A stretch of 64,000 bases of DNA, taken from Candidatus Woesebacteria bacterium (GTDB taxonomy: Bacteria > Patescibacteriota > Microgenomatia > UBA8517). The stretch is from contig OY970314.1 of the NCBI GenBank assembly GCA_963716475.1, positions 74,479-138,478 on the forward strand, read 5' to 3'. Below are positions 1-64,000 of the stretch, one piece after another. A model generated the notes under the pieces. That model was given only the letters and a program-made list of their open reading frames with translations. It was not told where the DNA came from and ran no database searches. Every line of letters starts with the position of its first letter. Position 1 is the stretch's first letter. Both the position numbers and the translations under genes were made by a program.

Positions 1-133
1 AAATAATAATCTTATATACCTAAAAAGCAATAGAACCTTTTTCAAAACTTGCCATTACGGCTTGCTTTAGGGAGCTAACGCTAGGTTATATGAACAGGTA
101 TAAAACCAGTCCATAGTGTTGTAGAATGAACTA

Positions 134-1759
134 ATGATTAGGGATCAACTTGAAAAAATCTTGGGATTTGGGTTGGAAGCAACCGAAAATCCCGCCTTTG
201 GAGATTATTCTTCAGCAGTGGCTCTAAGTGGCGGTTCACCCAAGAAAAAAGCTGAGGAAATTGTAGAAAAGTTAAAAACCGACAAGGAACTATCCAACAT
301 TGTTGACAAAATAGAAGTTGCCGGCCCGGGTTTTATCAACTTTTGGCTGAAAAAAGATGCACTTATCGACAATGTGATACAGATTGAACATAGCAAAGAC
401 AAATATGGAACCTCGGACGCCGGAAAAGGCAAGACCGTCATTATTGATTATTCCTCACCCAATATCGCCAAACCTTTCGGGATAGGGCATCTTAGATCAA
501 CCATAATCGGAGCGGCTTTGTACAATCTTTATACAACCTTGGGTTACTGTGTCGTTGGAGATAATCATTTGGGGGATTGGGGAACGCAGTTCGGGAAGCT
601 TCTTTACATGATTAAATTAAAAAATTTAACCGATTTTGACATTGCCAAGCTTGAAGAACTGTATGTTGAATTTCATAAGCTTGCAGAAAAGGACAATAGC
701 CTTGATGAGAAAGCCCGTGAATGGTTTAAAAAACTGGAGGACGGAGACCCTGAGGCCAAATCAATCTGGCAAAAGTGCGTTGATGTTTCAATGGAAGAGT
801 TCGACAGAGTTTACAGGACCCTTGGCGTAAAAGTGGATTTTGCTTTCGGGGAAAGCTACTACTTAAGTGAAATGAAGCAGATGGTGAATGACCCGACCTT
901 CAAAAAATACCTATCGAAAGGAGAGGATGGGGCCCTGATTATTGATTTGGCCGAGGAAGGAATAAAAACGCCTTTGATGTTATTAAAAAGCGATGGGGCC
1001 ACAACTTATGCGACGCGCGACTTAGCTACAATTAAGTTCCGGGTTAGAAAATGGGATCCCGAAATCATTATTTATGAGGTCGGGGCGGAGCAATCGCTTC
1101 ACTTTAAGCAAGTATTCGCCGCTGCGAGACTTTTGGGACTTGTAGATGAGAGAGTTACACTGGTACACACGGCTCACGGCCTTTATTTGGCGTCTGACGG
1201 GAAGAAATTCAGTACCAGGGAAGGAAAAACCATAAAATTGGAGGAAGTCTTGGACGAAGCAATAAAAAGAGCTGAGAAATTGGGGAATAGTGACGGCAAG
1301 GTAGCCAAAGAAGTGGGGATAGGTGCCATAAAATATTTTGACCTGATGCATTCAGTTCAGAGCAATGTTGTTTTTGAATGGGACAAGGTGATGAATATGG
1401 AGGGCAATTCCGGTCCTTATCTTCAATATACGGTTGCCCGAACAAACTCGGTTCTGGCAAAGGCAAAAGCCCTAAACGCCGATCTTAAAGTAGCGGATTT
1501 AAACAGCGGGGAAGAATTGGTTCTTCGGAGCCTGATTAAATTTCCGGAAGTCGTTGAATTAAGCGCAAAACTATTTTCGCCCAATCTTCTCTGCAACTAT
1601 CTGTATGACTTAGCGCAGAAATATAATAATTTCTACAACATAAATAGAATAATCGGTTCGGATAGTGAAGATTTCCGACTTGCTTTGACTTTTGGAGTAG
1701 GGCAAGTATTAAAAAATGGGCTGAAGCTTCTTGGAATACAGACTCCTGAAAGGATGTAA
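134..1759 (+). CDS. argS: arginine--tRNA ligase
   Basis: 541 aa. Class I aaRS HIGH-like motif (PNIAKPFGIGHLRSTIIG). N-terminal Arg-tRNA synthetase domain and C-terminal DALR anticodon-binding region (…YLYDLAQKYNNFY…). Confidence 0.9.
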   Translation: MIRDQLEKILGFGLEATENPAFGDYSSAVALSGGSPKKKAEEIVEKLKTDKELSNIVDKIEVAGPGFINFWLKKDALIDNVIQIEHSKDKYGTSDAGKGKTVIIDYSSPNIAKPFGIGHLRSTIIGAALYNLYTTLGYCVVGDNHLGDWGTQFGKLLYMIKLKNLTDFDIAKLEELYVEFHKLAEKDNSLDEKAREWFKKLEDGDPEAKSIWQKCVDVSMEEFDRVYRTLGVKVDFAFGESYYLSEMKQMVNDPTFKKYLSKGEDGALIIDLAEEGIKTPLMLLKSDGATTYATRDLATIKFRVRKWDPEIIIYEVGAEQSLHFKQVFAAARLLGLVDERVTLVHTAHGLYLASDGKKFSTREGKTIKLEEVLDEAIKRAEKLGNSDGKVAKEVGIGAIKYFDLMHSVQSNVVFEWDKVMNMEGNSGPYLQYTVARTNSVLAKAKALNADLKVADLNSGEELVLRSLIKFPEVVELSAKLFSPNLLCNYLYDLAQKYNNFYNINRIIGSDSEDFRLALTFGVGQVLKNGLKLLGIQTPERM

Positions 1760-1760
1760 G

Positions 1761-2231
1761 TTATTTACCCTCGTCTTTTTCCAATTTCTCGATTCTTTTG
1801 AGAATATCCAGCATCATTTCATCCTGTTTCTCCAGATGAAGTAAAATGGCTTCAATTTCTTTTTCGGCTTTAACATTGGTTTCGTAATCGTGCTGGGCTC
1901 TGAGTTCTGCGTGCCTACTCTGCAGGTTTTGCCCGACCAAAATTAATGGCAAAAGTATAAGTTGCAGGTATCCTGAAGAAAAGTACTGAACCGTTGGCAT
2001 GGCCCAGCTAAAGATAAGGGGTAGGGTAACAAGTACCAGGCAGAAGTAGAAAAAACCCATCGTTCCGACTTTTGCAGTAATAAAAAGGGCCAGTTTGTCG
2101 GTTTTACTTAAACGGCTTTTATGTACCTCATTAGTATTGGCTATCGGTGCGAACTCGCGTTTAAGGTCGGCTACCGTTTTAATCGCGGGAGCGTGATCAT
2201 TTTTCTCGAGATGGGGTTGCGTTTCGGGCAT
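1761..2231 (-). CDS. small two-TM membrane protein with C-terminal coiled coil (DUF1003-like)
   Basis: 156 aa. Two hydrophobic helices, a GQNLQSRHAE motif reminiscent of DUF1003, and a Glu/Lys-rich coiled-coil tail. Convergent with argS. Confidence 0.4.
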   Translation of the reverse strand: MPETQPHLEKNDHAPAIKTVADLKREFAPIANTNEVHKSRLSKTDKLALFITAKVGTMGFFYFCLVLVTLPLIFSWAMPTVQYFSSGYLQLILLPLILVGQNLQSRHAELRAQHDYETNVKAEKEIEAILLHLEKQDEMMLDILKRIEKLEKDEGK

Positions 2232-2254
2232 TTATTAAGTATATAATACAAAAC

Positions 2255-3532
2255 ATGGATTACAAACTTCACAAAATGCCCTCGGGCCTAAGAGTGGTAA
2301 CAGTTCCCATGCCGGGACTGGAATCGGTGACCATAACTATTTGGGTCAGAACAGGCAGCCGAAACGAGGATGAAAAGGTAGGCGGAATCAGCCACTTCCT
2401 GGAGCATATGGTTTTTAAAGGCAGCCCAAAGCGCCCAACCGCAAAAGACATTTCTCAGGCAGTGGATGCAATCGGCGGAGAATTCAACGCCGCGACCAGC
2501 AAGGACTGGACGAATTTTTACATTAAAGCAGCCAAAGAAAACCTGGAAACCGCCTTCGATGTCCTAAGCGACATGGTTCTCAACCCCCTTTTGAAGTCGG
2601 ATGAGATAGAAAGGGAAAAGGGGACCATTATTCAGGAAATAAGAATGTATGAGGATACTCCGATGATGAGAATAGGAGACGTTTTTGAAGAGCTGGCATT
2701 TAACGGTAATCCATTGGGACGCGACACGGCCGGAATCGAAGCCACAGTCAAAGGGATCAAGAGGGACGATTTTGTAAGATATAGAAAGATACATTATCAT
2801 TCAGAAAATATGCTGGTTACGGTAGCCGGAGGAATAGACCAGGATGTGGTATTGAAATTGGTCGAAAAGTATTTTGACTCGGTTAAGCCCTTTAAAGGAG
2901 TTTTATTTAAAGGTCAGGAATTTAAGAATAAACAAACCAAACCCCAATTTAAACTCCAAACCAAGAAAAGCGAACAGGCTCATCTGATTTTGGGGTTTAT
3001 GGCTGAGGGCAGGGGATACCCGGCCCGATTTGCCCAAAGTATTCTCTCCGTAATTTTGGGCGGGGGAATGAGCTCGAGACTATTTATTGAGGTCAGGGAA
3101 CGGCGTGGCCTGGCATATTCCGTAAGGACAAATGCCGACAGATACCAGGAAATCGGATATATGGGGACATATGCCGGAGTAAACGTAGCTAAGTCCGATG
3201 AAGCCATTAAAGTCATCTTGGACCAATGCTATGGCTTGTCTTCCGGCAAGTATCCGGTAACCGCTAAGGAACTAACCAAGGCTAAAGGTTTTCTCAAAGG
3301 TAACCTCGCACTGGCTCTTGAGGACACGCATGACGTCAGCGGGTTTTACGGTGAACAGAACCTTTTCCTAGAAAAAGTTTTGACACCCGAGGAAATTTAC
3401 AAGAAAGTTGACGCAGTTACAATAAAAGACGTTAATTTTGAGGCTAAAAAACTATTCACCCCATCTCGCCTCAATTTAGCCATAATCGGTCCTTTCAAAG
3501 ATAGCAAGAAATTTGTACAATTATTGGAATAA
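2255..3532 (+). CDS. M16 family zinc peptidase (insulinase/pitrilysin-like)
   Basis: 425 aa. Inverted zinc-binding HxxEH motif (HFLEHMVFKG) near the N-terminus and a downstream glutamate-containing region typical of M16. Confidence 0.8.
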   Translation: MDYKLHKMPSGLRVVTVPMPGLESVTITIWVRTGSRNEDEKVGGISHFLEHMVFKGSPKRPTAKDISQAVDAIGGEFNAATSKDWTNFYIKAAKENLETAFDVLSDMVLNPLLKSDEIEREKGTIIQEIRMYEDTPMMRIGDVFEELAFNGNPLGRDTAGIEATVKGIKRDDFVRYRKIHYHSENMLVTVAGGIDQDVVLKLVEKYFDSVKPFKGVLFKGQEFKNKQTKPQFKLQTKKSEQAHLILGFMAEGRGYPARFAQSILSVILGGGMSSRLFIEVRERRGLAYSVRTNADRYQEIGYMGTYAGVNVAKSDEAIKVILDQCYGLSSGKYPVTAKELTKAKGFLKGNLALALEDTHDVSGFYGEQNLFLEKVLTPEEIYKKVDAVTIKDVNFEAKKLFTPSRLNLAIIGPFKDSKKFVQLLE

Positions 3533-3533
3533 T

Positions 3534-3995
3534 ATGGAAAGAACGGTAGTACTCATCAAGCCGGATGGTATTCAGAGAGGACTGGTAGGCGAGATAATGC
3601 ACAGATTTGAAAGAAAAGGGCTTAAACTGGTCGGACTTAAGATGGTCACCATGACCGATGCGATGCTTGACAGCTGGTATGTCCACCACAAAGATAAACC
3701 CTTTTTCCAGGACCTTAAGAGCTTTATGCGCTGGACTCCTGTGGTTGCCATGGTTTGGGAAGGCTTGGAAGCGGTTGCCGCCGTCAGAAAGATCGTGGGA
3801 ATTACCAAGGCGAGAGAAGCCGAAGCAGGTTCAATCCGGGGGGATTTTGGTATGAGTGGCTCACAAAATATAATCCACGCGTCAGATTCTCTGGAATCTG
3901 CGGAGAAAGAATTAGGATTAATATTTAACGGCGACGAAATCTTCGATTACGAAAGCGGTATGGACCGCCTTATTTACTCCAAAGAGGAAACTTAA
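3534..3995 (+). CDS. ndk: nucleoside diphosphate kinase
   Basis: The ORF track starts at 3513, but conserved NDK sequence begins at MERTVVLIKPDGIQRGLVGEI (ATG 3534, directly after the upstream stop). An NDK active-site His region (NIIHASD) is present. Confidence 0.9.
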   Translation: MERTVVLIKPDGIQRGLVGEIMHRFERKGLKLVGLKMVTMTDAMLDSWYVHHKDKPFFQDLKSFMRWTPVVAMVWEGLEAVAAVRKIVGITKAREAEAGSIRGDFGMSGSQNIIHASDSLESAEKELGLIFNGDEIFDYESGMDRLIYSKEET

Positions 3996-4034
3996 GATAA
4001 TATTTTGTATTTTCCTGATATAATTAGCCATATT

Positions 4035-4106
4035 CGGGGTGTAGTGAATCGGTATCACGTTACGTTCGGGACGTAAAGACACTGGGTTCAATTCCCAGCA
4101 CCCCGA
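4035..4106 (+). tRNA. tRNA-Pro (anticodon CGG)
   Basis: Hand-folded cloverleaf. Acceptor CGGGGTG/CACCCCG with the C1:G72 pair typical of tRNA-Pro, U8A9, D-arm GTGA/TCAC, anticodon stem TTACG/CGTAA with loop TTCGGGA giving anticodon CGG, T-arm CTGGG-TTCAATT-CCCAG, and discriminator A. No encoded CCA. Confidence 0.75.
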
Positions 4107-4121
4107 CCGAAGAGTAAATAA

Positions 4122-4196
4122 GCCCTCGTAGCTCAACGGATAGAGCAAACCCGTCCTAAGGGTGAGATGACAGTTCAATTCCGTCCGAGGGCACCA
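4122..4196 (+). tRNA. tRNA-Arg (anticodon CCU)
   Basis: Hand-folded. Acceptor GCCCTCG/CGAGGGC, D-arm GCTC-AACGGATA-GAGC, anticodon stem AACCC/GGGTG with loop GTCCTAA giving anticodon CCT, T-arm GACAG-TTCAATT-CCGTC with one A·C mismatch, discriminator A, and an encoded 3' CCA. Confidence 0.75.
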
Positions 4197-5399
4197 TTAC
4201 TTTACTGTCAGTGTATAAAGATTAGCAGAGGTCGTTGGGGCTCCTAAGTTTGTAAGAATCAAGATCTTGGTTGTATTTGAAAAAGGAAATGCAGCCGGAG
4301 CAAAATACGAGCCTGAATAGACTACCTGGCGGTTGGTTCCGTCATAGTCCATTATCACAATCTGCCCGCTTTGAGCCAGGAGCAGATGCCTGCTCGTAGA
4401 CATCCATCTTAATGCTCCCGTTTGAGGATTATCTATATTATTTATGCTAACGGGCTGGTCCGTGATCAGAAAGTTCCGGTCCTCTTTAGTATCGTAAATA
4501 TAAGTGTGTCCTGTCTGGATACTTCTTTCCTGCCTTTGTGTTGAGGCTCCCGGAAGAGGTCTAATTAAACCTTCCGGCAAAGTGCCGGAAGAACTGGCAG
4601 TGTAAAGGATCATATTACCATCTGGTGAAAATACGAAGTCCGAAGATTTTCTGGAAAGGACATCGCTTACCTCCGGAGGTAAATTCCTGATTAAATTTTG
4701 GTTATTTGTCACAGTTTCCGTTTTCCACTGTGCAAGAGTTACGTTCTCTTTCGAAGCAATATTTACCCTTTGATTTTGGGCTATAAATGATCCGGTATCT
4801 AATAGAAAGACGCTGTTAGATATTGTTAGAAGTACCTGACGTCCGTCTGGTGAAAAAACATAGGTTGCCCCTGTCATATCTCCGTCCGTCATTCTTTTTG
4901 GTCCGGCTCCGAATCCCAAAGGCAAACTCAAGGTATCGAGTTCCCAGAGCCCGGCTTTATCGTTCACGGTATCCGTGGAGGGAAGTATGCTGAAAACAAT
5001 TTTTGATCCGTCCTCAGCCATTACAGGGTTAATGGCTCCTGTTGAAGTAACCGGTGAGAGGGAAGGGACGTTTTTGAAAAGCGAAATTGTGGCTTGAGTA
5101 ACAATTTCTTTTTCGATGGTTAGCCTTTTATACCAGCTAAAATAACCGTCTTTTCTGACCTCAACGTCGTAGGTTCCGGGGGAAAGAGAAATACTGGCAT
5201 TGGTTGCAGTTTTGAGATCCCCGTTGACAAAGACTGAGGCTCCATCCGGCTCGGATTTAAGCACTAAAATGCCGTTCGGCTGGAACTTAAACGTTTTAAG
5301 ATTAAACCGATAGCCTCGGGCATAATATGAGGCAAAAAGCCCCACGCTTCCTACAACGACCAAAGTAATCAGGAAAAAAATAACTCTGACTTTTGTCAT
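4197..5399 (-). CDS. membrane-anchored PEGA-domain / PD40 (TolB-like) beta-propeller repeat protein
   Basis: 400 aa. N-terminal TM helix. PEGA-like segment (LVLKSEPDGASVFVNGDLKTATN…GTYDVEVRKDGYFSW). Repeated ~FSPDG motifs (VFSPDGRQVLL, FVFSPDGNMILY) typical of PD40 beta-propeller blades. Confidence 0.55.
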   Translation of the reverse strand: MTKVRVIFFLITLVVVGSVGLFASYYARGYRFNLKTFKFQPNGILVLKSEPDGASVFVNGDLKTATNASISLSPGTYDVEVRKDGYFSWYKRLTIEKEIVTQATISLFKNVPSLSPVTSTGAINPVMAEDGSKIVFSILPSTDTVNDKAGLWELDTLSLPLGFGAGPKRMTDGDMTGATYVFSPDGRQVLLTISNSVFLLDTGSFIAQNQRVNIASKENVTLAQWKTETVTNNQNLIRNLPPEVSDVLSRKSSDFVFSPDGNMILYTASSSGTLPEGLIRPLPGASTQRQERSIQTGHTYIYDTKEDRNFLITDQPVSINNIDNPQTGALRWMSTSRHLLLAQSGQIVIMDYDGTNRQVVYSGSYFAPAAFPFSNTTKILILTNLGAPTTSANLYTLTVK

Positions 5400-5466
5400 A
5401 TGAGTGCATTATACCAAAGAACTGTCTGCTTTGGATCATCTTTGAATCTGATATAATCCGATTAAT

Positions 5467-6474
5467 ATGTGGAGGAAGAATATTGCCATTGATTTAGGGA
5501 CTGCAAATACGCTTGTGTGGGTGGTGGGTGAAGGACTAGTTGTTAATGAGCCTACGGTTGTGGCTATTTCGGCGGATGATAATAAGGTGGTAGCGGTTGG
5601 AGAGGAAGCTAAAAGAATGCTCGGACGTACCCCCGAAGCTCTTATAGCCTCGCGTCCCATGAGAGACGGGGTAATTGCGGATTATCAGGTGACCGAGGCA
5701 ATGCTTAGGTATTTTATAGGCAAGGTTTTAGGTAGGTTTCAAATTTTTAAGCCTAATGTTATGGTTTGTGTACCTGCGGGTTGTACCCAAGTAGAACGTC
5801 GGGCGGCACTTGATGCCACTCTTTCGGCCGGTGCAGGGCACGCATACCTGATTGATGAACCTCTGGCTGCCGCAATCGGAGCTCAAATTCCGGTTTCGGC
5901 CCCATCCGGGCATATGATAATAGACATTGGAGGAGGTTCAACCGAGGCTGCTGTAATTTCACTGGGGGGTGTAGTTAGCCATAAGTCTGTCCGGGTTGCC
6001 GGAAACAAGATTGATGAAGCAATCCAGACTTATCTTAAAAAGAAACACAATCTGATAGTGGGAGATCAAACGGCGGAGGATATTAAACTCAAAATTGGAT
6101 CCGCAACCGCGACCCCTAAGGCCGAAAAGCTGGAGATATCCGGTCGCGACCTCGTTTTTGGGCTTCCGAGAACCGTTATTATCACTTCAGGGGAAGTAAC
6201 TGAAGCGATAAAGCCAATTTTGATGCAGATAATCAGTGCAGTAAAGGGTGTTTTGGAGGATACACCTCCGGAACTTGCCTCAGATATTATCGATAAGGGT
6301 ATCATTATGAGTGGGGGATCTGCGCTTCTCAGGAATTTTGATAAAATGATAACGACTGAAACCGGAGTTCCGGCTCATGTTGCCGATGAGCCGCTTCTTT
6401 GTGTTGTTAGAGGAACAGGACTCGTATTGGAAAACATCGAACTTTGGAAAAGAAGTGTAACGACAAGGGGGTAA
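5467..6474 (+). CDS. mreB: rod shape-determining actin homologue MreB
   Basis: 335 aa. Actin-fold phosphate-1 motif IAIDLGTANTLVWV, DxGGGTT-like IIDIGGGSTE and MSGGSALLRN motifs. Confidence 0.9.
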   Translation: MWRKNIAIDLGTANTLVWVVGEGLVVNEPTVVAISADDNKVVAVGEEAKRMLGRTPEALIASRPMRDGVIADYQVTEAMLRYFIGKVLGRFQIFKPNVMVCVPAGCTQVERRAALDATLSAGAGHAYLIDEPLAAAIGAQIPVSAPSGHMIIDIGGGSTEAAVISLGGVVSHKSVRVAGNKIDEAIQTYLKKKHNLIVGDQTAEDIKLKIGSATATPKAEKLEISGRDLVFGLPRTVIITSGEVTEAIKPILMQIISAVKGVLEDTPPELASDIIDKGIIMSGGSALLRNFDKMITTETGVPAHVADEPLLCVVRGTGLVLENIELWKRSVTTRG

Positions 6475-6864
6475 CTCTATAATATAGGGTAGTGTGAATA
6501 ATAGGAAGCTATTATTAATATAGGTTTATAATTTCTGGATTTTCAAGTTGAATACTCATACTTTGTATTAACAGGAGCTAAGCATAAATATATGATCTAT
6601 AGTGATAGGTAAAATAAGCAATATATATTGTTCATCGTTTGAGGATAAGTTCGTTAATATGTAGTTCAGTAATTGGATAATAAATATACACAAGTTTGCT
6701 TTTTTAGAACGTATGTTTATCAATATAATTTACCTGTAGTAAAAGTAATAATTATTACTTTTCAATTATTAATTTTCAATATAATATAAGATATACACAG
6801 TTGCGGGGAAAACGAGGCTAATTATACCAATTCTGCAATCTATAAGATAAATACCATTTTTGAC
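6475..6864. promoter_or_regulatory. AT-rich non-coding region upstream of the GT26 gene containing a 24-bp perfect palindrome (6741-6764)
   Basis: About 390 bp with no credible ORF. Contains AAAAGTAATAAT|ATTATTACTTTT. Confidence 0.3.
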
Positions 6865-7650
6865 ATGATAAGAACACAAAAAAACCACATAGAATTAGGC
6901 CGTAAAGACGGTAAAATCCTTGGAATTAATGTTACTGGCACTTACATTAATGAAGTGCTAGCAAGAGTAAAGGAGAATATAGCCGATAGTGTCAAATTTT
7001 ACATAGTAACACCCAACCCCGAGATCATTTTAATGGCACAGAAGTTCAAAAAGTTAAAGATTGCTTTAAATGGAACCGACTTGGCGATACCGGATGGAGT
7101 AGGACTAAAGTTTGCTATTCCCGGCTTAAATATTATTAGAGGAAGAGAGCTTTTTTCGGAACTTATAAAACTTTCCAGTGAGAAAAAATGGAAGTTATTC
7201 TTGCTGGGAGGGCTTGGTGACGAGGCGGGATTGTCAGCCAGGAAGCTCAAGGCTCAACATGCAGAACTCAAGATTGAAACATTTAAGGGTCCAAAATTGG
7301 ATAATGACGCTGAACCTGTGTCCGAAAACGATAAAGAGCTTCAAAAGGAGGCAATCGACAGAATTAACAAGTTTGCCCCGCAGCTTCTATTTGTAGCCTT
7401 TGGCAACCCGAAGCAGGAAATTTGGGTTTACGAAAACTATTCAAAATTAAATATCGGGGGGGCAATGGCCGTGGGAGGGGCATTTCGTTACGTAGCCGGG
7501 TTATCCAAGGTCCCGCCAAAATGGATAGCTGATCTGGGTCTTGAGTGGCTCTGGAGGCTTATTAACGAGCCGTTCCGGATTGGCCGCATTTGGAATGCAG
7601 TTATCATTTTCCCTCTAAGAGTATTTATTTTTAAAGTTTTCTCTGTATAA
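6865..7650 (+). CDS. WecB/TagA/CpsF family glycosyltransferase (GT26)
   Basis: 261 aa. Family-typical LLFVAFGNPKQEIWV motif and overall length. Confidence 0.75.
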   Translation: MIRTQKNHIELGRKDGKILGINVTGTYINEVLARVKENIADSVKFYIVTPNPEIILMAQKFKKLKIALNGTDLAIPDGVGLKFAIPGLNIIRGRELFSELIKLSSEKKWKLFLLGGLGDEAGLSARKLKAQHAELKIETFKGPKLDNDAEPVSENDKELQKEAIDRINKFAPQLLFVAFGNPKQEIWVYENYSKLNIGGAMAVGGAFRYVAGLSKVPPKWIADLGLEWLWRLINEPFRIGRIWNAVIIFPLRVFIFKVFSV

Positions 7651-7657
7651 TGACCCC

Positions 7658-7891
7658 ATGTCATGCGATATTTCGCGGACCGGAGAGTGTGACCGTATTG
7701 CTGCGGAAGAATATCATTGTGACGATTGTAGCGATTTTATAGCTTTGGCCCAAGGCGCCATTACAGGTGGCGGTTTTGTTTTGGTTTACTCAAGTCCTAA
7801 CAAGGCTGCTGTTTACAATAGAAACGGCTATTTGCTGATGGAGATTGATAACGGAATGTTTAGGAAAAAGGGGAACATCGGTTCATCTTGA
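7658..7891 (+). CDS. hypothetical small Cys-rich protein
   Basis: 77 aa. CxxxxxxC…CxxC pattern (CDISRTGEC…HCDDC). Fills the gap between the GT26 gene and the sigma factor. Coding status uncertain. Confidence 0.3.
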   Translation: MSCDISRTGECDRIAAEEYHCDDCSDFIALAQGAITGGGFVLVYSSPNKAAVYNRNGYLLMEIDNGMFRKKGNIGSS

Positions 7892-8410
7892 ACCTCCTGA
7901 CCATACTTTAGAAAATTCTTCTTTTGCCCTATAAAGCCTGCCTTCAACCGCCCGCTCGCTTATGCCCATTATTTTTGAGATTTCTATGTAAGACATATCT
8001 TTCCAGTATCTGAACCAAAGAAGTCTCCTTTTGTCGTCGGGGAGCAGGTTTAAGCAATCATTAACGGACCTTCTGAGGTCTTTTAGAGCCAGGCTTTCCT
8101 CGGGGGAGAGGGACTTTTCGTCTTTTTGAGTTATTGCCTCAATTAGAGGCACAACAATTCCGGATCTGGAATTTATCTGGTCGTGGTAATAATCGGCAAT
8201 TTTATTTAGTGCGATCCTGCAAAGCCAAGTAAAATAGCTGCTTTTGTGCCTGAAAGTTGTGAGTCCCCTCCATGCGGCCACAAATGTTTCCTCAACGATT
8301 TCATCTACCTCGTCTTTGTTTGCACCGATCCTTTTCATTACGAATTTGGTCAGAGGGAGAGCCAGTTTTTTATAAAATTCGTCAAACCAGACGCGTGGGT
8401 TATTTGGCAT
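7883..8410 (-). CDS. RNA polymerase ECF-type sigma-70 factor
   Basis: 175 aa. Region 2 (…VEETFVAAWRGLTTF…YFTWLCRIALNKIADYY) and region 4 HTH (…MSYIEISKIMGISERAVEGRLYRAKEEF). Confidence 0.8.
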   Translation of the reverse strand: MPNNPRVWFDEFYKKLALPLTKFVMKRIGANKDEVDEIVEETFVAAWRGLTTFRHKSSYFTWLCRIALNKIADYYHDQINSRSGIVVPLIEAITQKDEKSLSPEESLALKDLRRSVNDCLNLLPDDKRRLLWFRYWKDMSYIEISKIMGISERAVEGRLYRAKEEFSKVWSGGSR

Positions 8411-8431
8411 ATCGAAGACTAATTATATAAC

Positions 8432-8686
8432 ATGGACATTTCCGGAGTATTGTCAAAATATTTGAGGCTGGGTAGGGAGAGGGAAGGCGGTACCTTTTTT
8501 GAAGAGACTTCCTTCTATCGCGATGCAGGTGGGGATATGGGATTAGTGCAGGACGCCGGTGATGGTCGGTATATTTTGGATAAACATCAACTTCAAATCC
8601 TAATGCGGAGGGACCCCAAATCTTCCGATTTTGAGGTAAAAATGCTTCAGGAAGGAAAATTTCTTGTGGGGTTTAAAAAGGAGTAG
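8432..8686 (+). CDS. hypothetical protein
   Basis: 84-aa ORF filling the intergenic gap. No recognisable motif. Confidence 0.25.
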   Translation: MDISGVLSKYLRLGREREGGTFFEETSFYRDAGGDMGLVQDAGDGRYILDKHQLQILMRRDPKSSDFEVKMLQEGKFLVGFKKE

Positions 8687-8699
8687 AATAGGGCCTCAT

Positions 8700-9491
8700 A
8701 TGAAGAATTTGATTCTGATTAAGCTTGGTGGAAGCATAATTACCGATAAGAAAAAGGGCTATTCGGTACGCGGGGCCAATATCTTACGATTGGGGAGAGA
8801 GATAAAAAGTGCCTTAAAAGCCGGCAATTGCAAAGTAATTATCGGTCACGGAGCTGGCAGTTTTGCCCATGTCCCAGCACACAAATATAAAACTAAAGAA
8901 GGACTAATTAATAAAAATAGCCTTTACGGAATGAGTGTTACTGGGGATGCGGCACGGAAGTTGAACTCCATTGTGCTAAAAAATTTTCTTACTTTGGGAC
9001 TTCCGGTGTTTTCTTTTTCTCCGGCAAGTTTCCTGATATCTGATAGATATAGATATAGTAAATCATATATAGATCCTATCAAAAAGGCTTTAAATATTGG
9101 AATTATACCGGTAGTTTATGGGGATGTTATTCTGGACAAGGTAACCGGCTGCACAATTTTTTCCACCGAAAAAATTCTTTCAATATTGGCAAGGCAGTTA
9201 ACAGGGGATTATAAAATCAGAATTATTTATGCAACCGATACAGATGGTGTTTATGATGAAAAAGGGAAAACAATGGAAAAAATTATACAATCAAGCTTTG
9301 ACAAAGTTAAAAAAGTAGTTTCTAGTGCTGGAACGACGGACGTAACCGGTGGGATGCTTCACAAAGTGGAAGAGTCGCTGAAATTAGCCAAAGAAACTGG
9401 AATTGAAACCACTATTGTAAACGGAAACAAAAAAGGTAATTTGTTAAGAGCTGTCCTGGGAGAATCTGTAAGATCTACGATTATCTCCTAA
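8700..9491 (+). CDS. isopentenyl phosphate kinase-like (amino acid kinase family)
   Basis: N-terminal LIKLGGS glycine motif and GHGAGSFAH motif (compare IPK HGGGSFGH). About 264 aa from ATG 8700; the ORF track starts at 8664. Co-located with idi and prenyl synthase genes. Confidence 0.65.
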   Translation: MKNLILIKLGGSIITDKKKGYSVRGANILRLGREIKSALKAGNCKVIIGHGAGSFAHVPAHKYKTKEGLINKNSLYGMSVTGDAARKLNSIVLKNFLTLGLPVFSFSPASFLISDRYRYSKSYIDPIKKALNIGIIPVVYGDVILDKVTGCTIFSTEKILSILARQLTGDYKIRIIYATDTDGVYDEKGKTMEKIIQSSFDKVKKVVSSAGTTDVTGGMLHKVEESLKLAKETGIETTIVNGNKKGNLLRAVLGESVRSTIIS

Positions 9492-9715
9492 AATTCGTCA
9501 GAGCTGTCCATTCCTTCATCCTCTTGTCTTAGGATACTTTTTGTGATGTTGGCAGCAAGATCCGAGTTCTTCGGCTTACTTAGGTCAAGGCTCTCGGTTT
9601 CGCCGCTTTCCACATTTTCCATCTTGACTCTGCAACCACGCAGGTGAGTGTAAAGGTTCCCACCTCTTGGATCAAAATCATAATTGTCTATATTATAGTG
9701 ACTACCTTTTTCCAT
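9488..9715 (-). CDS. hypothetical small acidic protein
   Basis: 75-aa ORF occupying the 266-bp gap between the IPK-like gene and idi. No motif recognised. Confidence 0.25.
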   Translation of the reverse strand: MEKGSHYNIDNYDFDPRGGNLYTHLRGCRVKMENVESGETESLDLSKPKNSDLAANITKSILRQEDEGMDSSDEF

Positions 9716-9757
9716 ATTCGTGAGATATTATATCATATAGCTAAAATTTGTTTAAAA

Positions 9758-10270
9758 ATGGCAAAACCTTTGGTTTTGGTTGATAAAAAAGATAGCGTAC
9801 TGGGATTTAAGGAAAAATTTGCTACTCATAAAATTCCGGTTCCGCTTCATCGGGCGATATCAATTGTTATTTTTAATAAAGGTAAAACAAAGATGCTTAT
9901 TACCAAAAGGGCCGAGGTTAAACCAACCTGGCCTGAATTTTGGACAAACGCGGTTTGCAGCCACCCGTATCCGAAAGAAACTTATCAAAAAGCGGCCGAA
10001 AGAAGGATTTACGAGGAGCTTGGCTTTAAAACAACGCTCAAAGAGGTTTTTCTCTTCACATATGAAGCGGAAATGGATAACAAAGTCTGGGGTGAGCATG
10101 AACTTGACCACGTATTTAAAGGAACTTACGAGGGGCCGGTTAAACCGGATCCGAACGAGACCTCGGGCTATGAATGGATAAGAATAGGGGATTTAAAGAA
10201 AGACGTAATAAATAACCCCCAAAAATATTCCCCATGGTTTATGATTATTTTAGAAAAGCTTAAGATATGA
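9758..10270 (+). CDS. idi: isopentenyl-diphosphate delta-isomerase, type 1 (Nudix fold)
   Basis: HRAISIVIFN and WTNAVCSHP motifs match IDI-1 (HRAFSVFLFN / WTNTCCSHP). Likely start MAKPLVLV at ATG 9758, giving about 171 aa; the ORF track begins at a GTG at 9644. Confidence 0.75.
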   Translation: MAKPLVLVDKKDSVLGFKEKFATHKIPVPLHRAISIVIFNKGKTKMLITKRAEVKPTWPEFWTNAVCSHPYPKETYQKAAERRIYEELGFKTTLKEVFLFTYEAEMDNKVWGEHELDHVFKGTYEGPVKPDPNETSGYEWIRIGDLKKDVINNPQKYSPWFMIILEKLKI

Positions 10271-10324
10271 AAGATATTCCCCTGGTTTGCTTCCGGGATA
10301 GTTGGATGTTATTATACCTATAAT

Positions 10325-10630
10325 ATGGCAGAAAGAATCGTCGAAGTGAGGATGTTTCCACCGGCTGTGGAAAATTTAAGATGTGCTTCAGATGAAAGGA
10401 TATGCACGGTAACCGGCAAGATAAAGGATGTATTACAGTCAAAAGGCTATATCAAGCCCGGCGAAAGAGTGGAGGTACGGCTAATTCCCGATTCTGAGGT
10501 TGATCCAGAATCTCTGTTAAGTACAGCTGCAGTGACCGAGGCGGTTACGGATGATGAACGTCATTTTTTTAAGATAGGTGATCCAGTGAGTGTACCCAAC
10601 ATTGAAGTCCCGGGTGTCAGGCAGAACTAG
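10325..10630 (+). CDS. hypothetical protein
   Basis: 101 aa, no motif recognised. Convergent with the prenyl synthase gene. Confidence 0.3.
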   Translation: MAERIVEVRMFPPAVENLRCASDERICTVTGKIKDVLQSKGYIKPGERVEVRLIPDSEVDPESLLSTAAVTEAVTDDERHFFKIGDPVSVPNIEVPGVRQN

Positions 10631-10636
10631 ACGGTT

Positions 10637-11518
10637 TTAGTACTTTCTCTCAAGGACGAAGTTGATCAGCTCCTTCAGCTCGCTTCTGGCAGGCTCTTTC
10701 GAAAGAAAGCCGAGGTTTTTATCAAATATTTCCAGGGCTTTGGTTTTAGCATCATTCGCCAGTTTCCTTGCATAGGGTACGCCTCTTGTATTTGCTAAGG
10801 TCATTTTTCCCTCTTTACCGTCTTGTTCTATATCCAGAATATCATCAATCAGTTGAAAACACCGTCCAAGATATAAACCAAAATCAGTAATCTTATTTAA
10901 TTGATTATGGGTTGCTCCGGCGAGGATCGCCCCCAGCCTCATCGGCCCGGCCATTGAGTAATATGCACTTTTACTGTCGGCTATAAAAAAATATTCATCC
11001 TGACTTACCTTTTTGGCCTTTTTATTGGTCCAAATTTGTTCGACTCCTTGTCCGAGGGCGGTTCTGAGTAGCATTTTGTAAAACTCTTCACTAATGGCCT
11101 TGGAGTTTTGGTCATTAATAATTTTCCACATAATAATGTGCAGAGAGTCACCGGCGTTAATTGCCAGCTCGTGGCCGTAAATTTTATGTAAAGCGGGCTT
11201 ACCTCTTCTAACCGCCGAGCCGTCTTCAATATCGTCATGGATTAAGATCCATTCTTCGGAGAGCTGCATCGCCGCAGCAACCTTAAAAGCCTTTTGCCTT
11301 TTGGCTCCAAGAGCCTGTGCCGTGAGAAGAACCAGGGTGGGGCGCAGGTACTTGCCCTTCCTTTCCGGGTAAATTCTGTTTATTTTCCAGTACAAATTTA
11401 TGTCCTTTTTGTATTTGTCTGGGATCCGGAATTGGGTAGGGTAACTCGGATCCCTCAAATATTTTTTAATTTCTGGCCAGACGAGCTGTCTGGTCCTTTC
11501 TAAAGTTTTCTGTATCAC
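10637..11518 (-). CDS. trans-polyprenyl diphosphate synthase (FPP/GGPP synthase family)
   Basis: First Asp-rich motif ILIHDDIEDGS and second FQLIDDILD. The ORF track extends to 11611, but that would overlap the uppS 5' end and promoter. A GTG at 11518, preceded by a minus-strand TATAAT, gives a family-typical N-terminus (VIQKTLERTRQLVWPEIKKYL). Confidence 0.75.
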   Translation of the reverse strand: MIQKTLERTRQLVWPEIKKYLRDPSYPTQFRIPDKYKKDINLYWKINRIYPERKGKYLRPTLVLLTAQALGAKRQKAFKVAAAMQLSEEWILIHDDIEDGSAVRRGKPALHKIYGHELAINAGDSLHIIMWKIINDQNSKAISEEFYKMLLRTALGQGVEQIWTNKKAKKVSQDEYFFIADSKSAYYSMAGPMRLGAILAGATHNQLNKITDFGLYLGRCFQLIDDILDIEQDGKEGKMTLANTRGVPYARKLANDAKTKALEIFDKNLGFLSKEPARSELKELINFVLERKY

Positions 11519-11524
11519 AGCCGT

Positions 11525-11557
11525 ATTATATCGCACGAATGCCTTGTGGTATAATTT
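11525..11557. promoter_or_regulatory. back-to-back -10 elements for divergent, apparently leaderless ispA-like and uppS transcripts
   Basis: Plus strand TGGTATAAT (11549-11557) lies 6-7 nt before the uppS ATG at 11564. Minus strand GATATAATA (complement of 11525-11533) lies about 6 nt before the GTG at 11518. Confidence 0.35.
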
Positions 11558-11563
11558 CCTGAT

Positions 11564-12841
11564 ATGTCGGAGACAATATCGCTTCCCAGAGGCACAGTAA
11601 TTCCCAGCCACATCGCTATGATCTTAGACGGCAACAGACGTTGGGCCAGGGCCCGCGGTCTGAAGCCTTGGGAAGGTCATTATCATGGTTTTAAAGCGGT
11701 CGAAAAGCTTGCCGAAGCTGCCAGGCAATTGGGAGTACATACCTTTACCGTTTGGGCATTTTCTACAGAAAATTGGGAGCGTCCCAAAGAGGAGGTCGAC
11801 GCGATAATGAATCTCTTCCGGAAGGCTCTTAAAGAAAAAGAAAAAGAATTCCATCGGGACAGGGTTGCCTTAGTTCACCTGGGCAGGAAAGACAGATTGC
11901 CTGAGGATATCAGCCGGGAATTAACCAGAATCGAAAAAGATACAGCGGTTTACTCTCAAAACCACGTCTTTAACTTGGCGGTAGATTATGGGGGTAGAGA
12001 TGAGATTTTAAGGGCCACTAAGAAAATCGTTGAAAATAAAGTTCCGGCAGCCAAGATTGATGAAAAACTGTTTGAAAGCTACCTGGATACAGCAGGACAA
12101 CCGTATCCGTCCCCGGATCTATTTATTCGCACATCAGGAGAGCAGCGTACAAGCGGCCTTCTTCCTTGGCAGATGAGTTACACTGAATTTTATTTTGAGT
12201 CCGAGCACCTTCCGGATTTTACTCCTGAAAAACTTAAAGTGGCGGTTTTAGACTTTAGCAGGCGCAGGCGTAGGTTTGGCGGTGACGATACTACCAGGCA
12301 TTTTGAATTCAACCCGGGAGTTACGGCAAGACTTGAGATTGATTGGTGGAGGCTTCGGAATGTTCCCGGAGGTATGAGGATAAGGGACTATGCGATGAAG
12401 CACCTTAGAGAGCAATACGGGCTTTCTAAGAAGCTTGCAATTGAAGCCGCCAAATATTTGATTGAAGCAGTCGCCGAGGAGAAGGATGAAAAATGGGACA
12501 AGGCCACCGAAAGAATGAAAAAGTTCTATATGCTTATAAAAGAGGAGGTTAAACTTGCTTTCGAACCCAGGATAGTTGCTTCAATGGAGGTAGATTTTGT
12601 CAGGAAAATGGAAGGTAAAGATAGTGTGGCCGCGTCTTCCGAGGCAGAAAATATTGCCCGGGAGCATCTCGCCGAAGTATACAGAATCTCACTTCTTCAA
12701 GCCGCCAAGGCGGCTCATCTTAAGGTTCTGGCCTCGGTTGAAAGAAACATGGCTCTGGCCGGCTTGGGGGAAGAGCATTGGGCTAAAGCCGAAGATTACT
12801 TGTCAAAATATTACTCGGCACTAAAGGAACGCGTGGCATAG
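11564..12841 (+). CDS. uppS: undecaprenyl (cis-prenyl) diphosphate synthase with about 180-aa C-terminal extension of unknown function
   Basis: HIAMILDGNRRWA, TVWAFSTENWERP and RTSGEQRTSGLLPWQ…FSRRRRRFGG motifs across about 245 aa. An additional about 180 aa (RLEIDWWRLRNVPGG…) has no recognisable domain. Confidence 0.8.
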   Translation: MSETISLPRGTVIPSHIAMILDGNRRWARARGLKPWEGHYHGFKAVEKLAEAARQLGVHTFTVWAFSTENWERPKEEVDAIMNLFRKALKEKEKEFHRDRVALVHLGRKDRLPEDISRELTRIEKDTAVYSQNHVFNLAVDYGGRDEILRATKKIVENKVPAAKIDEKLFESYLDTAGQPYPSPDLFIRTSGEQRTSGLLPWQMSYTEFYFESEHLPDFTPEKLKVAVLDFSRRRRRFGGDDTTRHFEFNPGVTARLEIDWWRLRNVPGGMRIRDYAMKHLREQYGLSKKLAIEAAKYLIEAVAEEKDEKWDKATERMKKFYMLIKEEVKLAFEPRIVASMEVDFVRKMEGKDSVAASSEAENIAREHLAEVYRISLLQAAKAAHLKVLASVERNMALAGLGEEHWAKAEDYLSKYYSALKERVA

Positions 12842-12968
12842 TTTCCAATAATCTTCAAATTTGTAGTGATCTTGTTATCTACACGTCTAAATGGCTATTG
12901 ACACAGTTGTTTCACTTTGATATTTTCTGACTAAGAAAGATAAGAGTTAGGCAGGAGACACTATAAAA

Positions 12969-13187
12969 ATGGATCAAAGCACTAAAAAGAAAATCAGATT
13001 GGAAGATCTTCCGGATCTTCTTACAGTACGGGAGGTAAGCGAACTCCTGCGGGTCTCGCCTTTAACAATTAAGCGTTGGGGTAAAAGGGGAAAACTCCCG
13101 GCTATCCGCATTAACTCCCGTGGAGACCGCAGATATAAAAAAGAGGCTGTCCTTTGGCTTCTGGGAATGCAGGCTAAGGAAGAGTAA
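12969..13187 (+). CDS. excisionase/AlpA-family helix-turn-helix DNA-binding protein
   Basis: 72 aa. LLTVREVSELLRVSPLTIKRWGKRGKLPAIRINSRGDRRYKKEAV matches the HTH_17/excisionase family pattern. A TTGACA-N17-TATTTT promoter-like sequence lies at about 12897-12930. Confidence 0.6.
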   Translation: MDQSTKKKIRLEDLPDLLTVREVSELLRVSPLTIKRWGKRGKLPAIRINSRGDRRYKKEAVLWLLGMQAKEE

Positions 13188-13219
13188 CTTCTTCGTTCCT
13201 TCTCCGTGTTAATATAATA

Positions 13220-13489
13220 TTGATGAAGAAGCATGGAGGCTATCATTATATTCTTACGGCACTCGAGGTTTTGCTGAGTAAAGCCGCGTTTTTATTGGTT
13301 AGTATTGCAGCAGTACTGGCAGGTTATCTTATTTTCGTTGGTCAAAAAACTCCTTTAAAATTCATCTTCGGTATTCCTCTTATACTTGGCGGAGCCGGTT
13401 TGACCATAAACTTATTATGGACAATTATCCTGGTTATCTTTTCACCAAAATATAATCGCGGGGTTTGCAAGATCTGCAATCCAAGCTGA
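13220..13489 (+). CDS. small membrane protein (2-3 TM)
   Basis: 89 aa, strongly hydrophobic. No motif recognised. Confidence 0.35.
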   Translation: MMKKHGGYHYILTALEVLLSKAAFLLVSIAAVLAGYLIFVGQKTPLKFIFGIPLILGGAGLTINLLWTIILVIFSPKYNRGVCKICNPS

Positions 13490-13615
13490 TCTACTTAGTT
13501 CTAATTGACTATTCGTTTTTCATAGGATAAAACACCCTTTAGAAGAACTTGACAGCAACCTTCTGCCCGAGGGAACTCCAATCTTCGTTTTTACTGGCAT
13601 GGTGCTTAACATTTT

Positions 13616-13834
13616 ATGATGCTTATATTTGCATTTCTGACACTTGGTTATTTTGCCGGCGTAATCACGGCACTTGTCATATTCCCTCCAAAGGTAAAAG
13701 AGATTGAAATGCAGGAAAAAGATGCTGCCGGACCGGTTAACGACCTGATTACGTATGAAGAACCGCAGCTTAACCCGGTAATAGGCAAAGATTTGAGAAT
13801 AGAAATTGGTAATACGCAACCCGCTTCGCTATAG
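13616..13834 (+). CDS. small membrane-anchored protein
   Basis: 72 aa. N-terminal TM helix then acidic region. Confidence 0.3.
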   Translation: MMLIFAFLTLGYFAGVITALVIFPPKVKEIEMQEKDAAGPVNDLITYEEPQLNPVIGKDLRIEIGNTQPASL

Positions 13835-13845
13835 AATTAAATGTA

Positions 13846-15228
13846 ATGTATCCTCCCCAAACCTCCCTGATCCCGGTTGCAGTAGCTCTTGCCAGGTTTT
13901 TGGGAGAGAAGGGCTTATCAGCCTTAACCTCCAGTTATCCTTATTGGTATCTGGGAACGACTCCTTACGGGTATTTGACAGGACCCGTTATCCCGATCCT
14001 CTCAGTTTTAGTTAAAAAAATCGCTTCAGGAGCTACATATTTTGATATCGAAATAGTATTGGTTCTTGCTTCCTGTCTGGCGTCTTCAGTAGGCTGGTCT
14101 CTTCTTGTAGCCAGAATTAAAGAAGAAAAAATAAATCTGTCATCTTTTGCGATCTATTTTCTGCTTTTCGCGGTTCTGCCTTGGAAGTACCTCAACGGAT
14201 TAGCTTTAGCCGAGCCCTCGGCATTTATTGCGGAAATGCTTATTCCGTATGTATTTTTGGCCGTGGCGAAAAACCGCTATCTTGGAATCATCTCGGTTTT
14301 GACAGTACTTCTTATTAGTACAAACGTGCTGCCGGTTTTAATTGTGGGGATGGCAGTTCTGGCCTTGACCGGATCGTTTACTGGGGGAAAATTAAAAAAA
14401 TGGAAGGAGTCTGTAAAAAGAAGCATTATAATTTTGATTTTTGGACTCGCTTTAGCGACTTTTTACTACACGCCGGGCTTTTGGCTGACAGTTTTGGTTA
14501 ATCCCTCTGTCGGGGGAGTTCCCGGGGTAAAAGCCATGCTGTCACTGATCGGAATGGCAAGAAACGCGATACCCATACTTCTTGCCTTTATTGTAATTTA
14601 CCTTTCAAGGAGAATTCCGGATAAAATTAGCTTTTTTGGCTGGGCATGGGTATTGGTTTTTGCTTTTCTGACCGTTTGGAGAGCTCTAGGTAACATCCAT
14701 TTTTGGATGGACTGGATAAGTTGGTTTGGGGAAATCGAGATAGGTTTAGGAATCCTGATTGCGGCCAATCTTAAGAACCTCCGCCGGCTTTTTCTTTTGG
14801 TTTTGCCGTTTCTTGCGACATTTCTGGTTTTTAATGCAATCGGGAAGCCCGTGCTTATCACAAAGAGTCCTCCGCCCGAAATAACAAGTATTTCCAAACT
14901 CGCGGGTCTTGCGGGCGGAAGTCTTGTTTTTACTTCAGGGACAGGTGTGTTTTGGTTGAATGCTTTTTATAATACACCGCAGGTGCGGGGAGGAAGGGAC
15001 GAGGTATCGGTCAGTTCCATGTGGCTTCCTGTTTCATATGCCCTAAGGGAAGGAACTGACGAAAAAGTTATTTCTCAGGACCTGGGTGAACTTGGTATTT
15101 CCTACATATTGGTCAATTCATATGCATCTTACGACTATTACCATGATTATAAGAACGTTAACCTTTGGGACAGTGTTGCTAAAGCGGTTTGGCAGGGGTC
15201 GGGAGACGTTATTTACGTATTCAAGTAA
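13846..15228 (+). CDS. polytopic membrane protein (about 12 TM), possible GT-C-type glycosyltransferase
   Basis: 460 aa, nearly entirely hydrophobic helices with a soluble C-terminal tail. No catalytic motif recognised. Confidence 0.5.
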   Translation: MYPPQTSLIPVAVALARFLGEKGLSALTSSYPYWYLGTTPYGYLTGPVIPILSVLVKKIASGATYFDIEIVLVLASCLASSVGWSLLVARIKEEKINLSSFAIYFLLFAVLPWKYLNGLALAEPSAFIAEMLIPYVFLAVAKNRYLGIISVLTVLLISTNVLPVLIVGMAVLALTGSFTGGKLKKWKESVKRSIIILIFGLALATFYYTPGFWLTVLVNPSVGGVPGVKAMLSLIGMARNAIPILLAFIVIYLSRRIPDKISFFGWAWVLVFAFLTVWRALGNIHFWMDWISWFGEIEIGLGILIAANLKNLRRLFLLVLPFLATFLVFNAIGKPVLITKSPPPEITSISKLAGLAGGSLVFTSGTGVFWLNAFYNTPQVRGGRDEVSVSSMWLPVSYALREGTDEKVISQDLGELGISYILVNSYASYDYYHDYKNVNLWDSVAKAVWQGSGDVIYVFK

Positions 15229-15350
15229 TCCTGTAGTTGTTGCGGTAATTATTCTTTTCATAGACCCATAGCATATTCTGGCTTCAGTTTGTGTATATTT
15301 TCACTCAAAATCGTACCATTTCCCTATTTCTTATGTGGCCTATAAGGCTA

Positions 15351-15394
15351 TTGACAAACGTTCCCATGGTTGGTAACAATTAATTAGTAGCAAA
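15351..15394 (+). promoter_or_regulatory. sigma-70-like promoter upstream of giant gene 1, sharing a 15-mer with the gene 2 promoter
   Basis: TTGACA (15351) -N17- TAACAAT. ATGGTTGGTAACAAT is identical to 20453-20467. Confidence 0.4.
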
Positions 15395-18300
15395 ATGCCC
15401 ACAAAAGAAAAAATCTCCGCGGTAAAAAAAGTTTTGGAAGGAATTTCTGTCTCTTCTGTTGCATCTGAGGCCGGGGTTGCCAGAAAAACAATATATTCGT
15501 GGCTAAATATTTATAAAGCCGCTGCCAAAAGAAACAAAAAAACCTGTCTCTTGCCCAAATATGTGGCGGGAAGGGCTCACCCGAGGGAATATACGCACAC
15601 TTTGGAGCAGAAGACAGTAAGACTAATAAAGAAGGACCCGACACTTAGCGTTTCCAAAATGGCTGAAAGATTAAACGCAGGACATCATGCGGTTTACAAT
15701 CTTTTAAAGGCCTTAAAATTGAACACAGAAGATTCCAGGCTTGCATACTCCCGGATTTACTCATATCCCGGTATTTTTGACCCCCAAATTAAGGAATCGG
15801 TTGCAAGGAAAATTGTGAATTCGGAAGGAAAAGTCACGGATATTTCCAGGGAGCTACGGGTTTCCAGAAAGACTATATATAAATGGTTAAAAGAATACAA
15901 AGAGAAGGGAACAGTAAGAAATAACTATTTGAAAGGTTTTGAACACCCCAGATCACTTGGCCCGGAGGCGGAAGCGTCAGTGCTCTCGCAAGTCGTAAAG
16001 GCGCCGGAACTTTCAATTCATGCCTTGGCCACCGGTTTAAACTTTTCCAATCATGCGGTTTTTAATATTCTAAAAAGAAATTTCCTGACTCAAAGAAATG
16101 CCAGGATTATCTATTCTCAGGCTCAGGCTATCCGGGTTTCCGAAAAACCGGAAGCTATCGGTTTTATCGACAGGATAAAGAGTGTTTTTGAAACCTTTAC
16201 TCCGAATCTGGCCCCGGCTCCGCCTCCGGGGGGAAAATCCAAGTTTAGCCCTCTTCTTAAAATCTCCCTGGCTTCGATAATCGTTTTACCGCTTTTCACT
16301 CTTGCCCTGGTCTATTGGGTGAATCTATTAAGGTCCGGTGCAGCAGGGAACGTCGTCGGGCTTATCTTTGCCACAATATCCCTGATTATGGGTACTTTCT
16401 TCTTTTTATATTCACTCAAATATTATTTTACGGTCGCTTTGGTTCTTTCCCGCACCCAGCAGGAAGGGTCAAAAAGCCGTACTTCTATCGGTCTTGAACC
16501 CAATCTCGATCACGTAATTCTCACAAAGAAGCCATACATATCAGTTCATATACCTTTTTATAATGAGAAGAATGTAGTAGAGCGTGCAATTGAGGCTTCA
16601 ACCAATTTCGATTACCCGGAGTATGAAGTGATTCTTTGTGATGATTCAACCGATGAAACAACAACCATTATCAGGGATTATCAAAAGAAATATCTTTCAA
16701 AAGGGGAGAGCTTAAAAATAACTACCAATAGTCAAGACGGCTGGGAGCTGTCCCATGTGGATGTCAGACCGGGAGTAACCCTTAAACATCTTCACAGGAT
16801 CTCAAGAGAAGGTTACAAGGGGGGAGCACTCAGGCTAGCTCTTACTCAGACTGATCCCAGGGCTGAGTTTGTCTCTGTCTTTGATGCCGATTTTGTTCCA
16901 TATCCTGATTCTCTAAACCTTTTCCTCAAGTACTTTAAAGCTGAGAATAACATGAGTGAGGATTATACAGTAAGTAAGGTTGCTGCGGTTCAAGGTTACC
17001 AGTGGCATGTACTTAATAAATCCGAAAACTGGATAACCAGGGGTGTCAGAAGTGAATATGCAGGTAGCTACGTTATCGAAAGAGCGGGAACTGAAATCTA
17101 TGGGGGACTAAAACAAATCTCGGGGTCAGTATATATGATTAGACGTAAGCCCCTAGAAGAAGTAGGCTGGGCCACATCAATCACTGAGGACTTTGAACTT
17201 ACTCTCAAACTATATAATGCCGGCTACAAGGTGGTCTATACACCTTATATACAAGCTCCTGCAGAATGTGTATCAACCCTAAGACGCTTAGTGAGGCAAC
17301 GTATGCGTTGGGCCGAGGGTCATTCTTTCAATGTCAAAAAGATGTTTGCAAAGCTTATGTTCTCTCCGAAACTTTCTTCTGCCGAGAAGTTTGAAACGGT
17401 TTACCTTGCCCCTTACTACCTTCAGGCATTCTTTTTTGTAGTCGGAACTCTTTCCTGGTTTATCAGTGAGACTCTCCTGCCTGCCCGTCTGCCTTTCTGG
17501 ACAGAACTTTGGGGATGGAGTCTGGTCTTAACCAACATGGTAGCCCTTCCCCTTATGAACACCGTCGGAATGTTCCTGGAAGAAAGTGAACAGAAGGACT
17601 ATACAGGAATACTATCATTCGTCGCTCTTTCATACCTTGTGGTCCCGTTTCAGGCCTACGCGGCTGTCAAGGGCTTTCTGGAGACCTCAGAAGGGCCTTG
17701 GTTTAGAACTCCCAAGACCGGTAGAATCACAGACGTCTTTGCCAGGGGTAAATTCTACAGGCTTATCAGACAGATCCTTCCCAGAAGAGCCACCTCATTC
17801 CAAAGTACTTATTCATACAACTACATTACCTTAACGACAGCAAATAATAGATTTAGCAATTTTAAAATAAAAAGGTCGGGAAATAAATATATTTCAAAAG
17901 CATTACTTACGGGATTAACGATTATTATTTTACTTTTGAATCAACTTAGCTTCTTTGCCCCGGGAGTACTTGCGGCAAGTCCTAACCCTACTATTGAACA
18001 ACAAATAAATTTTATGGATAAATTATACTCTACAACCAGCACGAGTGCCGCACCGGGCGATAATTCTTTAGGAATGTTTACTTGGAATGACTCAAAATAT
18101 AATAACGCAACTGTTAATATGGACTATGATGCTGGGAAAAGCGGAAACTTGTCTTATGGCCTAACTTCTGTGGGACTTTCTTTGGTTAATGGAACAACAT
18201 ACACACCGGCAATAAGGTATCAATGTCTTGCAGTGAGTGGAATAGCAACCGAATACGCTATTCCAGGGTTATATACGTCAGGTGGAGTTTTAGTTCAATT

Positions 18301-19282
18301 CTCAGAAGTTTCAATTTCTCTCGGCGAGGTTCCGGGTGGGAAATGTCCTACTTCAGCGAACAGAACACCTGCATATATTGCTGCGGCACGCCTAAGAATT
18401 GTACAGACAAATGCTACCGGAATTACAAATACCAGAAACATGATTGAACTGGGAGATGGTGAAACCATTTCAACAGGTACAACAGCAACTCAGCTAACTT
18501 ACCCCAAATATTGGCTTTATACATCGGGAAATTATGACGGGACTGTTACTACGACTTTTGAAGCGACTGTTTGGAGGGCCGGTGGCAGTTCATACACCGC
18601 CTACGTATGTCTGTATTCTACAGCAGGCAGTGAGATCGGGTGTGTGAGTACCACAAGTACATCCCCGGCTTACCCGACCGCAGTAAGCGTAACCCTGTCA
18701 AACGGAACCGAATATGAAGTAAGAGTCAAAGCCAGCGCAGCCGCAAAAACTGTATATATTGCAAACGCTAAAGTTATAGTTGATCAAGCAGCGGCAGGGG
18801 GAATTACCAAATTGGAAACAGTGCAACATTATAATAACACTCTGGCAACGGAATCAACATCTTCCTATGTTTCTAAGCAATTTTTAACCGAGTTTGTTTT
18901 GGATAACTGGTATGGCGGAACGTTTGCTGCCTATTTTGAGTCGGATATAAAGACTAATAACAGTTCAAATGCCTATTATGCTCGTTTGTACGATATTTAT
19001 AATGCTACCCCTATGGGAGAGATTACAGGTAATGATACTTCCTATGTTAGAAAAACCAGTTCGGATATATGGAGTTCTCTTGCTGCGGGTGGCAATACAA
19101 TGATAGACGTTCAACTGAAAAATAATTCGACCAGCACCACCTCATCATCAAATTCTTGGTTAATCATTAAAGTAACAAATTTACAAGTGCCCGAGAAGCT
19201 TATTTTTGCCCTGCCGTTGATATCCTTAATCCCGATTATAATTAAAAAAAGGAAGGAGATTCTATTAAATAGAAATGGTTGA
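15395..19282 (+). CDS. giant multi-domain surface protein 1: IS630-like HTH repeats + processive GT2 (cellulose-synthase-like) + Ser/Thr-rich ectodomain + VPE-type exosortase sorting tail
   Basis: 1295 aa. Two HTH pairs (…ARKTIYSWLNIYK…, …SRKTIYKWLKEYKEKG…). GT2 motifs VHIPFYNEKNVVERAIE, ILCDDSTDETT, FDADFVP and QRMRWAEGH (QxxRW), plus gating-loop-like WFRTPKTGRITD. Multiple TM helices. C-terminal tail VPEKLIFALPLISLIPIIIKKRKE. Confidence 0.85.
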   Translation: MPTKEKISAVKKVLEGISVSSVASEAGVARKTIYSWLNIYKAAAKRNKKTCLLPKYVAGRAHPREYTHTLEQKTVRLIKKDPTLSVSKMAERLNAGHHAVYNLLKALKLNTEDSRLAYSRIYSYPGIFDPQIKESVARKIVNSEGKVTDISRELRVSRKTIYKWLKEYKEKGTVRNNYLKGFEHPRSLGPEAEASVLSQVVKAPELSIHALATGLNFSNHAVFNILKRNFLTQRNARIIYSQAQAIRVSEKPEAIGFIDRIKSVFETFTPNLAPAPPPGGKSKFSPLLKISLASIIVLPLFTLALVYWVNLLRSGAAGNVVGLIFATISLIMGTFFFLYSLKYYFTVALVLSRTQQEGSKSRTSIGLEPNLDHVILTKKPYISVHIPFYNEKNVVERAIEASTNFDYPEYEVILCDDSTDETTTIIRDYQKKYLSKGESLKITTNSQDGWELSHVDVRPGVTLKHLHRISREGYKGGALRLALTQTDPRAEFVSVFDADFVPYPDSLNLFLKYFKAENNMSEDYTVSKVAAVQGYQWHVLNKSENWITRGVRSEYAGSYVIERAGTEIYGGLKQISGSVYMIRRKPLEEVGWATSITEDFELTLKLYNAGYKVVYTPYIQAPAECVSTLRRLVRQRMRWAEGHSFNVKKMFAKLMFSPKLSSAEKFETVYLAPYYLQAFFFVVGTLSWFISETLLPARLPFWTELWGWSLVLTNMVALPLMNTVGMFLEESEQKDYTGILSFVALSYLVVPFQAYAAVKGFLETSEGPWFRTPKTGRITDVFARGKFYRLIRQILPRRATSFQSTYSYNYITLTTANNRFSNFKIKRSGNKYISKALLTGLTIIILLLNQLSFFAPGVLAASPNPTIEQQINFMDKLYSTTSTSAAPGDNSLGMFTWNDSKYNNATVNMDYDAGKSGNLSYGLTSVGLSLVNGTTYTPAIRYQCLAVSGIATEYAIPGLYTSGGVLVQFSEVSISLGEVPGGKCPTSANRTPAYIAAARLRIVQTNATGITNTRNMIELGDGETISTGTTATQLTYPKYWLYTSGNYDGTVTTTFEATVWRAGGSSYTAYVCLYSTAGSEIGCVSTTSTSPAYPTAVSVTLSNGTEYEVRVKASAAAKTVYIANAKVIVDQAAAGGITKLETVQHYNNTLATESTSSYVSKQFLTEFVLDNWYGGTFAAYFESDIKTNNSSNAYYARLYDIYNATPMGEITGNDTSYVRKTSSDIWSSLAAGGNTMIDVQLKNNSTSTTSSSNSWLIIKVTNLQVPEKLIFALPLISLIPIIIKKRKEILLNRNG

Positions 19283-19838
19283 AAAAAGGAAAATTATAAA
19301 TATTTTGCTTATAGCCAGCCTAATTTTGGCTTTACTGCCTTTTTATGTGAGCTTTCAGGATTTACTTACAAATATAGTTATGAAGGTAAATTTGTATAAA
19401 GCTTTACAAAACACAATTGTGCCATATGAAATGAAAGTGGTAGGCGGAATTATAAACCTGTTACGTTTTCCGATTAGCGCAGGCAGTAGTTATTTTTCAT
19501 GGAATATAGCCAATGGTAAAAAAGAAGCAGTCTATTTGGCCTGGAACTGTATTGGTTGGCAGACTATGATACTGTTTTTGGTGACATTAGTTACAGGTTT
19601 TTCAAAAAGACACCTCTTAAGTTCAAAAATTGAAGCTATTTTAATAGGAGCGCTAGGGACATATATAATAAACATTGTAAGGATTACTGTTGTTATTTTG
19701 ATCTATTTCTGGTTTGGCCGGGGGTTTGGAATAATATTCCACGATTACTTCTCATCTCTAATTACAATATTCTGGTTAATAGGGTATTGGCTGTTTGTTT
19801 ATAAACATACCCTAATAGAAAAATCCGTCGAAGAGTAG
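19275..19838 (+). CDS. mini exosortase/archaeosortase-like polytopic membrane protein (cassette 1)
   Basis: 187 aa, about 5 TM. Conserved WNCIGWQ (Cys), NIVRITV (Arg) and IFHDYF (His) shared with the two paralogues downstream of the other giant genes. Its ATG overlaps the giant gene's end by 8 nt. Confidence 0.7.
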   Translation: MVEKRKIINILLIASLILALLPFYVSFQDLLTNIVMKVNLYKALQNTIVPYEMKVVGGIINLLRFPISAGSSYFSWNIANGKKEAVYLAWNCIGWQTMILFLVTLVTGFSKRHLLSSKIEAILIGALGTYIINIVRITVVILIYFWFGRGFGIIFHDYFSSLITIFWLIGYWLFVYKHTLIEKSVEE

Positions 19839-20437
19839 CGGAACAGGTTGTTTTGGTAAAAATATTCTTCCACAATACACAAGACATGGATGTATTGATT
19901 AACCTAATTGGTTGTCGTTTTCTGGTGGCTTTCGTATAGATATATTTTGGAAGATAAGGAAAGCACGGGAAAGGATATAGTTGAGGTTTGAGCATATATT
20001 TTACTCCATCATATATGCCGTATAGATGGGATTTACTGTCAATCCACTGGTTAAAGTGAACACCAAACCAAGGGAAATTTCTTCATCAATATAGGTTGTA
20101 TTATTTAACGAAACCGGCTGACATTTGACCCAAATCCGGAAGAATAATCTCTAACCAATCATCGTTTTTAAATGATTCTTTTGAGGCCGGATCAACAGCT
20201 TTCTGACTATCTGTGGGTTGAGAATTCGATGGGAATGACTTTTCTGAGCCAGCATAAAGACCTGGCCATGCACACCCAGGAAGTACAAAGACCGATAGTA
20301 TATAATCTCCGCACCGATAGTATATTTGAGGCCAATTGTATCTTCATTTCGTGCCTGTTTCGACTTTTTTGTCTATGTCCAGCCTGGCCGTGAGGCCGAA
20401 TTTATCCACCGCCATTTTATGAGCCTGTAGTTAGTAC

Positions 20438-20473
20438 TTGACAGGTGTTAGGATGGTTGGTAACAATGAATAT
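20438..20473 (+). promoter_or_regulatory. sigma-70-like promoter upstream of giant gene 2
   Basis: TTGACA (20438) -N17- TAACAAT, then ATG 20474. The ORF track's TTG start at 20438 is this -35 box. Confidence 0.4.
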
Positions 20474-23400
20474 ATGCCCTTTTCCGAAGCTAAAAGAGAA
20501 AAGATCGTTTTATCCGTACTAAAGGATAATATTGCGGTTTCGGAAGTCTCCAGAAACTACTCTGTTGCCCGAAAAACTATTTACTCTTGGATAAAGAGGT
20601 ATAAAAAGGGAAGTCTTGCTCCACTATATACAAAGGGCAGGAAACACCCGGCGGCCGTATACCCGAAAGCCTATTCTTATATAAGTAGATGGGCTGTAGG
20701 GCACCCCAAGTGGGGATGCCGCACTTTGAGTAAAAGATTAAATGAAAAAGGAATCAGCTTGAGCTACGTTCAGGTTAACAGATTGTTGAACACAATCGGA
20801 GCGGAGACTTATGACAGAAGGTTGAATTATGCCAGAAACTTTGCCGGTCCGGGGAGAACCAGGGAGGATGTCAGGCTTGAAATTGTCAAAAAGGCCGTTA
20901 CCGGGAAAATTTCCATTACAACTCTTTCCGAAAACTACAAAGTTGCCCGTAAGACCATATATAAATGGATAGCGAAATACCGGGCCATTGGTAACATTAA
21001 AGATTCGTACGTCGTTGGTGAGGCTCATCCCAAGGCAATCTACCCGAAAATTACGCAGCAAGTACTCGACTTGGTCGTTACAAACCCCGGTTATTCGGTA
21101 CGCACTCTGGCTAAATCATTTCCGGCATCCTCTTGGACCATCTGGAGTATTTTAAATAGAAATAATCTGAATACATATAATTTAAGGCTCGAATATTCCA
21201 GGAATATATCTGAGGCTGCCGAAGAGAAAGTCTCGACAACGGGAGTTTCCGAAAGGATAAGATCTGTTTTTGAAAGCTTTACTCCAAATCTGGCTCCGGC
21301 CCCGCCTCCGGGGAAACGTAAAATCTTCAACTTCTTCATTATTTCAGTCTTCCTCTTATCAATATCCTTAGCAATTTTCTATTGGGGATCCGTAATTGTT
21401 CACGCTCCGAATATTGCCGGGTCCATAGGCATGATTTTTGCAGGCGTCTCACTGTCACTCGGAATGTTTTTCTTCCTTTATTCTCTTAAATACTATATTT
21501 CTACAGCGATAGTGCTTTCATATTCACAGAAAGAGGGCTTAGATGCCTCGAGAGTAAGCGCTACCGGCTTAAACTCAGACCTCAGTAACATTCATCTTGA
21601 ACGGCATCCTTATGTCTCGGTTCATCTGGCTCTCTATAACGAGAAGAATGTGGTGGAAAGACTGATGAAAGCAGCTACTTCTTTCGATTACGACAATTAT
21701 GAAGTAATCATCGCGGATGACTCAACTGATGAAACCACCGACAAAATCAGGGAGTTTCTGAAAACATTCCTTCCTAAAGGTGAATCGCTTCGGCAAACCA
21801 AAGGGGACGGGTGGGCAATGACAGAAGTTGACATAAGGAGCGGGGTTGTCTTTAAACATGTCCATAGAACCACAAGGATGGGTTATAAAGGGGGAGCGCT
21901 GAAGCTTGCCCTTTCTCTTACCGACCCGAAAGCTGAATTTGTTTCTGTCTTTGATGCCGATTTTGTGCCTTACCCAGATTCCCTGATGCTATTTCTTAAA
22001 TACTTCAAACTACAGAATAATGGATCAGAAGACTACAAAACAAGTAATACTGCATCAGTTCAGGGCTATCAGTGGCACGTACTTAATAAATCAGAAAACT
22101 GGATTACTAGGGGAGTCAGAAGTGAGTATGCAGGTAGCTACGTAATAGAAAGAGCCGGAACCGAAATCTACAAAGGCCTAAAGCAAATCTCGGGATCAGT
22201 TTACATGATCAGGCGCGATGTTTTGGAAGGAATAGGTTGGGGTACTTCTATCACTGAGGACTTTGAGCTTACCCTGAAACTCTACGAAAAAGGCTACAAA
22301 GTGGTTTATACGCCGTATATTCAGGCTCCGGCTGAATGCGTATCGACCCTAAGAAGACTTGTCAGACAACGTATGCGTTGGGCGGAAGGACATTCTTTCA
22401 ATGTCAAAAAGATGTTCGCAAAGCTTATGTTCTCTCCAAAACTTTCTTCCGCCGAGAAGTTTGAAACGGTTTATCTTGCCCCTTACTATCTACAGGCATT
22501 ATTCTTCCTCATCGGAACTCTCTCCTGGTTCATTTCGGAAACCATTTTACCCGCCCGCCTTCCTTTCTGGACAGAGCTTTGGGGATGGAGTTTGGTTCTG
22601 ACCAATATGATTTCACTGCCGCTTCTAAACACAGTCGGACTTTTCTTAGAGGAATCGGACAGAAAGGATTACTCGGGTATTCCATCTTTTATAGCTCTTT
22701 CATATATAGTTGTTCCGTTTCAGGCCTATGCGGCTGTAAAAGGCTTTCTGGAGAAGGAGGAAGGACCATGGTTTAGAACTCCGAAAACCGGCCGCATTAC
22801 GGATGTTTTCAAAAGAGGTAAGTTCTACAAATTTATTTCCGGGATCTTGCCGGGGAAGGCTGCCGGTTCTGCCACGAGTTATGATCTAAGTCCTTATCTT
22901 GCCCTGACCTCAGCCAATAATAGATTCAGCTCGTTCTCCATTCAAACAAGAAAAGGCAGAAGGTGGGTGGGAAAACTAATGCTAACCTCAATGCTTATTA
23001 TTTCCAATCTTCTTCTTTCTTTTTCTCCTTATATTGAATCAAGGGACGGCAACAGCCAACCTCCTCCGGGAACAGGTATTCTTATGGATGGCAGTACAAA
23101 AGGATCGGGAGGCAAGGTCAATTTAACTCCTGAGCAGCAGCAGTCTTTGGACAAATCGATTAAAGCGAATAACCAAAAAACAAGCTTTAAACTGGTTAGC
23201 GATGTCTCGGCAGCAGAAATATCCGGAGGCAGTGAGGTGAACACCTCCTTTGATGTTAAAAAGAAAGACCTTGAACTTAGCGGGGGAAATACCACCTTTA
23301 CAACTGATGAAAATCCCCAATTTACCTTAAAGCAGAACGACGGTTTTTGGGAATTTATCAAGAATATTTTCATTAAAGAAAAACCCTTGAAAGATCAGGT

Positions 23401-26400
23401 TGTTGTAACAGTTTTGGACTTAAAAGGTAAGGAGGTGGGAAGCCCGCAGGTGGTAGAAGGTGGAATTGATGATTTAAGTATAAATCTTGACAAAACAACC
23501 CTTACTCCGGGCGGATATACTCTTGAGATCAAAAGTGGGAGTAGCCCCGTTATCACCCAGGATTTCAGTTGGGGAGTGCTGGCAATAAATACCAATAAGT
23601 CGGTATATAGTCCGGGTGAAGACGCCTCCATTTCAATGGGGGTTCTTAATGAAGTTGGAGAAACGCTTTGTAGCGCGGGACTAACGCTTGATATTACAGA
23701 CACGGCAGGCACAGTTACCGCTTTAACCACAAAGGAGGGCACCATTAAAGTCAGCGATGAATGCAGCCTCAAGGGCTTCAGCCTGAAACCCGACTATGAA
23801 GCAGCCTACAAAACAACGGTTGCAGGAAAGTACAGCATGGTTCTGACTGCAGAGACTCTTAACGGCAAATATGTTATCAAGGGTTGGTTTGAGGCAAAAG
23901 ACTCGGTCGATTTTGACGTCGAAACGATTACGGCCTCCAGAATTAATCCGGTTTATGAATACCCGGTTATTTTTATAGTTAAGGCGGGTAAAGACTACAA
24001 TGGCATTGTTGAAGAAAAAGTCCCGGCCGGCTTTGAAATCAGTAAACTCAACGACTTAAAGTTGAATAACTATCTGGATTCTAAAGGGGAAAGTACGGCA
24101 AGCGGTAAACTTCAGGAGACACTGGTTAATGACGGTTCACAGGAGGCGGGACAAAAAACACTCCGTTGGATTGTTGACTGGAAAAAAGACCAGACTTATG
24201 TTCTTGCATACGCTTTTAAAGCGCCGATGGTCAGTCCAGAATTTTATCTACTCGGGCCGCTCTGGATCGGGGCATATGAGGGAGCGGGAGGTTGGCAGAT
24301 AGCCGCGGATAAGGTCCCTGCTGGGATTATTGTCGGTTGGCCGTCAACTGTAGCCTCAATTCCTAATCACTGGAGCAGGGTTTCAGGCGCGGCTCTTGAC
24401 GGGTACTTTTTAAGATCAGTAACAGCAACTGATCCGTCGGGTACTCCCGGAGGAAATGCCAGCCATACTCATTCACCGGCGAGTCATACTCATTCCGTTC
24501 CTGTCCATACACATACAGTTCCCGCTTTTGCCCAATCAACCAATACTTCGGCAACGACGGGTAACTCTACGGGTTCCGCCCGTGATACTCATACTCATGC
24601 GGCATTTAGTTCCGGAAATTCCAACGTAACCGTCAATAATGCCCAGACGGTTCCTTTTGCGGGACTTTCCAATGACCCCGATAATTCAACCGTCATCTGG
24701 ATCCAGTCGGACGGAGACCCGTCTACCGAAATTCCGGTAGGGTCTTATGTTTACTTTGACTCAAACACCATGCCGGGAGCCAACTGGGGTAGAGTAAAGG
24801 GAAATTACTTCCTTAAAGGTGCGGCAACGGGTTTAGGGGGAGGAACCGATACGGTAACAGGTTCCGCAACTCATACCCACGCCGCCTCAGCCGACCATAC
24901 CCATACTGAGGCTGCCCATACCCATTCAGGGAGCTCGGCAGGAGGTTCACTTGCTGTTTCCAGTACGGGAACTGGGTCTTACTCTCCGAGTGGCCATACA
25001 CATACCGTTACCTCAAGCTCCGTTGCGGCAACGGAGGGAGGAGCATCGGTAACCCCGACAGTCGGAGTGGCCGCTCCCTCGGGAGAACCTCCTTGGTACA
25101 AACTTAATATCATTAGTAAGTCTACAGGTGCTAATGAAACTCCTTTAAATGTCATTGCCATGTGGACCGGAACTCTGGCAACAATTCCCGACGGTTGGGT
25201 AATTTGTGACGGAACAAATGGAACTCCAAACCTGGGTACAAACTTTATCAAAGGCGCAAATGCCGACGGGGAGCTCAATACCACCGGGGGTTCCCTTACC
25301 CACACTCATGGGGCAGGCAATACCCATACACATACAATAAATGCTCACGTACACACCTGGACGGTTGGAGCTGCCTCCGGAACCGGTGTTGGATTAACGG
25401 GAAATGGAAGATCAGCCGTGGTCAGTACTCATACACATACCCTCAGCGCTGCGCAAACATCAAGTGGCGGAGGTTCAACAGGAACGGCAACTATTACGGC
25501 CGACTCGCAATCTAATCTTCCTCTCTACAAAGAGGTTGCCTACATTATGTATATCGGTAAGACTGTTGCCGGTAAAGCCTATTCGGATGAAGCAACCAGT
25601 ATCTGGGCCGGTTGTGACAACTCGACTGCCAGAATAAGTTTGGTAGTTAACGGCGGTACAGCCTCCACAACCTCATGCAGCAGTTCAGACGGATCTTTCA
25701 GTTTCAAGAATGTTACTCACGCGACAGATAATCCAATATCGGTATTTTTTAATACCGCAGGTAGCAATGCCGACAAAGGTGTGGCAGTTACTATCGCCAA
25801 CGATGCCACTACTCCGATTACCCTTAATCCCAGAAAAAATATTGTCTGGATGAGGAGTGAGAAAGCAACACCGACCATTACCAACTCCAATCTGGCTCAT
25901 TGTTATGCCTCAACCCCCGCAAGCTGTGCCAATGTCCCGTATTCTGCTTCGGGAGCCAATATAACCCTAACTACTGGAGTTGAGCTTCATGTAGAAAGCA
26001 GTATGACATATGATCCCGGGGGAACCACTGCAACCACCGGTACCGGAAGTCTGCATGTGGATGACAATGCTGTCGCATACTTGGATACTACTGGCAATAC
26101 CATTGCTAATAATATTTTAGTGGATGCCGGGGCGACCATTCATATTGATGCCAGTACGGCAGTAAACGGGGGAAATATCACGGTTACAGGTAACGGAATA
26201 GTATCTTCAGCCGCCGGAACCGTAACTATGGGGGCAAGCGGAACCATTGGGGGAGGATCAACAGGATCTACCTTCCAGTTAACAGATCTTGTTGTTTCTT
26301 CGGGGACTACAACCCTGGGGACGGATGCCGACAATATACTGGACTTTACCGGGGATATCAACGTTTCGGCCGGAGCCGTGCTTGCCATGAACAATAAAAC

Positions 26401-29400
26401 CGCTAATGTAGACGGAGGAAATCTGACGACAACTTCTACCGGGTCAGTTACCTGTTCAGGTTGTACGACTGGCGGTTTAACAATTTCAGGAGTCGGAACA
26501 ACAAATGGTATAGGCGGGGGAGGTGGAGCTATAACTTTATACAACCTGACACTTGACGGATCAACCAATACCACAACAGTCGGGTCAAGCGCCATTACGG
26601 TAACCAATGATGTAACAATAGGTACGGGAAGAACCCTGTCAGGAGCCGCATCAGGAACAATCTATGTGGGACACAACTGGGCCAACAGCGGCACTTACAA
26701 TGCCAACTCGGGAACTATTAATTTAAATGCAGCAGCCGATACTGTTCAACAGATAACAGGTGCGACCACATTTTATAATTTATATGTAGCTACTGGAGAT
26801 AGGATTATTAAATTTGGTTCATCAACCGCTTTTACCATTGATACCGGAGGAACCTTTACGGCAACAGGGGATTCCTGTTCGGCACTTGTGGTAATCCGTT
26901 CAACCACTTCCGGGAGTGCCGCAACAATTACCAAGACAGGTTCCGTTTCCTTCTCATATATAGATATACAGGATATCAACTTTTCGGCTTCTGCCTCGGC
27001 TTCTAATTCAGTCGATTCCGGAAACAACAGTAGTATCGTCATTGCAGCCAATAGCTGTCTTGGTGCATCAACCAATAACCAAGCCGCAACAGGTCATTCA
27101 TTCCAGAGAAAAGTATTCTATGATTCCGGGAATAATGTCTACTGGGGTTTCTACCATGACGGAACCCAGATCGAAGTCAGGTATTCATCAAATAGTGGCT
27201 CTACTTGGAATGTAGAAAATGACCATCTGGTACAAAATACCAACGACTTTTCCGTCTGGGACCAGACAATCTCCTCCTACTACGTCTTTTTGGCAGCCAA
27301 AAGCAGCGACAGTATTGTCTTAAGAAGAGGAACAATAACTTCAGGTGCAATCTCATGGGACAGTGAAACAACTCCGGTTACAGCCTTTACGGGGACGGGT
27401 TCAGGCGATTCTTATTCCTATCCCTATATCTCTGCCGATTCATCCGGTAATCTCTGGGTGGGAGCCAGATATTTTAACGGATCAAGTTATGTCTACAAAG
27501 CAGTCAAAAGTAACAATGCAGGAAGTGCTACCTGGACAAACGCTGCTTTTACCTGGGGAGATCCTTCTCAAATCTCTAATGATCAAGCCGACCCTAACGT
27601 TTTTGGCAATGTAGTATCCATAGGCTCGCTGAATATGTACGCAACATTCGTAGTAGGTACAACTATCAAAGGCTGTAAATACACCAATTCTCCTCCTGCC
27701 TGGAAGAATTCAGCAGGGACAGATTCATGCGTAACAACCGAGGGTAGTGGCGGCGGGGAGTCAACATATTTTGATAGCTTAAGTACCGGGTTAGTTGCGT
27801 ACTGGAAAATGAATGAAACTTCCTGGACAGGAGCGAGTAACGAGGTGGTTGATTCATCAGGCAACGGTAACAATGGAACTCGTGTAGGCGATGCAACAAC
27901 AACGGCTGCAGGGTTTTATAGGTCAGGAACGTTCGATGGGACGGGAGATAGGGTTTCTGTTCCTGACAAGACAGACTGGACATTATCGTCCGGAATAGAT
28001 CTGACATATTCAACCTGGATTAATTATACCGTATTGCCGGGGAGCACCAATTGGCCTGGTATTGTTGAAGGAGGTGATGATATGTATGGTTTCCAAATGA
28101 ATGGGCCCACTACCGGGAATATAGTTGTAGATTGGTGGGACGGTACTGTTGACCATACATCATCTTCGCAGGCTGTATCTGTCGGTACCTGGTATCATGT
28201 CGTGATAACTTTAGATTTTGGTGTAACTAATGGTTCCCATTGGTATTTTAACGGTAGAGACCTTGGAACTTTTACCGCACAAGATCGCAGTGTAAATCCT
28301 GATGCACTATATATCGGAGGTAGTGTTACCAATCCCGTTTCAAACAACGCTGTTAATGGAAAGATTGACGATCTGAGAATTTATAACAGGCTACTCTCTG
28401 GTGAAGAGGTTGCCAAACTTTATCAATATGCCCCGGATAGAGTCAATATCGACGATGCCAGTGATTTTAATGCTCCGTCCGGTAGACAAGTTGTTAGAGC
28501 GAAAAACGGGGATTTGTATACTTTTGTCAATGATGCGGGGACATGTGGGGTATGGAAGTCAACTGATGGAGCAAGTTGGTCAGAACAGGATAGTACTCAT
28601 CATAAAACTTGTATGAGTTATTCGGGGGTATCAATAGCGATTGATTCAACTGATAAGTTACATCTTTTATACGCTTCAGGATCCAACACCTTACAATATG
28701 ACACGTTTACTGCCGGGGCTTTTTCTATTCTTAATGAAAATATTTATAATGATGTTGGTGGCAATGGGCTAGGGGGTTTTGATATTGCTGTTGATGCAAA
28801 TAATATTCCCCACGTAGTCTATGTATACATAGACACGTTTACCGATAATCAACTTGGTTACGATAACCGTGTAGGTGGCGCTTGGAATGGTTCAGATGCT
28901 AACCCCGATACTGATAGTGTCGGATTGCTGTCTCCAACAATAGAGATTAATGAAACTGGGTATCCGGAAGTCTCATATATAAAGGCTAGTACTGGGGTTT
29001 TAGTGGCTAAGGCGGGAAACGGAAATGACCCCAATTTATGGGCAGGTTATAGTATAGATACGAGCGTTAATGTTACTGGCGGTCAGGGGGGTGCTTCAAT
29101 TGCAGTAGACACCTTGACCGGTAATACGTGGATAGCGTATGTCGACGGGGATAACGATATTTCTTTGGCAAAATATTCAGGGACGGATTATTCCGGATGG
29201 GAGACAGCCGGTAACTGGGCCACCGTGACCAGTAAAAGCGACGATGGGTACGACCCGTCAATTGCCATTACCGGACCTTCCGATATTTATGTTTTTTATC
29301 AGGATGATGGGGTGGCGGATAACGGAACTAATAAAAGGATCTCTTACGATATATATGATTCGATAGGAGAAGATTGGGCCGGGGAAGTTCCCCTACAAAC

Positions 29401-31612
29401 TCCAAGTTCAGGAGATTTTAAAACTGTTAAAGCCAAGTGGAGTTTTGAATGGAATAATTATGGTGCAAACAGGATTGATTATCTTTTCTCCGACGGAACC
29501 GATGTCTTCTGGAGCTATCTATACCTCCGCCGTCAGCCGACCAATATAGATGACGCCTCAAATATGGGAGCTCTTCCGGGAGAAGGCAGGCAGGTGGTGA
29601 GAACGTCAAGCGGGTATCTTTACTCTTTTATTGCCGGGAAAATGTGGAAATCAACCGATGGTGGAGCGACCTGGGCTCAAAAAGGTGCGAGTAAATCAGG
29701 CATTTTTAACACTCTAGCAGTGGGGTCGGATGATACATTACATGTCACCTTTGGGACGAGTACTACAGGTATTTTTTATGATACTTTTTCTACGTCTTCT
29801 GAAGCTTTTGCGGGATTAAATCAATCGATACATGCTTATACTGCAGGAGAGTCTATTGAAGATAGTGTGTCGATGGCATTGGATTCGAATGATATACCGC
29901 ATGTAGTTTATATTTATAACAATTCAGGCGCCACGGATACTTTTTTGATTTATGACAGCAAAGTCGGGGGTTCATGGCATACTCACTACTTGGTTTTGGA
30001 AGATAACGCGACGGGAGGCACAACCGATATTTTTAGCCCCGAAATAACGATTAATGAATCTGATTATCCTGAGGTTGTTGAATATAATGCCATGACCGGA
30101 ACGGTTCGAGGCAAGGCGGCAAATGCCAATGCTGCGACGGCGTTTGCGACCTATGTTATAGATGACAGTGTTGTAGGAACGCCGACTATCGGTATTGATT
30201 CGTCAGGAAATACCTGGGTGGCCTACGCAGACTCGGGAGATAAAATATCACTTGCAAAATACTCGGGCACTGATTTCACAGGCTGGTATACCTCGGGAAA
30301 CTGGGCTGTGAATACAAGTAAAACTCAAAAAGGATATAAACCTTCGATCGTAGTTGACGGAACTAATATTCGTGTTTTATATCAGGACGACCAAAACGAT
30401 ATTGTTTATGACACGTTTAACGGAACAAGTTGGAGCGGGGAGACTCTTCTGGAGGAACATGCAGCCCTGCAGGATGTTAAAGCCAGAGGGAGCTTTCTGA
30501 ATAATTATGATTCAACCGGGGTAGCACAGTTGAAATATAATACCTATTATTTTAATACTTACGATGGCGAACTTGGTGATCCGAATGGCGTATGGGGTAA
30601 TGATGCAAGCGCCTTTGATGGAAATACCGGTACCTCTGCCACTTCCGGCGTAAATGGGTCAACATCAAGTAATTATTTAATGGGTACAGGAACCAGTGCG
30701 CCGGCAAGCGGAGAAACGATCAGTAGTGTTCAGGTAAGATTTTATGGTGGTCAAGTTGTTGATTCTAATACAACGGTATATGCGACAGTTTCTTCTGGCG
30801 GAACAGAAATTGGAACAGCTACTATTTTTAAACTCAATGATCCCGCCTGGAGTGGTTTTGTTACTCTTTCTGCGCCCGGGGGAAGCTGGGACTGGTCTGA
30901 GGTGCAGGGATTAAATGTAAAATTATATGCCACAGGCATAGTGACTGGCTCTGTAGCGGTAAGGAAAGTGGAGATACAGGTCAAATCGACAAGTACAACT
31001 TCTCAGGCAGAAGTTGATTATGTGTATTCTGATGGCACGGATGTGTTTTACAACCGCCTGCTTTTAGGCGGTACCAGCTCAATTTCGGGAACCCAGGATC
31101 CGATTGACGACTTGATCCCCGCTGATATATCTAAAAATATCTCAACAGTTGCCGACGGGAGCGGGAATGTCCACATACTTTATATCAAGGACTCCGCTAC
31201 GGATTATGTAGCTTACAAGAAGTGGAACGGGACAAGCTGGGATGTAAGCCCGACGAGTATTGAATCAAACGCCAACGCAGCCTATCTGACACTATCCCGT
31301 GCCTCGGATACGGGAGATCTCTATGCCCTTTGGATTGACACATCCGCCAATACAATCAGAAAAAGTATATTTACCTCAAGCTGGTCCGGTCCTACCGCCT
31401 GGCAGAATCCGGGTGTAACAATCACAAACCTTTCCTCTTCGTATTCTGCATCCGCAGTATTTTCTGAGTGGACAATCGGAGCCCTTGCTCCTTTTGAAAT
31501 AAATGCTGGCGTGCTTAAAGTTCCAGAATATCTGCTTTTATTCCTACCCCTTGCACCGCTTTTGCCGTTTTTATCAAGAGTTAAGAAGAAAAGGGGAGCT
31601 CTGATTAGGTAG
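20474..31612 (+). CDS. giant multi-domain surface protein 2: HTH repeats + GT2 + ectodomain (His/Thr repeats, beta-helix-like, LamG-like, tandem BNR-like modules) + VPE-type sorting tail
   Basis: About 3712 aa from MPFSEAKREK, by analogy with the gene 1 N-terminus MPTKEKIS. GT2 motifs VHLALYNEKNVVERLMKA, IIADDSTDETT, FDADFVP and QRMRWAEGH, plus WFRTPKTGRITD. LamG-like block (…DDLRIYNRLLSGEEVAKLYQ). BNR/Asp-box WKSTDGGATW. Tail VPEYLLLFLPLAPLLPFLSRVKKKRG. Confidence 0.85.
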   Translation: MPFSEAKREKIVLSVLKDNIAVSEVSRNYSVARKTIYSWIKRYKKGSLAPLYTKGRKHPAAVYPKAYSYISRWAVGHPKWGCRTLSKRLNEKGISLSYVQVNRLLNTIGAETYDRRLNYARNFAGPGRTREDVRLEIVKKAVTGKISITTLSENYKVARKTIYKWIAKYRAIGNIKDSYVVGEAHPKAIYPKITQQVLDLVVTNPGYSVRTLAKSFPASSWTIWSILNRNNLNTYNLRLEYSRNISEAAEEKVSTTGVSERIRSVFESFTPNLAPAPPPGKRKIFNFFIISVFLLSISLAIFYWGSVIVHAPNIAGSIGMIFAGVSLSLGMFFFLYSLKYYISTAIVLSYSQKEGLDASRVSATGLNSDLSNIHLERHPYVSVHLALYNEKNVVERLMKAATSFDYDNYEVIIADDSTDETTDKIREFLKTFLPKGESLRQTKGDGWAMTEVDIRSGVVFKHVHRTTRMGYKGGALKLALSLTDPKAEFVSVFDADFVPYPDSLMLFLKYFKLQNNGSEDYKTSNTASVQGYQWHVLNKSENWITRGVRSEYAGSYVIERAGTEIYKGLKQISGSVYMIRRDVLEGIGWGTSITEDFELTLKLYEKGYKVVYTPYIQAPAECVSTLRRLVRQRMRWAEGHSFNVKKMFAKLMFSPKLSSAEKFETVYLAPYYLQALFFLIGTLSWFISETILPARLPFWTELWGWSLVLTNMISLPLLNTVGLFLEESDRKDYSGIPSFIALSYIVVPFQAYAAVKGFLEKEEGPWFRTPKTGRITDVFKRGKFYKFISGILPGKAAGSATSYDLSPYLALTSANNRFSSFSIQTRKGRRWVGKLMLTSMLIISNLLLSFSPYIESRDGNSQPPPGTGILMDGSTKGSGGKVNLTPEQQQSLDKSIKANNQKTSFKLVSDVSAAEISGGSEVNTSFDVKKKDLELSGGNTTFTTDENPQFTLKQNDGFWEFIKNIFIKEKPLKDQVVVTVLDLKGKEVGSPQVVEGGIDDLSINLDKTTLTPGGYTLEIKSGSSPVITQDFSWGVLAINTNKSVYSPGEDASISMGVLNEVGETLCSAGLTLDITDTAGTVTALTTKEGTIKVSDECSLKGFSLKPDYEAAYKTTVAGKYSMVLTAETLNGKYVIKGWFEAKDSVDFDVETITASRINPVYEYPVIFIVKAGKDYNGIVEEKVPAGFEISKLNDLKLNNYLDSKGESTASGKLQETLVNDGSQEAGQKTLRWIVDWKKDQTYVLAYAFKAPMVSPEFYLLGPLWIGAYEGAGGWQIAADKVPAGIIVGWPSTVASIPNHWSRVSGAALDGYFLRSVTATDPSGTPGGNASHTHSPASHTHSVPVHTHTVPAFAQSTNTSATTGNSTGSARDTHTHAAFSSGNSNVTVNNAQTVPFAGLSNDPDNSTVIWIQSDGDPSTEIPVGSYVYFDSNTMPGANWGRVKGNYFLKGAATGLGGGTDTVTGSATHTHAASADHTHTEAAHTHSGSSAGGSLAVSSTGTGSYSPSGHTHTVTSSSVAATEGGASVTPTVGVAAPSGEPPWYKLNIISKSTGANETPLNVIAMWTGTLATIPDGWVICDGTNGTPNLGTNFIKGANADGELNTTGGSLTHTHGAGNTHTHTINAHVHTWTVGAASGTGVGLTGNGRSAVVSTHTHTLSAAQTSSGGGSTGTATITADSQSNLPLYKEVAYIMYIGKTVAGKAYSDEATSIWAGCDNSTARISLVVNGGTASTTSCSSSDGSFSFKNVTHATDNPISVFFNTAGSNADKGVAVTIANDATTPITLNPRKNIVWMRSEKATPTITNSNLAHCYASTPASCANVPYSASGANITLTTGVELHVESSMTYDPGGTTATTGTGSLHVDDNAVAYLDTTGNTIANNILVDAGATIHIDASTAVNGGNITVTGNGIVSSAAGTVTMGASGTIGGGSTGSTFQLTDLVVSSGTTTLGTDADNILDFTGDINVSAGAVLAMNNKTANVDGGNLTTTSTGSVTCSGCTTGGLTISGVGTTNGIGGGGGAITLYNLTLDGSTNTTTVGSSAITVTNDVTIGTGRTLSGAASGTIYVGHNWANSGTYNANSGTINLNAAADTVQQITGATTFYNLYVATGDRIIKFGSSTAFTIDTGGTFTATGDSCSALVVIRSTTSGSAATITKTGSVSFSYIDIQDINFSASASASNSVDSGNNSSIVIAANSCLGASTNNQAATGHSFQRKVFYDSGNNVYWGFYHDGTQIEVRYSSNSGSTWNVENDHLVQNTNDFSVWDQTISSYYVFLAAKSSDSIVLRRGTITSGAISWDSETTPVTAFTGTGSGDSYSYPYISADSSGNLWVGARYFNGSSYVYKAVKSNNAGSATWTNAAFTWGDPSQISNDQADPNVFGNVVSIGSLNMYATFVVGTTIKGCKYTNSPPAWKNSAGTDSCVTTEGSGGGESTYFDSLSTGLVAYWKMNETSWTGASNEVVDSSGNGNNGTRVGDATTTAAGFYRSGTFDGTGDRVSVPDKTDWTLSSGIDLTYSTWINYTVLPGSTNWPGIVEGGDDMYGFQMNGPTTGNIVVDWWDGTVDHTSSSQAVSVGTWYHVVITLDFGVTNGSHWYFNGRDLGTFTAQDRSVNPDALYIGGSVTNPVSNNAVNGKIDDLRIYNRLLSGEEVAKLYQYAPDRVNIDDASDFNAPSGRQVVRAKNGDLYTFVNDAGTCGVWKSTDGASWSEQDSTHHKTCMSYSGVSIAIDSTDKLHLLYASGSNTLQYDTFTAGAFSILNENIYNDVGGNGLGGFDIAVDANNIPHVVYVYIDTFTDNQLGYDNRVGGAWNGSDANPDTDSVGLLSPTIEINETGYPEVSYIKASTGVLVAKAGNGNDPNLWAGYSIDTSVNVTGGQGGASIAVDTLTGNTWIAYVDGDNDISLAKYSGTDYSGWETAGNWATVTSKSDDGYDPSIAITGPSDIYVFYQDDGVADNGTNKRISYDIYDSIGEDWAGEVPLQTPSSGDFKTVKAKWSFEWNNYGANRIDYLFSDGTDVFWSYLYLRRQPTNIDDASNMGALPGEGRQVVRTSSGYLYSFIAGKMWKSTDGGATWAQKGASKSGIFNTLAVGSDDTLHVTFGTSTTGIFYDTFSTSSEAFAGLNQSIHAYTAGESIEDSVSMALDSNDIPHVVYIYNNSGATDTFLIYDSKVGGSWHTHYLVLEDNATGGTTDIFSPEITINESDYPEVVEYNAMTGTVRGKAANANAATAFATYVIDDSVVGTPTIGIDSSGNTWVAYADSGDKISLAKYSGTDFTGWYTSGNWAVNTSKTQKGYKPSIVVDGTNIRVLYQDDQNDIVYDTFNGTSWSGETLLEEHAALQDVKARGSFLNNYDSTGVAQLKYNTYYFNTYDGELGDPNGVWGNDASAFDGNTGTSATSGVNGSTSSNYLMGTGTSAPASGETISSVQVRFYGGQVVDSNTTVYATVSSGGTEIGTATIFKLNDPAWSGFVTLSAPGGSWDWSEVQGLNVKLYATGIVTGSVAVRKVEIQVKSTSTTSQAEVDYVYSDGTDVFYNRLLLGGTSSISGTQDPIDDLIPADISKNISTVADGSGNVHILYIKDSATDYVAYKKWNGTSWDVSPTSIESNANAAYLTLSRASDTGDLYALWIDTSANTIRKSIFTSSWSGPTAWQNPGVTITNLSSSYSASAVFSEWTIGALAPFEINAGVLKVPEYLLLFLPLAPLLPFLSRVKKKRGALIR
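28442..30560 (+). repeat. intragenic tandem duplication of an about 370-aa BNR/Asp-box-containing module within giant gene 2
   Basis: Module A starts VNIDDASDFNAPSGRQVVRAKNGDLYTF…; module B starts TNIDDASNMGALPGEGRQVVRTSSGYLYSF…. Shared blocks: NIPHVVYVY/DIPHVVYIY, ISLAKYSGTDYSGW/ISLAKYSGTDFTGW, YVFYQDD/RVLYQDD. A third degenerate copy lies near 31080. Confidence 0.7.
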
Positions 31613-31624
31613 TACAATGACATA

Positions 31625-33550
31625 ATGAAAAGAAAATTTAATTTAAATGTTATCGGTAAGATATTTCTTTTGGCTTCGTTTCTAATACCTTTTGTTATTT
31701 ACCTTAAGACGCTTTGCCCGACGCTTTCCTCCTATGCTGATGCGGGAGAGTTCCCGACCTTTGCTTATATAAGCGGTTTTGCCCATCCTCCTGGGTACCC
31801 CCTGTATATTCTGATACTCAAGTTGTTCCTTTTATTGCCGGTCGCGGGGAGTGTTGCCATGAAAGCCAATTTGGCATCGGCATTTATCTCCGCGGCTTGC
31901 GTCGCCCTTACCTATCTTTGGCTGAGAAGACTAAAATTGGAAGAGGGCGTTGCCTTCACAACCTCGCAAATACTGGCCTTTACACCGATTTTTTGGAGAA
32001 ACGCGTTGATTTCCGAGGTCTTCGGTCTTCTGACGTTATTTATTGTTTTAACCAATTACATGTATCTAAGATGGACCGAGACGGGGGAGAAGAGGGACTT
32101 TTATCTTTTTCTTTTCTTTTGCGGTCTTGGCCTTTCCCATCACCAGCTTTTGATGATAGCTCTTGTTCCGCTTTTAGTGCATTTCATTATTACCAAGAAA
32201 TGGAAATTGATTAATTATAAAAATGTAATAATCGGAATAGCTCTGTTTTTGATTGGGTTCTTACCGTATTTATATATATTGTTATATTCTGCACCGCGTT
32301 GGCCTCTAATGAACTGGAACAACCCCAGCAGTTTGGTAGGTCTTAAGGAATTGATCACCCGTTCGACTTATGGCACTTTTACACTGACGAATCAGTATCA
32401 GGCGTCCGATTTAAAGGTACAGGCCTGGGGGATATTAAAGTTGATTTATAGTAATTATTCGCTTTTTGGAATCGTACTTTTTCCTTTCGGATTAATTTAC
32501 CTCCTTCTAAAAAAGAAGTGGGGCATGACCGCAACCAGCCTCTTTGTAATAATTGCTATTTTTCTTTTCTCCCTCTATTCGGGTATGCCGGTTTTGCAGA
32601 ACAGCCAAATACAATATCTGGAGCGTTTTCAACTTGCAAGCACGGCCTTTATGATTCTTATCATTGCCTTTGGAATTTCCTTTTTCAGGGACCTTGTTTT
32701 TTCCATTAAGCCTCTGAGAGTTCCGGTGCTAATTTTGTTCATGCTGATTCCGGCCGGCCTTGTCTATACAAATTACGCAAAAGTGGATCAAAGTAAAAAT
32801 TACTTTGCAGATAACCTTGCGGATGATATTTTTGCTTCCATCCCTAAAGACAGCATTTTTTTGATGGAGGGGGACAATGTCATTAATGATGTTTTTTATA
32901 ACCGCTACGTTTTGGGACAAAGGAAAGACATCATTTTTATCATAGGCGGACTTATGGACGCCCAGAGTCCCTGGTACCTACAGGAACTGAGGCGTTTTTA
33001 TCCGGACCTGGTTCTGCCTGAAGTTACCGACGACAGAACAGACTACTTAGACGCTTTCCTGGCAGAAAATTCGATAAAAAGGCAAATAATCTTGTATTTA
33101 CCCTCGCTTGAAAACGATTTGGGAATATACATCAATAAAGTAAATAGGGGAATTGTCTGGAAATTTGTCAGGGAGGATGAAGAAGTTTATCTGGGTGATG
33201 TTCAGGATGAAATCCTTGCGCTCACCGGTAGCTACAAAAACCTGAAAGGGAGATTAAATTATACGCTCGATTCTCCCGAATACGCTTTATTGAACCTTTA
33301 TACCCAACCTTATATTTATCTGGCTCAGATGAACGATGACGATCCTGTCTTATCAGAAGAGTACTATAAAAAGGCATTGGCAATTACGCCGGATAATTAT
33401 CAGGCTTTGACCGAGATGGGTGATGACTACTTGATGTATGGGGAGTATGAGAAAGCGGTCGCAAGCTGGAAGCAAGCTCTGAATTATATTTACGATAGTG
33501 ATTTGAGGGATGAAGTTTTGGCAAAAATAGACGAATACCAAAACCAGTAA
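31625..33550 (+). CDS. DUF2723/TMTC-like GT-C membrane glycosyltransferase with C-terminal TPR
   Basis: 641 aa. N-terminal signature …YADAGEFPTFAYISGFAHPPGYPLY… (HPPGYPL hallmark of DUF2723 O-mannosyltransferase-like proteins). About 11 TM. C-terminal TPR-like YYKKALAITPDNYQALTEMGDDYLMYGEYEKAVASWKQAL. Confidence 0.7.
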   Translation: MKRKFNLNVIGKIFLLASFLIPFVIYLKTLCPTLSSYADAGEFPTFAYISGFAHPPGYPLYILILKLFLLLPVAGSVAMKANLASAFISAACVALTYLWLRRLKLEEGVAFTTSQILAFTPIFWRNALISEVFGLLTLFIVLTNYMYLRWTETGEKRDFYLFLFFCGLGLSHHQLLMIALVPLLVHFIITKKWKLINYKNVIIGIALFLIGFLPYLYILLYSAPRWPLMNWNNPSSLVGLKELITRSTYGTFTLTNQYQASDLKVQAWGILKLIYSNYSLFGIVLFPFGLIYLLLKKKWGMTATSLFVIIAIFLFSLYSGMPVLQNSQIQYLERFQLASTAFMILIIAFGISFFRDLVFSIKPLRVPVLILFMLIPAGLVYTNYAKVDQSKNYFADNLADDIFASIPKDSIFLMEGDNVINDVFYNRYVLGQRKDIIFIIGGLMDAQSPWYLQELRRFYPDLVLPEVTDDRTDYLDAFLAENSIKRQIILYLPSLENDLGIYINKVNRGIVWKFVREDEEVYLGDVQDEILALTGSYKNLKGRLNYTLDSPEYALLNLYTQPYIYLAQMNDDDPVLSEEYYKKALAITPDNYQALTEMGDDYLMYGEYEKAVASWKQALNYIYDSDLRDEVLAKIDEYQNQ

Positions 33551-33554
33551 GAAA

Positions 33555-34127
33555 ATGAATCAAAAAGCGCTTTTTAAACAAATACTGGCAACCCTTGTAA
33601 TTATATTGGCAGTTTTACCTGTGATTGTGACTTTTTCGGCAGTTTTGACTTCATTTTTCGAAAAAATTAAGCTTTATGTGTGGCTTCAGGATCTGGCTGT
33701 TCCTTTTGAAAGCAGACTGGTTGCGGTTCTAATCCAACTCTTTGGAATCAAAGGAATTATAACCCCCGGCAGCAGTTTTGCCATGGTTTTGCGGACATCC
33801 TCGGGGACTTTTACCCCGGTTGCATTGGAATGGAACTGTTTGGGCTGGCAAAGCCTGATTCTATTGGGTCTTACCCTAATAACAGGCCTCAGGGGAGCTT
33901 ACACGGGTTTAAGTAAAGCCCAGGTTGTTCTTTTCGGAATACTCGGAACTTTTTTATCAAATCTATTCAGGATGGCTTTTATTGTCATTCTGGCTTTTTA
34001 TTGGAATTCATTTGCAGCTATGATTATCCATGATTATTTTGCCAGTTTTGTCGCTATCATCTGGATGTTATTTTTCTGGTGGTTCTCCTACAGGTATATT
34101 TTGGAGGAAAAACCTGCGGGAAACTAA
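33555..34127 (+). CDS. mini exosortase/archaeosortase-like polytopic membrane protein (cassette 2)
   Basis: 190 aa. WNCLGWQ, NLFRMAF and IIHDYF motifs. Paralogue of 19275-19838 and 41283-41888. Confidence 0.7.
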   Translation: MNQKALFKQILATLVIILAVLPVIVTFSAVLTSFFEKIKLYVWLQDLAVPFESRLVAVLIQLFGIKGIITPGSSFAMVLRTSSGTFTPVALEWNCLGWQSLILLGLTLITGLRGAYTGLSKAQVVLFGILGTFLSNLFRMAFIVILAFYWNSFAAMIIHDYFASFVAIIWMLFFWWFSYRYILEEKPAGN

Positions 34128-34435
34128 ACCAATTTTTGCAATTTGAAATCGGGGAAGAGACGCTTTTTAATCAGGATGTCGCTTTCCTCGCCTATTTTAA
34201 TCGCTTCCAGTAAATTCTTCACCCCAGCCAAATTGATGCCCTTATTTTGCGTTAGGTAGCGTACAAATTGGAGTTTATTGATATCCTCAATGGAGAATAG
34301 TCTTCTTTTGGACTCGGATCGGTAGGGAGTAATGAGCCCGAGACTTTCGTAAAGCATAATTGTCCGTGGATGAACTTTCAAAAGTCTCGCAGCTATGGAT
34401 ATAGGCAGAATTGGACTCTCACTAAGCTCAGTCAT
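34124..34435 (-). CDS. MerR-family (HspR-like) transcriptional regulator
   Basis: 103 aa. MerR HTH (…ISIAARLLKVHPRTIMLYESLGLITPYRSESKRRLFSIEDINKLQFVRYL…). Confidence 0.75.
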   Translation of the reverse strand: MTELSESPILPISIAARLLKVHPRTIMLYESLGLITPYRSESKRRLFSIEDINKLQFVRYLTQNKGINLAGVKNLLEAIKIGEESDILIKKRLFPDFKLQKLV

Positions 34436-35012
34436 ATTAATATGATAATAATTAAGTATATTAACCTGAAGATAATACTGTCAAGAGGAAAAAGAAATAA
34501 AATCTATTGTCGATTTTTTATTATAGCCAATACGTTCGATAATTTGATAGGATTAGGGTTCTAATAAAGTATTTACTCAATCGTGAAAAGCTATCAAAGA
34601 AAATAGCAACAACCCTTATAGAACATAATAATACCTATATATATGTATCCTGATCAATATTTTTCAATAATTACCATAAACATATAGGAGAATAACAGAT
34701 GCCGGACGGGCAGAAAGGTTAACATTTGAGGCTGATTTCGGAGTAATAAAATGACTCATATAGCCAGTTCTCTTATAACCAATCGTTATATTTCGAGATA
34801 TTAGTTTAGAAATATCTATATCCTCTAGTAACATAGCTATATTTGAATTGGAAAATATGAGATTTAAACCGTTATTATCAACAGTATTTTAACCCATAGC
34901 CTCTTAAATGAGGATACTATTGACCATTGACAGATGTTACCCACAAGGTGTTAACATAATATATTAGCATCGTTTTCACGGGATTTAGAAACTAATGTGT
35001 TAACACCCTGCC

Positions 35013-38000
35013 ATGACACCTAAGTTATCAAAAGAGGGCCGTTTAAAGCTCATTGAACGCGTTGAAAAAGGCGAATCTGTCGCCAAGCTTTGCGCTGAAG
35101 CAGGAATTTCCCGGGTTCTTTTCTATAGATGGTATAAAAAGTATAAAAAGGGAGGTTTAATTGGCCTTAAACCTGGAGAAGCAGGCAGGCCGCAAACGTT
35201 TCACGCGCCTGAAAAGGGCAGGGTATACACAATTCTTTCACCAAAGGCCAGGAGTTTGATGGTCAAGGAAGTAGTAGAGCAGAATCAGGACGCAACAGAA
35301 GTCGCCGGACGCTATAACGTAAGCCGCGTCACACTATATAAATGGATAGACAGATATAAGGCTGATTTGGCAAAAGGTGTGGAACCGGATATGACCTCAA
35401 GAAAACCGTATGTGGAAAGGTATTTCAGGCAGGTTCCGGAGAAACACGAGCAGGCGGTTTTACAAATAGTAGAACAGCACCCTGAATGGGGTATTAGGAA
35501 AATTGTAGCCAATTTGCCGCAAGTTGCCGGAATCCCCATTATTGGACACCACGGTGTCCAAAACATACTTAACAGGCATAATCTGTCTACTTATGAGGTG
35601 CGCCTTGCCTACGCCAGATCCCGTGTTACTCCTATTACCCAGGGTATTGGTGGGGTACTGGAAAAAGTTACGGAGTTTTTCCAAATTGCTCCCGAAAAAA
35701 GGAAATCCTTTATCAAAAACTTCACCCGCATAAGTTTTGGGCTTTTTTCGCTGGTTGTAGTTCTCGGAGTTGTCAGTTACATTGCACGTTCCTTCTCGCA
35801 GGAGGCAGGAGCTTCACCACTGGGCTTAGGGTTTGCTTTTATAGCCCTTCTAATGGGCACAATATTCCTGTTCTATTCGTTTAAATACTATTTCAGCATT
35901 GCCATGGTGCTTTCATTTTCCCAGAATGAAAGTGGAAGTATTAGAAAGAGGGGGATTGGACTTACTCCAGACCTTTCGCATATAAAGCTTCTGAAAAGAC
36001 CGTATGTTTCGGTGCACATACCTTTTTATAACGAAAAGTATGTAGTTGAGCGTGCCATGGAGGCAGCATCGGGTTTTGATTATCCGGAGTATGAAGTGAT
36101 TCTTTGTGATGATTCTACTGATGAAACAACCAAAATAATCAGTAATTACCTGCATGCTAATGGAAAGAGCATTCAGAAGAAATCTGGAAACGGTTGGGAG
36201 CTTCAATGGACCGAAATAAAACCCGGAGTTACTTTTAAGCATCTTCACAGAACCAGCCGTGGCGGTTACAAAGGAGGAGCATTAAACCTGGCACTAAAAC
36301 TTACCGATCCCAGAACAGAATATGTATCAATTTTTGATGCGGACTTCGTGCCTTACCCGGATACATTGGAACTGTTCCTTAAGTATTTTCAGGTTGAAGG
36401 CAATAGGCCGGAAATCGCCGCGGTTCAGGGATATCAGTGGCACGTACTCAATAAATCCGAAAACTGGATTACCAGGGGAGTCAGAAGCGAATATGCGGGT
36501 TCCTATGTCATAGAAAGGGCAGGAACTGAGATCTACGGTGGTTTAAAGCAGATCTCCGGTTCGGTTTATATGATTAAGAAAGATGTCTTGCAGCAAATCG
36601 ACTGGGGGACTTCTATTACCGAGGATTTTGAACTAACCCTTCGGCTCTACGCTCAGGGCTACAAAGTTCTTTACACTCCCTATATACAGGCTCCGGCGGA
36701 GTGTGTTTCCACAATTAGGCGCTTGGTGCGTCAAAGAATGCGCTGGGCTGAGGGACACTCTGCCAATGTCAGAAAGATGTTCTTGAGGCTTATGAGAAGT
36801 CCCAAGCTTAATGCTACAGAAAAATTTGAATTTGTATATCTTTCACCCTACTACCTCCAGGCATTTTTCTTTTTGGTTGGGACTGTTTGCTGGTTTCTTT
36901 CTGAGGCCGTTTTTAAGGCAAGACTTCCTTTTTGGACTGAGCTTTGGGGTTGGAGTTTGGTATTAACCAACATGATTTCTCTCCCGCTTTTAAACGCGGT
37001 TGGAATGTTTCTCGAGGAAAGTGGGGAAAGGGATTACCTGGGCTTGGCATCATTTGCGGCTTTAAGCTATATCCTGGTGCCTTTCCAGGCATACGCTTCC
37101 GTTAAAGGATTTTTGGAGGATAAAGAAGGCCCCTGGTTTAGAACCCCAAAGACAGGCAGGATCACAGATATATTCAAAAGAGGTAAGTTTTACAGGTTTA
37201 TTTCCGGAATTTTGCCGGGGAAAGCCTCCGAGCCGGCTTCCGCTACCGGAAAACTTCTGCCGGGAGAAGCCCATGACATTGAGGCCAATTATTATTTGAA
37301 CTTAAACTCTGCCAATAATACCTTCAGCAACTTTAAAATTAAATCCAAAAAGGCTTATTGGATTGGGAATGCCGTAATCGGTATTACTGTTGCACTCAGC
37401 GGCTTACTTGTTTATTCCGGTTCGTTGATAAGCAAAGGAACTCTAATGGATTTACCGATTTCAACACGTGTTATTTCCGAAAGCCGTCCCAAGACGTTTC
37501 TTTCCAGACTGGAAATGTTTAAAGTCAAGGAGGTAATGGCCAATACCCTGCCACTACGAAAATCACTTCTGGCTCACGGAGAAAAAACATTGCCCCAACT
37601 CCTGGGAATATGGCCGATATTTATTTTTGCGCTTTTTGTCGCCCTACTTATTATCCTATTTATTAAGAGACGAAGTTTATTCAAGAAGGTGGTTTCGGTT
37701 GGTTTAATTATCTCGCTTGTCGCAAGTTGGCTTTTGTCCGGCTGGCCGGCCATTTGGAATTACCCGAGAATCCCGCCAAAGATCCGGGAAGCAAAGGCTG
37801 CGTTTGACGAGAGAACGGAAACAAACGTACAAGGAGCAAGCCTGAGTAGTCCTTATCAGGCCACTCTTGCTGTTCCTACCGGTACAACTAACGGAGACAT
37901 AATGTTCACTTGGATCGGTTCATATAGTGCTACCGTAACGACCAATGCTGCCTGGACTTTGATTGGAAGCAATACTACTAACAGTGATAAATATTACCTG

Positions 38001-41000
38001 TATGCTCGGGTAGCCTCAAGCGAACCGGCGTCATATGTCTGGACATTTTCAGGGACTTCAACATATAAAGCTACTTGTACCACCTATATAGCCAGTAGTG
38101 ATTTTAGTGTGACTAATGTTTCTACTGATCTTACCGTCAGCAATACTCCTTATAGAACATCTAATGGGACAAATCGTGCGGCGTCTTTTAGTGTTCCCAA
38201 TGCGAATTCGCCGTTATTGTTTTTCGGAGGCGTGTATTCTACAAGTTCCAAGACTCAGACTCCTCCTACAAACCCGGGAACATTCGCTGAAGATTATGAC
38301 ACGGGAAGCACCACTCCGGACTTTTGGTTGGAAATTGCTTCATATATTTGGGCCGGCTCCGGAACTAGCGGAGATATAGATTCCACGATTTCTGCTACTT
38401 TGACTACCAAACACGCTTTTGCTGTGGCATTGAAACCGCCGGCTGCTACAGTAAGCACAGGTGGCGGCCAAAAAGCTGGAATGGCCATTTCCAGCACTGA
38501 CAATTATGTCGGAGGGGAATTTATTATAGAGGAAGGTAGTGGGGGATCACGTAATGTAACAGGTATTACCATTGCCGAACAGGGGACAGTGAATGCCCAG
38601 ACGAACTTGGATAATATTAAACTTTATTATAATTCGGATACGAGTGCCCCCTATGATTGTGCCAGCAAAGCCTATACAGACGGAGACCTGAACCAATTCG
38701 GTTCCACTGACACAGATGGCTTCAGTGCGGCAAACGGTACCTCTGCTTTTACCGGTTCAGTGGGTATCAGCACCACTTCAACGATGTGTGTTTATGTGGT
38801 TTTGGATATCGGTTCGGGTGCCGGGAATGGAGATACATTAGAAATCCAGATTACCAATCCTTCAACTGATGTAACAGTCAGCAGCGGTTCGGTTAAACCA
38901 ATTACTGCCGTGCTTATCTCCGGAATTACTACAATTATGAATCCGGGCGTGATAGGCACTTTAGGAAAGTCCGCGGACGGTTGGGGTGGCGTCATTCCTG
39001 TTTATATGGAATTGGTCGGTGTAGATCAGGCAAGCTATCCCTATGCCAGGGCACAGGTTGTTACCCCAGCCTCAGAAACGTATTACACCACGATGACTTG
39101 GGATAGCGGGGATAACCGCTACGAGGGAGCGATTTATATCGGTTCCTGGTATTGTAATGCGTGTGCTGATAATCATACCGGAAGCTTTGCAGTGACGGTA
39201 CAGCTGGATAATAACTCCGGTTTTCCTTCAATAGATTACTCGGATAGCGTCGGCAATTTTGCTACAACGGTTACCCGCAGGCGAAGCTCCATCGGAGGAA
39301 CGACCAACTATGCAAAATATGCTGCGGTTTGGAGTACCGACCATTGGAATGTTCAGGCTTATGATTTTGATCTTTATACGGATTCGGGAACTATTACAAA
39401 TGCCGTTATCGGTATGGCTTTTCACCCCACGACGGCGGACATTTCCATTACCCAGGTCAGATTAAGTGATGGAGCGTGGATAACTACTCAATCTGCCGTC
39501 GACGGCACCGGTAACGGCTGGTGGTGGGACAGTTCGACCCATTCTCTGTATGTAAGAGTAGCTTCTCTGACGACCACTGCCCAAAATCTTGATTTTGAAT
39601 TTACTTCTTCGACTGACCTTTGGGCAACGCGTTTTGACAATGTCCAGACTACAGATATGGGGGAGCGTGACTTTTGGAACGGACTCTATATAAATAACCG
39701 TTATTACACAACCAGTATCTATGGATCTTCGCTTAACGTAGCCTTTAGCGGTACTGATCATGATAATGACGGAGTTCAGGCGGAATCAAGATCTCACAGG
39801 GATGGAACTTTAGAGAACGTAACAACCGACTGTATGGAAAGACTAGCGGTACACGTAGGACCTGACGGAGGAGGTACCCCAAGTGTGGCGAGACAGGATA
39901 ACAGCGTTGATTATAGCTACGATGTTAAATGGAAAGCGAACGATTTTGCAAATTGGATACAAAGTGAAAACGATGACCAAATGGTACTCTATGAAACCTC
40001 CGACGATCAGGGAAGTTGTACCGGTGGCAACATTCAGGCTTGGGCTCAATACTGCGATAATCAGATCGCAGCTCAAAGAACTCAAACTTTTTATGCAGGG
40101 AAACCCTACCTTAAAAACTATTATAAATTTATAAACAATGATACTAGTAGTCATTATTATGATATGGTTTGGGGAAGGGAGCAGTGGCTTAATGATTCTG
40201 CCGCTTCCACCAATGACCGGGGGATGACCTATGACAGCAATCCGAAGACAGTTGAGTGGTCCGGAGTTGACGATGAAAATCCGGATCAACCAACTTCTGC
40301 TCACCCATGGTTTGCCGCTTATGATATTACAGGTACCAACTTAATGGACGGAGTTTGTTATAAGTCCAACGATATTGCGACTAATAATTATTTTCTGTCA
40401 TACGCACCCCTTCAATCAGGATCCACCGCAGCCGAATGGCCGATTGATCATGGCCAGACAGGTACAGATGCTGCCGATACTTTCTTCAATAAATCTTTTG
40501 GTGTCGTTGGCGCAGGAAGTTCTGTAAACTTTACTTTTTGGCAGTTTAACTATTACGGAAGCTCTTTTGCCGATCTTAAATCAACAATTGATACAAATTG
40601 CACGGCGTTAAACGCACCCACATATAACCAATCCGCCTTCCGTTGGTTTAGTAATGATAATTCGGTATCAGTAGGTTCCCCAATAGTAAGTCAGGATACG
40701 GCGATGAGTAGTGAAACACCGCCTCAGGGGACACCTTTCCGTATGCGTGTCCTTCTACATGTGGATGGTAGCGATTTGGCCTCAAGCGGTCAGAATTTCA
40801 AGCTCCAGATTGCCTCGAAAGTAGGAGCGTCTTGTGATACTGATATGGATACAACCGACGAGTCGTACTCCGATCTGGTGACTACAACCGGAGCTATCCG
40901 TTATTATGACAACACTTCAGCCACGGATAATACAGCACTGACCGCGGATGTGACAAATGACCCCAGCCATAGTGGTCATACTAAAGTAACTCAAACCTAC

Positions 41001-41273
41001 AAAGATTTGGATACGAGCGATAGCAATATTAATTTCACTAATTCGGAAGGGGCGATACCTGTCGGTCAGGACGGAGAATGGGATTTTACCATCGTTGACA
41101 ATTCGGCCACGGAGGGAACGGATTATTGTCTTAGAATTGTTAAAGCTGACGATACAGTACTTGATACCTATTCCGTGGTGCCTGAATTTACTACGGTTCC
41201 GGAAAACCCGCTTCTCCTTTTTGGTCTGTATCCCCTATTTGCGGGATTTTTGAAAAAGCTGAGAAGGAAATAA
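35013..41273 (+). CDS. giant multi-domain surface protein 3: IS630-like HTH repeats + GT2 + Ser/Thr/Asn-rich ectodomain + VPE-type sorting tail
   Basis: 2086 aa. HTH (…SRVLFYRWYKKYKKGGLIGLKPGEAGRPQTF…, …VSRVTLYKWIDRYK…). GT2 motifs VHIPFYNEKYVVERAME, ILCDDSTDETT, FDADFVP and QRMRWAEGH, plus WFRTPKTGRITD. Tail TVPENPLLLFGLYPLFAGFLKKLRRK. Confidence 0.85.
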   Translation: MTPKLSKEGRLKLIERVEKGESVAKLCAEAGISRVLFYRWYKKYKKGGLIGLKPGEAGRPQTFHAPEKGRVYTILSPKARSLMVKEVVEQNQDATEVAGRYNVSRVTLYKWIDRYKADLAKGVEPDMTSRKPYVERYFRQVPEKHEQAVLQIVEQHPEWGIRKIVANLPQVAGIPIIGHHGVQNILNRHNLSTYEVRLAYARSRVTPITQGIGGVLEKVTEFFQIAPEKRKSFIKNFTRISFGLFSLVVVLGVVSYIARSFSQEAGASPLGLGFAFIALLMGTIFLFYSFKYYFSIAMVLSFSQNESGSIRKRGIGLTPDLSHIKLLKRPYVSVHIPFYNEKYVVERAMEAASGFDYPEYEVILCDDSTDETTKIISNYLHANGKSIQKKSGNGWELQWTEIKPGVTFKHLHRTSRGGYKGGALNLALKLTDPRTEYVSIFDADFVPYPDTLELFLKYFQVEGNRPEIAAVQGYQWHVLNKSENWITRGVRSEYAGSYVIERAGTEIYGGLKQISGSVYMIKKDVLQQIDWGTSITEDFELTLRLYAQGYKVLYTPYIQAPAECVSTIRRLVRQRMRWAEGHSANVRKMFLRLMRSPKLNATEKFEFVYLSPYYLQAFFFLVGTVCWFLSEAVFKARLPFWTELWGWSLVLTNMISLPLLNAVGMFLEESGERDYLGLASFAALSYILVPFQAYASVKGFLEDKEGPWFRTPKTGRITDIFKRGKFYRFISGILPGKASEPASATGKLLPGEAHDIEANYYLNLNSANNTFSNFKIKSKKAYWIGNAVIGITVALSGLLVYSGSLISKGTLMDLPISTRVISESRPKTFLSRLEMFKVKEVMANTLPLRKSLLAHGEKTLPQLLGIWPIFIFALFVALLIILFIKRRSLFKKVVSVGLIISLVASWLLSGWPAIWNYPRIPPKIREAKAAFDERTETNVQGASLSSPYQATLAVPTGTTNGDIMFTWIGSYSATVTTNAAWTLIGSNTTNSDKYYLYARVASSEPASYVWTFSGTSTYKATCTTYIASSDFSVTNVSTDLTVSNTPYRTSNGTNRAASFSVPNANSPLLFFGGVYSTSSKTQTPPTNPGTFAEDYDTGSTTPDFWLEIASYIWAGSGTSGDIDSTISATLTTKHAFAVALKPPAATVSTGGGQKAGMAISSTDNYVGGEFIIEEGSGGSRNVTGITIAEQGTVNAQTNLDNIKLYYNSDTSAPYDCASKAYTDGDLNQFGSTDTDGFSAANGTSAFTGSVGISTTSTMCVYVVLDIGSGAGNGDTLEIQITNPSTDVTVSSGSVKPITAVLISGITTIMNPGVIGTLGKSADGWGGVIPVYMELVGVDQASYPYARAQVVTPASETYYTTMTWDSGDNRYEGAIYIGSWYCNACADNHTGSFAVTVQLDNNSGFPSIDYSDSVGNFATTVTRRRSSIGGTTNYAKYAAVWSTDHWNVQAYDFDLYTDSGTITNAVIGMAFHPTTADISITQVRLSDGAWITTQSAVDGTGNGWWWDSSTHSLYVRVASLTTTAQNLDFEFTSSTDLWATRFDNVQTTDMGERDFWNGLYINNRYYTTSIYGSSLNVAFSGTDHDNDGVQAESRSHRDGTLENVTTDCMERLAVHVGPDGGGTPSVARQDNSVDYSYDVKWKANDFANWIQSENDDQMVLYETSDDQGSCTGGNIQAWAQYCDNQIAAQRTQTFYAGKPYLKNYYKFINNDTSSHYYDMVWGREQWLNDSAASTNDRGMTYDSNPKTVEWSGVDDENPDQPTSAHPWFAAYDITGTNLMDGVCYKSNDIATNNYFLSYAPLQSGSTAAEWPIDHGQTGTDAADTFFNKSFGVVGAGSSVNFTFWQFNYYGSSFADLKSTIDTNCTALNAPTYNQSAFRWFSNDNSVSVGSPIVSQDTAMSSETPPQGTPFRMRVLLHVDGSDLASSGQNFKLQIASKVGASCDTDMDTTDESYSDLVTTTGAIRYYDNTSATDNTALTADVTNDPSHSGHTKVTQTYKDLDTSDSNINFTNSEGAIPVGQDGEWDFTIVDNSATEGTDYCLRIVKADDTVLDTYSVVPEFTTVPENPLLLFGLYPLFAGFLKKLRRK

Positions 41274-41282
41274 TCGTGAACC

Positions 41283-41888
41283 ATGCCTAAAAACACATTC
41301 AAGACAATTTTGGTTGTATTTTCAATTATCATAATGCTTTTACCCATTTTTGCGGCTCTGAATGGCTTTTTGACGGGGGTTTTAGATAACGCCGGCTGGT
41401 ATAGACCTGTCCAGCAGTTTATTGTTCCCTGGCAGGCGAGGATAGTAGCCGGGGTAATCCGCCCTTTCGGAATTAACTCCAAAGTAACTCCGGGAAGTTC
41501 GCTGTCAACTTTCTATATGATTAAAAAGGAAACTGCCATCCCTGTCGATTTGTCCTGGAACTGTTTGGGGTGGCAATCTATCTTGTTGCTAATAGTATCC
41601 CTGATAACAGGGTTAAGAGGGCCATTTACTCATCTTTCAAGGATAAAGTGCGTCCTGTTCGGTTTGGTGGGTACTCTGCTTATCAATATCTTAAGAATGA
41701 GTGTTATTGCCCTGGGAATCTATTATATTAATGCCCTGGCTGCACAAATTATTCATGATTACTTGGCAGCCTTTTTTACAATAATTTGGCTATTTATCTT
41801 CTGGTGGTTTTCATATAGATACATCCTGGAAGAAAAGGAAAGCCATGATACGGGGAATGATAATATGGAAGTTACACCGAAGGGTTGA
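41283..41888 (+). CDS. mini exosortase/archaeosortase-like polytopic membrane protein (cassette 3)
   Basis: 201 aa. WNCLGWQ, NILRMSV and IIHDYL motifs. Confidence 0.7.
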   Translation: MPKNTFKTILVVFSIIIMLLPIFAALNGFLTGVLDNAGWYRPVQQFIVPWQARIVAGVIRPFGINSKVTPGSSLSTFYMIKKETAIPVDLSWNCLGWQSILLLIVSLITGLRGPFTHLSRIKCVLFGLVGTLLINILRMSVIALGIYYINALAAQIIHDYLAAFFTIIWLFIFWWFSYRYILEEKESHDTGNDNMEVTPKG

Positions 41889-41965
41889 AATAGAATCTTA
41901 TAAAAGACCAGGAATCAAGCGCAAACTCCTTAATCACAGCACACACAATAAGGGGGAAGATAAAA

Positions 41966-42988
41966 TCATCGGTTCTTACCGCTCTTGATTTGTTTATCAA
42001 TTTGTTGATATATGGATAATGAAATATCCTGAATAACTCCCTCCAAGGACTGATAATCGTGCCCCCTGGTCATTATGCAAGCCATGTAGGGGTAGGATGG
42101 GTAGTAGACGATGCCACAGTCATGCAGTTGGATAAATGCGCCGTTTGCATCCCCGTATTCACCGAATTTGTGTGCAACTTCTATATTGGCCGGCAGTTTT
42201 GAGGTTAAACCCAAGTTAAATTTGGTTTGAGTTAAAAGTGAAAGAACTTTATTCGAATCACCTTTATTTAAATAGGAAGCATTATATAAAACGCTGTAAA
42301 AAGCTGAATATGCGTGAACGGATAAAGAAGGTTGATTGCCCATGAGTTCGGGTGCTTCAGCAAGACCAAGATCTGTATAAACACGTAGGTATCTGTCTTC
42401 GGAATCGAAGTTCAAAACCAAAAGATTTTTGGCATTATTGTCCGATTCGATAATCATTTTTTCGATTAATTGTTCGACTGTGTAAGTTTGTCCAACTTCG
42501 ATGGGGTTATCCGGTTTATAATGTTCGCTGGTATTAAAGTCTTCGAGGATTTTTGCTGTACTGTCTTGGTAACTAATTTCTTTTTTCAGAATAGTTGGAT
42601 CCTCCTCGGACCATTTATAATAGGCAACCGCAATCGGCAGCTTCAGAAGGCTCGCGGGGAAAAAATTTTGATCTTCCTGGATTCCGAACCACCCACCACT
42701 ATTGAGACTTTTAAAATAAACGGCGATTTCATCCGCCTTACCATCCTGCAGTTTTTGACTTACGACTTGGTTAACATCAGTTTTAAAATTTTTCAAAGCA
42801 TTGACGTAAAGTCCACTGTCAATTTGGTAATCAATAAGAGGGTTTACCAATCCGTTCTGTGAAGCCCGTATCAGTTTAATGGAGTAATTTGACAGGCTTA
42901 GGTTGTTTTTTCCTAAAAAGTAACCTACGAAGCCAGCCGCTCCTATCAGTAGGATAATCAGGAGCAAAAATAATATTCGTTTTAGCAT
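41966..42988 (-). CDS. membrane-anchored serine hydrolase, class A beta-lactamase-like
   Basis: 340 aa. N-terminal TM. SxxK (ASLLK), SDN (ESDNNAKN) and a degenerate KTG-like (HKFGEYG) motif. Confidence 0.5.
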   Translation of the reverse strand: MLKRILFLLLIILLIGAAGFVGYFLGKNNLSLSNYSIKLIRASQNGLVNPLIDYQIDSGLYVNALKNFKTDVNQVVSQKLQDGKADEIAVYFKSLNSGGWFGIQEDQNFFPASLLKLPIAVAYYKWSEEDPTILKKEISYQDSTAKILEDFNTSEHYKPDNPIEVGQTYTVEQLIEKMIIESDNNAKNLLVLNFDSEDRYLRVYTDLGLAEAPELMGNQPSLSVHAYSAFYSVLYNASYLNKGDSNKVLSLLTQTKFNLGLTSKLPANIEVAHKFGEYGDANGAFIQLHDCGIVYYPSYPYMACIMTRGHDYQSLEGVIQDISLSIYQQIDKQIKSGKNR

Positions 42989-43117
42989 GACAGGTAGATT
43001 ATCAGAAATAGTATACTAGAAAAAGATTTAGGTACAATGGGACAAAAAAGAATCCATTGTGCGAAAACCCATTGACGTATATTGGGGTGTTTGGGTACAC
43101 TTGGGGCTGAATTAAAA

Positions 43118-43813
43118 ATGAAAATTGCCTTGATTATTCCCACATACAATGAAGCCGAAAATATTGTTAACCTGATACGGGGTGTAAAACTCCGAAATCT
43201 TAATTTAAAAATAATTGTAGTTGATGACGCCTCACCTGACGGTACCGGAAAGAAGGTTTCGAAATTTCCTGAGGTAATATTGATTTCCAGAAAGGGAAAA
43301 CTGGGTCTGGGGTCTGCCTATAAGGAAGGTTTTAAATATGCTTTAAGGCAGGGATATGATGTTATCGGAACAATGGATGCGGACTTTTCCCACGACCCGA
43401 AATTTCTTCCGGAAATGGTAACCGCAATAAAAAGGTGCGACATGGTAATAGGTTCCAGATATGTCAAAGGTGGGAATATAGTCGGTTTTAATTTTTGGAG
43501 AAAATTAATAAGCGGATCGGCGCAGTTCATGTCAAGGAAACTTTTGGGAATAAACGTTAAAGACGCCACAAGCGGTTTTAGATTATATAAAAAAGATGTT
43601 CTTATAACAACCGGTTATGCATCGATTAAGTCCCAGGGGTATTCTTTTTTGATCGAATCTCTATTTTTATCCCTAAAACACGGCTTTAATGTATGTGAAG
43701 TACCAATCGTTTTTGAAAACAGAAGACTGGGAACATCAAAAATATCGGGCTCGGAAATTATAAAGGCCCTATTTACAGTTGTCAGGCTTAAGTATAAATT
43801 TAATTTGGCTTAG
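43118..43813 (+). CDS. polyprenol-phosphate sugar synthase (Dpm1/GtrB-like GT2)
   Basis: IIPTYNEAENI, VVDDASPDGT and GTMDADFSHDP motifs. ATG at 43118; the ORF track begins at a TTG at 43082. Confidence 0.8.
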   Translation: MKIALIIPTYNEAENIVNLIRGVKLRNLNLKIIVVDDASPDGTGKKVSKFPEVILISRKGKLGLGSAYKEGFKYALRQGYDVIGTMDADFSHDPKFLPEMVTAIKRCDMVIGSRYVKGGNIVGFNFWRKLISGSAQFMSRKLLGINVKDATSGFRLYKKDVLITTGYASIKSQGYSFLIESLFLSLKHGFNVCEVPIVFENRRLGTSKISGSEIIKALFTVVRLKYKFNLA

Positions 43814-45154
43814 ATGAAAGAAAATATTCCCAAGGAGGAGGAGAAAATTTCAGCCATCAGGGCGGCCAGGGTGTCTGAAAAAATCCGTCAGGCAAAACTT
43901 GGCCTTTTGGCAAGGAGGGCCTGGTGGAGTGACGGTCCTCTCGAAGATGCTGTACTTCTTCTGGTTTTATTCTTAAATTTTTATCTGATCTTTCCTTTGA
44001 TTGGGAAGGAAGCTCCGATTGTCACTTTTTCGGGACCTGTTATCCCGGTTCTTACAAATTTACTTTCTTCACTAATTAATAGCCCGTTTTATTATTCTCT
44101 TCAGATAGTATATATAGTGTTTTTTCTGGCTTTTCCGGTTACTTTTTATTTCTTGATTAAAAAATTGACAAACCGGAAGCTAATTGCTTTTTTTGCATGT
44201 CTTTTTTCCACTATTCCCATATACATGTTGGGTAGAACCAGACTGATGTCGATGTTTTTCGGTCAGGACGGGCCGCACGTGGTTTCACTTACAGTGATAC
44301 CTGTTGCCTTATACTTCTTGATTATCTATTTGAAAGAAGGATCCATAAAAGACCTGATTTACGCCGGCTTGAGCGCTGCCCTTGTAGCTTTGATTTCCCC
44401 TTTCGGGTTTTTAAATTATCTTATATTTGCCGGAATATTTACTTTTTCCGAAATCTTGCTGGGCCAGGGGAGGACAAAAATACTGAAATTCCTTCTTATC
44501 CTTGTGACTGCAGGAGCTTTATCGGCCTTTTGGTATAATCCGTCATTTTTTATCTGGATGCTGACAGGCCCTATGGGAAGCGACATCAGATCTATGGTTT
44601 CCAAACTTTTACCCGTTTCCTTTTTTGCCATTCCGATTCTGGCAACATTCGGCTATCTTTTATTTGACCGTAAACCCAATTTGCAGCCTCTTTTTATTGT
44701 CAGTTTTTGCACAATAGCATTTTTTATTATTACCGTTGCCGGCGGGAACCTTGTTCCTTCAAGCCCGGCAAGATACCGGACGGAATTGGGGATTACCGTT
44801 TCTTTCTTGGCGGCATTTCTATTTGTTTCTTTAATTGAACTTTTTAAGTTTCGGGTTATTAAAGTAAACCTTACCGGAAAAGTTTGGGATTTTTTGTCGA
44901 ATTTGGTAGTTCCGGCCTTGGGGGTAGCATTCCTTGTTACCGGGATTTTAATTCGTGACGTAATGATCTACGACAGCACGGATGTACTCGGGATTTGGAC
45001 GGAGATTCCAAAAGGAAGTGTCTGGGTAGCCAGAGATAATTTTATGGGCTACCACGCGTATATAGGTTATTCAATAACTGCGATAGCGTTAGGAGCTTTG
45101 ATTTACTTAGCCGTTAAAGGCAACTCTGTAGCTAAAATAAAAACAATTGTCTAA
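43814..45154 (+). CDS. polytopic membrane protein (about 12 TM), possible GT-C glycosyltransferase
   Basis: 446 aa, hydrophobic throughout. Start abuts the upstream stop. Confidence 0.5.
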   Translation: MKENIPKEEEKISAIRAARVSEKIRQAKLGLLARRAWWSDGPLEDAVLLLVLFLNFYLIFPLIGKEAPIVTFSGPVIPVLTNLLSSLINSPFYYSLQIVYIVFFLAFPVTFYFLIKKLTNRKLIAFFACLFSTIPIYMLGRTRLMSMFFGQDGPHVVSLTVIPVALYFLIIYLKEGSIKDLIYAGLSAALVALISPFGFLNYLIFAGIFTFSEILLGQGRTKILKFLLILVTAGALSAFWYNPSFFIWMLTGPMGSDIRSMVSKLLPVSFFAIPILATFGYLLFDRKPNLQPLFIVSFCTIAFFIITVAGGNLVPSSPARYRTELGITVSFLAAFLFVSLIELFKFRVIKVNLTGKVWDFLSNLVVPALGVAFLVTGILIRDVMIYDSTDVLGIWTEIPKGSVWVARDNFMGYHAYIGYSITAIALGALIYLAVKGNSVAKIKTIV

Positions 45155-46153
45155 ATGAAAAAAGCATTAGTTACTGGAGGGGCAGGCTTCATAGGAACGA
45201 ATCTGGTTTTGAAACTCCTGGAAAACGGTTGGAAAGTTACAGTTTTGGACAACCTTTCCAGAAAAGGAACAAAATTTAATCTTGATTTAATAAGGAAAAG
45301 TGCAGGAAAAGGTTTCCTGGAATTATTAATTAGAGATATCAGAGAGAAAAATATTTTTGACAACCTTATTAATACAGATGCCATCTTTCACCTGGCCGGG
45401 CAAACTGCAGTGACCACTTCAGTAATAAACCCGTCGGAGGATCTGGACATTAATTTATTTGGAACATTCAATCTACTGGAGAGCATGAGAAAGAAAAAAA
45501 GCAGGTCAGTTCTTATTTATGCATCAACGAATAAAGTTTACGGGTCGCTCTCTTATCTAAGTCGCACGAAATTAATGGATGGTGTCTCTGAGGAAACTAA
45601 TCTGGATTTCCATTCTCCTTACGGTTGTTCAAAAGGATCAGCGGAAAGTTATATCCGTGACTACGCGAGAATTTATGATATCAATAGTGTCGTTTTCCGG
45701 CAGTCTTGTATTTACGGAACTCATCAAATGGGAGTTGAGGATCAGGGTTGGGTGGCCCATCTGGGAGCGAGGGCGATTTTGGGCAAAACTATAAATATTT
45801 ACGGCAGCGGGGGTCAAGTTCGCGATCTTCTTTATGTAGACGATTTAGTTGATTTATACCTTTTATCTGTTCGGAGTCAAGATAAGGTTAAGGGTAAAGT
45901 GTTTAATGTTGGGGGAGGACGACAAAATGCAATTTCAGTTTTAGAGTATATAGATTTTTTGTCGTATTATTTGAAGAAAGACATTAAAACGTCCAAAAAT
46001 GATACTCGGCCTGGGGACCAGGAAGTTTTTATCTCCGACAACTCTTTAGTCAAACGGGTACTTGATTGGCAACCTAAAGTCGGTTATAAGATAGGTCTTG
46101 TAAGGATGCTTTCATGGATAAAGGAAAATCAACAAATCTTCAAAAACCTTTGA
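45155..46153 (+). CDS. NAD-dependent sugar epimerase/dehydratase (extended SDR)
   Basis: 332 aa. VTGGAGFIGTNL Rossmann motif, YASTNKVYG, and catalytic YxxxK (YGCSKGSAESY). Confidence 0.8.
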   Translation: MKKALVTGGAGFIGTNLVLKLLENGWKVTVLDNLSRKGTKFNLDLIRKSAGKGFLELLIRDIREKNIFDNLINTDAIFHLAGQTAVTTSVINPSEDLDINLFGTFNLLESMRKKKSRSVLIYASTNKVYGSLSYLSRTKLMDGVSEETNLDFHSPYGCSKGSAESYIRDYARIYDINSVVFRQSCIYGTHQMGVEDQGWVAHLGARAILGKTINIYGSGGQVRDLLYVDDLVDLYLLSVRSQDKVKGKVFNVGGGRQNAISVLEYIDFLSYYLKKDIKTSKNDTRPGDQEVFISDNSLVKRVLDWQPKVGYKIGLVRMLSWIKENQQIFKNL

Positions 46154-47379
46154 AAGTAGTATTTATTCATTGCGGTTTTATTTATTCGGGAGGCGGTGAA
46201 AGAATCGTTCTTGAGGAAGCAAAAGGTCTTGCCCAAAGGGGTTATAAAGTTGAAGTTTATGCGCCAACCGTTGATTACAAAAAATGTTTTCCTGAGTTTC
46301 TGAAAGAGCTGAATGTCAAAATGCTCCTCCCCAGTTTTACAGAACGTCTTCCTTATCGAAATGCTATTCGTATGGTTGCTTCGAGTTTTTTGGCTCCGTT
46401 TCTTGCACTTTGGTTTAGGGATGCGGACATTTTAATTGGTGCAAATCAACCCGGAATTTGGATTGCTTTTTGTGCCGCCAAAATACTTGGCAAACCTTAT
46501 ATAGCATATTTGAATCAACCCAATAGGGTGATTTATCCGAGACCCGTTGATATTGAATATGGCTGGTACACAACCAATAAAGACTACCACATTCTTTATA
46601 GAATTTTGAAGATCGGAGGGACTTTCTTAAGATTTCTTGACCGGGAGTCAATTTCTCAAGCGGATAGTGTTTTAACAAATGGAGGTTATATCGGTTCAAT
46701 TATTCAAAATGTATATTCTGTTAAGACTATAGACGATCCTGCCGGTTCACATTTTCAACCAATCAAAAATATTAGCGGCAAAAAGGGTCAGACATACAAA
46801 GGTTCCTTAAGAATTTCGGGGACGATAATTAATAAACCATATCTTTTAATAACCAACAGGCATGATCCTCAAAAGAGATTCGATTATGTGATTAATGCGT
46901 TTGCTTATGTATTAAAAAAGAATCCAAAAGTAGAGCTTGTGATCCCCGGGCCGTTTACCGAACACACAGCGACACTTATTAGATTAGTCAAAAAGTTGGG
47001 TATAAGCGGAAAAGTTCATTTTACGAAGGGGATTACCGAAAATGATCTACAAAAACTTTATAAAAACGCGTGCGTTTATTGTTATCCGTCTCCACAGGAA
47101 GATTTTGGTCTTGGTCCTTTGGAGGCAGGAGGCTGGGGGGTTCCTACTGTTGCCTGGAATCATGCGGGCCCGACAGTCACAGTAGATAACGGTAAAACAG
47201 GGTATCTGGCTAAGCCTTTCGAAATTGAAGATTATGCGAAGCAGATACAAAAAATTTTGGAGAACAAAAATTTACGGTTAAAACTCGGGGTATTGGCTTG
47301 GCAAAGAACCAAAAATATTTTTTCCTGGGACAGGCACATAGATGTCCTTGAAAAGGAGATAAGGAAGAATATACCATAG
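46114..47379 (+). CDS. glycosyltransferase family 4 (GT-B)
   Basis: 421 aa. EDFGLGPLEAGGWGVPTVAW (EX7E motif). Start uncertain: ATG 46114 overlaps the epimerase by 40 nt, and an alternative TTG at 46150 gives a 4-nt overlap. Confidence 0.75.
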   Translation: MDKGKSTNLQKPLKVVFIHCGFIYSGGGERIVLEEAKGLAQRGYKVEVYAPTVDYKKCFPEFLKELNVKMLLPSFTERLPYRNAIRMVASSFLAPFLALWFRDADILIGANQPGIWIAFCAAKILGKPYIAYLNQPNRVIYPRPVDIEYGWYTTNKDYHILYRILKIGGTFLRFLDRESISQADSVLTNGGYIGSIIQNVYSVKTIDDPAGSHFQPIKNISGKKGQTYKGSLRISGTIINKPYLLITNRHDPQKRFDYVINAFAYVLKKNPKVELVIPGPFTEHTATLIRLVKKLGISGKVHFTKGITENDLQKLYKNACVYCYPSPQEDFGLGPLEAGGWGVPTVAWNHAGPTVTVDNGKTGYLAKPFEIEDYAKQIQKILENKNLRLKLGVLAWQRTKNIFSWDRHIDVLEKEIRKNIP

Positions 47380-47384
47380 ATGGT

Positions 47385-48995
47385 ATGTTTGGGAACCTTT
47401 TCGATAAGATTTTGGGTGGTGAGGAGAATGTTGTTGAAGAGATCAAAAGCGAGGTAGTTGAACAAAAAAGCAATTTGAGTCCTGCCAAGATAAAAAATTT
47501 TCTAAAAAACTCCTGGCAACCACTTCTTGTATTCTTGATAGCTTTAGCTCCAAGACTAATTTTTCTTTTTACACATGACCCGCAAAATGCCGGTATGGAT
47601 TGGTATGGCGATGTCTACCATCATTGGCAAATTGCTTATCTTTCCGGAAAAATAGGGTTTGGCGTTTCCTTTTTGAGACTGTGGGACTTGAAAGGCTTGG
47701 AGTTTTTTTGGGGATTGGGACATCCTTTAGTTTTAAATATACTTTTTTGGTTAACAGGAAGTGTAAGTATAATAATTCCAAGACTTTTATCCGTGGTTTG
47801 CGGCTCACTTGTAGTTTCTTTCATTTTTGTTTTGGTGAAACGCTACTTTAGTCTGCCAACCGCCATTCTGGTTGCTGCCTGGGCGGCATTTTTCTCTGTA
47901 GCTTTATTCTCAGACACTTTGGGCATGCAGGAACAGTTGGGTCTTGTTGCGCTTCTCGGAGGAATAATTGCCTGGCCGGCTGCCCCGTTAGCCACTGGTT
48001 TAGCTTGGTTTTTTGCTTCTACCGTCCGTTCGGAATACTGGCTTTTTGCTTTAGGGCTTTTTCTAGTTGCATTGCTAAGGCACGAAGATAAAGGTTCCGG
48101 AAAGAAGGCCGTTTTAGCCTTGGCTTACCTCCTGCCGATAATTTTTTACATGAAGTACTTATTACAATATACAGGCAACGCCATTTTTCCTATCTACTGG
48201 AATTTTCTGGCATCGGTTATCGGTAAATGGTTTACGAATGTTGACACTCCTTTTACAGCAGAGCAAGTTACGGCAAGACTTATCGGCAAGGGAATATTTG
48301 CCTTAGGTTTTATCGGAACTGTCGTAACTTTCTTTAAAAAACCAAAGGCCAACCTGCTATTTTTAGCTGGGTTTTTAAATATCACTTTTGTAGGTTTTAT
48401 TTTTGGATTTGCTGCCTATACTCATGGATTTTTTGACCGCTTTTGGGTGGACAGACTGTTTGCTTATCCATACGTTTTTGCTGGGATGACGGTTCTTATT
48501 GCTGTTTGCGAATGGCTGCCGAAACTTCTTAAAACCGGTAAAAAAGCTTTCATCGGGATCGGAGTTGTGGTTTTGTTGGTTATTTTGGGTGTGGGACAGC
48601 TGGCATGGGTGAAAATTGATAAATACTGGGCAATAGCACAGGGTCCTTATAAAAATGAATTGGCTGTAGGGGAGTTCTTGGGCAAAAATATCGGCTCCGA
48701 CGGAAAAGTACTTTTCCCGGCGGATCGTCCTGTTTTGACGTATGTTTTGGTATATGACCATAAATTTGACGGGGCAAGAATTGTATCTCAAATGTACGAC
48801 CCTTATTACTATGCAAACGGAGAGGATAAATCGATAATCGAGGAAAAGTTTTTAACTTGGCTTAAGAAGGAAAATATTAAATATATTGTCTATACGAACA
48901 GGGTAGAATACCTGGAGGTGTTTGCCAAATACCCTGGTGAATTTAAGAATATGGGCGATAGTCTCGGAACCTCCCTATATGAAGTTTTTCAATAG
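47385..48995 (+). CDS. polytopic membrane protein, possible GT-C glycosyltransferase
   Basis: 536 aa. About 45-aa soluble N-terminus, then about 13 TM and a C-terminal soluble domain. Confidence 0.5.
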   Translation: MFGNLFDKILGGEENVVEEIKSEVVEQKSNLSPAKIKNFLKNSWQPLLVFLIALAPRLIFLFTHDPQNAGMDWYGDVYHHWQIAYLSGKIGFGVSFLRLWDLKGLEFFWGLGHPLVLNILFWLTGSVSIIIPRLLSVVCGSLVVSFIFVLVKRYFSLPTAILVAAWAAFFSVALFSDTLGMQEQLGLVALLGGIIAWPAAPLATGLAWFFASTVRSEYWLFALGLFLVALLRHEDKGSGKKAVLALAYLLPIIFYMKYLLQYTGNAIFPIYWNFLASVIGKWFTNVDTPFTAEQVTARLIGKGIFALGFIGTVVTFFKKPKANLLFLAGFLNITFVGFIFGFAAYTHGFFDRFWVDRLFAYPYVFAGMTVLIAVCEWLPKLLKTGKKAFIGIGVVVLLVILGVGQLAWVKIDKYWAIAQGPYKNELAVGEFLGKNIGSDGKVLFPADRPVLTYVLVYDHKFDGARIVSQMYDPYYYANGEDKSIIEEKFLTWLKKENIKYIVYTNRVEYLEVFAKYPGEFKNMGDSLGTSLYEVFQ

Positions 48996-49794
48996 CCACG
49001 AAGTTTTTTATCCCTGGCCAAAGGCTCTCAGGGCAAGCGGTTTTAAATATCTTTTTAGACCCAGGGAGGTTTTTTGGTTGGAAAACCTTATACAACTTGG
49101 TTCCCAAAAAGGGCAGAAAGCGTTGGAGGTAGGTTGCGGCCGGGGGGTAACCTTGGATCGGCTTAAGAAGGAATTTGGACTGGATACTTTTGGAGTGGAT
49201 ATTGCGGATGAGGCAATAACTGATGCCAAAAAAGAGTGTTTATTTAAACATGATTTGAGAGTGGGAAGTGCTACCAAACTGCCCTTTGAAGACGATTTTT
49301 TTGATTTGGTTGTGACTTTTGATGTTTTAGAACACATAGAAGATCAAAAGAAAGCAATATCGGAAATGGCCAGGGTAGTTAAAAAAGGGGGAAAGATTCT
49401 TATCTATACTATCAATAAGAACCAAACGGGAACCTGGAATTGGTTGCTCGATAAACTGGGGATAGATGTTTACAAACGATCGGATCATGACCCGAATCTT
49501 TTTTTGGACTCTAAATGGCTTGAAAGAGAATTGACCGGCTGCGGAATTAAGTTGGAAGAAGTTTCCTACTATGATGCTTTTTGGACCCTAGCTGCCAATG
49601 AGATTATTACGGTGTGCTTTATGCTATTCGGCCGAATATTTAATTGGGAAAAAAGCGCTGATTTTGGTAAGATGAAGTTAGGTTTTGCTACCTTATTTTC
49701 GAGATTTGTCGGTTTGATTTTGCGGATTTTGGATTTACCTTGGACAATATTCGGAAAATCTAATGCAGTTTTGGTTTGGGGTTATAAAGAATGA
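48979..49794 (+). CDS. class I SAM-dependent methyltransferase
   Basis: Motif I ALEVGCGRGVTLDRL and FDLVVTFDVLEHIED. Start taken at MKFFNSHE (ATG 48979); the ORF track begins at 48922. Confidence 0.7.
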   Translation: MKFFNSHEVFYPWPKALRASGFKYLFRPREVFWLENLIQLGSQKGQKALEVGCGRGVTLDRLKKEFGLDTFGVDIADEAITDAKKECLFKHDLRVGSATKLPFEDDFFDLVVTFDVLEHIEDQKKAISEMARVVKKGGKILIYTINKNQTGTWNWLLDKLGIDVYKRSDHDPNLFLDSKWLERELTGCGIKLEEVSYYDAFWTLAANEIITVCFMLFGRIFNWEKSADFGKMKLGFATLFSRFVGLILRILDLPWTIFGKSNAVLVWGYKE

Positions 49795-52790
49795 ATAAAG
49801 CTTTTCGGATCATTAAGTATTTAATTGAATTTGGGTTTTTGCTTCTCTGTTTTGGAGTTACCCTTTATGTAACCTATTACTTTGGCTGGATGCTTTTAGT
49901 CAAAGGGCCAATGTCTGGTAATGATATTGCTTCGGCCATGAATAATATTGTCTATTTGGAAAAATGGTTCCCTCCAATTCCCCAATGGAGTTATCTTGGA
50001 AGTGGGGGAATGCCGTTTTTACAAATTTACCCCATTGCTCCTTTTGTTCTGACTTTTTTTCTAGGAAAAGCTATGCATTTTGATGTGCTCCAGATATTTA
50101 AATTTGTTTGCTTCATGAGTTTGCCGTTGGCAGCAACAGGTGTGGCTGCTTTGGGTCGGGTTTTGACCAAAAGCTGGTGGGTAGGTCTTTTGGCCGGGGT
50201 AATCATGCTCATTTCACCGGATTCATGGCTATGGATCACCTACGGGGGATTTTATGCCGTAAATTTTTCCGTTCCGTTTTTTGCTTGGTCTTTAGTCTTT
50301 TTTTGTTTGGCTTTGGAAATGAAGAGTTTTTGGTGGTCGCTGGTTGCTGCTATTTTTTATGGAGTTACCTGGCTGGCACATCCCATGTCGGGAATGCTGG
50401 GCGCTGTGGTCATGGCGTTTTTGGGGATGGGGTACGGATTTAAGAATTATAATTGGAAATTATCCTGGAAATCGGTCTTACAAACAATGGGGATTGGTTT
50501 ACTGGGAATAGGTATTTTTGCCTGGTGGATTGTCCCGTTTTTAACCCGTGAGGATGTGGGTGGAATTTCTCTCGGTGCGGAACAAATGTTCAGAATGACC
50601 TTTTTGGAATTGGCCGGGCTTCAGCTGCCGGAATCGCTTATTTATAACACTTCCACCTTTTACGCCCTCTCTGCAATTATTTTATTTATTTTCGGGTCGG
50701 TTGTTGTATTTTTTAGAAGAAGTATCTTGAGGTGGGCGGTTTTGGCTTGTGGATTGGCAGTTTTTATAATGACGGCGCCCTATTATGCCCAGCCGATTGT
50801 TAAGATTTTCCAACTCTTTTGGGCGGCAACAAATGTGCGTTCAGGTCTGATTCTAAGAATACTGGGTCCGGTTGTGGGCGCATATGGTGCAGTTAGTGTT
50901 GTTAGGCCTTTGTTTTTTGCAGTGGAACATTTTGTTAAGGGGCTGAAAGAAAAAAGTTGGTGGTTCTATCTAACTGAAACTGTAGGAGGTGGGGTTGGAA
51001 TAATAATCTTTTTATTGCTGGTATTTAAAGGTCCGATAATTATCCCTCCCTGGCAGGGTGAAGGAGATAAAAGTTTGGCCTATTCAGGCTACGGACCTTT
51101 AAGAAACTGGTTTTTAACCGTTAGGAAGGATGGAACGCTTTGGGCTGTCTTAACTGATGAAAAAGGCAAAGAAACCATTAAACCTCTGTATAAAAATAGC
51201 CAGGAAATTATTTCAGATTTAACTCACCTGACTTCATTGGTTTTGAAGTCGGAAGAGTCCTATTGGGATCTGGTTCTTAGGGCCATGGTTGAAAAGAGTG
51301 GAGTAACAGAGAAGGACAGAATAGATTTTCCTCCGGGTTGGTCTATAGTTGGGGCGATCGGCAATTATTCCCAAGTCGGCACGGTACAGGCCTACATTGG
51401 CTCGAGCTTAATTCAGCCTATGATAGGCTGGCAGATTGATTGTGTTTTTTACAATAAACTTTGCGGTCCCAAACAAATCGCCGATATCTATAAGTGGTTT
51501 GGTGTGAGCCAAATTTGGATCGGGCAGGGCGATATTCAAAACCCGACGAATTATTTGGCCAGATTTTATAACCAGGATTTTTGTAAATGGGAAAAATTGA
51601 ATCTGGGCTCATTTAGCAAGGAGGAAGAGTCCTTGAATATTTGCCGTATGCCGGAAAATACTTTGGCCAGCATCACCAATAAACCCGCTATTTTGGTTAT
51701 TGGCGACAACCCCCCAAATAATGATGTTTTTGCCTCAGTTTTTAAAGACTTAACCAAAGTTGATTTCGGCTATCAAAACGCATGGAGTGTAAAAGGGAAA
51801 AGATTTATAGACGATTATCCGCTTGAGGAATTACAAAAATTTGAAGGCATATTCCTTTATGGCTATCAATATCACGATAAAACCAAAGCCTGGAATCTTT
51901 TGGATAAATATGTTTCGGGTGGCGGAAATCTATTTATAAATTCCGGATGGCAATATATGTCTCCGGATTGGGGTGCTGTAAAGAATGGAGTTTATCAAGA
52001 ATACCCCTTACCCAATCTGTTTCCTGTGAGTAAAACTACCTGGGGCCAGATTGAAAACGGTAAATGGAACCTAACTCTAGGTTCGCATCAGATTACACAA
52101 GGATTGGATACTACTGATTGGGGGGAGCCCTTATGGGAAGAGAAATATTGGGGTGTAGCCTACGCAAAGAAATCGGATTTAAGAAATGGGGCGACCAGTG
52201 TTCTGGAAAACAATGGGAAAGTATTGATGGCAGTAATGGACCATGGAAAAGGAAAAGTTGCCTGGACGGGTTTCGATTTTTGGGGACACTTGAACATTTA
52301 TCAAGCCGACAGTGAAAGGCAGTTGGTAAAGAATACTTTGACTTGGCTTTTGGGGAATAGCGGTACCGAGACAAAACTTGATTTTACAAGGGTCAGGCCT
52401 GAACTTATTAAGATTAAATTTACAGAATTATCGGGAGAAAATAAATTGATGTTTAAGGAAGTAGCCGATAATCACTGGTCGGCTAGTGCTACTTCTCAGA
52501 ACGGAAAGAAAATCTCTCTACCTATATATAAAGCCGGGCCGGGGTGGAAAATGGTCATAATTCCTTCCTCATTGGGTTCGGGTACTGTTACTTTTAGTTT
52601 TCATAAAAATATGATCCAAATTATTGGCATAATCATCTCGGCAATTAGTATTTGTTTGGTCGTTTTCCTGATTATCCTGAAATATAAAGGCAAGAATTTT
52701 GTTCAAGAAGTCAAGCAAAAGATTTCACTGATTTTTTCAAAAAAATTTAAGGATATCAAAAATAAATGGGAGGATGATACCGATGCGTAA
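49791..52790 (+). CDS. large membrane protein: N-terminal about 12-TM domain + about 500-aa extracytoplasmic domain + C-terminal TM (YfhO-like architecture)
   Basis: 999 aa. Paralogous to 52774-55557 (e.g. DHGKGKVAWTGFDFWGHL vs NIGKGKVVWSGANFFYR). Confidence 0.6.
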   Translation: MNKAFRIIKYLIEFGFLLLCFGVTLYVTYYFGWMLLVKGPMSGNDIASAMNNIVYLEKWFPPIPQWSYLGSGGMPFLQIYPIAPFVLTFFLGKAMHFDVLQIFKFVCFMSLPLAATGVAALGRVLTKSWWVGLLAGVIMLISPDSWLWITYGGFYAVNFSVPFFAWSLVFFCLALEMKSFWWSLVAAIFYGVTWLAHPMSGMLGAVVMAFLGMGYGFKNYNWKLSWKSVLQTMGIGLLGIGIFAWWIVPFLTREDVGGISLGAEQMFRMTFLELAGLQLPESLIYNTSTFYALSAIILFIFGSVVVFFRRSILRWAVLACGLAVFIMTAPYYAQPIVKIFQLFWAATNVRSGLILRILGPVVGAYGAVSVVRPLFFAVEHFVKGLKEKSWWFYLTETVGGGVGIIIFLLLVFKGPIIIPPWQGEGDKSLAYSGYGPLRNWFLTVRKDGTLWAVLTDEKGKETIKPLYKNSQEIISDLTHLTSLVLKSEESYWDLVLRAMVEKSGVTEKDRIDFPPGWSIVGAIGNYSQVGTVQAYIGSSLIQPMIGWQIDCVFYNKLCGPKQIADIYKWFGVSQIWIGQGDIQNPTNYLARFYNQDFCKWEKLNLGSFSKEEESLNICRMPENTLASITNKPAILVIGDNPPNNDVFASVFKDLTKVDFGYQNAWSVKGKRFIDDYPLEELQKFEGIFLYGYQYHDKTKAWNLLDKYVSGGGNLFINSGWQYMSPDWGAVKNGVYQEYPLPNLFPVSKTTWGQIENGKWNLTLGSHQITQGLDTTDWGEPLWEEKYWGVAYAKKSDLRNGATSVLENNGKVLMAVMDHGKGKVAWTGFDFWGHLNIYQADSERQLVKNTLTWLLGNSGTETKLDFTRVRPELIKIKFTELSGENKLMFKEVADNHWSASATSQNGKKISLPIYKAGPGWKMVIIPSSLGSGTVTFSFHKNMIQIIGIIISAISICLVVFLIILKYKGKNFVQEVKQKISLIFSKKFKDIKNKWEDDTDA

Positions 52791-55557
52791 ACTTTGGAAG
52801 ATTTTAGGGGCTATTGGAGTAGTCATCTTGTCCCTGGCGGCGATTGGAATAACCGGCGCTTTTCTTTTTACACAAGTTAAAGATTGGATTTTTCTTCCTA
52901 AATTTGTCGGAACCGATACCTCGCAGTATATCCACATGGTTTTCTACTATATAAAGAATCCGCATTTCATCGTAGACGCATGGGACCACGTCTGGTTCAA
53001 CGGAGTTCCCAGATTAATTGATACCTCATGGATTCACTATACTCTGATAGCAACCTTTGCAAGATATTTTGGTGTCTATCAGGTTCTTAAAATTTATCCT
53101 GTTATTACTTTCTTTCTTGGAGCTGTGTTTGTTTATCTTTTTTTCTATGAAATTTCCAGAAGTATTTTGGTATCCCTTGCCTTAAGCATTTCTTTCGTTC
53201 TGGGGAAGGGATATTATACGGCTCTTTTTGAAAACGGCGTTGTAATATCCACCATGTCGCAGATGTTTCTCCCCATGCAGCTTTACTTTTTGGCAAGGTT
53301 TGTCAAAAGAGGCAATTACAAAAACCTTATTCTGGCATCAATAGTGAGCTCAATAGGCATGGGCGGGCACGTTTTGCTCATGCTCGTGTTTGGTGTGATT
53401 CCCTCGCTTATTTTTCTGCTTTTTAGTAACAGCAAAGGGAAGCATATATGGAGTATTTTCAGTAAAGAGGCTTTTTTAAATACATTTTTATTTGGTTTCT
53501 TAACATTACTTTTAGGTGCCGTTAGTCTTTGGCCGTATTTGGATTTGCTGTTTAGTGGTGGCGCTGCTATTCAGTGGAGGGCGGGATATTTAATTAGTGA
53601 TCCAAAGACCTGGGGGATAATGATGGATCTGAACAATCCCGGAAGCGGTATTGGTTTGGCGGCCGCAGTAATTATCGCCATACCCTTTATCATTTTCAAA
53701 AGGAGGCTGGATAAGGCTTTTGGGTCAATTTTTGCATTATTTATTTGGTATACGCTTTGGATGATTTCCTACACAGTAGTCGGCAATCTTTTTTTCCTTG
53801 TAATGTTTCCCGGTAGAATATATTGGATTTGGTCTTTGGTTTTGGGAGGTATGACTTCTGTTTTGGTGGCGTCAATGGATTTTGATGCAGAAGCGGGCGG
53901 TGTTGTTAAGAAGATTGGAAAATTTGCCATTGCCAACTTTAGCAAGATTGTGGTTGCGGGTGTAATTCTTTATGCAACTTTTATACCGTTTAGAGAAGAT
54001 CTGAGTCCATTTTTAAGTCAACTCAATATCCCCGCGAAATGGGAAACGGTAGATATAGTCAAACAAACCGAACAAAATGTTAGCTTCATACTCTCGCATA
54101 TTGATAACAGCAATACTAATCAGAGATTATGGACCCACAACTCGTTTATAAATCTTTCCTGGATACCCGTCTCAAATGTTCCTTTGTCTGAAGGCTATGC
54201 ACACTTTTGGACCCGCTACTCCAGACTTTGGGAAGGGTGGTTCTACGGGACGGTTTCCGCATCGAATTGGCAAAGTCAGGAGATACCCAGAGACATGGCC
54301 ACAGAGCAGTCCTTATTTTTCATTGATTGGTATGGAATTAAATATTTGTCAGCCCAGAAAAATGTAGGCGCGGAATGGGATGTTGCCGATCATTTCTATA
54401 TCAAATCCGATTATGTTGAAAGTATTGCATTAAATGATGCGGGGCTGAGCGTGATTACTATTTCTCCCGACTATACGTCGCCCATCGTTTCGTCAGTTAA
54501 TACCCCGGTTGTTGGATTTGTGGGTAGCGATGACTCGTATATGTCTTTTGTAAAAGATGTTGCGGTCCTGAACTTAAACACTTCCTACATGATTCCTGTG
54601 AGATTATCGAATACATTGTCCGAGCTTAGCAACGATAAATTGAAATACATGGACGCATTGGTTATTTATGATTATAAAAATGGATTATTTGGAAATTTAA
54701 AGTGGAGTGAAATTGAAAATTTTGTAAATAGGGGGGGCAAAGTCTGGATTGAAACAGGAGGGAATTCGATACTAAGTCAAAGCGGAAATCTTCCTAAAAT
54801 ATTTCCTATCTCCCGAAACAGTTATGGTTCACTAGGTGAAGAATGGGTGGCGGGGGGAGATATAGCAGGTAAAGTTGACTTTTCCCTGATGTCGAAACTT
54901 ATTTTCAAAGGAACTCCTTGGAAGTTATCATATGCTTCAACAAGTGATTTAAGAGAAGGAGCAAATGTACTTTTGACACAAAAGGGTAATCCTATTGCTG
55001 TATCTCAGAATATAGGGAAAGGCAAAGTAGTTTGGAGCGGAGCCAATTTTTTCTACAGACCCGAGGAATATAGACAAAATGGAATGAATGAAGTAAAACC
55101 GATAAATTTATTATTCCATGATTTATTGGGTGATCTTCCTAAAATCAAAATCGATTCTAAAGTAACCATGTCCACCCCGGAAAAGATAACTCTTACAGGA
55201 GTAAATTTATCAGGAGTAGTTCTCAAAGAAAATCATTGGCCGGGTTGGGTGGCAAAAGTAAATGCCGCAGGTAAAAATTATTCCGTTCCGGTTTTTTCCG
55301 CAGGGCCGGAATTAATGTATATTCCCATACCCAGGGAGGTCAGAAACGGTAATATAAGTGTAAATATGGATTATTTGGGCAGTCCGATAAATTGGATGGG
55401 GTTTGTAGTAACCGTATTTTCCTTAATTGCCTGTATAATTTATCTCTTATTTGGTAATATATTTCATATTAAACTTGGAGGTAAGGTGACTTCCTACTTG
55501 GATGCGAAAAAATATATATCCAAAATTTCCGGCTGGTGGGGGAAAGAGGATGAGTAA
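52774..55557 (+). CDS. large membrane protein, paralogue of the preceding gene (YfhO-like architecture)
   Basis: 927 aa. Same architecture and shared C-terminal-domain motifs. Alternative ATG at 52783 overlaps the upstream stop. Confidence 0.6.
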   Translation: MIPMRKLWKILGAIGVVILSLAAIGITGAFLFTQVKDWIFLPKFVGTDTSQYIHMVFYYIKNPHFIVDAWDHVWFNGVPRLIDTSWIHYTLIATFARYFGVYQVLKIYPVITFFLGAVFVYLFFYEISRSILVSLALSISFVLGKGYYTALFENGVVISTMSQMFLPMQLYFLARFVKRGNYKNLILASIVSSIGMGGHVLLMLVFGVIPSLIFLLFSNSKGKHIWSIFSKEAFLNTFLFGFLTLLLGAVSLWPYLDLLFSGGAAIQWRAGYLISDPKTWGIMMDLNNPGSGIGLAAAVIIAIPFIIFKRRLDKAFGSIFALFIWYTLWMISYTVVGNLFFLVMFPGRIYWIWSLVLGGMTSVLVASMDFDAEAGGVVKKIGKFAIANFSKIVVAGVILYATFIPFREDLSPFLSQLNIPAKWETVDIVKQTEQNVSFILSHIDNSNTNQRLWTHNSFINLSWIPVSNVPLSEGYAHFWTRYSRLWEGWFYGTVSASNWQSQEIPRDMATEQSLFFIDWYGIKYLSAQKNVGAEWDVADHFYIKSDYVESIALNDAGLSVITISPDYTSPIVSSVNTPVVGFVGSDDSYMSFVKDVAVLNLNTSYMIPVRLSNTLSELSNDKLKYMDALVIYDYKNGLFGNLKWSEIENFVNRGGKVWIETGGNSILSQSGNLPKIFPISRNSYGSLGEEWVAGGDIAGKVDFSLMSKLIFKGTPWKLSYASTSDLREGANVLLTQKGNPIAVSQNIGKGKVVWSGANFFYRPEEYRQNGMNEVKPINLLFHDLLGDLPKIKIDSKVTMSTPEKITLTGVNLSGVVLKENHWPGWVAKVNAAGKNYSVPVFSAGPELMYIPIPREVRNGNISVNMDYLGSPINWMGFVVTVFSLIACIIYLLFGNIFHIKLGGKVTSYLDAKKYISKISGWWGKEDE

Positions 55558-57009
55558 ATGAAAATTGCTTTCTGTTATCCTCCATTCACAAAAAATGGAC
55601 GCTATCCTAACCTGCCTCAAAATCGCCAATTTATCTATGAGGCTTCAAATGAGGTAAAAATCTACCCCGTGGTTCTTGCAACAGCAGCTACATGGTTAAA
55701 AAATTTAGGCCACGAAGTTCTTTGGCTGGACGGAGTGACAAGGCGTTTAAAAATGACCGAATTTAATTCGAAGCTAAATAAGTTTAAACCGGATATAGTT
55801 ATATTGGAGTGCAAAGCCCCGATCATGAATAAAATTTGGAACTTTATTAATAAAAATAAATTTCCAAAATCAGTTATATTGGGAGATCATGTAAGTTTTT
55901 TTCCTGAGGAGTCATTTAAAAAGTCCAAGGTAGATTATATTTTGACAGGTGGCGATTACGACTTTCTTATTAAAGATTTAGTGGAACACATTACTAAAGG
56001 TAAGCGATTAGGAAAAGGTGTTTGGTATAGGGAAGAAGGAAGAATAAAAAACACGGGGGAATTTGTTCCCAATAACGACCTTAATGAAGTACCTGTTATA
56101 GACAGAGAGCTTACAAGATGGAAGGACTATGGAGAGGCATACTTGTATCGCCCCTGCGCTTATATTATGTCAGGGAGAGGCTGCGGAATAGACAAGGAAA
56201 AATGTGGCATCTGCACTTTCTGTATATGGGAACACGCACTTTGGAAAAGGCAGGCAAGGCTTGCGATGCCGGAACAGGTTTTGAAAGAAGTAAAAAATCT
56301 TGCGAGCTTGGGTGTAAAAGAAATATTTGATGATTGCGAAAGCGGGGGGATGTGGAATATTGAATGGCTGAAAAGGTTTTATGAACTTCTCAAAAAGGAA
56401 AAACTTTTGGGTAAAGTTACGTTCTCCTCTAATGCAAGAGGAGACCAGCTTACCAAAGAAAAATGTAAACTTCTCAAAAAAATGAATTACAGACTACTTA
56501 AAGTGGGTTTGGAATCAGGTTCAAACAAAACTTTGGAACAAATTGCCAAAAGAGAAGTAATTGAAGATATCATTAAAGGTGTAAAAACGGCAAAAGATGC
56601 TGGTTTAAGAGTAATGCTTACGATAATGGTAGGTTATCCATGGGAGACGGAGGAAGAAGTGCAAATAACCTACGAGATCACCAAGAAACTGTTGCTTTAT
56701 AAAACCAGAGCGGGAGATTGTCTGCAATCGTCGGTAATTGTTTCCTACCCCGGGACGCCGCTTTGGAATATGGCAAAAACCAATAAATGGTTGAAAATTA
56801 ACCCTCTGGATTACGAGAAATACGATATGTCCAGGCCTATTCTTAAATCAAAATACAATCCCGTTAAATGGTGTCAAAAAATATGGTCGATTCAGAGTAG
56901 CCCATTGTTTATTGCTAAATCTGCAATTGGTATGAACAGCTTTCAGGACATGGCTCTTCTGGCACGAGGTGCAAAGTCTCTCGTAGGGCATATAATGGAT
57001 TTTTCATAA
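55558..57009 (+). CDS. B12-binding domain radical SAM protein (paralogue 1, atypical Cys cluster)
   Basis: 483 aa. N-terminal cobalamin-binding-like Rossmann segment. Cys cluster SGRGCGIDKEKCGICTFC. Paralogous to the next two rSAM genes. Confidence 0.65.
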   Translation: MKIAFCYPPFTKNGRYPNLPQNRQFIYEASNEVKIYPVVLATAATWLKNLGHEVLWLDGVTRRLKMTEFNSKLNKFKPDIVILECKAPIMNKIWNFINKNKFPKSVILGDHVSFFPEESFKKSKVDYILTGGDYDFLIKDLVEHITKGKRLGKGVWYREEGRIKNTGEFVPNNDLNEVPVIDRELTRWKDYGEAYLYRPCAYIMSGRGCGIDKEKCGICTFCIWEHALWKRQARLAMPEQVLKEVKNLASLGVKEIFDDCESGGMWNIEWLKRFYELLKKEKLLGKVTFSSNARGDQLTKEKCKLLKKMNYRLLKVGLESGSNKTLEQIAKREVIEDIIKGVKTAKDAGLRVMLTIMVGYPWETEEEVQITYEITKKLLLYKTRAGDCLQSSVIVSYPGTPLWNMAKTNKWLKINPLDYEKYDMSRPILKSKYNPVKWCQKIWSIQSSPLFIAKSAIGMNSFQDMALLARGAKSLVGHIMDFS

Positions 57010-57026
57010 GGTTTATTTTTAATTAA

Positions 57027-58397
57027 ATGAAAATTGTATTGGTTCATTCTGCTCAAAAAGCCTGGACAAAAGCTGCCCTAATACCTTTAGGTATTGGATA
57101 TATTGCCTCGTATTTGGAAAAAAATGGCTTTGACGATATCAGGATAGTTGATTATAGTGTTGAACGTAAAGCCAGGCTCCCTAAGGCCGATGTGGTTGGA
57201 ATATCCGCAACCACGGCATCAATAAAATCTGCCTGGAATTTTGCTAAAAAAGCAAAAAAAATGGGGGCTATTACTATAATTGGAGGAACTCATGCCTCAG
57301 CCTTACCGGAAGAGACAATACGGTTACCATATGTTGATATTGTTTGTATTGGAGAAGGTGAGCAAACAATGCTCGAGATATGCCGAATGATTAAATCAGG
57401 TAAAAATTCTTTTGAGAAGATTAAGGGTATTTGCTACAAAAAGAATGGGAAAATATTCTTTAACAAGCCACGGCCTTTTATTTCAGATTTAGATAGTCTT
57501 CCTTTTCCTGCCTATCATTTATTTAAGCTCCCGCTGTATTCAACTGCGCAACCCCTCGTTTCGTTCCGCAAACCTGTTGCCAATCTGGTTACATCCAGAG
57601 GCTGTCCATTTGGCTGCAATTTTTGTTATAAAGGTACCTTTGGTCGCACCTGGAGGCCCAGAAGTATAGAAAATGTTCTTGCTGAGTGGGAGTATTTAGT
57701 TAAAGAAGTTAAAGTATCCGAAATAGCTATGGTGGATGATGCCTTTAACTTGGACGTGAACCGTGCTATTAAAATTTGTAAGGAAATTAAAAAAAGAAAC
57801 CTAGTAATTCCCTGGAGATCCTCAAGTGGCATAAGAGCTGATCGTTCCTCTAAAAAATTATTAAAAATTATGAAAGAAGCTGGATGTTTTCATCTGGCTT
57901 TTGGAGTTGAATCTGGCGTGCAAAAAGTATTGGATGAGATTATTCATAAACAGCTTAAATTAAGTAGTGTAAAAAAGGCCTTTAAAATGTGCCGAGAGTT
58001 AGGCATTACATCGTGGGCATTTTTTATGATTGGAAATGTTGGTGAAACGTTAAAGAATGTACAAAAAACCATCGATTTTGCAATAAAACTGGACCCGGAC
58101 TTTGCCCAGTTTACTGTAGCAACGCCATTTCCCGGTACCTCTCTTTATCAGTTGGTCACCAAGGGTGGACAATTAAAAGTTAAGGACTGGGATAAATTTT
58201 ATATGTTTGGAAATAAAGGTTATTTTAACAATAATCTTAAAGCAGGAGACATAGAGCGATTAACTACCCACGCATATAGAAAATTCTATCTTAGACCGAA
58301 AGTTGTTTTTAGATTATTTAGGCGAAAGCAAACTTATTTGGCTTTATCGAATGTAATATCCGGAGCTTTTCACTATTTTTTTAATTACAACTTTTAA
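57027..58397 (+). CDS. B12-binding domain radical SAM protein (paralogue 2)
   Basis: 456 aa. N-terminal B12-binding-like domain. Canonical CxxxCxxC (TSRGCPFGCNFCYKG). Confidence 0.8.
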   Translation: MKIVLVHSAQKAWTKAALIPLGIGYIASYLEKNGFDDIRIVDYSVERKARLPKADVVGISATTASIKSAWNFAKKAKKMGAITIIGGTHASALPEETIRLPYVDIVCIGEGEQTMLEICRMIKSGKNSFEKIKGICYKKNGKIFFNKPRPFISDLDSLPFPAYHLFKLPLYSTAQPLVSFRKPVANLVTSRGCPFGCNFCYKGTFGRTWRPRSIENVLAEWEYLVKEVKVSEIAMVDDAFNLDVNRAIKICKEIKKRNLVIPWRSSSGIRADRSSKKLLKIMKEAGCFHLAFGVESGVQKVLDEIIHKQLKLSSVKKAFKMCRELGITSWAFFMIGNVGETLKNVQKTIDFAIKLDPDFAQFTVATPFPGTSLYQLVTKGGQLKVKDWDKFYMFGNKGYFNNNLKAGDIERLTTHAYRKFYLRPKVVFRLFRRKQTYLALSNVISGAFHYFFNYNF

Positions 58398-58399
58398 TC

Positions 58400-64000: not shown

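Follow-up and report, generated by a model that had tools for sequence, protein, structure and literature searches.

Three giant proteins encoded in a 64,000-nucleotide stretch of a Candidatus Woesebacteria genome (contig OY970314.1; here called the window) end in a short V-P-E signature, a hydrophobic segment and a basic cluster, and each has its own gene for a small exosortase-like enzyme, a mini-sortase, close downstream (Table 1). We propose that each of these tails is a dedicated C-terminal sorting or processing signal of the adjacent mini-exosortase, and we put the probability of this reading at about three in four. We regard the VPE tail system as a well-supported new variant of exosortase sorting, in which the processing step is what we infer. 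The motif and its conservation, its C-terminal position, the gene coupling, the fusions, the family and motifs of the enzymes and the synthase-like GT2 module were all computed directly.

Table 1. Giant proteins, their C-terminal tails, mini-sortases and neighbouring genes (positions within the window)
Feature	Position	Strand	Description
Giant protein 1	15395..19282	+	1295 aa; two transposase-like HTH domains, processive GT2 synthase module, T/S-rich beta-rich surface domain, tail
Tail 1	19187..19279	+	VPE 19187-19195, KLIFALPLISLIPIII 19196-19243, KKRK 19244-19255, EILLNRNG, stop
Mini-sortase 1	19275..19838	+	187 aa; Cys92 (WNCIGWQ), N133-x-x-R136, His156; TIGR04178 38.3 bits
Giant protein 2	20438..31612	+	3724 aa; two HTH domains, GT2, very long surface region including Laminin_G_3, tail
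Tail 2	31520..31609	+	VPE 31520-31528, YLLLFLPLAPLLPFLS 31529-31576, RVKKKR 31577-31594, GALIR, stop
TMEM260-like/PMT_2 (GT-C) membrane glycosyltransferase, C-terminal TPR	31625..33550	+	between giant protein 2 and mini-sortase 2
Mini-sortase 2	33555..34127	+	190 aa; Cys95, N136-x-x-R139, His159; TIGR04178 32.2 bits
MerR-family regulator	34127..34435	-	divergent from giant gene 3; Pfam MerR_1 53 bits
Giant protein 3	35013..41273	+	2086 aa; two HTH domains, GT2, surface region, tail
Tail 3	41196..41270	+	VPE 41196-41204, NPLLLFGLYPLFAGFL 41205-41252, KKLRRK 41253-41270, stop
Mini-sortase 3	41283..41888	+	201 aa; Cys94, N135-x-x-R138, His158; TIGR04178 31.6 bits
Beta-lactamase2-family serine hydrolase	41966..42988	-	adjoins mini-sortase 3; Pfam PF13354 110 bits

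The sequence-only reading of this DNA had described, at the C-terminus of all three giants, a VPE motif, a Pro/Leu-rich hydrophobic span of about 17–19 residues and a Lys/Arg cluster. The open reading frames (ORFs) confirmed this arrangement and matched the quoted C-terminal sequences exactly (ORF ends in Table 1), but the start coordinates given for the tails were a few bases out of frame or short, and the uncharged span is 15–16 residues long. Between 0 and 8 residues separate the basic cluster from the C-terminus. The hydrophobic segment is indeed TM-like: its best 15-aa Kyte-Doolittle windows score 1.85–2.85, and AF2 models the Pro-rich, 15–16-residue uncharged stretch as a helix with low confidence (pLDDT about 42–54). 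VPE lies in coil between the last beta strand and this terminal helix, which directly follows the strand.

The proposed sorting-signal design was supported as well, but its carriers differ from ordinary secreted proteins in being polytopic membrane proteins whose N-termini consist of HTH domains followed by the GT2 module, and they have no N-terminal signal peptide. Every complete carrier combines HTH domains, a processive GT2 synthase, a surface region and the tail, an architecture unlike that of known substrates. Giant protein 1 gave Pfam matches to HTH_23/HTH_28 and Glyco_trans_2_3/Glyco_tranf_2_3 and is PgaC/CelA-like according to NCBIfam; in its AF2 model, the GT2 part resembles BcsA and hyaluronan synthase.

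A mechanical rule (x-P-[ED], then 13–24 uncharged residues averaging above 1 in hydropathy, followed by 3 or more K/R in 8, within the last 70 aa), applied to the 56 ORFs in the window that reach 100 aa, selected the three giants and nothing else. In related loci, the rule picked 38 of 138 ORFs located within 3 kb upstream of a mini-sortase vs 3 of the 709 located elsewhere (Fisher p = 7e-29). Since a strict regular expression misses many true tails (e.g. in locus L001), a tail HMM trained on other genomes only, with the window excluded, was used in its place. In the window, it matched all three giant tails (E = 9e-3, 1.7e-7 and 1.5e-8 for tails 1, 2 and 3, respectively) and no further ORF.

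The tails are short and compositionally simple, which might suggest that they are alike by chance or as low-complexity hydrophobic sequence. We rejected this candidate explanation, which can practically be dismissed, on the grounds of the enrichment upstream of sortases and of the fact that a model built from other genomes picks exactly the three window tails; the invariance of P and E over dozens of lineages speaks against it, too. The resemblance of the tails is a true conserved motif.

Over 79 related loci and the window, the tail HMM recognized 66 significant tails, all but one of them (65/66) within 40 aa of the C-terminus. The motif is present in orthologues, which come from many Microgenomates lineages and one cultured member of Chloroflexota: P is found in 100% of the 66 tails, E in 98%, and V, I or L at position -1 in 94%. 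The residue after P-E is N (36%), K (24%), Y (13%), R (12%) or S (4%), and Pro is outside the top five. The uncharged span measures 12–16 residues in 59 of the 66 tails (range 11–19) and carries a conserved P-x-x-P, with P-F-L-P within the helix conserved at 45–62%. The helix is followed by 4–6 K/R (median of 5 in the next 8 residues). The nearest orthologue pair of tail 1 was found in the related locus L063, with the tail '...SWLIIQVSGLQVPENLLIFLPLVLFIPIII', and the orthologues of tail 3 in loci L001, L002 and L004 read 'YTVVPEFTTVPENP'. A query with the gene-1 region that spans GT2, surface domain and tail gave more than 1,400 database matches, and the tail was present in 84 of the best 120. 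P996 (invariant) and E997 (conserved to at least 90%) stand out in a surface region that otherwise varies and has very few conserved positions.

Gene order, whether followed from the sortase or from the tail, and three gene fusions tie the tails to the WNC[IL]GWQ proteins. A tail-bearing ORF ends within 3 kb upstream of 67 of the 84 assessable mini-sortase genes, and in 42 of those 67 cases the spacing from its end to the start of the sortase ORF ranges from a 66-nt overlap to a gap of 118 nt. In the window, gene 1 and mini-sortase 1 share 8 nt, at the stop of the former and the start of the latter. Among the tail-HMM matches outside the training set, 27 of 31 were upstream of a sortase. The reciprocal test, which is independent of the sortase search, covered six tail-bearing proteins (four from the list of gene-1 homologues, the second giant in L082 and the Dictyobacter protein), and each of them is directly followed by a mini-sortase (6/6; HMM E = 1e-53 to 1e-78).

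The pairing is one-to-one, with three pairs in the window and adjacent pairs in other genomes, and sortase subtype co-varies with tail subtype. In C-terminal position, motif architecture and gene pairing, tail and sortase match the published criteria for a 'dedicated one-to-one' tripartite sorting system (10.1101/2023.06.07.544157). Two predicted fusion proteins, P0288 and P0327, unite GT2, surface region, 'EVPEN' tail and sortase, and a third, P0257, consists of sortase, surface region and 'IVPE' tail without GT2. At 17 of the 84 sortase genes no upstream tail ORF was detectable with the HMM. Some of these bear tails that the HMM missed, but several loci labelled Nealsonbacteria or CPR3 (L017, L020 and L021) truly show no tail upstream of the sortase.

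The sequence-only reading had named the WNC[IL]GWQ proteins mini-sortases. Judged by their sequences, they are members of the exosortase/archaeosortase superfamily: all three exceed the cut-off of 23 bits of its signature model, TIGR04178 (Table 1), which is also passed by the Dictyobacter enzyme and all three fusion proteins. C94-L-G96, N135-x-x-R138 and H158 (mini-sortase 3 numbering) are invariant in 18 homologues, and the motifs are present in all three window enzymes. They correspond to the C-x-G, N-x-x-R and H-x-x-x-G motifs of EpsH (Haft 2006, PMC1569441), with the final Gly of the latter mostly replaced by Ala or Ser in mini-sortases. In ArtA, Cys173 and Arg214 are critical for catalysis (PMC9263693). 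Hydropathy and AF2 (pLDDT 85.8 for the mini-sortase 3 model) predict 4–5 long helices and place Cys, Arg and His close to their ends, the sidedness being assigned from the positive-inside rule only.

None of the specific Xrt/Art families accepts the window enzymes; ArtC, ArtH, XrtG and XrtX all score far under their cut-offs, and the ArtA model gave no match among them. PF09721 (Exosortase_EpsH) gave no Pfam match for the three window enzymes at E <= 0.01 and was passed by some mini-sortase homologues and by the fusion P0288.

The three window tails gave no match to NCBIfam or Pfam at E <= 10. When 62 tails were compared with the CTERM models, TIGR02595 matched 1 of 62 (E = 0.023), PepA 2 of 62 (E = 0.1) and two further PEP-CTERM families one tail each, all of these matches being faint and sub-threshold; Firmicu-, VPEID-, PEF-, PGF- and VPXXXP-CTERM matched none of the 62. 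Membership in a catalogued CTERM class was rejected, as the 62 tails yielded only these faint PEP-CTERM echoes. The earlier label 'distinct variant class' is fair, because no curated CTERM model accepts the tails. The formula 'VPE rather than PEP' was right in that the second Pro is missing, yet it overstated the difference, as the P-E core is common to PEP-CTERM. The VPE tail variant is covered by no curated model and by none of the literature searched, in which we also found nothing linking an exosortase or archaeosortase to CPR, Patescibacteria or Microgenomates.

Could the tails be ordinary PEP-CTERM domains that the models score weakly? The P-E core, the hydrophobic stretch of about 14–16 residues and the basic cluster are common to both, the EpsH/XrtA system likewise has the C-x-G, N-x-x-R and His motifs and a link to polysaccharide biosynthesis (PMC1569441), and among the CTERM models only the PEP-CTERM ones matched any of the 62 tails. 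Nevertheless, we consider this very improbable. The second Pro is essentially absent, with N, K, Y or R at the third motif position, and the TM segment carries the conserved P-x-x-P; TIGR02595 rejects VPE tails, and at least 57 of the 62 have no PEP-CTERM match even at E <= 10. PEP-CTERM substrates are secreted with N-terminal signal peptides (PMC1569441), whereas the VPE carriers are GT2 membrane proteins without them, and one enzyme serves many PEP-CTERM targets, in contrast to the one-to-one pairing observed here. The mini-sortases fail every specific Xrt model and have about two-thirds of the size of EpsH (187–201 aa vs the 254-position Pfam EpsH model). Moreover, Firmicutes, CPR and Ktedonobacteria are single-membrane cells without an outer membrane, and the hosts of the VPE system belong to the latter two.

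In the XrtG/Firmicu-CTERM system of Firmicutes, a small exosortase, one target and XrtG-associated GT2 glycosyltransferases form one cassette (PMC12854382). The gene order of the VPE system follows this pattern, which is a functional resemblance and not membership: the enzyme is small (the XrtG model has 187 positions), the host has a single membrane, a dedicated target gene lies beside the enzyme and a GT2 is part of the same cassette. However, the mini-sortases reach only 13–16 bits on TIGR03110 (cut-off 102.75) and the GT2 only 24 bits on TIGR03111 (cut-off 364), the tails do not match Firmicu-CTERM, and GT2, two HTH domains and target are one polypeptide in the VPE system.

Similarly, ArtC is the best specific model for mini-sortases 1 and 2, and the PEF-CTERM signature of its system also starts with P-E, but the enzymes score 31, 19 and 15 bits on TIGR03762 against a cut-off of 100, and 0/62 tails match PEF-CTERM. 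The LPXTG/sortase A system of Gram-positive bacteria follows the same logic, with a motif, TM helix and basic tail on the substrate, a transpeptidase of the Cys/His/Arg type and display on the surface of a single-membrane cell; its enzyme fold and family are unrelated and its motif is different, which makes it an analogue only. ArtA of Haloferax volcanii, the PGF-CTERM enzyme, belongs to the same superfamily (TIGR04178); in its case, cleavage of the tripartite signal is followed by lipid modification of the C-terminus, and Cys and Arg are essential (PMC9263693). We adopted ArtA as the working analogy because it is the only superfamily member for which we found experimentally supported chemistry, although ArtA is a larger, archaeal enzyme with the signature PGF instead of VPE and with secreted S-layer-type proteins as substrates.

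In the mechanism that we propose, the HTH domains and the GT2 catalytic domain would remain cytoplasmic, while a signal-anchor-like helix after the GT2 module would place the Ser/Thr-rich surface region outside the cell. The tail helix would then re-enter the membrane in N-out/C-in orientation, held by the K/R cluster, so that [V/I/L]-P-E would be exposed at the outer face of the membrane. Cys, Arg and His of the mini-sortase, predicted near the outer helix ends, could attack the chain at or near P-E. Cleavage would remove the helix with its K/R anchor, and the new C-terminus would be passed to an acceptor, or to water. We infer this topology (for the giant proteins and their tails, from hydropathy and the positive-inside rule only), as well as the cleavage, an acyl-enzyme step and the acceptor.

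Tail removal alone would not release polytopic GT2 carriers from the membrane. In the gene-1 subfamily, the surface domain may first be cut from the GT2 module, leaving the tail as its sole remaining anchor, because a conserved signal-peptidase-I-like 'P..AxA' follows the internal signal-anchor; AxA is clear in this subfamily only. In gene 1 the predicted signal-peptidase site would lie behind 'LAA', around residues 860–863.

Alternatively, the tail might be a mere C-terminal stop-transfer anchor and its exosortase-like neighbour no protease of the tail at all, but, for example, a scaffold or export helper for the GT2 polysaccharide. The carriers are already membrane proteins and tail cleavage is a prediction; furthermore, exopolysaccharide loci are the classical setting of exosortase genes (PMC1569441), and the window neighbourhood of the locus is rich in glycan and lipid-carrier genes. 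A plain anchor, however, would not require P-E to be invariant at its outer edge when the remainder of the ectodomain varies freely. The co-variation of tail and sortase subtypes, the invariant Cys/Arg/His motifs of the enzyme and the fusion P0257, which joins a sortase to a tail-bearing surface domain without any GT2, also argue against this explanation, and we find it unlikely.

It is possible, though not what we would expect, that the mini-sortase does cleave the tail but by hydrolytic release (ectodomain shedding or maturation) instead of transpeptidation to lipid, wall or glycan. All the evidence for recognition counts equally for such release, and no acceptor-making gene is universally linked to the pairs, the genes between substrate and sortase varying by locus. 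By analogy, ArtA processing followed by lipid attachment (PMC9263693) and the covalent intermediate proposed for EpsH (PMC1569441) point the other way; the sequence data fit hydrolysis and transpeptidation alike.

Taking the tails as dedicated signals of the adjacent mini-exosortases, one can imagine, as a speculation that we think is probably wrong, a self-contained 'synthase-adhesin-sortase' module. A processive polysaccharide synthase and its own surface protein would be made as one chain and split by an internal signal peptide; the mini-exosortase would then take the protein's new C-terminus, at V-P-E, and link it covalently either to the glycan that the chain's own GT2 domain had made or to an acceptor in lipid or wall. 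This would yield a protein-polysaccharide conjugate on the surface of an ultrasmall single-membrane cell, and the cytoplasmic HTH domains might couple the process to regulation or DNA binding. Such a module would, if real, be the first concrete chemical link of exosortases with exopolysaccharide synthesis, a genomic association only since 2006.

Exosortase/archaeosortase systems are widespread, and experimentally supported chemistry was found only for the archaeal ArtA. The present results touch on two questions: the attachment partner of bacterial exosortases and the company these enzymes keep with polysaccharide genes. The VPE variant is unusually informative in this respect, as enzyme and target are paired one-to-one and occasionally fused, and the target has its own cellulose/hyaluronan-synthase-like GT2; the candidate reaction partners are therefore contained in one or two polypeptides. 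The tail also identifies giant surface proteins as a very large family in Microgenomates, which are believed to spend their lives attached to other cells. A tail/mini-sortase pair is present in the cultured Dictyobacter formicarum (L080, 8001–12388), which makes the hypothesis experimentally testable. Curated models for 'VPE-CTERM' and its sortase would better annotate proteins whose only label is now 'glycosyltransferase family 2' or 'helix-turn-helix domain-containing protein'.

The idea of a conserved accessory gene lying between target and sortase was rejected, as none is universal. In the window, the TMEM260-like gene (Pfam PF11028 92 bits, PF13231 38 bits; TPR matches sub-threshold) belongs to an operon-like run, with gaps of 12 and 4 nt to its neighbours, and its product may O-glycosylate the Ser/Thr-rich surface region. 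Elsewhere, the intervening genes encode a polytopic spermidine-synthase-like and TPR protein (L008, L067 and L077) or, in other loci, beta-lactamase-like or unknown proteins. Homologues of the beta-lactamase2-family hydrolase adjoin mini-sortases in seven other loci; it is a recurrent sortase neighbour and a candidate accessory. L082, L085 and L086 also have MerR genes a short distance upstream of giant genes, on the other strand. Rfam revealed no RNA elements in the large intergenic regions, the only RNAs being two tRNAs elsewhere in the window. Finally, giant protein 3 carries an additional VPEF 6 residues upstream of the VPE of its tail.

All three giant proteins encoded in the window end in a tail made of a VPE motif, a hydrophobic span and a Lys/Arg cluster. 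The C-terminal sequences reported for them in the sequence-only reading match the translated ORF ends exactly. Its tripartite description holds overall, but its start coordinates were slightly off frame and the span comprises 15–16 residues, not 17–19. The best 15-residue hydropathy windows of the tails reach 1.85–2.85. A mechanical rule (x-P-[ED], an uncharged hydrophobic span and a K/R cluster near the C-terminus) selects exactly the three giants out of the window's 56 ORFs with 100 aa or more.

Features of the window and of related loci (L numbers, loci from other genomes)
Feature	Position	Strand	Remarks
Giant 1	15395-19282	+	1295 aa
Giant 2	20438-31612	+	3724 aa
Giant 3	35013-41273	+	2086 aa
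Tail 1	19187-19195 (VPE)		then KLIFALPLISLIPIII, KKRK, EILLNRNG
Tail 2	31520-31528 (VPE)		then YLLLFLPLAPLLPFLS, RVKKKR, GALIR
Tail 3	41196-41204 (VPE)		then NPLLLFGLYPLFAGFL, KKLRRK
HTH regions of giants	15395-16200, 20438-21400, 35013-35800		N-termini; HTH_23/HTH_28/HTH_Tnp_1/HTH_32
Internal signal-anchor-like segment	17870-17992		gene 1 residues 826-866; basic n-region, hydrophobic core, 'P..LAA|SP'
Mini-sortase 1	19275-19838		8-nt overlap with gene 1 stop
Mini-sortase 2	33555-34127		one gene between it and giant 2
Mini-sortase 3	41283-41888		9-nt gap after giant gene 3
TMEM260-like/PMT_2 GT-C glycosyltransferase with TPR	31625-33550		between giant 2 and mini-sortase 2
Polytopic membrane protein, spermidine-synthase-like domain and TPR	L008 7410-9995, L067 1471-4431, L077 7092-9998		intervening gene
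Beta-lactamase2-family serine hydrolase	41966-42988	-	window
Same family, other loci	L004 767-1747, L038 2127-3101, L062 9013-9984, L071 2276-3250
Same family, further loci	L058 5071-6069, L052 10751-11734, L028 3183-4214
Small MerR-family regulator	34127-34435	-	window
MerR-family genes, other genomes	L082 3245-3850 and 8771-9076; L085 3105-3410; L086 3020-3574 and 7823-8128
Polyprenyl synthetase	10637-11611	-
Undecaprenyl-diphosphate-synthase-like	11564-12841	+	425 aa; Pfam domain residues 20-239 only
tRNA-Pro(CGG) and tRNA-Arg(CCT)	4035-4196		tandem
Dictyobacter formicarum pair	L080 (BNJJ01000008.1) 8001-12388		GT2 + tail protein ('MQTPENLLFFIPLIFFLPKIMELWQKRK', without HTH), then 208-aa mini-sortase

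Downstream of each giant gene lies a gene for a hydrophobic WNC[IL]GWQ protein of 187–201 aa, here called a mini-sortase. When the ORFs ending upstream of every mini-sortase were listed in 79 loci, the same tail was found recurrently. An HMM trained on 35 tails, all from genomes other than the window's, recovered the three window tails (E = 1.5e-8, 1.7e-7 and 9e-3) and matched no other window ORF. Over all loci and the window it found 66 significant tails, 65 of them within 40 residues of the C-terminus. In tails aligned on the Pro of P-E (100%), the preceding residue is V (65%), I (19%) or L (10%); E follows (98%) and then N (36%), K (24%), Y (13%) or R (12%). The hydrophobic stretch holds a conserved P-F-L-P (45–62% per position) and is followed by 4–6 K/R.

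A variant occurs in nine database proteins (P0101, P0118, P0130, P0132, P0134, P0183, P0126, P0144 and P0211): '[IV][TV][IV]PEIP[KR]', a TM segment with P..P and a basic cluster, to which a conserved cytoplasmic extension (about 30 aa, with 'LD.LPV' at its end) is added. At the one locus of this variant examined (L085), the gene downstream of P0101 codes for a different membrane protein of 308 aa, not a mini-sortase, and the contig ends there.

All three window mini-sortases exceed the cut-off of the exosortase/archaeosortase signature model TIGR04178 (38, 32 and 32 bits vs 23). No specific family accepts them, with scores far under the cut-offs for ArtC, ArtH, XrtG and XrtX, and a Pfam search gave no match. 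Across 18 aligned homologues, C94-x-G96, N135-x-x-R138 and H158 never vary. These are the same three motifs as in the EpsH family, in which Haft et al. saw a putative Cys/Arg/His triad on the outer side of the membrane (PMC1569441). The archaeal relative ArtA needs its equivalent Cys and Arg for activity (PMC9263693). The AlphaFold2 model (mean pLDDT 85.8) is built of long helices, with a small beta element immediately before the Cys, and a structure comparison found no likeness to solved structures except generic helix bundles. In the database protein P0229, a mini-sortase carries a C-terminal extension that by eye resembles a methyltransferase.

Tails and mini-sortases are linked. Among the HMM tails outside the training set, 27 of 31 are followed within 3 kb by a sortase on the same strand. 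A tail ORF was found within 3 kb upstream of 67 of the 84 assessable mini-sortase genes, and in 42 of these the distance from its end to the sortase ORF start ranges from an overlap of 66 nt to a gap of 118 nt. With a stricter regular expression, tails were recognized in 38/138 ORFs upstream of a sortase vs 3/709 others (p = 7e-29). Six tail proteins were examined without recourse to the sortase search (four picked from the list of gene-1 homologues, a second giant in L082 and the Dictyobacter protein), and all six have a mini-sortase directly downstream (HMM E = 1e-53 to 1e-78). Additionally, sortase and tail subtypes co-vary: the closest relatives of mini-sortase 3 are behind '...YTVVPEFTTVPENP' tails and the closest relative of mini-sortase 1 is behind a '...SWLIIQVSGLQVPEN' tail. 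Predicted fusions join the two, as GT2, surface region, 'EVPEN' tail and sortase in P0288 and P0327, and as sortase, surface domain and 'IVPE' tail in P0257.

In six loci (L017, L019, L020, L021, L015 and L057) no tail-bearing ORF was found upstream of the mini-sortase within the DNA fetched; they include the Nealsonbacteria-labelled L017 and the CPR3-labelled L020. Targets of these enzymes, if any, are located elsewhere or different in kind.

The results support the proposed reading of VPE tails as a conserved class of exosortase-type sorting signal, each paired with its own mini-exosortase. We infer cleavage of the tail, its chemistry and an acceptor. The design agrees with published criteria for tripartite C-terminal sorting signals of the 'dedicated, one-to-one' kind (10.1101/2023.06.07.544157). 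The tails are not PEP-CTERM, because the second Pro is missing, TIGR02595 touches only 1 of 62 tails (E = 0.023), the carriers have no signal peptides and each tail is paired one-to-one with an enzyme. Nearest in logic is the XrtG/Firmicu-CTERM cassette of Firmicutes, in which a small exosortase has one target and is accompanied by GT2 genes (PMC12854382); here, in contrast, GT2 and target form one chain, and none of the three XrtG-system models accepts these proteins. The idea of a class distinct from the catalogued CTERM signals thus stood: it is outside every curated model, and no description was found in the literature searched.

The carrier is an unexpected HTH-GT2-surface-protein fusion. 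Each of the three giants has two transposase-like HTH domains at its N-terminus and, after them, a membrane-embedded GT2 like cellulose/PNAG synthases. The GT2 module is present in every complete tail protein of the fetched loci (about two dozen examples) and the N-terminal HTH in all but one; tail carriers without HTH are L078, the Dictyobacter protein and two GT2 fusions. The HTH-GT2 fusion suggests membrane-tethered DNA binding for a polysaccharide synthase. A database search with the gene-1 query region (GT2, surface domain and tail) retrieved more than 1,400 relatives. The tail is present in 84 of the best 120, and most of those lacking it are truncated or of the [V/I]PEIP-retaining variant.

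AlphaFold2 modelled the GT2 and a C-terminal beta-rich domain of gene-1 residues 271-1295 confidently. The GT2 part resembles BcsA, hyaluronan synthases and chitin synthases, and VPE lies in the coil linking the last strand to the terminal helix. A Thr/Ser/Gly/Asn-rich stretch separates GT2 and tail. Family-averaged hydropathy revealed two helices ahead of GT2, then three hydrophobic segments past QxxRW, a strongly basic loop and a signal-anchor-like helix. In the gene-1 subfamily this helix is followed by a conserved 'P...AxA' like a signal-peptidase-I site; the AxA-type site is conserved in 21 aligned homologues, and genes 2 and 3 show no evident counterpart. HTH and GT2 would thus be cytoplasmic and the surface region extracellular, and the tail would re-enter the membrane N-out/C-in. 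The surface domain may be severed from the synthase at the signal-peptidase-I-like site.

Mini-sortase homologues belong to bins of Candidatus Microgenomates, Chisholmbacteria and similar CPR/Patescibacteria; the contig that holds the window is 982,852 bp long. The 79 loci, from a scan of one genome per species, are mainly of Woese-, Curtiss-, Chisholm-, Levy-, Gottesman- and Daviesbacteria, and a few bear the labels Nealsonbacteria, CPR3 or Saccharibacteria. The generic title 'uncultured Gammaproteobacteria' stands on many records; we took such titles as uninformative, since their genes are related to the window's CPR mini-sortases. Among 1.84 billion cluster representatives, a profile search detected 494 relatives at E <= 1e-3, of which 189 reach E <= 1e-10, so the family is modest in size and well delimited. 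A literature search, with many subscription journals outside its coverage, found no paper connecting exosortases with CPR bacteria.

The same pair also occurs in Dictyobacter formicarum, a cultured member of the Ktedonobacteria (Chloroflexota). Its neighbours are genes for a DDE transposase and a resolvase, and another GT2 protein (1293 aa) is encoded 5.7 kb downstream, which suggests horizontal transfer. As an experimental host, this bacterium makes a direct test feasible.

At eight loci a Beta-lactamase2-family gene adjoins a mini-sortase gene, and four of these genes stand between tail protein and sortase; they may encode an accessory enzyme. None of the other loci has a homologue of the glycosyltransferase gene preceding mini-sortase 2. 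In the window and three other genomes, a MerR-family gene lies close upstream of giants on the opposite strand. Rfam and ARAGORN found nothing in the window besides the tandem tRNAs. The polyprenyl synthetase and undecaprenyl-diphosphate-synthase-like genes are divergent, and in the latter's product about 185 C-terminal residues, so far unexplained, lie beyond the Pfam domain. For three ORFs of 446–536 aa in the same glycan-gene neighbourhood (13846-15228, 43814-45154 and 47385-48995), Pfam returned nothing at E <= 0.001. Behind its mini-sortase, L084 has the gene order of window 43814-47379: a 442-aa gene without Pfam match, an epimerase and a GT4.

What the first reader, a model, noticed from the sequence alone, without database searches (positions are those of the whole stretch)
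19275..19838. Minimal (about 190 aa) exosortase/archaeosortase-like proteins with invariant Cys, Arg, His across three paralogues
The three small membrane proteins (19275-19838, 33555-34127, 41283-41888) share WNC(I/L)GWQ, N(I/L)xR(I/M) and I(F/I)HDY(F/L) blocks plus a C-terminal (F/Y)WWFSYRYILEEK tail. The positions fit a Cys-Arg(-His) transpeptidase-like active site embedded in TM helices, as in exosortases and archaeosortases (invariant Cys and Arg). At about 190 aa they are far shorter than typical EpsH/ArtA (about 280-500 aa), suggesting a stripped-down catalytic core. Paralogue 1 is more diverged than 2 and 3, mirroring the divergence of its partner's tail (VPEK vs VPEY/VPEN).
Basis: partly seen in the sequence, partly recalled or inferred. 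Interest (0 to 1): 0.85.

Follow-up and report, generated by a model that had tools for sequence, protein, structure and literature searches.

The report
Small dedicated exosortases beside giant proteins
Three small membrane proteins in this ultra-small (CPR) bacterium belong to the known exosortase/archaeosortase family of membrane-embedded cysteine peptidases, and each appears to be a private processing enzyme for the giant sugar-polymer-synthase/surface protein encoded just upstream, an arrangement that no curated model or paper I could search describes.

Summary
Three paralogous ORFs (187, 190 and 201 aa) share WNC(I/L)GWQ, N(I/L)xR(I/M) and HDY blocks.

All three pass the NCBIfam exosortase/archaeosortase signature TIGR04178 (32-38 bits, cutoff 23). 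In 120 homologues Cys and Arg are invariant and His is kept in 119.

"Minimal" is not new. Curated subfamilies of 155-202 positions already exist (XrtG, XrtH, XrtS, XrtX, ArtH). Homologues in CPR genome assemblies already carry the generic family name.

No named subfamily model is reached. XrtG is the nearest, and it also works with family-2 glycosyltransferases (GT2).

The new part is the system:
- In 44 of 45 readable related loci the gene lies just downstream of a giant protein: two helix-turn-helix (HTH) domains, a processive GT2 synthase and a large ectodomain.
- That protein ends in [V/I]PE-x, a short proline-rich hydrophobic helix and a Lys/Arg cluster.
- No curated C-terminal sorting-signal (CTERM) model matches this tail.
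- Natural fusions join synthase, ectodomain, signal and sortase in one polypeptide.

Most likely each sortase cleaves, and perhaps re-anchors, its own neighbour. Cleavage and the acceptor are inferred, not shown.

Verdict: a new variant of a known kind, of moderate interest.

The parts
19275..19838 (+). Paralogue 1, a small exosortase-family protein (187 aa). Cys92 is at 19548-19550, Arg136 at 19680-19682 and His156 at 19740-19742. Its ATG overlaps the stop of the upstream giant gene by 8 nt.
   Evidence: TIGR04178 38.3 bits against cutoff 23. Residues, codons, junction sequence.
33555..34127 (+). Paralogue 2, a small exosortase-family protein (190 aa). Cys95 is at 33837-33839, Arg139 at 33969-33971 and His159 at 34029-34031. 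It starts 4 nt after the stop of the PMT/TPR gene.
   Evidence: TIGR04178 32.2 bits. AlphaFold2 model with pLDDT 74.7: five helices and one beta-hairpin. Codons.
41283..41888 (+). Paralogue 3, a small exosortase-family protein (201 aa). Cys94 is at 41562-41564, Arg138 at 41694-41696 and His158 at 41754-41756. It starts 9 nt after the stop of giant 3.
   Evidence: TIGR04178 31.6 bits. Codons. Closest relatives (58-69% identity) sit beside tails ending in VPEN or VPEY; three of these six tails are of the 'VVPEFTTVPEN' type.
15395..19282 (+). Giant 1 (1295 aa), the proposed substrate of paralogue 1. It has two N-terminal HTH domains, a processive GT2 synthase (DAD, TED and QRMRW motifs), an ectodomain and a C-terminal signal.
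   Evidence: Pfam and NCBIfam hits. Motifs and hydrophobic segments.
19187..19282 (+). Sorting signal of giant 1: VPEKLIFALPLISLIPIIIKKRKEILLNRNG.
   Evidence: Translation. It has the three-part layout of motif, hydrophobic helix and basic cluster. No curated CTERM model matches it.
20438..31612 (+). Giant 2 (3724 aa), the proposed substrate of paralogue 2. It has HTH domains, a GT2 synthase and a very large ectodomain with a Laminin_G_3 domain and HTH(T/S) His-Thr repeats.
31520..31612 (+). Sorting signal of giant 2: VPEYLLLFLPLAPLLPFLSRVKKKRGALIR.
   Evidence: It fits the family consensus derived.
31625..33550 (+). PMT_2/TMEM260-like GT-C glycosyltransferase with C-terminal TPR repeats, lying between giant 2 and paralogue 2. 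It is probably the protein O-glycosylation component of this cassette.
   Evidence: PF11028 at 4e-26 and PF13231 at 2e-9. In loci L028 and L035 the ORF just upstream of the sortase has a similar C-terminal sequence, and the giant's signal lies further upstream.
35013..41273 (+). Giant 3 (2086 aa), the proposed substrate of paralogue 3. It has HTH domains, a GT2 synthase and an ectodomain.
41196..41273 (+). Sorting signal of giant 3: VPENPLLLFGLYPLFAGFLKKLRRK, preceded by VVPEFTT.
   Evidence: Near-identical tails lie next to orthologous sortases in L011, L012 and L018.
34124..34435 (-). MerR-family regulator, divergent from giant 3. It recurs in the neighbourhood of these cassettes.
   Evidence: PF13411 at 3.7e-14. 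MerR genes flank the cassettes in L001, L003, L004 and L005 and in seven of the genome-collection loci.

Best explanation
Each small protein is a dedicated, one-enzyme-one-substrate member of the exosortase/archaeosortase family of membrane-embedded cysteine peptidases. They form an unnamed clade nearest to XrtG, found mostly in Microgenomates-group CPR bacteria.

The proposed substrate is the giant protein encoded just upstream. It carries two cytoplasmic HTH domains, a processive GT2 polysaccharide synthase and a large ectodomain. It ends in a three-part signal: [V/I]-P-E-x, a short proline-rich hydrophobic helix and a Lys/Arg cluster.

Proposed steps:
1. The giant inserts into the membrane with its ectodomain outside, held at the far end by the C-terminal helix.
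2. The sortase has its N- and C-termini in the cytoplasm, with four membrane spans plus an outward-facing helix and hairpin. This puts Cys (start of helix 3), Arg (helix 4) and His (start of helix 5) at the outer leaflet, where the VPE motif sits.
3. The Cys attacks at or next to the VPE motif. This removes the helix and basic tail and forms an acyl-enzyme.
4. The acyl-enzyme is resolved either by water (release of that end) or by an amine on a lipid or envelope polymer (re-anchoring, as with ArtA).

Shown here: family membership, residue conservation, conserved adjacency, and natural fusions. Inferred: catalysis, cleavage site, topology and acceptor.
For: Family membership:
- All three proteins and 120/120 homologues exceed the TIGR04178 cutoff.
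- Cys and Arg are invariant and His is kept in 119/120. N94, G97, W98, Q99, N136, D160 and Y161 (p2 numbering) are also invariant.
- The Cys-to-Arg spacing of 44 residues is close to the 41 between ArtA Cys173 and Arg214.
- The AlphaFold2 model is helical, with Cys, Arg and His on three consecutive C-terminal helices.

Pairing with the giant:
- The sortase genes overlap or lie within 4-9 nt of the upstream gene.
- 44 of 45 related loci with readable upstream DNA carry the [V/I]PE tail upstream of the sortase, most of them within about 100 nt.
- 16 of 19 loci with at least 6 kb of upstream DNA show the GT2 domain on the same strand. Contigs looked up from other assemblies show the same cassette.
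- The window holds exactly three such tails and exactly three sortases.

Fusions:
- P0195 and P0239 encode GT2, ectodomain, 'IEVPEN' signal, basic linker and sortase in one chain.
- P0164 and P0178 encode sortase, a membrane span, an ectodomain and a 'VPE' signal.
- The order of helices and basic linkers in these fusions requires the sortase to have both ends in the cytoplasm.

Precedent:
- Dedicated systems with adjacent enzyme and target genes are a recognised class (Haft preprint).
- The XrtG system combines a CTERM protein, XrtG and GT2 enzymes (PMC12854382).
Against: - There is no biochemical evidence for this clade, and none for any bacterial exosortase in the papers I could read.
- No named subfamily cutoff is reached (best XrtG E-value 2.9e-7), so function is transferred across a long distance.
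- The substrate is already an integral membrane protein through its synthase domain, and it has no ordinary signal peptide. That is unlike typical exosortase substrates, so the purpose of removing the C-terminal anchor is unclear.
- The structure model has only moderate confidence (pLDDT 74.7). It could not be compared with any exosortase structure.
- The rest of the genome could not be scanned for other VPE-tailed proteins.
Confidence: 0.75

Rival explanations
1. The small proteins are accessory subunits of the fused GT2 synthase. They would help export or modify the polysaccharide, for example by attaching it to a carrier, and would not cleave the giant's C-terminus. The family resemblance would reflect a shared fold only.
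For: They always sit with a processive GT2. NCBIfam already names XrtG-associated and XrtP-associated glycosyltransferases, so a glycan-centred role is conceivable. One homologue is fused to a SAM methyltransferase (P0139).
Against: The peptidase-type Cys, Arg and His are kept almost perfectly. A three-part peptide signal is equally conserved at the end of the partner. Fusions place the signal directly next to the sortase domain.
Confidence: 0.1
2. They are general, many-substrate exosortases serving numerous VPE-tailed proteins elsewhere in the genome. Their position next to the giants would then be incidental operon organisation.
For: Classic XrtA and ArtA systems are one-to-many. Only 64 kb of a contig of about 983 kb was visible here.
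Against: The window has three sortases for three tails. The pairing repeats, sometimes several times per locus, in other genomes. Sortase-substrate fusions exist. The closest relatives of paralogue 3 (58-69% identity) all sit beside tails ending in VPEN or VPEY.
Confidence: 0.08
3. The match is a false positive on hydrophobic sequence, and the ORFs are unrelated small membrane proteins.
Against: The curated signature cutoff is exceeded by 9-15 bits in all three and in 120/120 homologues. Secondary hits go only to other Xrt/Art subfamily models. Some relatives pass Pfam PF09721.
Confidence: 0.02

Closest known systems
XrtG system of Firmicutes (TIGR03110 XrtG, a Firmicu-CTERM target and TIGR03111 XrtG-associated GT2)
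   Same: - Size and layout match. The XrtG model has 187 positions, and paralogue 1 aligns residues 19-182 to positions 23-182.
- 100 of 120 family members hit XrtG, more than any other named subfamily.
- Both occur in bacteria with a single membrane.
- Both combine a small exosortase, a CTERM-tailed protein and GT2 enzymes (PMC12854382).
   Different: - Scores are far below the XrtG cutoff (about 13-16 bits here, best E-value 2.9e-7, cutoff 102.75).
- The tails match no curated CTERM model, Firmicu-CTERM included.
- The GT2 is a PgaC/CelA-like processive synthase. It scores 24 bits against the 364 needed for TIGR03111.
- Here the GT2 and the target are one giant polypeptide with N-terminal HTH domains. 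In the XrtG system they are separate genes.
Archaeosortases ArtA (PGF-CTERM) and ArtC
   Same: - Same superfamily signature.
- ArtC is the second most frequent subfamily hit (82/120).
- The Cys-to-Arg spacing resembles ArtA Cys173-Arg214.
- ArtA is the only member with experimental proof of cleavage plus lipid attachment, so it is the mechanistic template.
   Different: - ArtA and ArtC are archaeal, larger (the ArtC model has 274 positions) and serve many substrates.
- The ArtC cutoff of 100 bits is not approached (31 bits at best in the window).
- ArtA's third critical residue is Arg253, which has no conserved counterpart here. This clade keeps His159 instead.
XrtA/EpsH with PEP-CTERM (the classic exosortase of Gram-negative bacteria)
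   Same: - The tail has the same logic, and its motif resembles the common V-P-E-P of PEP-CTERM (recalled from memory, not tested here).
- Both are associated with exopolysaccharide loci.
   Different: - About 190 aa here against the 241-261 positions of the curated EpsH and XrtA models.
- The second Pro of PEP is absent, and the hydrophobic helix is short and rich in proline.
- No PEP-CTERM model hit.
- One enzyme per target rather than one for many.
- No outer membrane.
Dedicated two-gene sorting systems, such as JDVT-CTERM with its myxosortase MrtJ
   Same: One enzyme per target, encoded by adjacent co-oriented genes. Adjacency is the main evidence in both cases.
   Different: The enzyme family is unrelated (Rce1/CPBP-type peptidase) and the signal is based on Cys.

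Membership tests
Exosortase/archaeosortase superfamily (TIGR04178; MEROPS C106) | Match to the curated signature model above its cutoff | tested here: met
   38.3, 32.2 and 31.6 bits against cutoff 23. 120/120 homologues match.
Exosortase/archaeosortase superfamily (TIGR04178; MEROPS C106) | Near-invariant Cys, Arg and His on separate membrane helices | tested here: met
   Cys 120/120, Arg 120/120, His 119/120. They lie on predicted helices 97-111, 118-149 and 152-182. The triad is named in the Haft preprint.
Exosortase/archaeosortase superfamily (TIGR04178; MEROPS C106) | Protein with several membrane spans | tested here: met
   Hydropathy gives four strong segments and the AlphaFold2 model is helical. 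The N-in/C-in topology is inferred from fusion proteins, not measured.
Exosortase/archaeosortase superfamily (TIGR04178; MEROPS C106) | Co-occurrence with a C-terminal three-part sorting signal (motif, hydrophobic helix, basic cluster) | tested here: met
   Three tails for three enzymes in the window. 44 of 45 related loci carry the tail. Fusions.
Exosortase/archaeosortase superfamily (TIGR04178; MEROPS C106) | Cys-dependent cleavage of the signal | not testable with these tools
   This needs expression, mutagenesis and mass spectrometry.
Exosortase/archaeosortase superfamily (TIGR04178; MEROPS C106) | Fold shared with other family members | not testable with these tools
XrtG (TIGR03110) | Score at or above the curated cutoff of 102.75 bits | tested here: not met
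   13.3 and 16.2 bits for paralogues 1 and 3, and no hit for paralogue 2. Best E-value in the family is 2.9e-7.
XrtG (TIGR03110) | Cognate Firmicu-CTERM target and TIGR03111-type GT2 partner | tested here: not met
   The tails hit no NCBIfam model. The GT2 scores 24 bits against a cutoff of 364 for TIGR03111. A GT2 partnership exists, but in a different, fused form.
Archaeosortase C (TIGR03762) | Score at or above 100 bits, and a curated CTERM signal on the partner protein | tested here: not met
   31.2, 18.8 and 15.4 bits. The tails, including the 'PEF'-containing ones, hit no curated model.
XrtA/EpsH with PEP-CTERM | Pfam PF09721 or TIGR02602 above cutoff, and a PEP-CTERM tail | tested here: not met
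   PF09721 gives 13.5 and 10.5 bits against 25.7. No PEP-CTERM hit on the tails.

The most novel reading that the evidence does not exclude
The cassette would be a self-contained machine for building a surface fibre. The giant's own GT2 domain extrudes a polysaccharide. Its private exosortase then joins the freed C-terminus of the ectodomain to that nascent glycan, or to an amine-bearing envelope lipid. The result is a protein-glycan conjugate still tethered to its synthase.

This would give exosortases their first defined acceptor in bacteria. It would also explain why exosortases travel with GT2 enzymes (XrtG, XrtP and this clade).
Probability: 0.12. Interest if true: 0.85.

Novelty: new variant of a known kind. 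Interest (0 to 1): 0.5.

Why it matters
- **Exosortase biochemistry.** Bacterial exosortases are widespread but, in the papers I could read, none had been analysed experimentally. A 190-aa enzyme with a single adjacent substrate, and natural enzyme-substrate fusions, would be a compact system for testing cleavage, acceptor and specificity.
- **CPR biology.** These bacteria are thought to live attached to host cells. Giant surface proteins are the obvious attachment candidates, and how they are displayed is not known. This cassette occurs three times in 27 kb here and recurs across Microgenomates, which suggests a dedicated display route.
- **Annotation.** The result argues for two new curated models: one for the sortase clade and one for the '[V/I]PE' C-terminal signal.

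Tried and rejected
- **AlphaFold database fold search.** The afdb50 library was not available.
- **PDB sequence search with the family profile.** One chance hit at E 0.066.
- **Curated sorting-signal models.** Seven tails were scanned against NCBIfam, which includes the CTERM models, up to E 10. None matched.
- **Named subfamilies for remote relatives.** None reached any Xrt/Art subfamily cutoff.
- **Promoter and terminator scans around the three genes.** Uninformative.
- **Literature.** No paper in the held library mentions exosortase or PEP-CTERM together with CPR, Patescibacteria or Microgenomates in a relevant way. Haft 2012 and Abdul Halim 2018 are not held.
- **Rejected: paralogue 1's divergence tracks its partner's VPEK.** The position after PE varies freely, and paralogue 1 has no close orthologue among the 50 loci.
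- **Rejected: the helix at residues 41-61 spans the membrane.** The fusion proteins require both ends of the sortase to be cytoplasmic, so the number of spans must be even.
Full report
**1. Observation**

They are true paralogues. Identities are p2-p3 48%, p1-p2 36% and p1-p3 33%, with E-values of 1e-32 to 1e-61. tblastn finds no fourth copy in the window.

All three share WNC(I/L)GWQ, N(I/L)xR(I/M) and HDY(F/L). The '(F/Y)WWFSYRYILEEK' tail belongs only to paralogues 2 and 3.

Each gene is tightly joined to the gene before it:
- Paralogue 1 overlaps the stop of the upstream giant by 8 nt.
- Paralogue 2 starts 4 nt after a PMT/TPR gene, which itself follows giant 2.
- Paralogue 3 starts 9 nt after giant 3.

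**2. Family membership**

All three exceed the curated cutoff of the NCBIfam signature TIGR04178 (exosortase/archaeosortase family): 38.3, 32.2 and 31.6 bits against 23. The match covers residues ~88-177, which contain the Cys, Arg and His. Pfam's EpsH model stays below threshold.

A profile search of the 5.8-billion-protein collection gave at least 372 homologues, nearly all 185-205 aa. They come from Microgenomates-type CPR assemblies (Woesebacteria, Chisholmbacteria and others). NCBI or JGI already name several of them 'exosortase/archaeosortase family protein'.

In an alignment of 120 homologues:
- Cys95 and Arg139 are invariant, and His159 is present in 119 (one Gln).
- N94, G97, W98, Q99, N136, D160 and Y161 are also invariant.

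These are the residues the literature gives as the suspected triad of the family (Haft preprint 10.1101/2023.06.07.544157). In ArtA, Cys173, Arg214 and Arg253 were shown to be critical (PMC9263693). The Cys-to-Arg spacing here is 44 residues, against 41 in ArtA.

An exhaustive HMMER scan of 1.84 billion cluster representatives found only 447 at E <= 1e-3 and 67 at E <= 1e-30. The clade is therefore small and compact.

**3. Is 'minimal' new?**

No. The curated library already holds models for small family members: XrtG (187 positions), XrtH (158), XrtS (155), XrtX (168) and ArtH (202).

When all 120 homologues were scanned, 120 hit TIGR04178, 100 hit XrtG (best E-value 2.9e-7), 82 hit ArtC, 59 hit CrtC and 22 hit XrtX. 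None came near a subfamily cutoff. Paralogue 1 aligns to XrtG over almost its full length and in the same register (19-182 to 23-182 of 187).

So this is an unnamed clade whose nearest named relative is XrtG, the small exosortase of single-membrane Firmicutes.

**4. Structure**

AlphaFold2 with the 120-sequence alignment gave pLDDT 74.7 and pTM 0.65. The model has helices at 3-38, 41-61, 97-111, 118-149 and 152-182, and a beta-hairpin at 77-89. Cys95 precedes helix 3, Arg139 lies in helix 4 and His159 is near the start of helix 5.

**5. Genomic context: the informative part**

Each sortase follows a giant ORF of 1295, 3724 or 2086 aa. All three giants share one architecture:
- Two transposase-type HTH domains with no transposase catalytic domain.
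- Two hydrophobic segments.
- A processive GT2 synthase of the PgaC/CelA/NodC type, with DAD, TED and QRMRW motifs, followed by further membrane segments.
- A large Ser/Thr-rich ectodomain.
- A C-terminal tail: VPEK, VPEY or VPEN, then a hydrophobic helix, then a Lys/Arg cluster.

These are the only three such tails in the window.

The cassette recurs elsewhere. Three contigs looked up from other assemblies show it, and one complete Woesebacteria genome has three in a row. Among 50 loci from the species-representative genome collection:
- 44 of 45 with readable upstream DNA carry the tail upstream of the sortase. Most are within 100 nt; a few have one intervening gene, such as the PMT/TPR gene seen here.
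- 16 of 19 with at least 6 kb upstream show the GT2 on the same strand.
- MerR genes often flank the cassette, as at 34124-34435 here.

The consensus from 32 tails is: V or I at -1, then P-E, a variable residue, about 15 hydrophobic residues with Pro at +8, +11 and +14 (roughly LPLAPFLPFLV), then K/R at +18 to +24. No NCBIfam model matches the tails.

**6. Fusion proteins**

Among the representatives are natural fusions:
- P0195 (946 aa) and P0239 (1227 aa) carry GT2 synthase, ectodomain, '...IEVPEN' plus helix, a basic linker and a sortase domain in one chain.
- P0164 and P0178 (~460 aa) carry the sortase, one membrane span, an ectodomain and a '...VPE(T/R)' tail.

These link enzyme and signal functionally. 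They also fix the topology. The signal helix runs from outside to inside, and its basic linker is cytoplasmic, so the sortase N-terminus is cytoplasmic. In the second type of fusion the sortase C-terminus must also be cytoplasmic.

The sortase therefore has an even number of membrane spans. The helix at 41-61 and the hairpin face outward, and Cys, Arg and His lie at the outer leaflet. That is where a motif abutting the substrate's helix would sit. This topology is inferred, not measured.

**7. Mechanism and confidence**

Most likely (about 0.75), each protein is a dedicated sorting peptidase for its neighbour. It would cleave at or next to VPE through a Cys acyl-enzyme.

Whether water or an amine on a lipid or envelope polymer resolves that intermediate is open. 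I put it at roughly even odds. ArtA's lipid attachment is the only experimental precedent.

One feature is unusual: the substrate stays anchored by its own synthase domain. Processing would therefore either free one end of the ectodomain or move it to another anchor.

Rivals:
- An accessory subunit of the synthase (0.1).
- A many-substrate sortase (0.08).
- A false-positive match (0.02).

**8. Comparison and novelty**

- The proteins are members of the exosortase/archaeosortase superfamily. The signature, the residues, the membrane character and the co-occurring signal were all tested and met.
- They are not members of XrtG, ArtC or XrtA/EpsH. The cutoffs and cognate signals were tested and not met.
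- The system works most like the XrtG system, which combines a CTERM protein, a small exosortase and GT2 enzymes (PMC12854382).
- It differs in fusing synthase and target into one giant HTH-bearing polypeptide, in its own signal, and in its one-to-one multi-cassette organisation.
- No paper in the searchable library links exosortases or PEP-CTERM with CPR bacteria.

Verdict: a new variant of a known kind. The novelty lies in the system, not in the small size.

Noticed in passing
window 15395-16250, 20438-21330, 35013-35700: Each giant begins with two transposase-type HTH domains (HTH_28, HTH_23, HTH_32; IS481/IS630-like) but has no transposase catalytic domain. These are fused to a membrane GT2 synthase. 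A DNA-binding module tethered to a polysaccharide synthase is odd and could couple transcription to envelope assembly. The same fusion is seen in L001, L004 and L005.
   Followed up: partly
window 24200-25200 (giant 2, residues ~1280-1570): Giant 2 has repeated His-Thr motifs (HTHS, HTHT, THTHT) interspersed with 'IP(D/N)GW...CDG...NL...FIKGA'-like segments. From memory these resemble phage tail-collar and tail-fibre metal-binding repeats. Pfam reported only Laminin_G_3 further downstream.
   Followed up: no
window 31625-33550: A TMEM260/PMT_2-like GT-C O-mannosyltransferase with TPR repeats lies between giant 2 and its sortase. In L028 and L035 the ORF upstream of the sortase has a similar C-terminal sequence. 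This suggests O-glycosylation of the Ser/Thr-rich ectodomain as part of the pathway.
   Followed up: partly
window 34124-34435 (-): A small MerR-family regulator is divergent from giant 3. MerR genes flank the cassettes in many other genomes (L001, L003, L004, L011, L014, L034, L039, L045, L047).
   Followed up: partly
window 41966-42988 (-): A Beta-lactamase2-family protein with an N-terminal membrane anchor converges on sortase 3. In L018 the ORF between a giant's tail and its sortase has a similar C-terminal sequence.
   Followed up: no
window 43082-55557: An envelope-glycan gene set lies downstream: a GT2, an unannotated 446-aa ORF, an epimerase/dehydratase, a GT4, and two ORFs of about 1000 aa. 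One of the two (49791-52790) hits PF10131 (PTPS_related membrane protein).
   Followed up: no
window 55558-60615: A cluster of three B12-binding radical SAM proteins (HpnJ/BchE-like), with SAM methyltransferases at 48922-49794 and 58400-59185. This is unusual for a reduced CPR genome.
   Followed up: no
L051 7461-10573; L008 2057-3095; L001: Some genomes carry two or three sortase paralogues in tandem after a single tailed protein (L051, L008). Others carry several complete cassettes in a row (L001). The one-to-one ratio is therefore not absolute.
   Followed up: partly
P0139 (384 aa, representative library): A family member is fused to a C-terminal SAM-dependent methyltransferase domain. The significance is unknown.
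   Followed up: no
L053 (record labelled Dormiibacterota): The tail next to this sortase homologue reads '...SIVLAESPLPAAGLALLAPLAAAALLGRRRRRQM'. It lacks the PE motif, which suggests a variant signal outside CPR. Many of the related records carry taxon labels such as 'uncultured Gammaproteobacteria', which look like placeholder names.
   Followed up: no

Follow-up and report, generated by a model that had tools for sequence, protein, structure and literature searches.

A TMEM260-family glycosyltransferase gene in a giant-protein/mini-sortase cassette of Candidatus Woesebacteria and its candidate acceptor module

Related O-mannosyltransferases, sortase systems, and the locus

Human TMEM260, recognized as a protein O-mannosyltransferase in 2023, modifies the IPT domains of cMET, RON, and plexins in the ER, and its mutations lead to a human congenital syndrome (PMC10214176). 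A cryo-EM structure (9rql) and a mutagenesis study of the human enzyme are available, the latter with activity lost or strongly decreased upon mutation of D52, H67, R264, Y267, R355, and D441 (bioRxiv 10.64898/2026.03.17.711096). Bacterial relatives are mentioned merely as "distant homologs in bacteria" (PMC10214176), and literature searches on DUF2723 and GT117 yielded nothing on the function or biochemistry of bacterial members. Two other GT-C families are relevant. PMT/POMT enzymes (GT39, including actinobacterial Pmt with Ppm1) have an acidic residue in the first outer loop of their GT-C fold, use a lipid-phosphate-mannose donor, and act on exported, unfolded Ser/Thr-rich proteins; the cadherin O-mannosyltransferases TMTC1 to TMTC4 (GT105) have a GT-C membrane domain followed by a long lumenal TPR array.

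A different kind of surface system is represented by archaeosortase A with its PGF-CTERM S-layer glycoprotein and by exosortase with PEP-CTERM proteins. The cargo C terminus consists of a short motif, a TM helix, and a basic tail, and a dedicated membrane transpeptidase-like protein carries conserved Cys, Arg, and His residues. Cargo proteins of both systems are typically glycosylated. Searches for Patescibacteria with exosortase, and for archaeosortase with Candidate Phyla Radiation, found nothing on the cassettes described here.

We analyzed a 64,000-nt stretch of contig OY970314.1 from a Candidatus Woesebacteria bacterium (hereafter, the window), which is rich in envelope glycan genes and contains three cassettes with a giant gene and a mini-sortase gene. 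A preliminary description had placed a GT-C glycosyltransferase gene between the giant gene and the mini-sortase gene of cassette 2, and the features below bear this out.

20438..31612, plus strand: giant gene 2 (3724 aa), with an HTH, TM, and GT2 chassis (residues ~1-870), a module, further ectodomain, and a sorting signal
23237..25975, plus strand: GT-C-linked module in giant gene 2 (residues ~934-1846), delimited by homology to proteins encoded beside GT-C orthologues
31514..31612, plus strand: predicted C-terminal sorting signal of giant 2 (LKVPEYLLLFLPLAPLLPFLSRVKKKRGALIR), with a VPE, hydrophobic, and basic layout
31625..33550, plus strand: GT117/TMEM260-family GT-C glycosyltransferase gene (641 aa; PF11028, 9rql, hhalign, and AlphaFold2 [AF2] evidence)
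33555..34127, plus strand: mini exosortase/archaeosortase of cassette 2 (190 aa; TIGR04178 at 32.2 bits, cut-off of 23)

The GT-C gene starts 12 nt past the stop codon of giant gene 2 and ends 4 nt ahead of the mini-sortase gene. It is these two gaps that speak for cotranscription of the three genes, since a promoter and terminator scan of positions 19800 to 35100 gave counts no different from those of shuffled sequences and is uninformative on operon structure.

Identity and architecture of the GT-C protein

The open reading frame is uninterrupted from its ATG start, and its product aligns end to end with orthologues at a coverage of 95 to 100%. PF11028 (TMEM260-like, formerly DUF2723) matches residues 39 to 195 with an E value of 4.1e-26 and 92.3 bits against a cut-off of 24.2, and the sequence noted earlier as the DUF2723 hallmark, AGEFPTFAYISGFAHPPGYPLY, lies at residues 40 to 61 (nt 31742-31807), so that both the motif and the family call were sound. 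Homology extends to solved human TMEM260: residues 19 to 465 align with residues 33 to 487 of chain 9rql_A (E value of 7.6e-37), and hhalign against vertebrate TMEM260 gives a probability of 100% and an E value of 1.2e-40 (residues 27-516 against vertebrate residues 22-529). Hydropathy resolves nine well-separated peaks within residues 1 to 385 (out of 16 overlapping segments), and the AF2 model (pLDDT of 89.1, pTM of 0.89) has about 11 membrane helices, the last of which ends at residue 387, in agreement with the number given in the preliminary description. Every significant match of this model in a PDB fold library without 9rql is a GT-C enzyme (PglB, STT3, ArnT, ALG12, ALG9, and Pmt4), with AftA and EmbB also among the matches. 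The model and the alignments point to three domains.

31625..32785, plus strand: membrane domain (residues 1-387, ~11 TM helices), with the predicted donor-binding equivalents D39, H54, R246, Y249, and R334
32804..33184, plus strand: predicted extracytoplasmic Rossmann-like domain (residues ~394-520), modeled with five beta strands and flanking helices, with D417
33191..33541, plus strand: short C-terminal TPR-like helical domain (residues ~523-639), with a PDB consensus TPR match and modeled helix pairs

According to the model, the protein has the TMEM260 plan of about 11 TM helices, a Rossmann-like domain (a five-stranded beta/alpha fold at residues 411-514), and a TPR. The C-terminal TPR of the preliminary description holds as well: although each Pfam TPR model stays below its own cut-off, with subthreshold matches at residues 580 to 620, a PDB search aligns residues 573 to 620 with consensus TPR proteins (7obi, E value of 5e-14), and the model stacks helix pairs over residues 523 to 639. 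The N terminus is basic, consistent with a cytoplasmic location; if the helix count is odd, the catalytic site and the domains behind the membrane part would then face the cell exterior.

Functional residues were mapped through a HMMER alignment to 9rql and the published mutagenesis (bioRxiv 10.64898/2026.03.17.711096). All six human residues listed above are kept, as D39, H54, R246, Y249, R334, and D417, in that order. Across 23 orthologues, five of these residues do not vary at all (D39, H54, R246, R334, and D417), and conservation of Y249 is at least 90%. D39 and H54 are placed in the first outer loop of the membrane domain. The GD motif of the bacterial protein aligns with human G440-D441, which makes the invariant D417 the equivalent of the catalytic base D441. 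By this conservation, the catalytic apparatus is intact, and the enzyme is probably functional.

The preliminary description had called the protein TMTC/TMEM260-type; the TMEM260 half of this label stands, and the TMTC half does not. No TMTC-specific Pfam match was found, there is one short TPR block at residues 573 to 620 instead of a long array, and in the model the TPR is separated from the membrane domain by a Rossmann-like domain, an arrangement common to TMEM260; what is shared with TMTC1 to TMTC4 is the order of a GT-C membrane domain and a (predicted) extracytoplasmic TPR. Assignment to PMT/POMT was rejected as well. The fold, the acidic residue in the first outer loop, and a clan-level PMT_2 match above its cut-off (38.1 against 26.1) are common ground, and the same donor and acceptor scheme is predicted, but PF02366 scores 20.6 bits against a cut-off of 22.7, MIR is not matched, and the fold resembles Pmt1, Pmt2, and Pmt4 less closely than PglB, STT3, and ArnT. 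Because of its homology to PF11028 and TMEM260 and its order of about 11 TM helices, Rossmann-like domain, and TPR, the protein is placed in CAZy family GT117, a different family from those of the TMTC and PMT enzymes, and sequence comparison identifies it as an intact bacterial member. It differs from the human enzyme in its bacterial, Patescibacteria/Microgenomates-like context, in being about 70 residues shorter, in a diverged TPR that does not align, and in its carrier, which would be a bacterial polyprenol instead of dolichol. The membrane and Rossmann-like domains of the two proteins are homologous, and the sugar and acceptor of the bacterial enzyme are predicted ones.

The giant protein and its GT-C-linked module

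Giant 2 has Pfam matches to HTH_28, Glyco_trans_2_3, and Laminin_G_3, and its GT2 domain is cellulose-synthase-like. The three giants of the window are 49 to 59% identical in their chassis, and their ectodomains are unrelated. Ser/Thr-rich ectodomains are found in all three; that of giant 2 is indeed Ser/Thr-rich, as noted previously, if moderately so (21% over its whole length, with 200-aa segments reaching 33%). The VPE, hydrophobic, and basic C terminus is common to the three giants and to homologous giants of other genomes. TIGR04178 recognizes all three mini-sortase paralogues (32.2, 38.3, and 31.6 bits against the cut-off of 23), among which Cys95, Arg139, and His159 are invariant. Cargo layout and conserved residues resemble those of the archaeosortase and exosortase systems, with the difference that the sortases here are minimal (187 to 201 aa) and that an HTH-GT2 chassis is joined to the cargo at its N terminus. 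Judged by these features, giant and mini-sortase classify as an exosortase/archaeosortase pair, and cleavage and anchoring of the giant are predicted.

Only giant 2 carries the module; giants 1 and 3, in cassettes 1 and 3, have neither the module nor an adjacent GT-C gene. Elsewhere, the chassis is combined with the Ig sub-module in the giants P0131, P0133, and P0128. The module contains two tandem Ig-like beta-sandwich domains (residues ~1040-1293), followed by three tail-collar-like repeats (residues ~1293-1710) with GG..HTH..HxH motifs, and its AF2 model (pLDDT of 83.5) yields tandem MG/FnIII-like fold matches. The Ig-like domain has two invariant Cys residues, which would suit a position outside the cytoplasm, and a near-invariant A-P-x-x-S-P-E-F-Y-L-L-G-P strand is found at residues ~1262 to 1274.

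Homologues of this module are encoded beside GT-C orthologues in other genomes. Residues 940 to 1850 of giant 2 match the adjoining gene product with E values of 1e-41 to 1e-60; overall, the module is 32 to 38% identical to such proteins (E values of 1e-41 to 1e-147), and the partner at locus L117 is collinear with residues 917 to 1984 (E value of 4e-147). The count was limited to distinct loci whose GT-C orthologue is at least 39% identical and whose flanking sequence is usable; in 13 of 13 such loci, a module hidden Markov model (HMM) finds a module gene adjoining the GT-C gene. In 12 of them, it lies immediately downstream, overlapping or less than 10 nt away, and at one locus (L008), the module is partial, with the HxH repeats and the distal part only. 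The same HMM gives no match in 1.23 Mb of control loci. The GT-C proteins of these loci are only 39 to 50% identical, and the outer flanks vary from locus to locus. Partner proteins have N-terminal anchors and range from 833 to more than 3000 aa, with unrelated extensions. Many orthologue loci share a second conserved neighbor, a giant encoded upstream whose sequence ends in FNWWI[IV]; the window has no FNWW-type open reading frame, yet the module adjacency is kept. That giant 2 replaces these upstream giants was considered and rejected, as BLAST of giant 2 against them gave no match.

The human sequon P-x5-P-x3-G-P-x2-[GA]-G-G-x2-[ST] has no match, full or core, in the three giants, and the minimal [GA]GG..[ST] occurs 3 times against 1.3 expected, not clearly above shuffled sequences. 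The specificity of human TMEM260 is therefore not transferable to the bacterial protein. The sequon characterizes the clients of the human enzyme and not the family, and its absence limits the transfer of specificity, not family membership.

The candidate acceptor and the possible sugar donor

Which molecule does the enzyme modify? We consider it probable, at roughly 0.6, that the GT-C protein is a polyprenyl-phosphate-sugar-dependent protein O-glycosyltransferase acting on the module of giant 2 outside the membrane. The enzyme would bind a polyprenyl-phosphate-hexose at the outer membrane face, a length of newly exported polypeptide would lie extended in the TPR and Rossmann-like groove, and D417 would activate a Ser/Thr hydroxyl for the transfer of a single sugar. 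The substrate would be residues ~934 to 1846 of giant 2; as the module begins shortly past the last TM helix of the chassis, it would emerge beside the enzyme. In other Microgenomates, enzyme and module appear to form a two-gene unit, and the module protein is anchored by an N terminus of its own; here, a VPE-CTERM giant may have acquired the module as a graft on its HTH-GT2 chassis, with the enzyme gene kept at its side, between the cargo and sortase genes. Compared with neighboring genes, the GT-C gene and the module show no anomaly in GC or GC3 that would point to a recent foreign origin.

In the preliminary description, giant 2 was proposed as the substrate because the enzyme gene lies inside its cassette, and the enzyme was thought to link the sortase-like system to protein O-glycosylation, an idea that depends on DUF2723 genes co-occurring with such cassettes in related genomes. 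The GT-C gene does lie exactly between the cargo and sortase genes, and other polytopic, possibly GT-C-like proteins and a Dpm1-like GT2 recur beside cassettes elsewhere (e.g., L015), as expected if it were an integral accessory of the cassette and cargo O-glycosylation were generally coupled to sortase-like processing. However, a scan with the N-terminal chassis of the giants recovered ~25 homologous cassettes (L011 to L035), at least 15 of which show both the giant end and the mini-sortase, and a DUF2723 gene within 10 kb was found in 0 of the ~25. The nearest of these relatives come from Woesebacteria, Gottesmanbacteria, Chisholmbacteria, and other Patescibacteria. A GT-C profile (E value of ≤1e-5) likewise had no match in loci L011 to L088, which include these ~25, and mini-sortases and chassis-type giants are absent from all GT-C orthologue loci. 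Within the window, cassettes 1 and 3 also lack a GT117 gene. Such a gene does not belong to the regular make-up of the giant/mini-sortase system; an accessory role is extremely improbable and, for GT117, already contradicted. General coupling of sortase-like cassettes to GT117 is an attractive but wrong generalization, which is corrected here. The enzyme travels with a surface module and not with the sortase-like system, and the proposal of giant 2 as substrate survives on this other, stronger evidence, giant 2 being the most plausible predicted acceptor. Glycosylation and sortase processing would thus meet on one protein here, as a trait of this cargo and not of the sortase system.

Adjacency of genes fits a substrate and a partner subunit equally well, and at loci that have an FNWWI[IV] giant, that protein could equally be the acceptor. 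The conservation of these giants beside many orthologues, the Ser/Thr-rich ectodomains of all three giants in the window, and a GT-C clade of 34 to 35% identity without a module neighbor would suit a broader surface-protein O-glycosyltransferase with such proteins and stretches as clients and giant 2 as one client or none. We regard this as unlikely, as the module is the only neighbor seen in 13 of 13 loci and persists in a window without an FNWW-type gene, and human TMEM260 is narrowly protein specific (PMC10214176). A lipid or cell-wall glycan acceptor, as for ArnT, Emb, and Aft, is distinctly improbable. It would explain ArnT, AftA, and EmbB among the fold matches, and the abundant envelope glycan genes and the cellulose-synthase-like GT2 of the giants, whose polymer might be the acceptor, would reduce the neighborhood to a shared envelope function; against it, the sequence homology is specifically to a protein O-mannosyltransferase, the invariant D417 corresponds to the Rossmann-like Asp that acts on a peptide Thr in the human enzyme, the peptide-recruiting TPR is kept, and orthologues occur without a GT2 giant nearby. 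Finally, the module protein might be a structural or regulatory partner, held for example in a TPR complex. Closely packed and in many cases overlapping, the gene pairs are what one would expect of complex subunits and of enzyme-substrate pairs alike, but partner proteins of such different sizes and extensions, and a module inside a 3724-aa protein headed for sortase processing, are hard to square with a fixed subunit, which makes a partner role highly improbable.

Since the GT-C protein travels with one surface module, that module is a candidate substrate for an uncharacterized bacterial enzyme family, concrete and clonable, which opens the role of bacterial GT117 to experiment. For ultra-small Patescibacteria, the pairing also suggests glycosylation of part of a giant surface protein that is probably adhesive. 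Human TMEM260 acceptors are Ig-like, and the candidate module opens with Ig-like beta-sandwich domains. Tentatively, GT117 and the module may be an ancient dedicated enzyme-substrate pair of Microgenomates for protein-specific O-mannosylation of an adhesin-like module of Ig-like domains and phage-tail-collar-like HxH repeats, captured here by a sortase-processed giant; it would be a prokaryotic counterpart of the O-mannosylation of Ig-like IPT domains by TMEM260 in metazoans, and possibly its forerunner. In that case, one protein of 3724 aa would combine the roles of glycan synthase, glycoprotein, and sortase cargo.

Three genes that bear on the donor side lie in the window.

10637-11611, minus strand: polyprenyl synthase (PF00348, E value of 2e-47), a lipid-carrier gene
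11564-12841, plus strand: undecaprenyl-diphosphate synthase, UppS (PF01255, E value of 2.5e-72), a lipid-carrier gene
43118..43813, plus strand: soluble Dpm1-like polyprenyl-phosphate-sugar synthase (231 aa, DAD at residues 87-89; PF00535, E value of 4.5e-30)

The hexose is probably mannose because the four residues contacting sugar and phosphate are kept, a GT2 resembling Dol-P-Man synthases is encoded in the window, and carrier-lipid synthases are also present. The Dpm1-like synthase had been recognized correctly: its best solved relative is the dolichol-monophosphate-mannose synthase of Pyrococcus furiosus (5mlz, E value of 8.5e-36 over residues 1-224), with ArnC at 2e-7 and GtrB at 1e-3. 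No TM segments were found in it, and all NCBIfam equivalog models score below their cut-offs, so that its sugar specificity is putative. It is a possible donor supplier not specifically tied to the GT117 gene: it sits 9.5 kb away in a separate gene string or operon, and a Dpm1-like gene was not found near GT-C orthologues of other genomes. Closer candidate clients than the GT-C protein exist for it, and along its own string an 11-TM protein starts at 43814, directly after the synthase, with three more polytopic membrane proteins farther on.

A TMEM260-family enzyme beside giant gene 2

The GT-C gene lies between the second of three large surface-protein genes (giants 1 to 3) and the mini-sortase gene that follows it:

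20438-31612, + strand, giant gene 2, 3724 aa, stop 12 nt before the GT-C start
31625-33550, + strand, GT-C gene, uninterrupted 641-aa open reading frame (ORF) with an ATG start
33555-34127, mini-sortase 2, 190-aa ORF starting 4 nt past the GT-C end

The GT-C protein exceeds the Pfam cutoffs of PF11028 (TMEM260-like, formerly DUF2723; E 4.1e-26, 92 bits versus a cutoff of 24) and PMT_2, with PMT marginally under its cutoff; several TPR models match residues 580 to 620, every one under its own cutoff. The preliminary description had noted a DUF2723 motif (residues 40 to 61), a plan of transmembrane (TM) helices and TPR, and the position between giant 2 and the mini-sortase, and was right in every part; its label "TMTC-like" has to give way, the protein being a TMEM260 family member and neither a TMTC nor a classical PMT.

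A PDB sequence search retrieved human TMEM260 (9rql, 9rqm, and 9rqn; E 7.6e-37, GT-C residues 19 to 465), and a profile of 23 orthologs aligned with a vertebrate TMEM260 profile at 100% probability (E 1.2e-40; residues 27 to 516 versus 22 to 529), a span that takes in the entire membrane domain and the soluble domain after it. Cryo-EM and mutagenesis of human TMEM260 define D52 and H67 as a sugar-recognition motif, and the same study assigns R264 and Y267 to phosphate and sugar, places R355 in TMH10, and gives D441 of the Rossmann-like domain as the catalytic base (bioRxiv 10.64898/2026.03.17.711096). In an HMMER alignment these residues correspond to D39, H54, R246, Y249, R334, and D417, and the catalytic set, as predicted from sequence, is intact. 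Among the 23 close orthologs all six are invariant except Y249 (≥90%), and D39, H54, and D417 remain invariant across a wider set with animal, Elusimicrobiota, Armatimonadota, and Geobacter-type homologs. The AlphaFold2 model (pLDDT 89.1, pTM 0.89) has ~11 membrane helices that end at residue 387, then a beta/alpha domain of five strands (411 to 514) and helical repeats (523 to 639), the same domain layout as human TMEM260 (bioRxiv 10.64898/2026.03.17.711096); its significant Foldseek matches in the PDB are all GT-C enzymes (PglB, STT3, ArnT, ALG12, ALG9, Pmt4, and AftA). Sequence, functional residues, and model together therefore place the protein almost certainly in the TMEM260 family, classified as CAZy GT117 (PMC10214176).

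Unlike human TMEM260, the protein is bacterial, has a shorter, diverged TPR region, and would use a bacterial polyprenol as carrier lipid; the human IPT sequon is absent from its candidate clients here. Proteins of this kind are already annotated in databases as DUF2723-domain proteins, and three DUF2723 paralogs occur in tandem on two metagenome contigs of 146 kb (L105, 7468-13729) and 118 kb (L106, 7539-13800). Our literature search found no functional work on bacterial GT117 members, and bacterial TMEM260 relatives are mentioned only as "distant homologs in bacteria" (PMC10214176).

The sortase cassettes and their neighbors

Each giant forms a cassette with a mini-sortase; paralogs of mini-sortase 2 lie at 19275-19838 and 41283-41888. 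All three mini-sortases exceed the exosortase/archaeosortase signature TIGR04178 and share invariant Cys95, Arg139, and His159, and all three giants terminate as VPE, a hydrophobic stretch, and a basic tail. The giants have in common only an N-terminal chassis of ~860 aa (49 to 59% identity), in which two transposase-like HTH domains are combined with TM helices and a cellulose-synthase-like GT2; the ectodomains of the three are mutually unrelated.

The preliminary description had treated the GT117 gene as a cassette component linking sortase processing to O-glycosylation, a model that cassette homologs contradict. The chassis alignment was scanned against one genome per GTDB species, and all six-frame ORFs of the resulting 78 loci were searched with GT-C, mini-sortase, and chassis profiles. 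True cassette homologs number ~25 (L011 to L035), in Woesebacteria, Gottesmanbacteria, Chisholmbacteria, other Patescibacteria, and a few Chloroflexota, and at least 15 have a mini-sortase beside the giant, mostly directly after it. None of the ~25 has a GT-C profile match within 10 kb, an absence set beforehand as decisive, and by that criterion a general link of the sortase system to O-glycosylation through this gene is refuted.

Two other genes recur beside cassettes:

13846-15228, + strand, 460-aa polytopic membrane protein, six hydropathy peaks, no Pfam match
34124-34435, - strand, MerR/HspR-like regulator, convergent on the end of mini-sortase 2

The 460-aa protein, which may be GT-C-like, has homologs beside cassettes in at least nine other genomes (L011, L013 to L017, L021, L027, and L032; E 1e-50 to 1e-121) and is a much more regular cassette neighbor than the DUF2723 gene. 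Homologs of the regulator (48 to 63% identity) adjoin cassettes in L011, L013, L014, L018, and L020.

Pairing of the enzyme gene with a module of giant 2

Ortholog contexts were gathered by genomic look-ups and by a metagenome scan with the ortholog alignment, and distinct loci were counted where the GT-C protein was at least 39% identical to that of the window and the flank was usable. By BLAST, the product encoded directly downstream of GT-C in L001, L002, L005, and L007 shares 32 to 35% identity with giant 2 residues ~940 to 1850 (E 1e-41 to 1e-60). Searches with a hidden Markov model of this module placed it next to GT-C in 13 of 13 loci (those four plus L008, L089, L090, L091, L093, L094, L114, L117, and L120) and gave zero matches in 1.23 Mb of control loci. 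The module gene follows GT-C directly, overlapping or <10 nt apart, in 12 of them; in L008 it lies upstream and encodes a partial module only. The two closest orthologs examined (L117 and L120, 47 to 48% identity) share the arrangement, and the L117 partner aligns collinearly with residues 917 to 1984 of giant 2 (E 4e-147), with a weak further match to 2067. A distant GT-C clade (34 to 35% identity) has no module neighbor. Outer flanks vary among ortholog loci (Tat genes, pilins, dockerin/cohesin genes, and glycoside hydrolases), and mini-sortases and chassis-type giants are absent from all of them.

Partner proteins carry an N-terminal membrane anchor and then the module, which in giant 2 begins ~70 residues past the last chassis TM helix (844 to 862), in the same topological position. 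Module homology and chassis together therefore make giant 2 a chimera, a surface protein linked to GT-C that has been joined to the cassette chassis; the enzyme gene still adjoins the module despite inverted gene order. What is new is that enzyme and module are conserved as a pair and that a giant with predicted sortase processing has captured this pair; the result corrects the proposed sortase-glycosylation link, is not surprising in kind, and turns the bacterial GT117 family into an enzyme-substrate hypothesis open to testing.

For part 1 of the module (~1040 to 1293) the model is confident (pLDDT 83.5) and shows two beta-sandwich domains in tandem that match tandem macroglobulin, FnIII, and integrin-type Ig-like folds; part 1 has two invariant cysteines and by itself is found in numerous surface proteins of Microgenomates, frequently alongside M23 peptidase domains. 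Part 2 (~1293 to 1710; window 24314-25567) is a threefold repeat marked by IPxGW..CDG and GG..HTH..HxH motifs. A 979-aa protein built from this repeat unit (L115, 8001-10940) is encoded on a phage-like contig, directly downstream of genes for baseplate J and Mu gp48-like proteins, and part 2 is therefore tail-fiber-like; giant 2 thus appears, by homology, to embed a tail-fiber-like receptor-binding module. The metagenome proteins P0131, P0133, and P0128 are fragments of other giants that join the C-terminal part of the chassis to the module's Ig-like first half, and P0131 also aligns with the last 160 residues of giant 2.

Most ortholog loci (L001, L002, L005, L007, L008, L089, L091, L102, L117, and L120) encode, upstream of GT-C, very large secreted proteins of up to >3200 aa whose C-terminal domain is conserved and finishes in [KE]FNWW[IL][IV]. 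In five ortholog loci the module gene is followed by a polytopic protein of 625 to 680 aa, with no homolog in the window:

L001, 9042-10919
L005, 14705-16684
L007, 8293-10230
L091, 18342-20387
L114, 4189-6174

It matches Wzy_C weakly in L001 and L007, a family that takes in PglL-type O-oligosaccharyltransferases, and annotated copies have TPR matches.

Candidate acceptor, possible donor, and envelope genes

A basic N terminus and an odd number of TM helices suggest that the enzyme faces outward. By analogy with the human enzyme, the membrane domain would bind a polyprenyl-phosphate hexose, the TPR and Rossmann-like groove would hold an extended acceptor polypeptide, and D417 would act as base while a single sugar is moved to Ser/Thr; the chances that this sugar is mannose are about even. 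The acceptor is probably a protein, which leaves a non-protein acceptor as the less favored alternative, and comparative genomics points to the giant 2 module, to which we give a probability of roughly 0.55 to 0.6. The pairing could also reflect a module protein that is a partner of the enzyme and not its substrate. A broader client range might include the giants ending in FNWWI[IV] that lie upstream elsewhere; the window contains no FNWW-type ORF, and it is the module that adjoins GT-C in every counted locus.

On the donor side, a GT2 gene is followed by polytopic membrane proteins in the same gene string:

43118-43813, Dpm1-like GT2, 9.5 kb from the GT117 gene
43814-45154, + strand, 11-TM protein directly after the GT2
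47385-48995, + strand, polytopic membrane protein
49791-52790, + strand, polytopic membrane protein
52774-55557, + strand, polytopic membrane protein

The term Dpm1-like, already used in the preliminary description, is justified, as the GT2 is soluble, has a DAD motif, and is far nearer Pyrococcus Dol-P-Man synthase (5mlz, E 8.5e-36) than ArnC or GtrB. One protein of the polytopic string exceeds the Pfam PTPS_related cutoff, two match weakly, and 47385-48995 has no match; with these close by, the synthase has nearer candidate clients than GT117. Homologs of the 446-aa protein of this string directly follow the mini-sortase in L012 and L032, and L015 has the order giant, sortase, 460-aa homolog, 446-aa homolog, Dpm1-like, PTPS_related-like; the recurrent link of cassettes is therefore with membrane enzymes of the polyprenyl-phosphate-sugar type, not with GT117.

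An envelope-precursor gene cluster (6865-12841) lies upstream of cassette 1:

6865-7650, WecG/TagA-type glycosyltransferase
8664-9491, amino-acid-kinase-family protein
10637-11611, - strand, polyprenyl synthase
11564-12841, undecaprenyl-diphosphate synthase with a C-terminal extension of ~185 aa

In the downstream glycosyltransferase-rich string, three radical-SAM proteins (two with B12-binding domains) and a methyltransferase are interleaved at 55558-60615, which suggests unusual sugar or lipid methylation.
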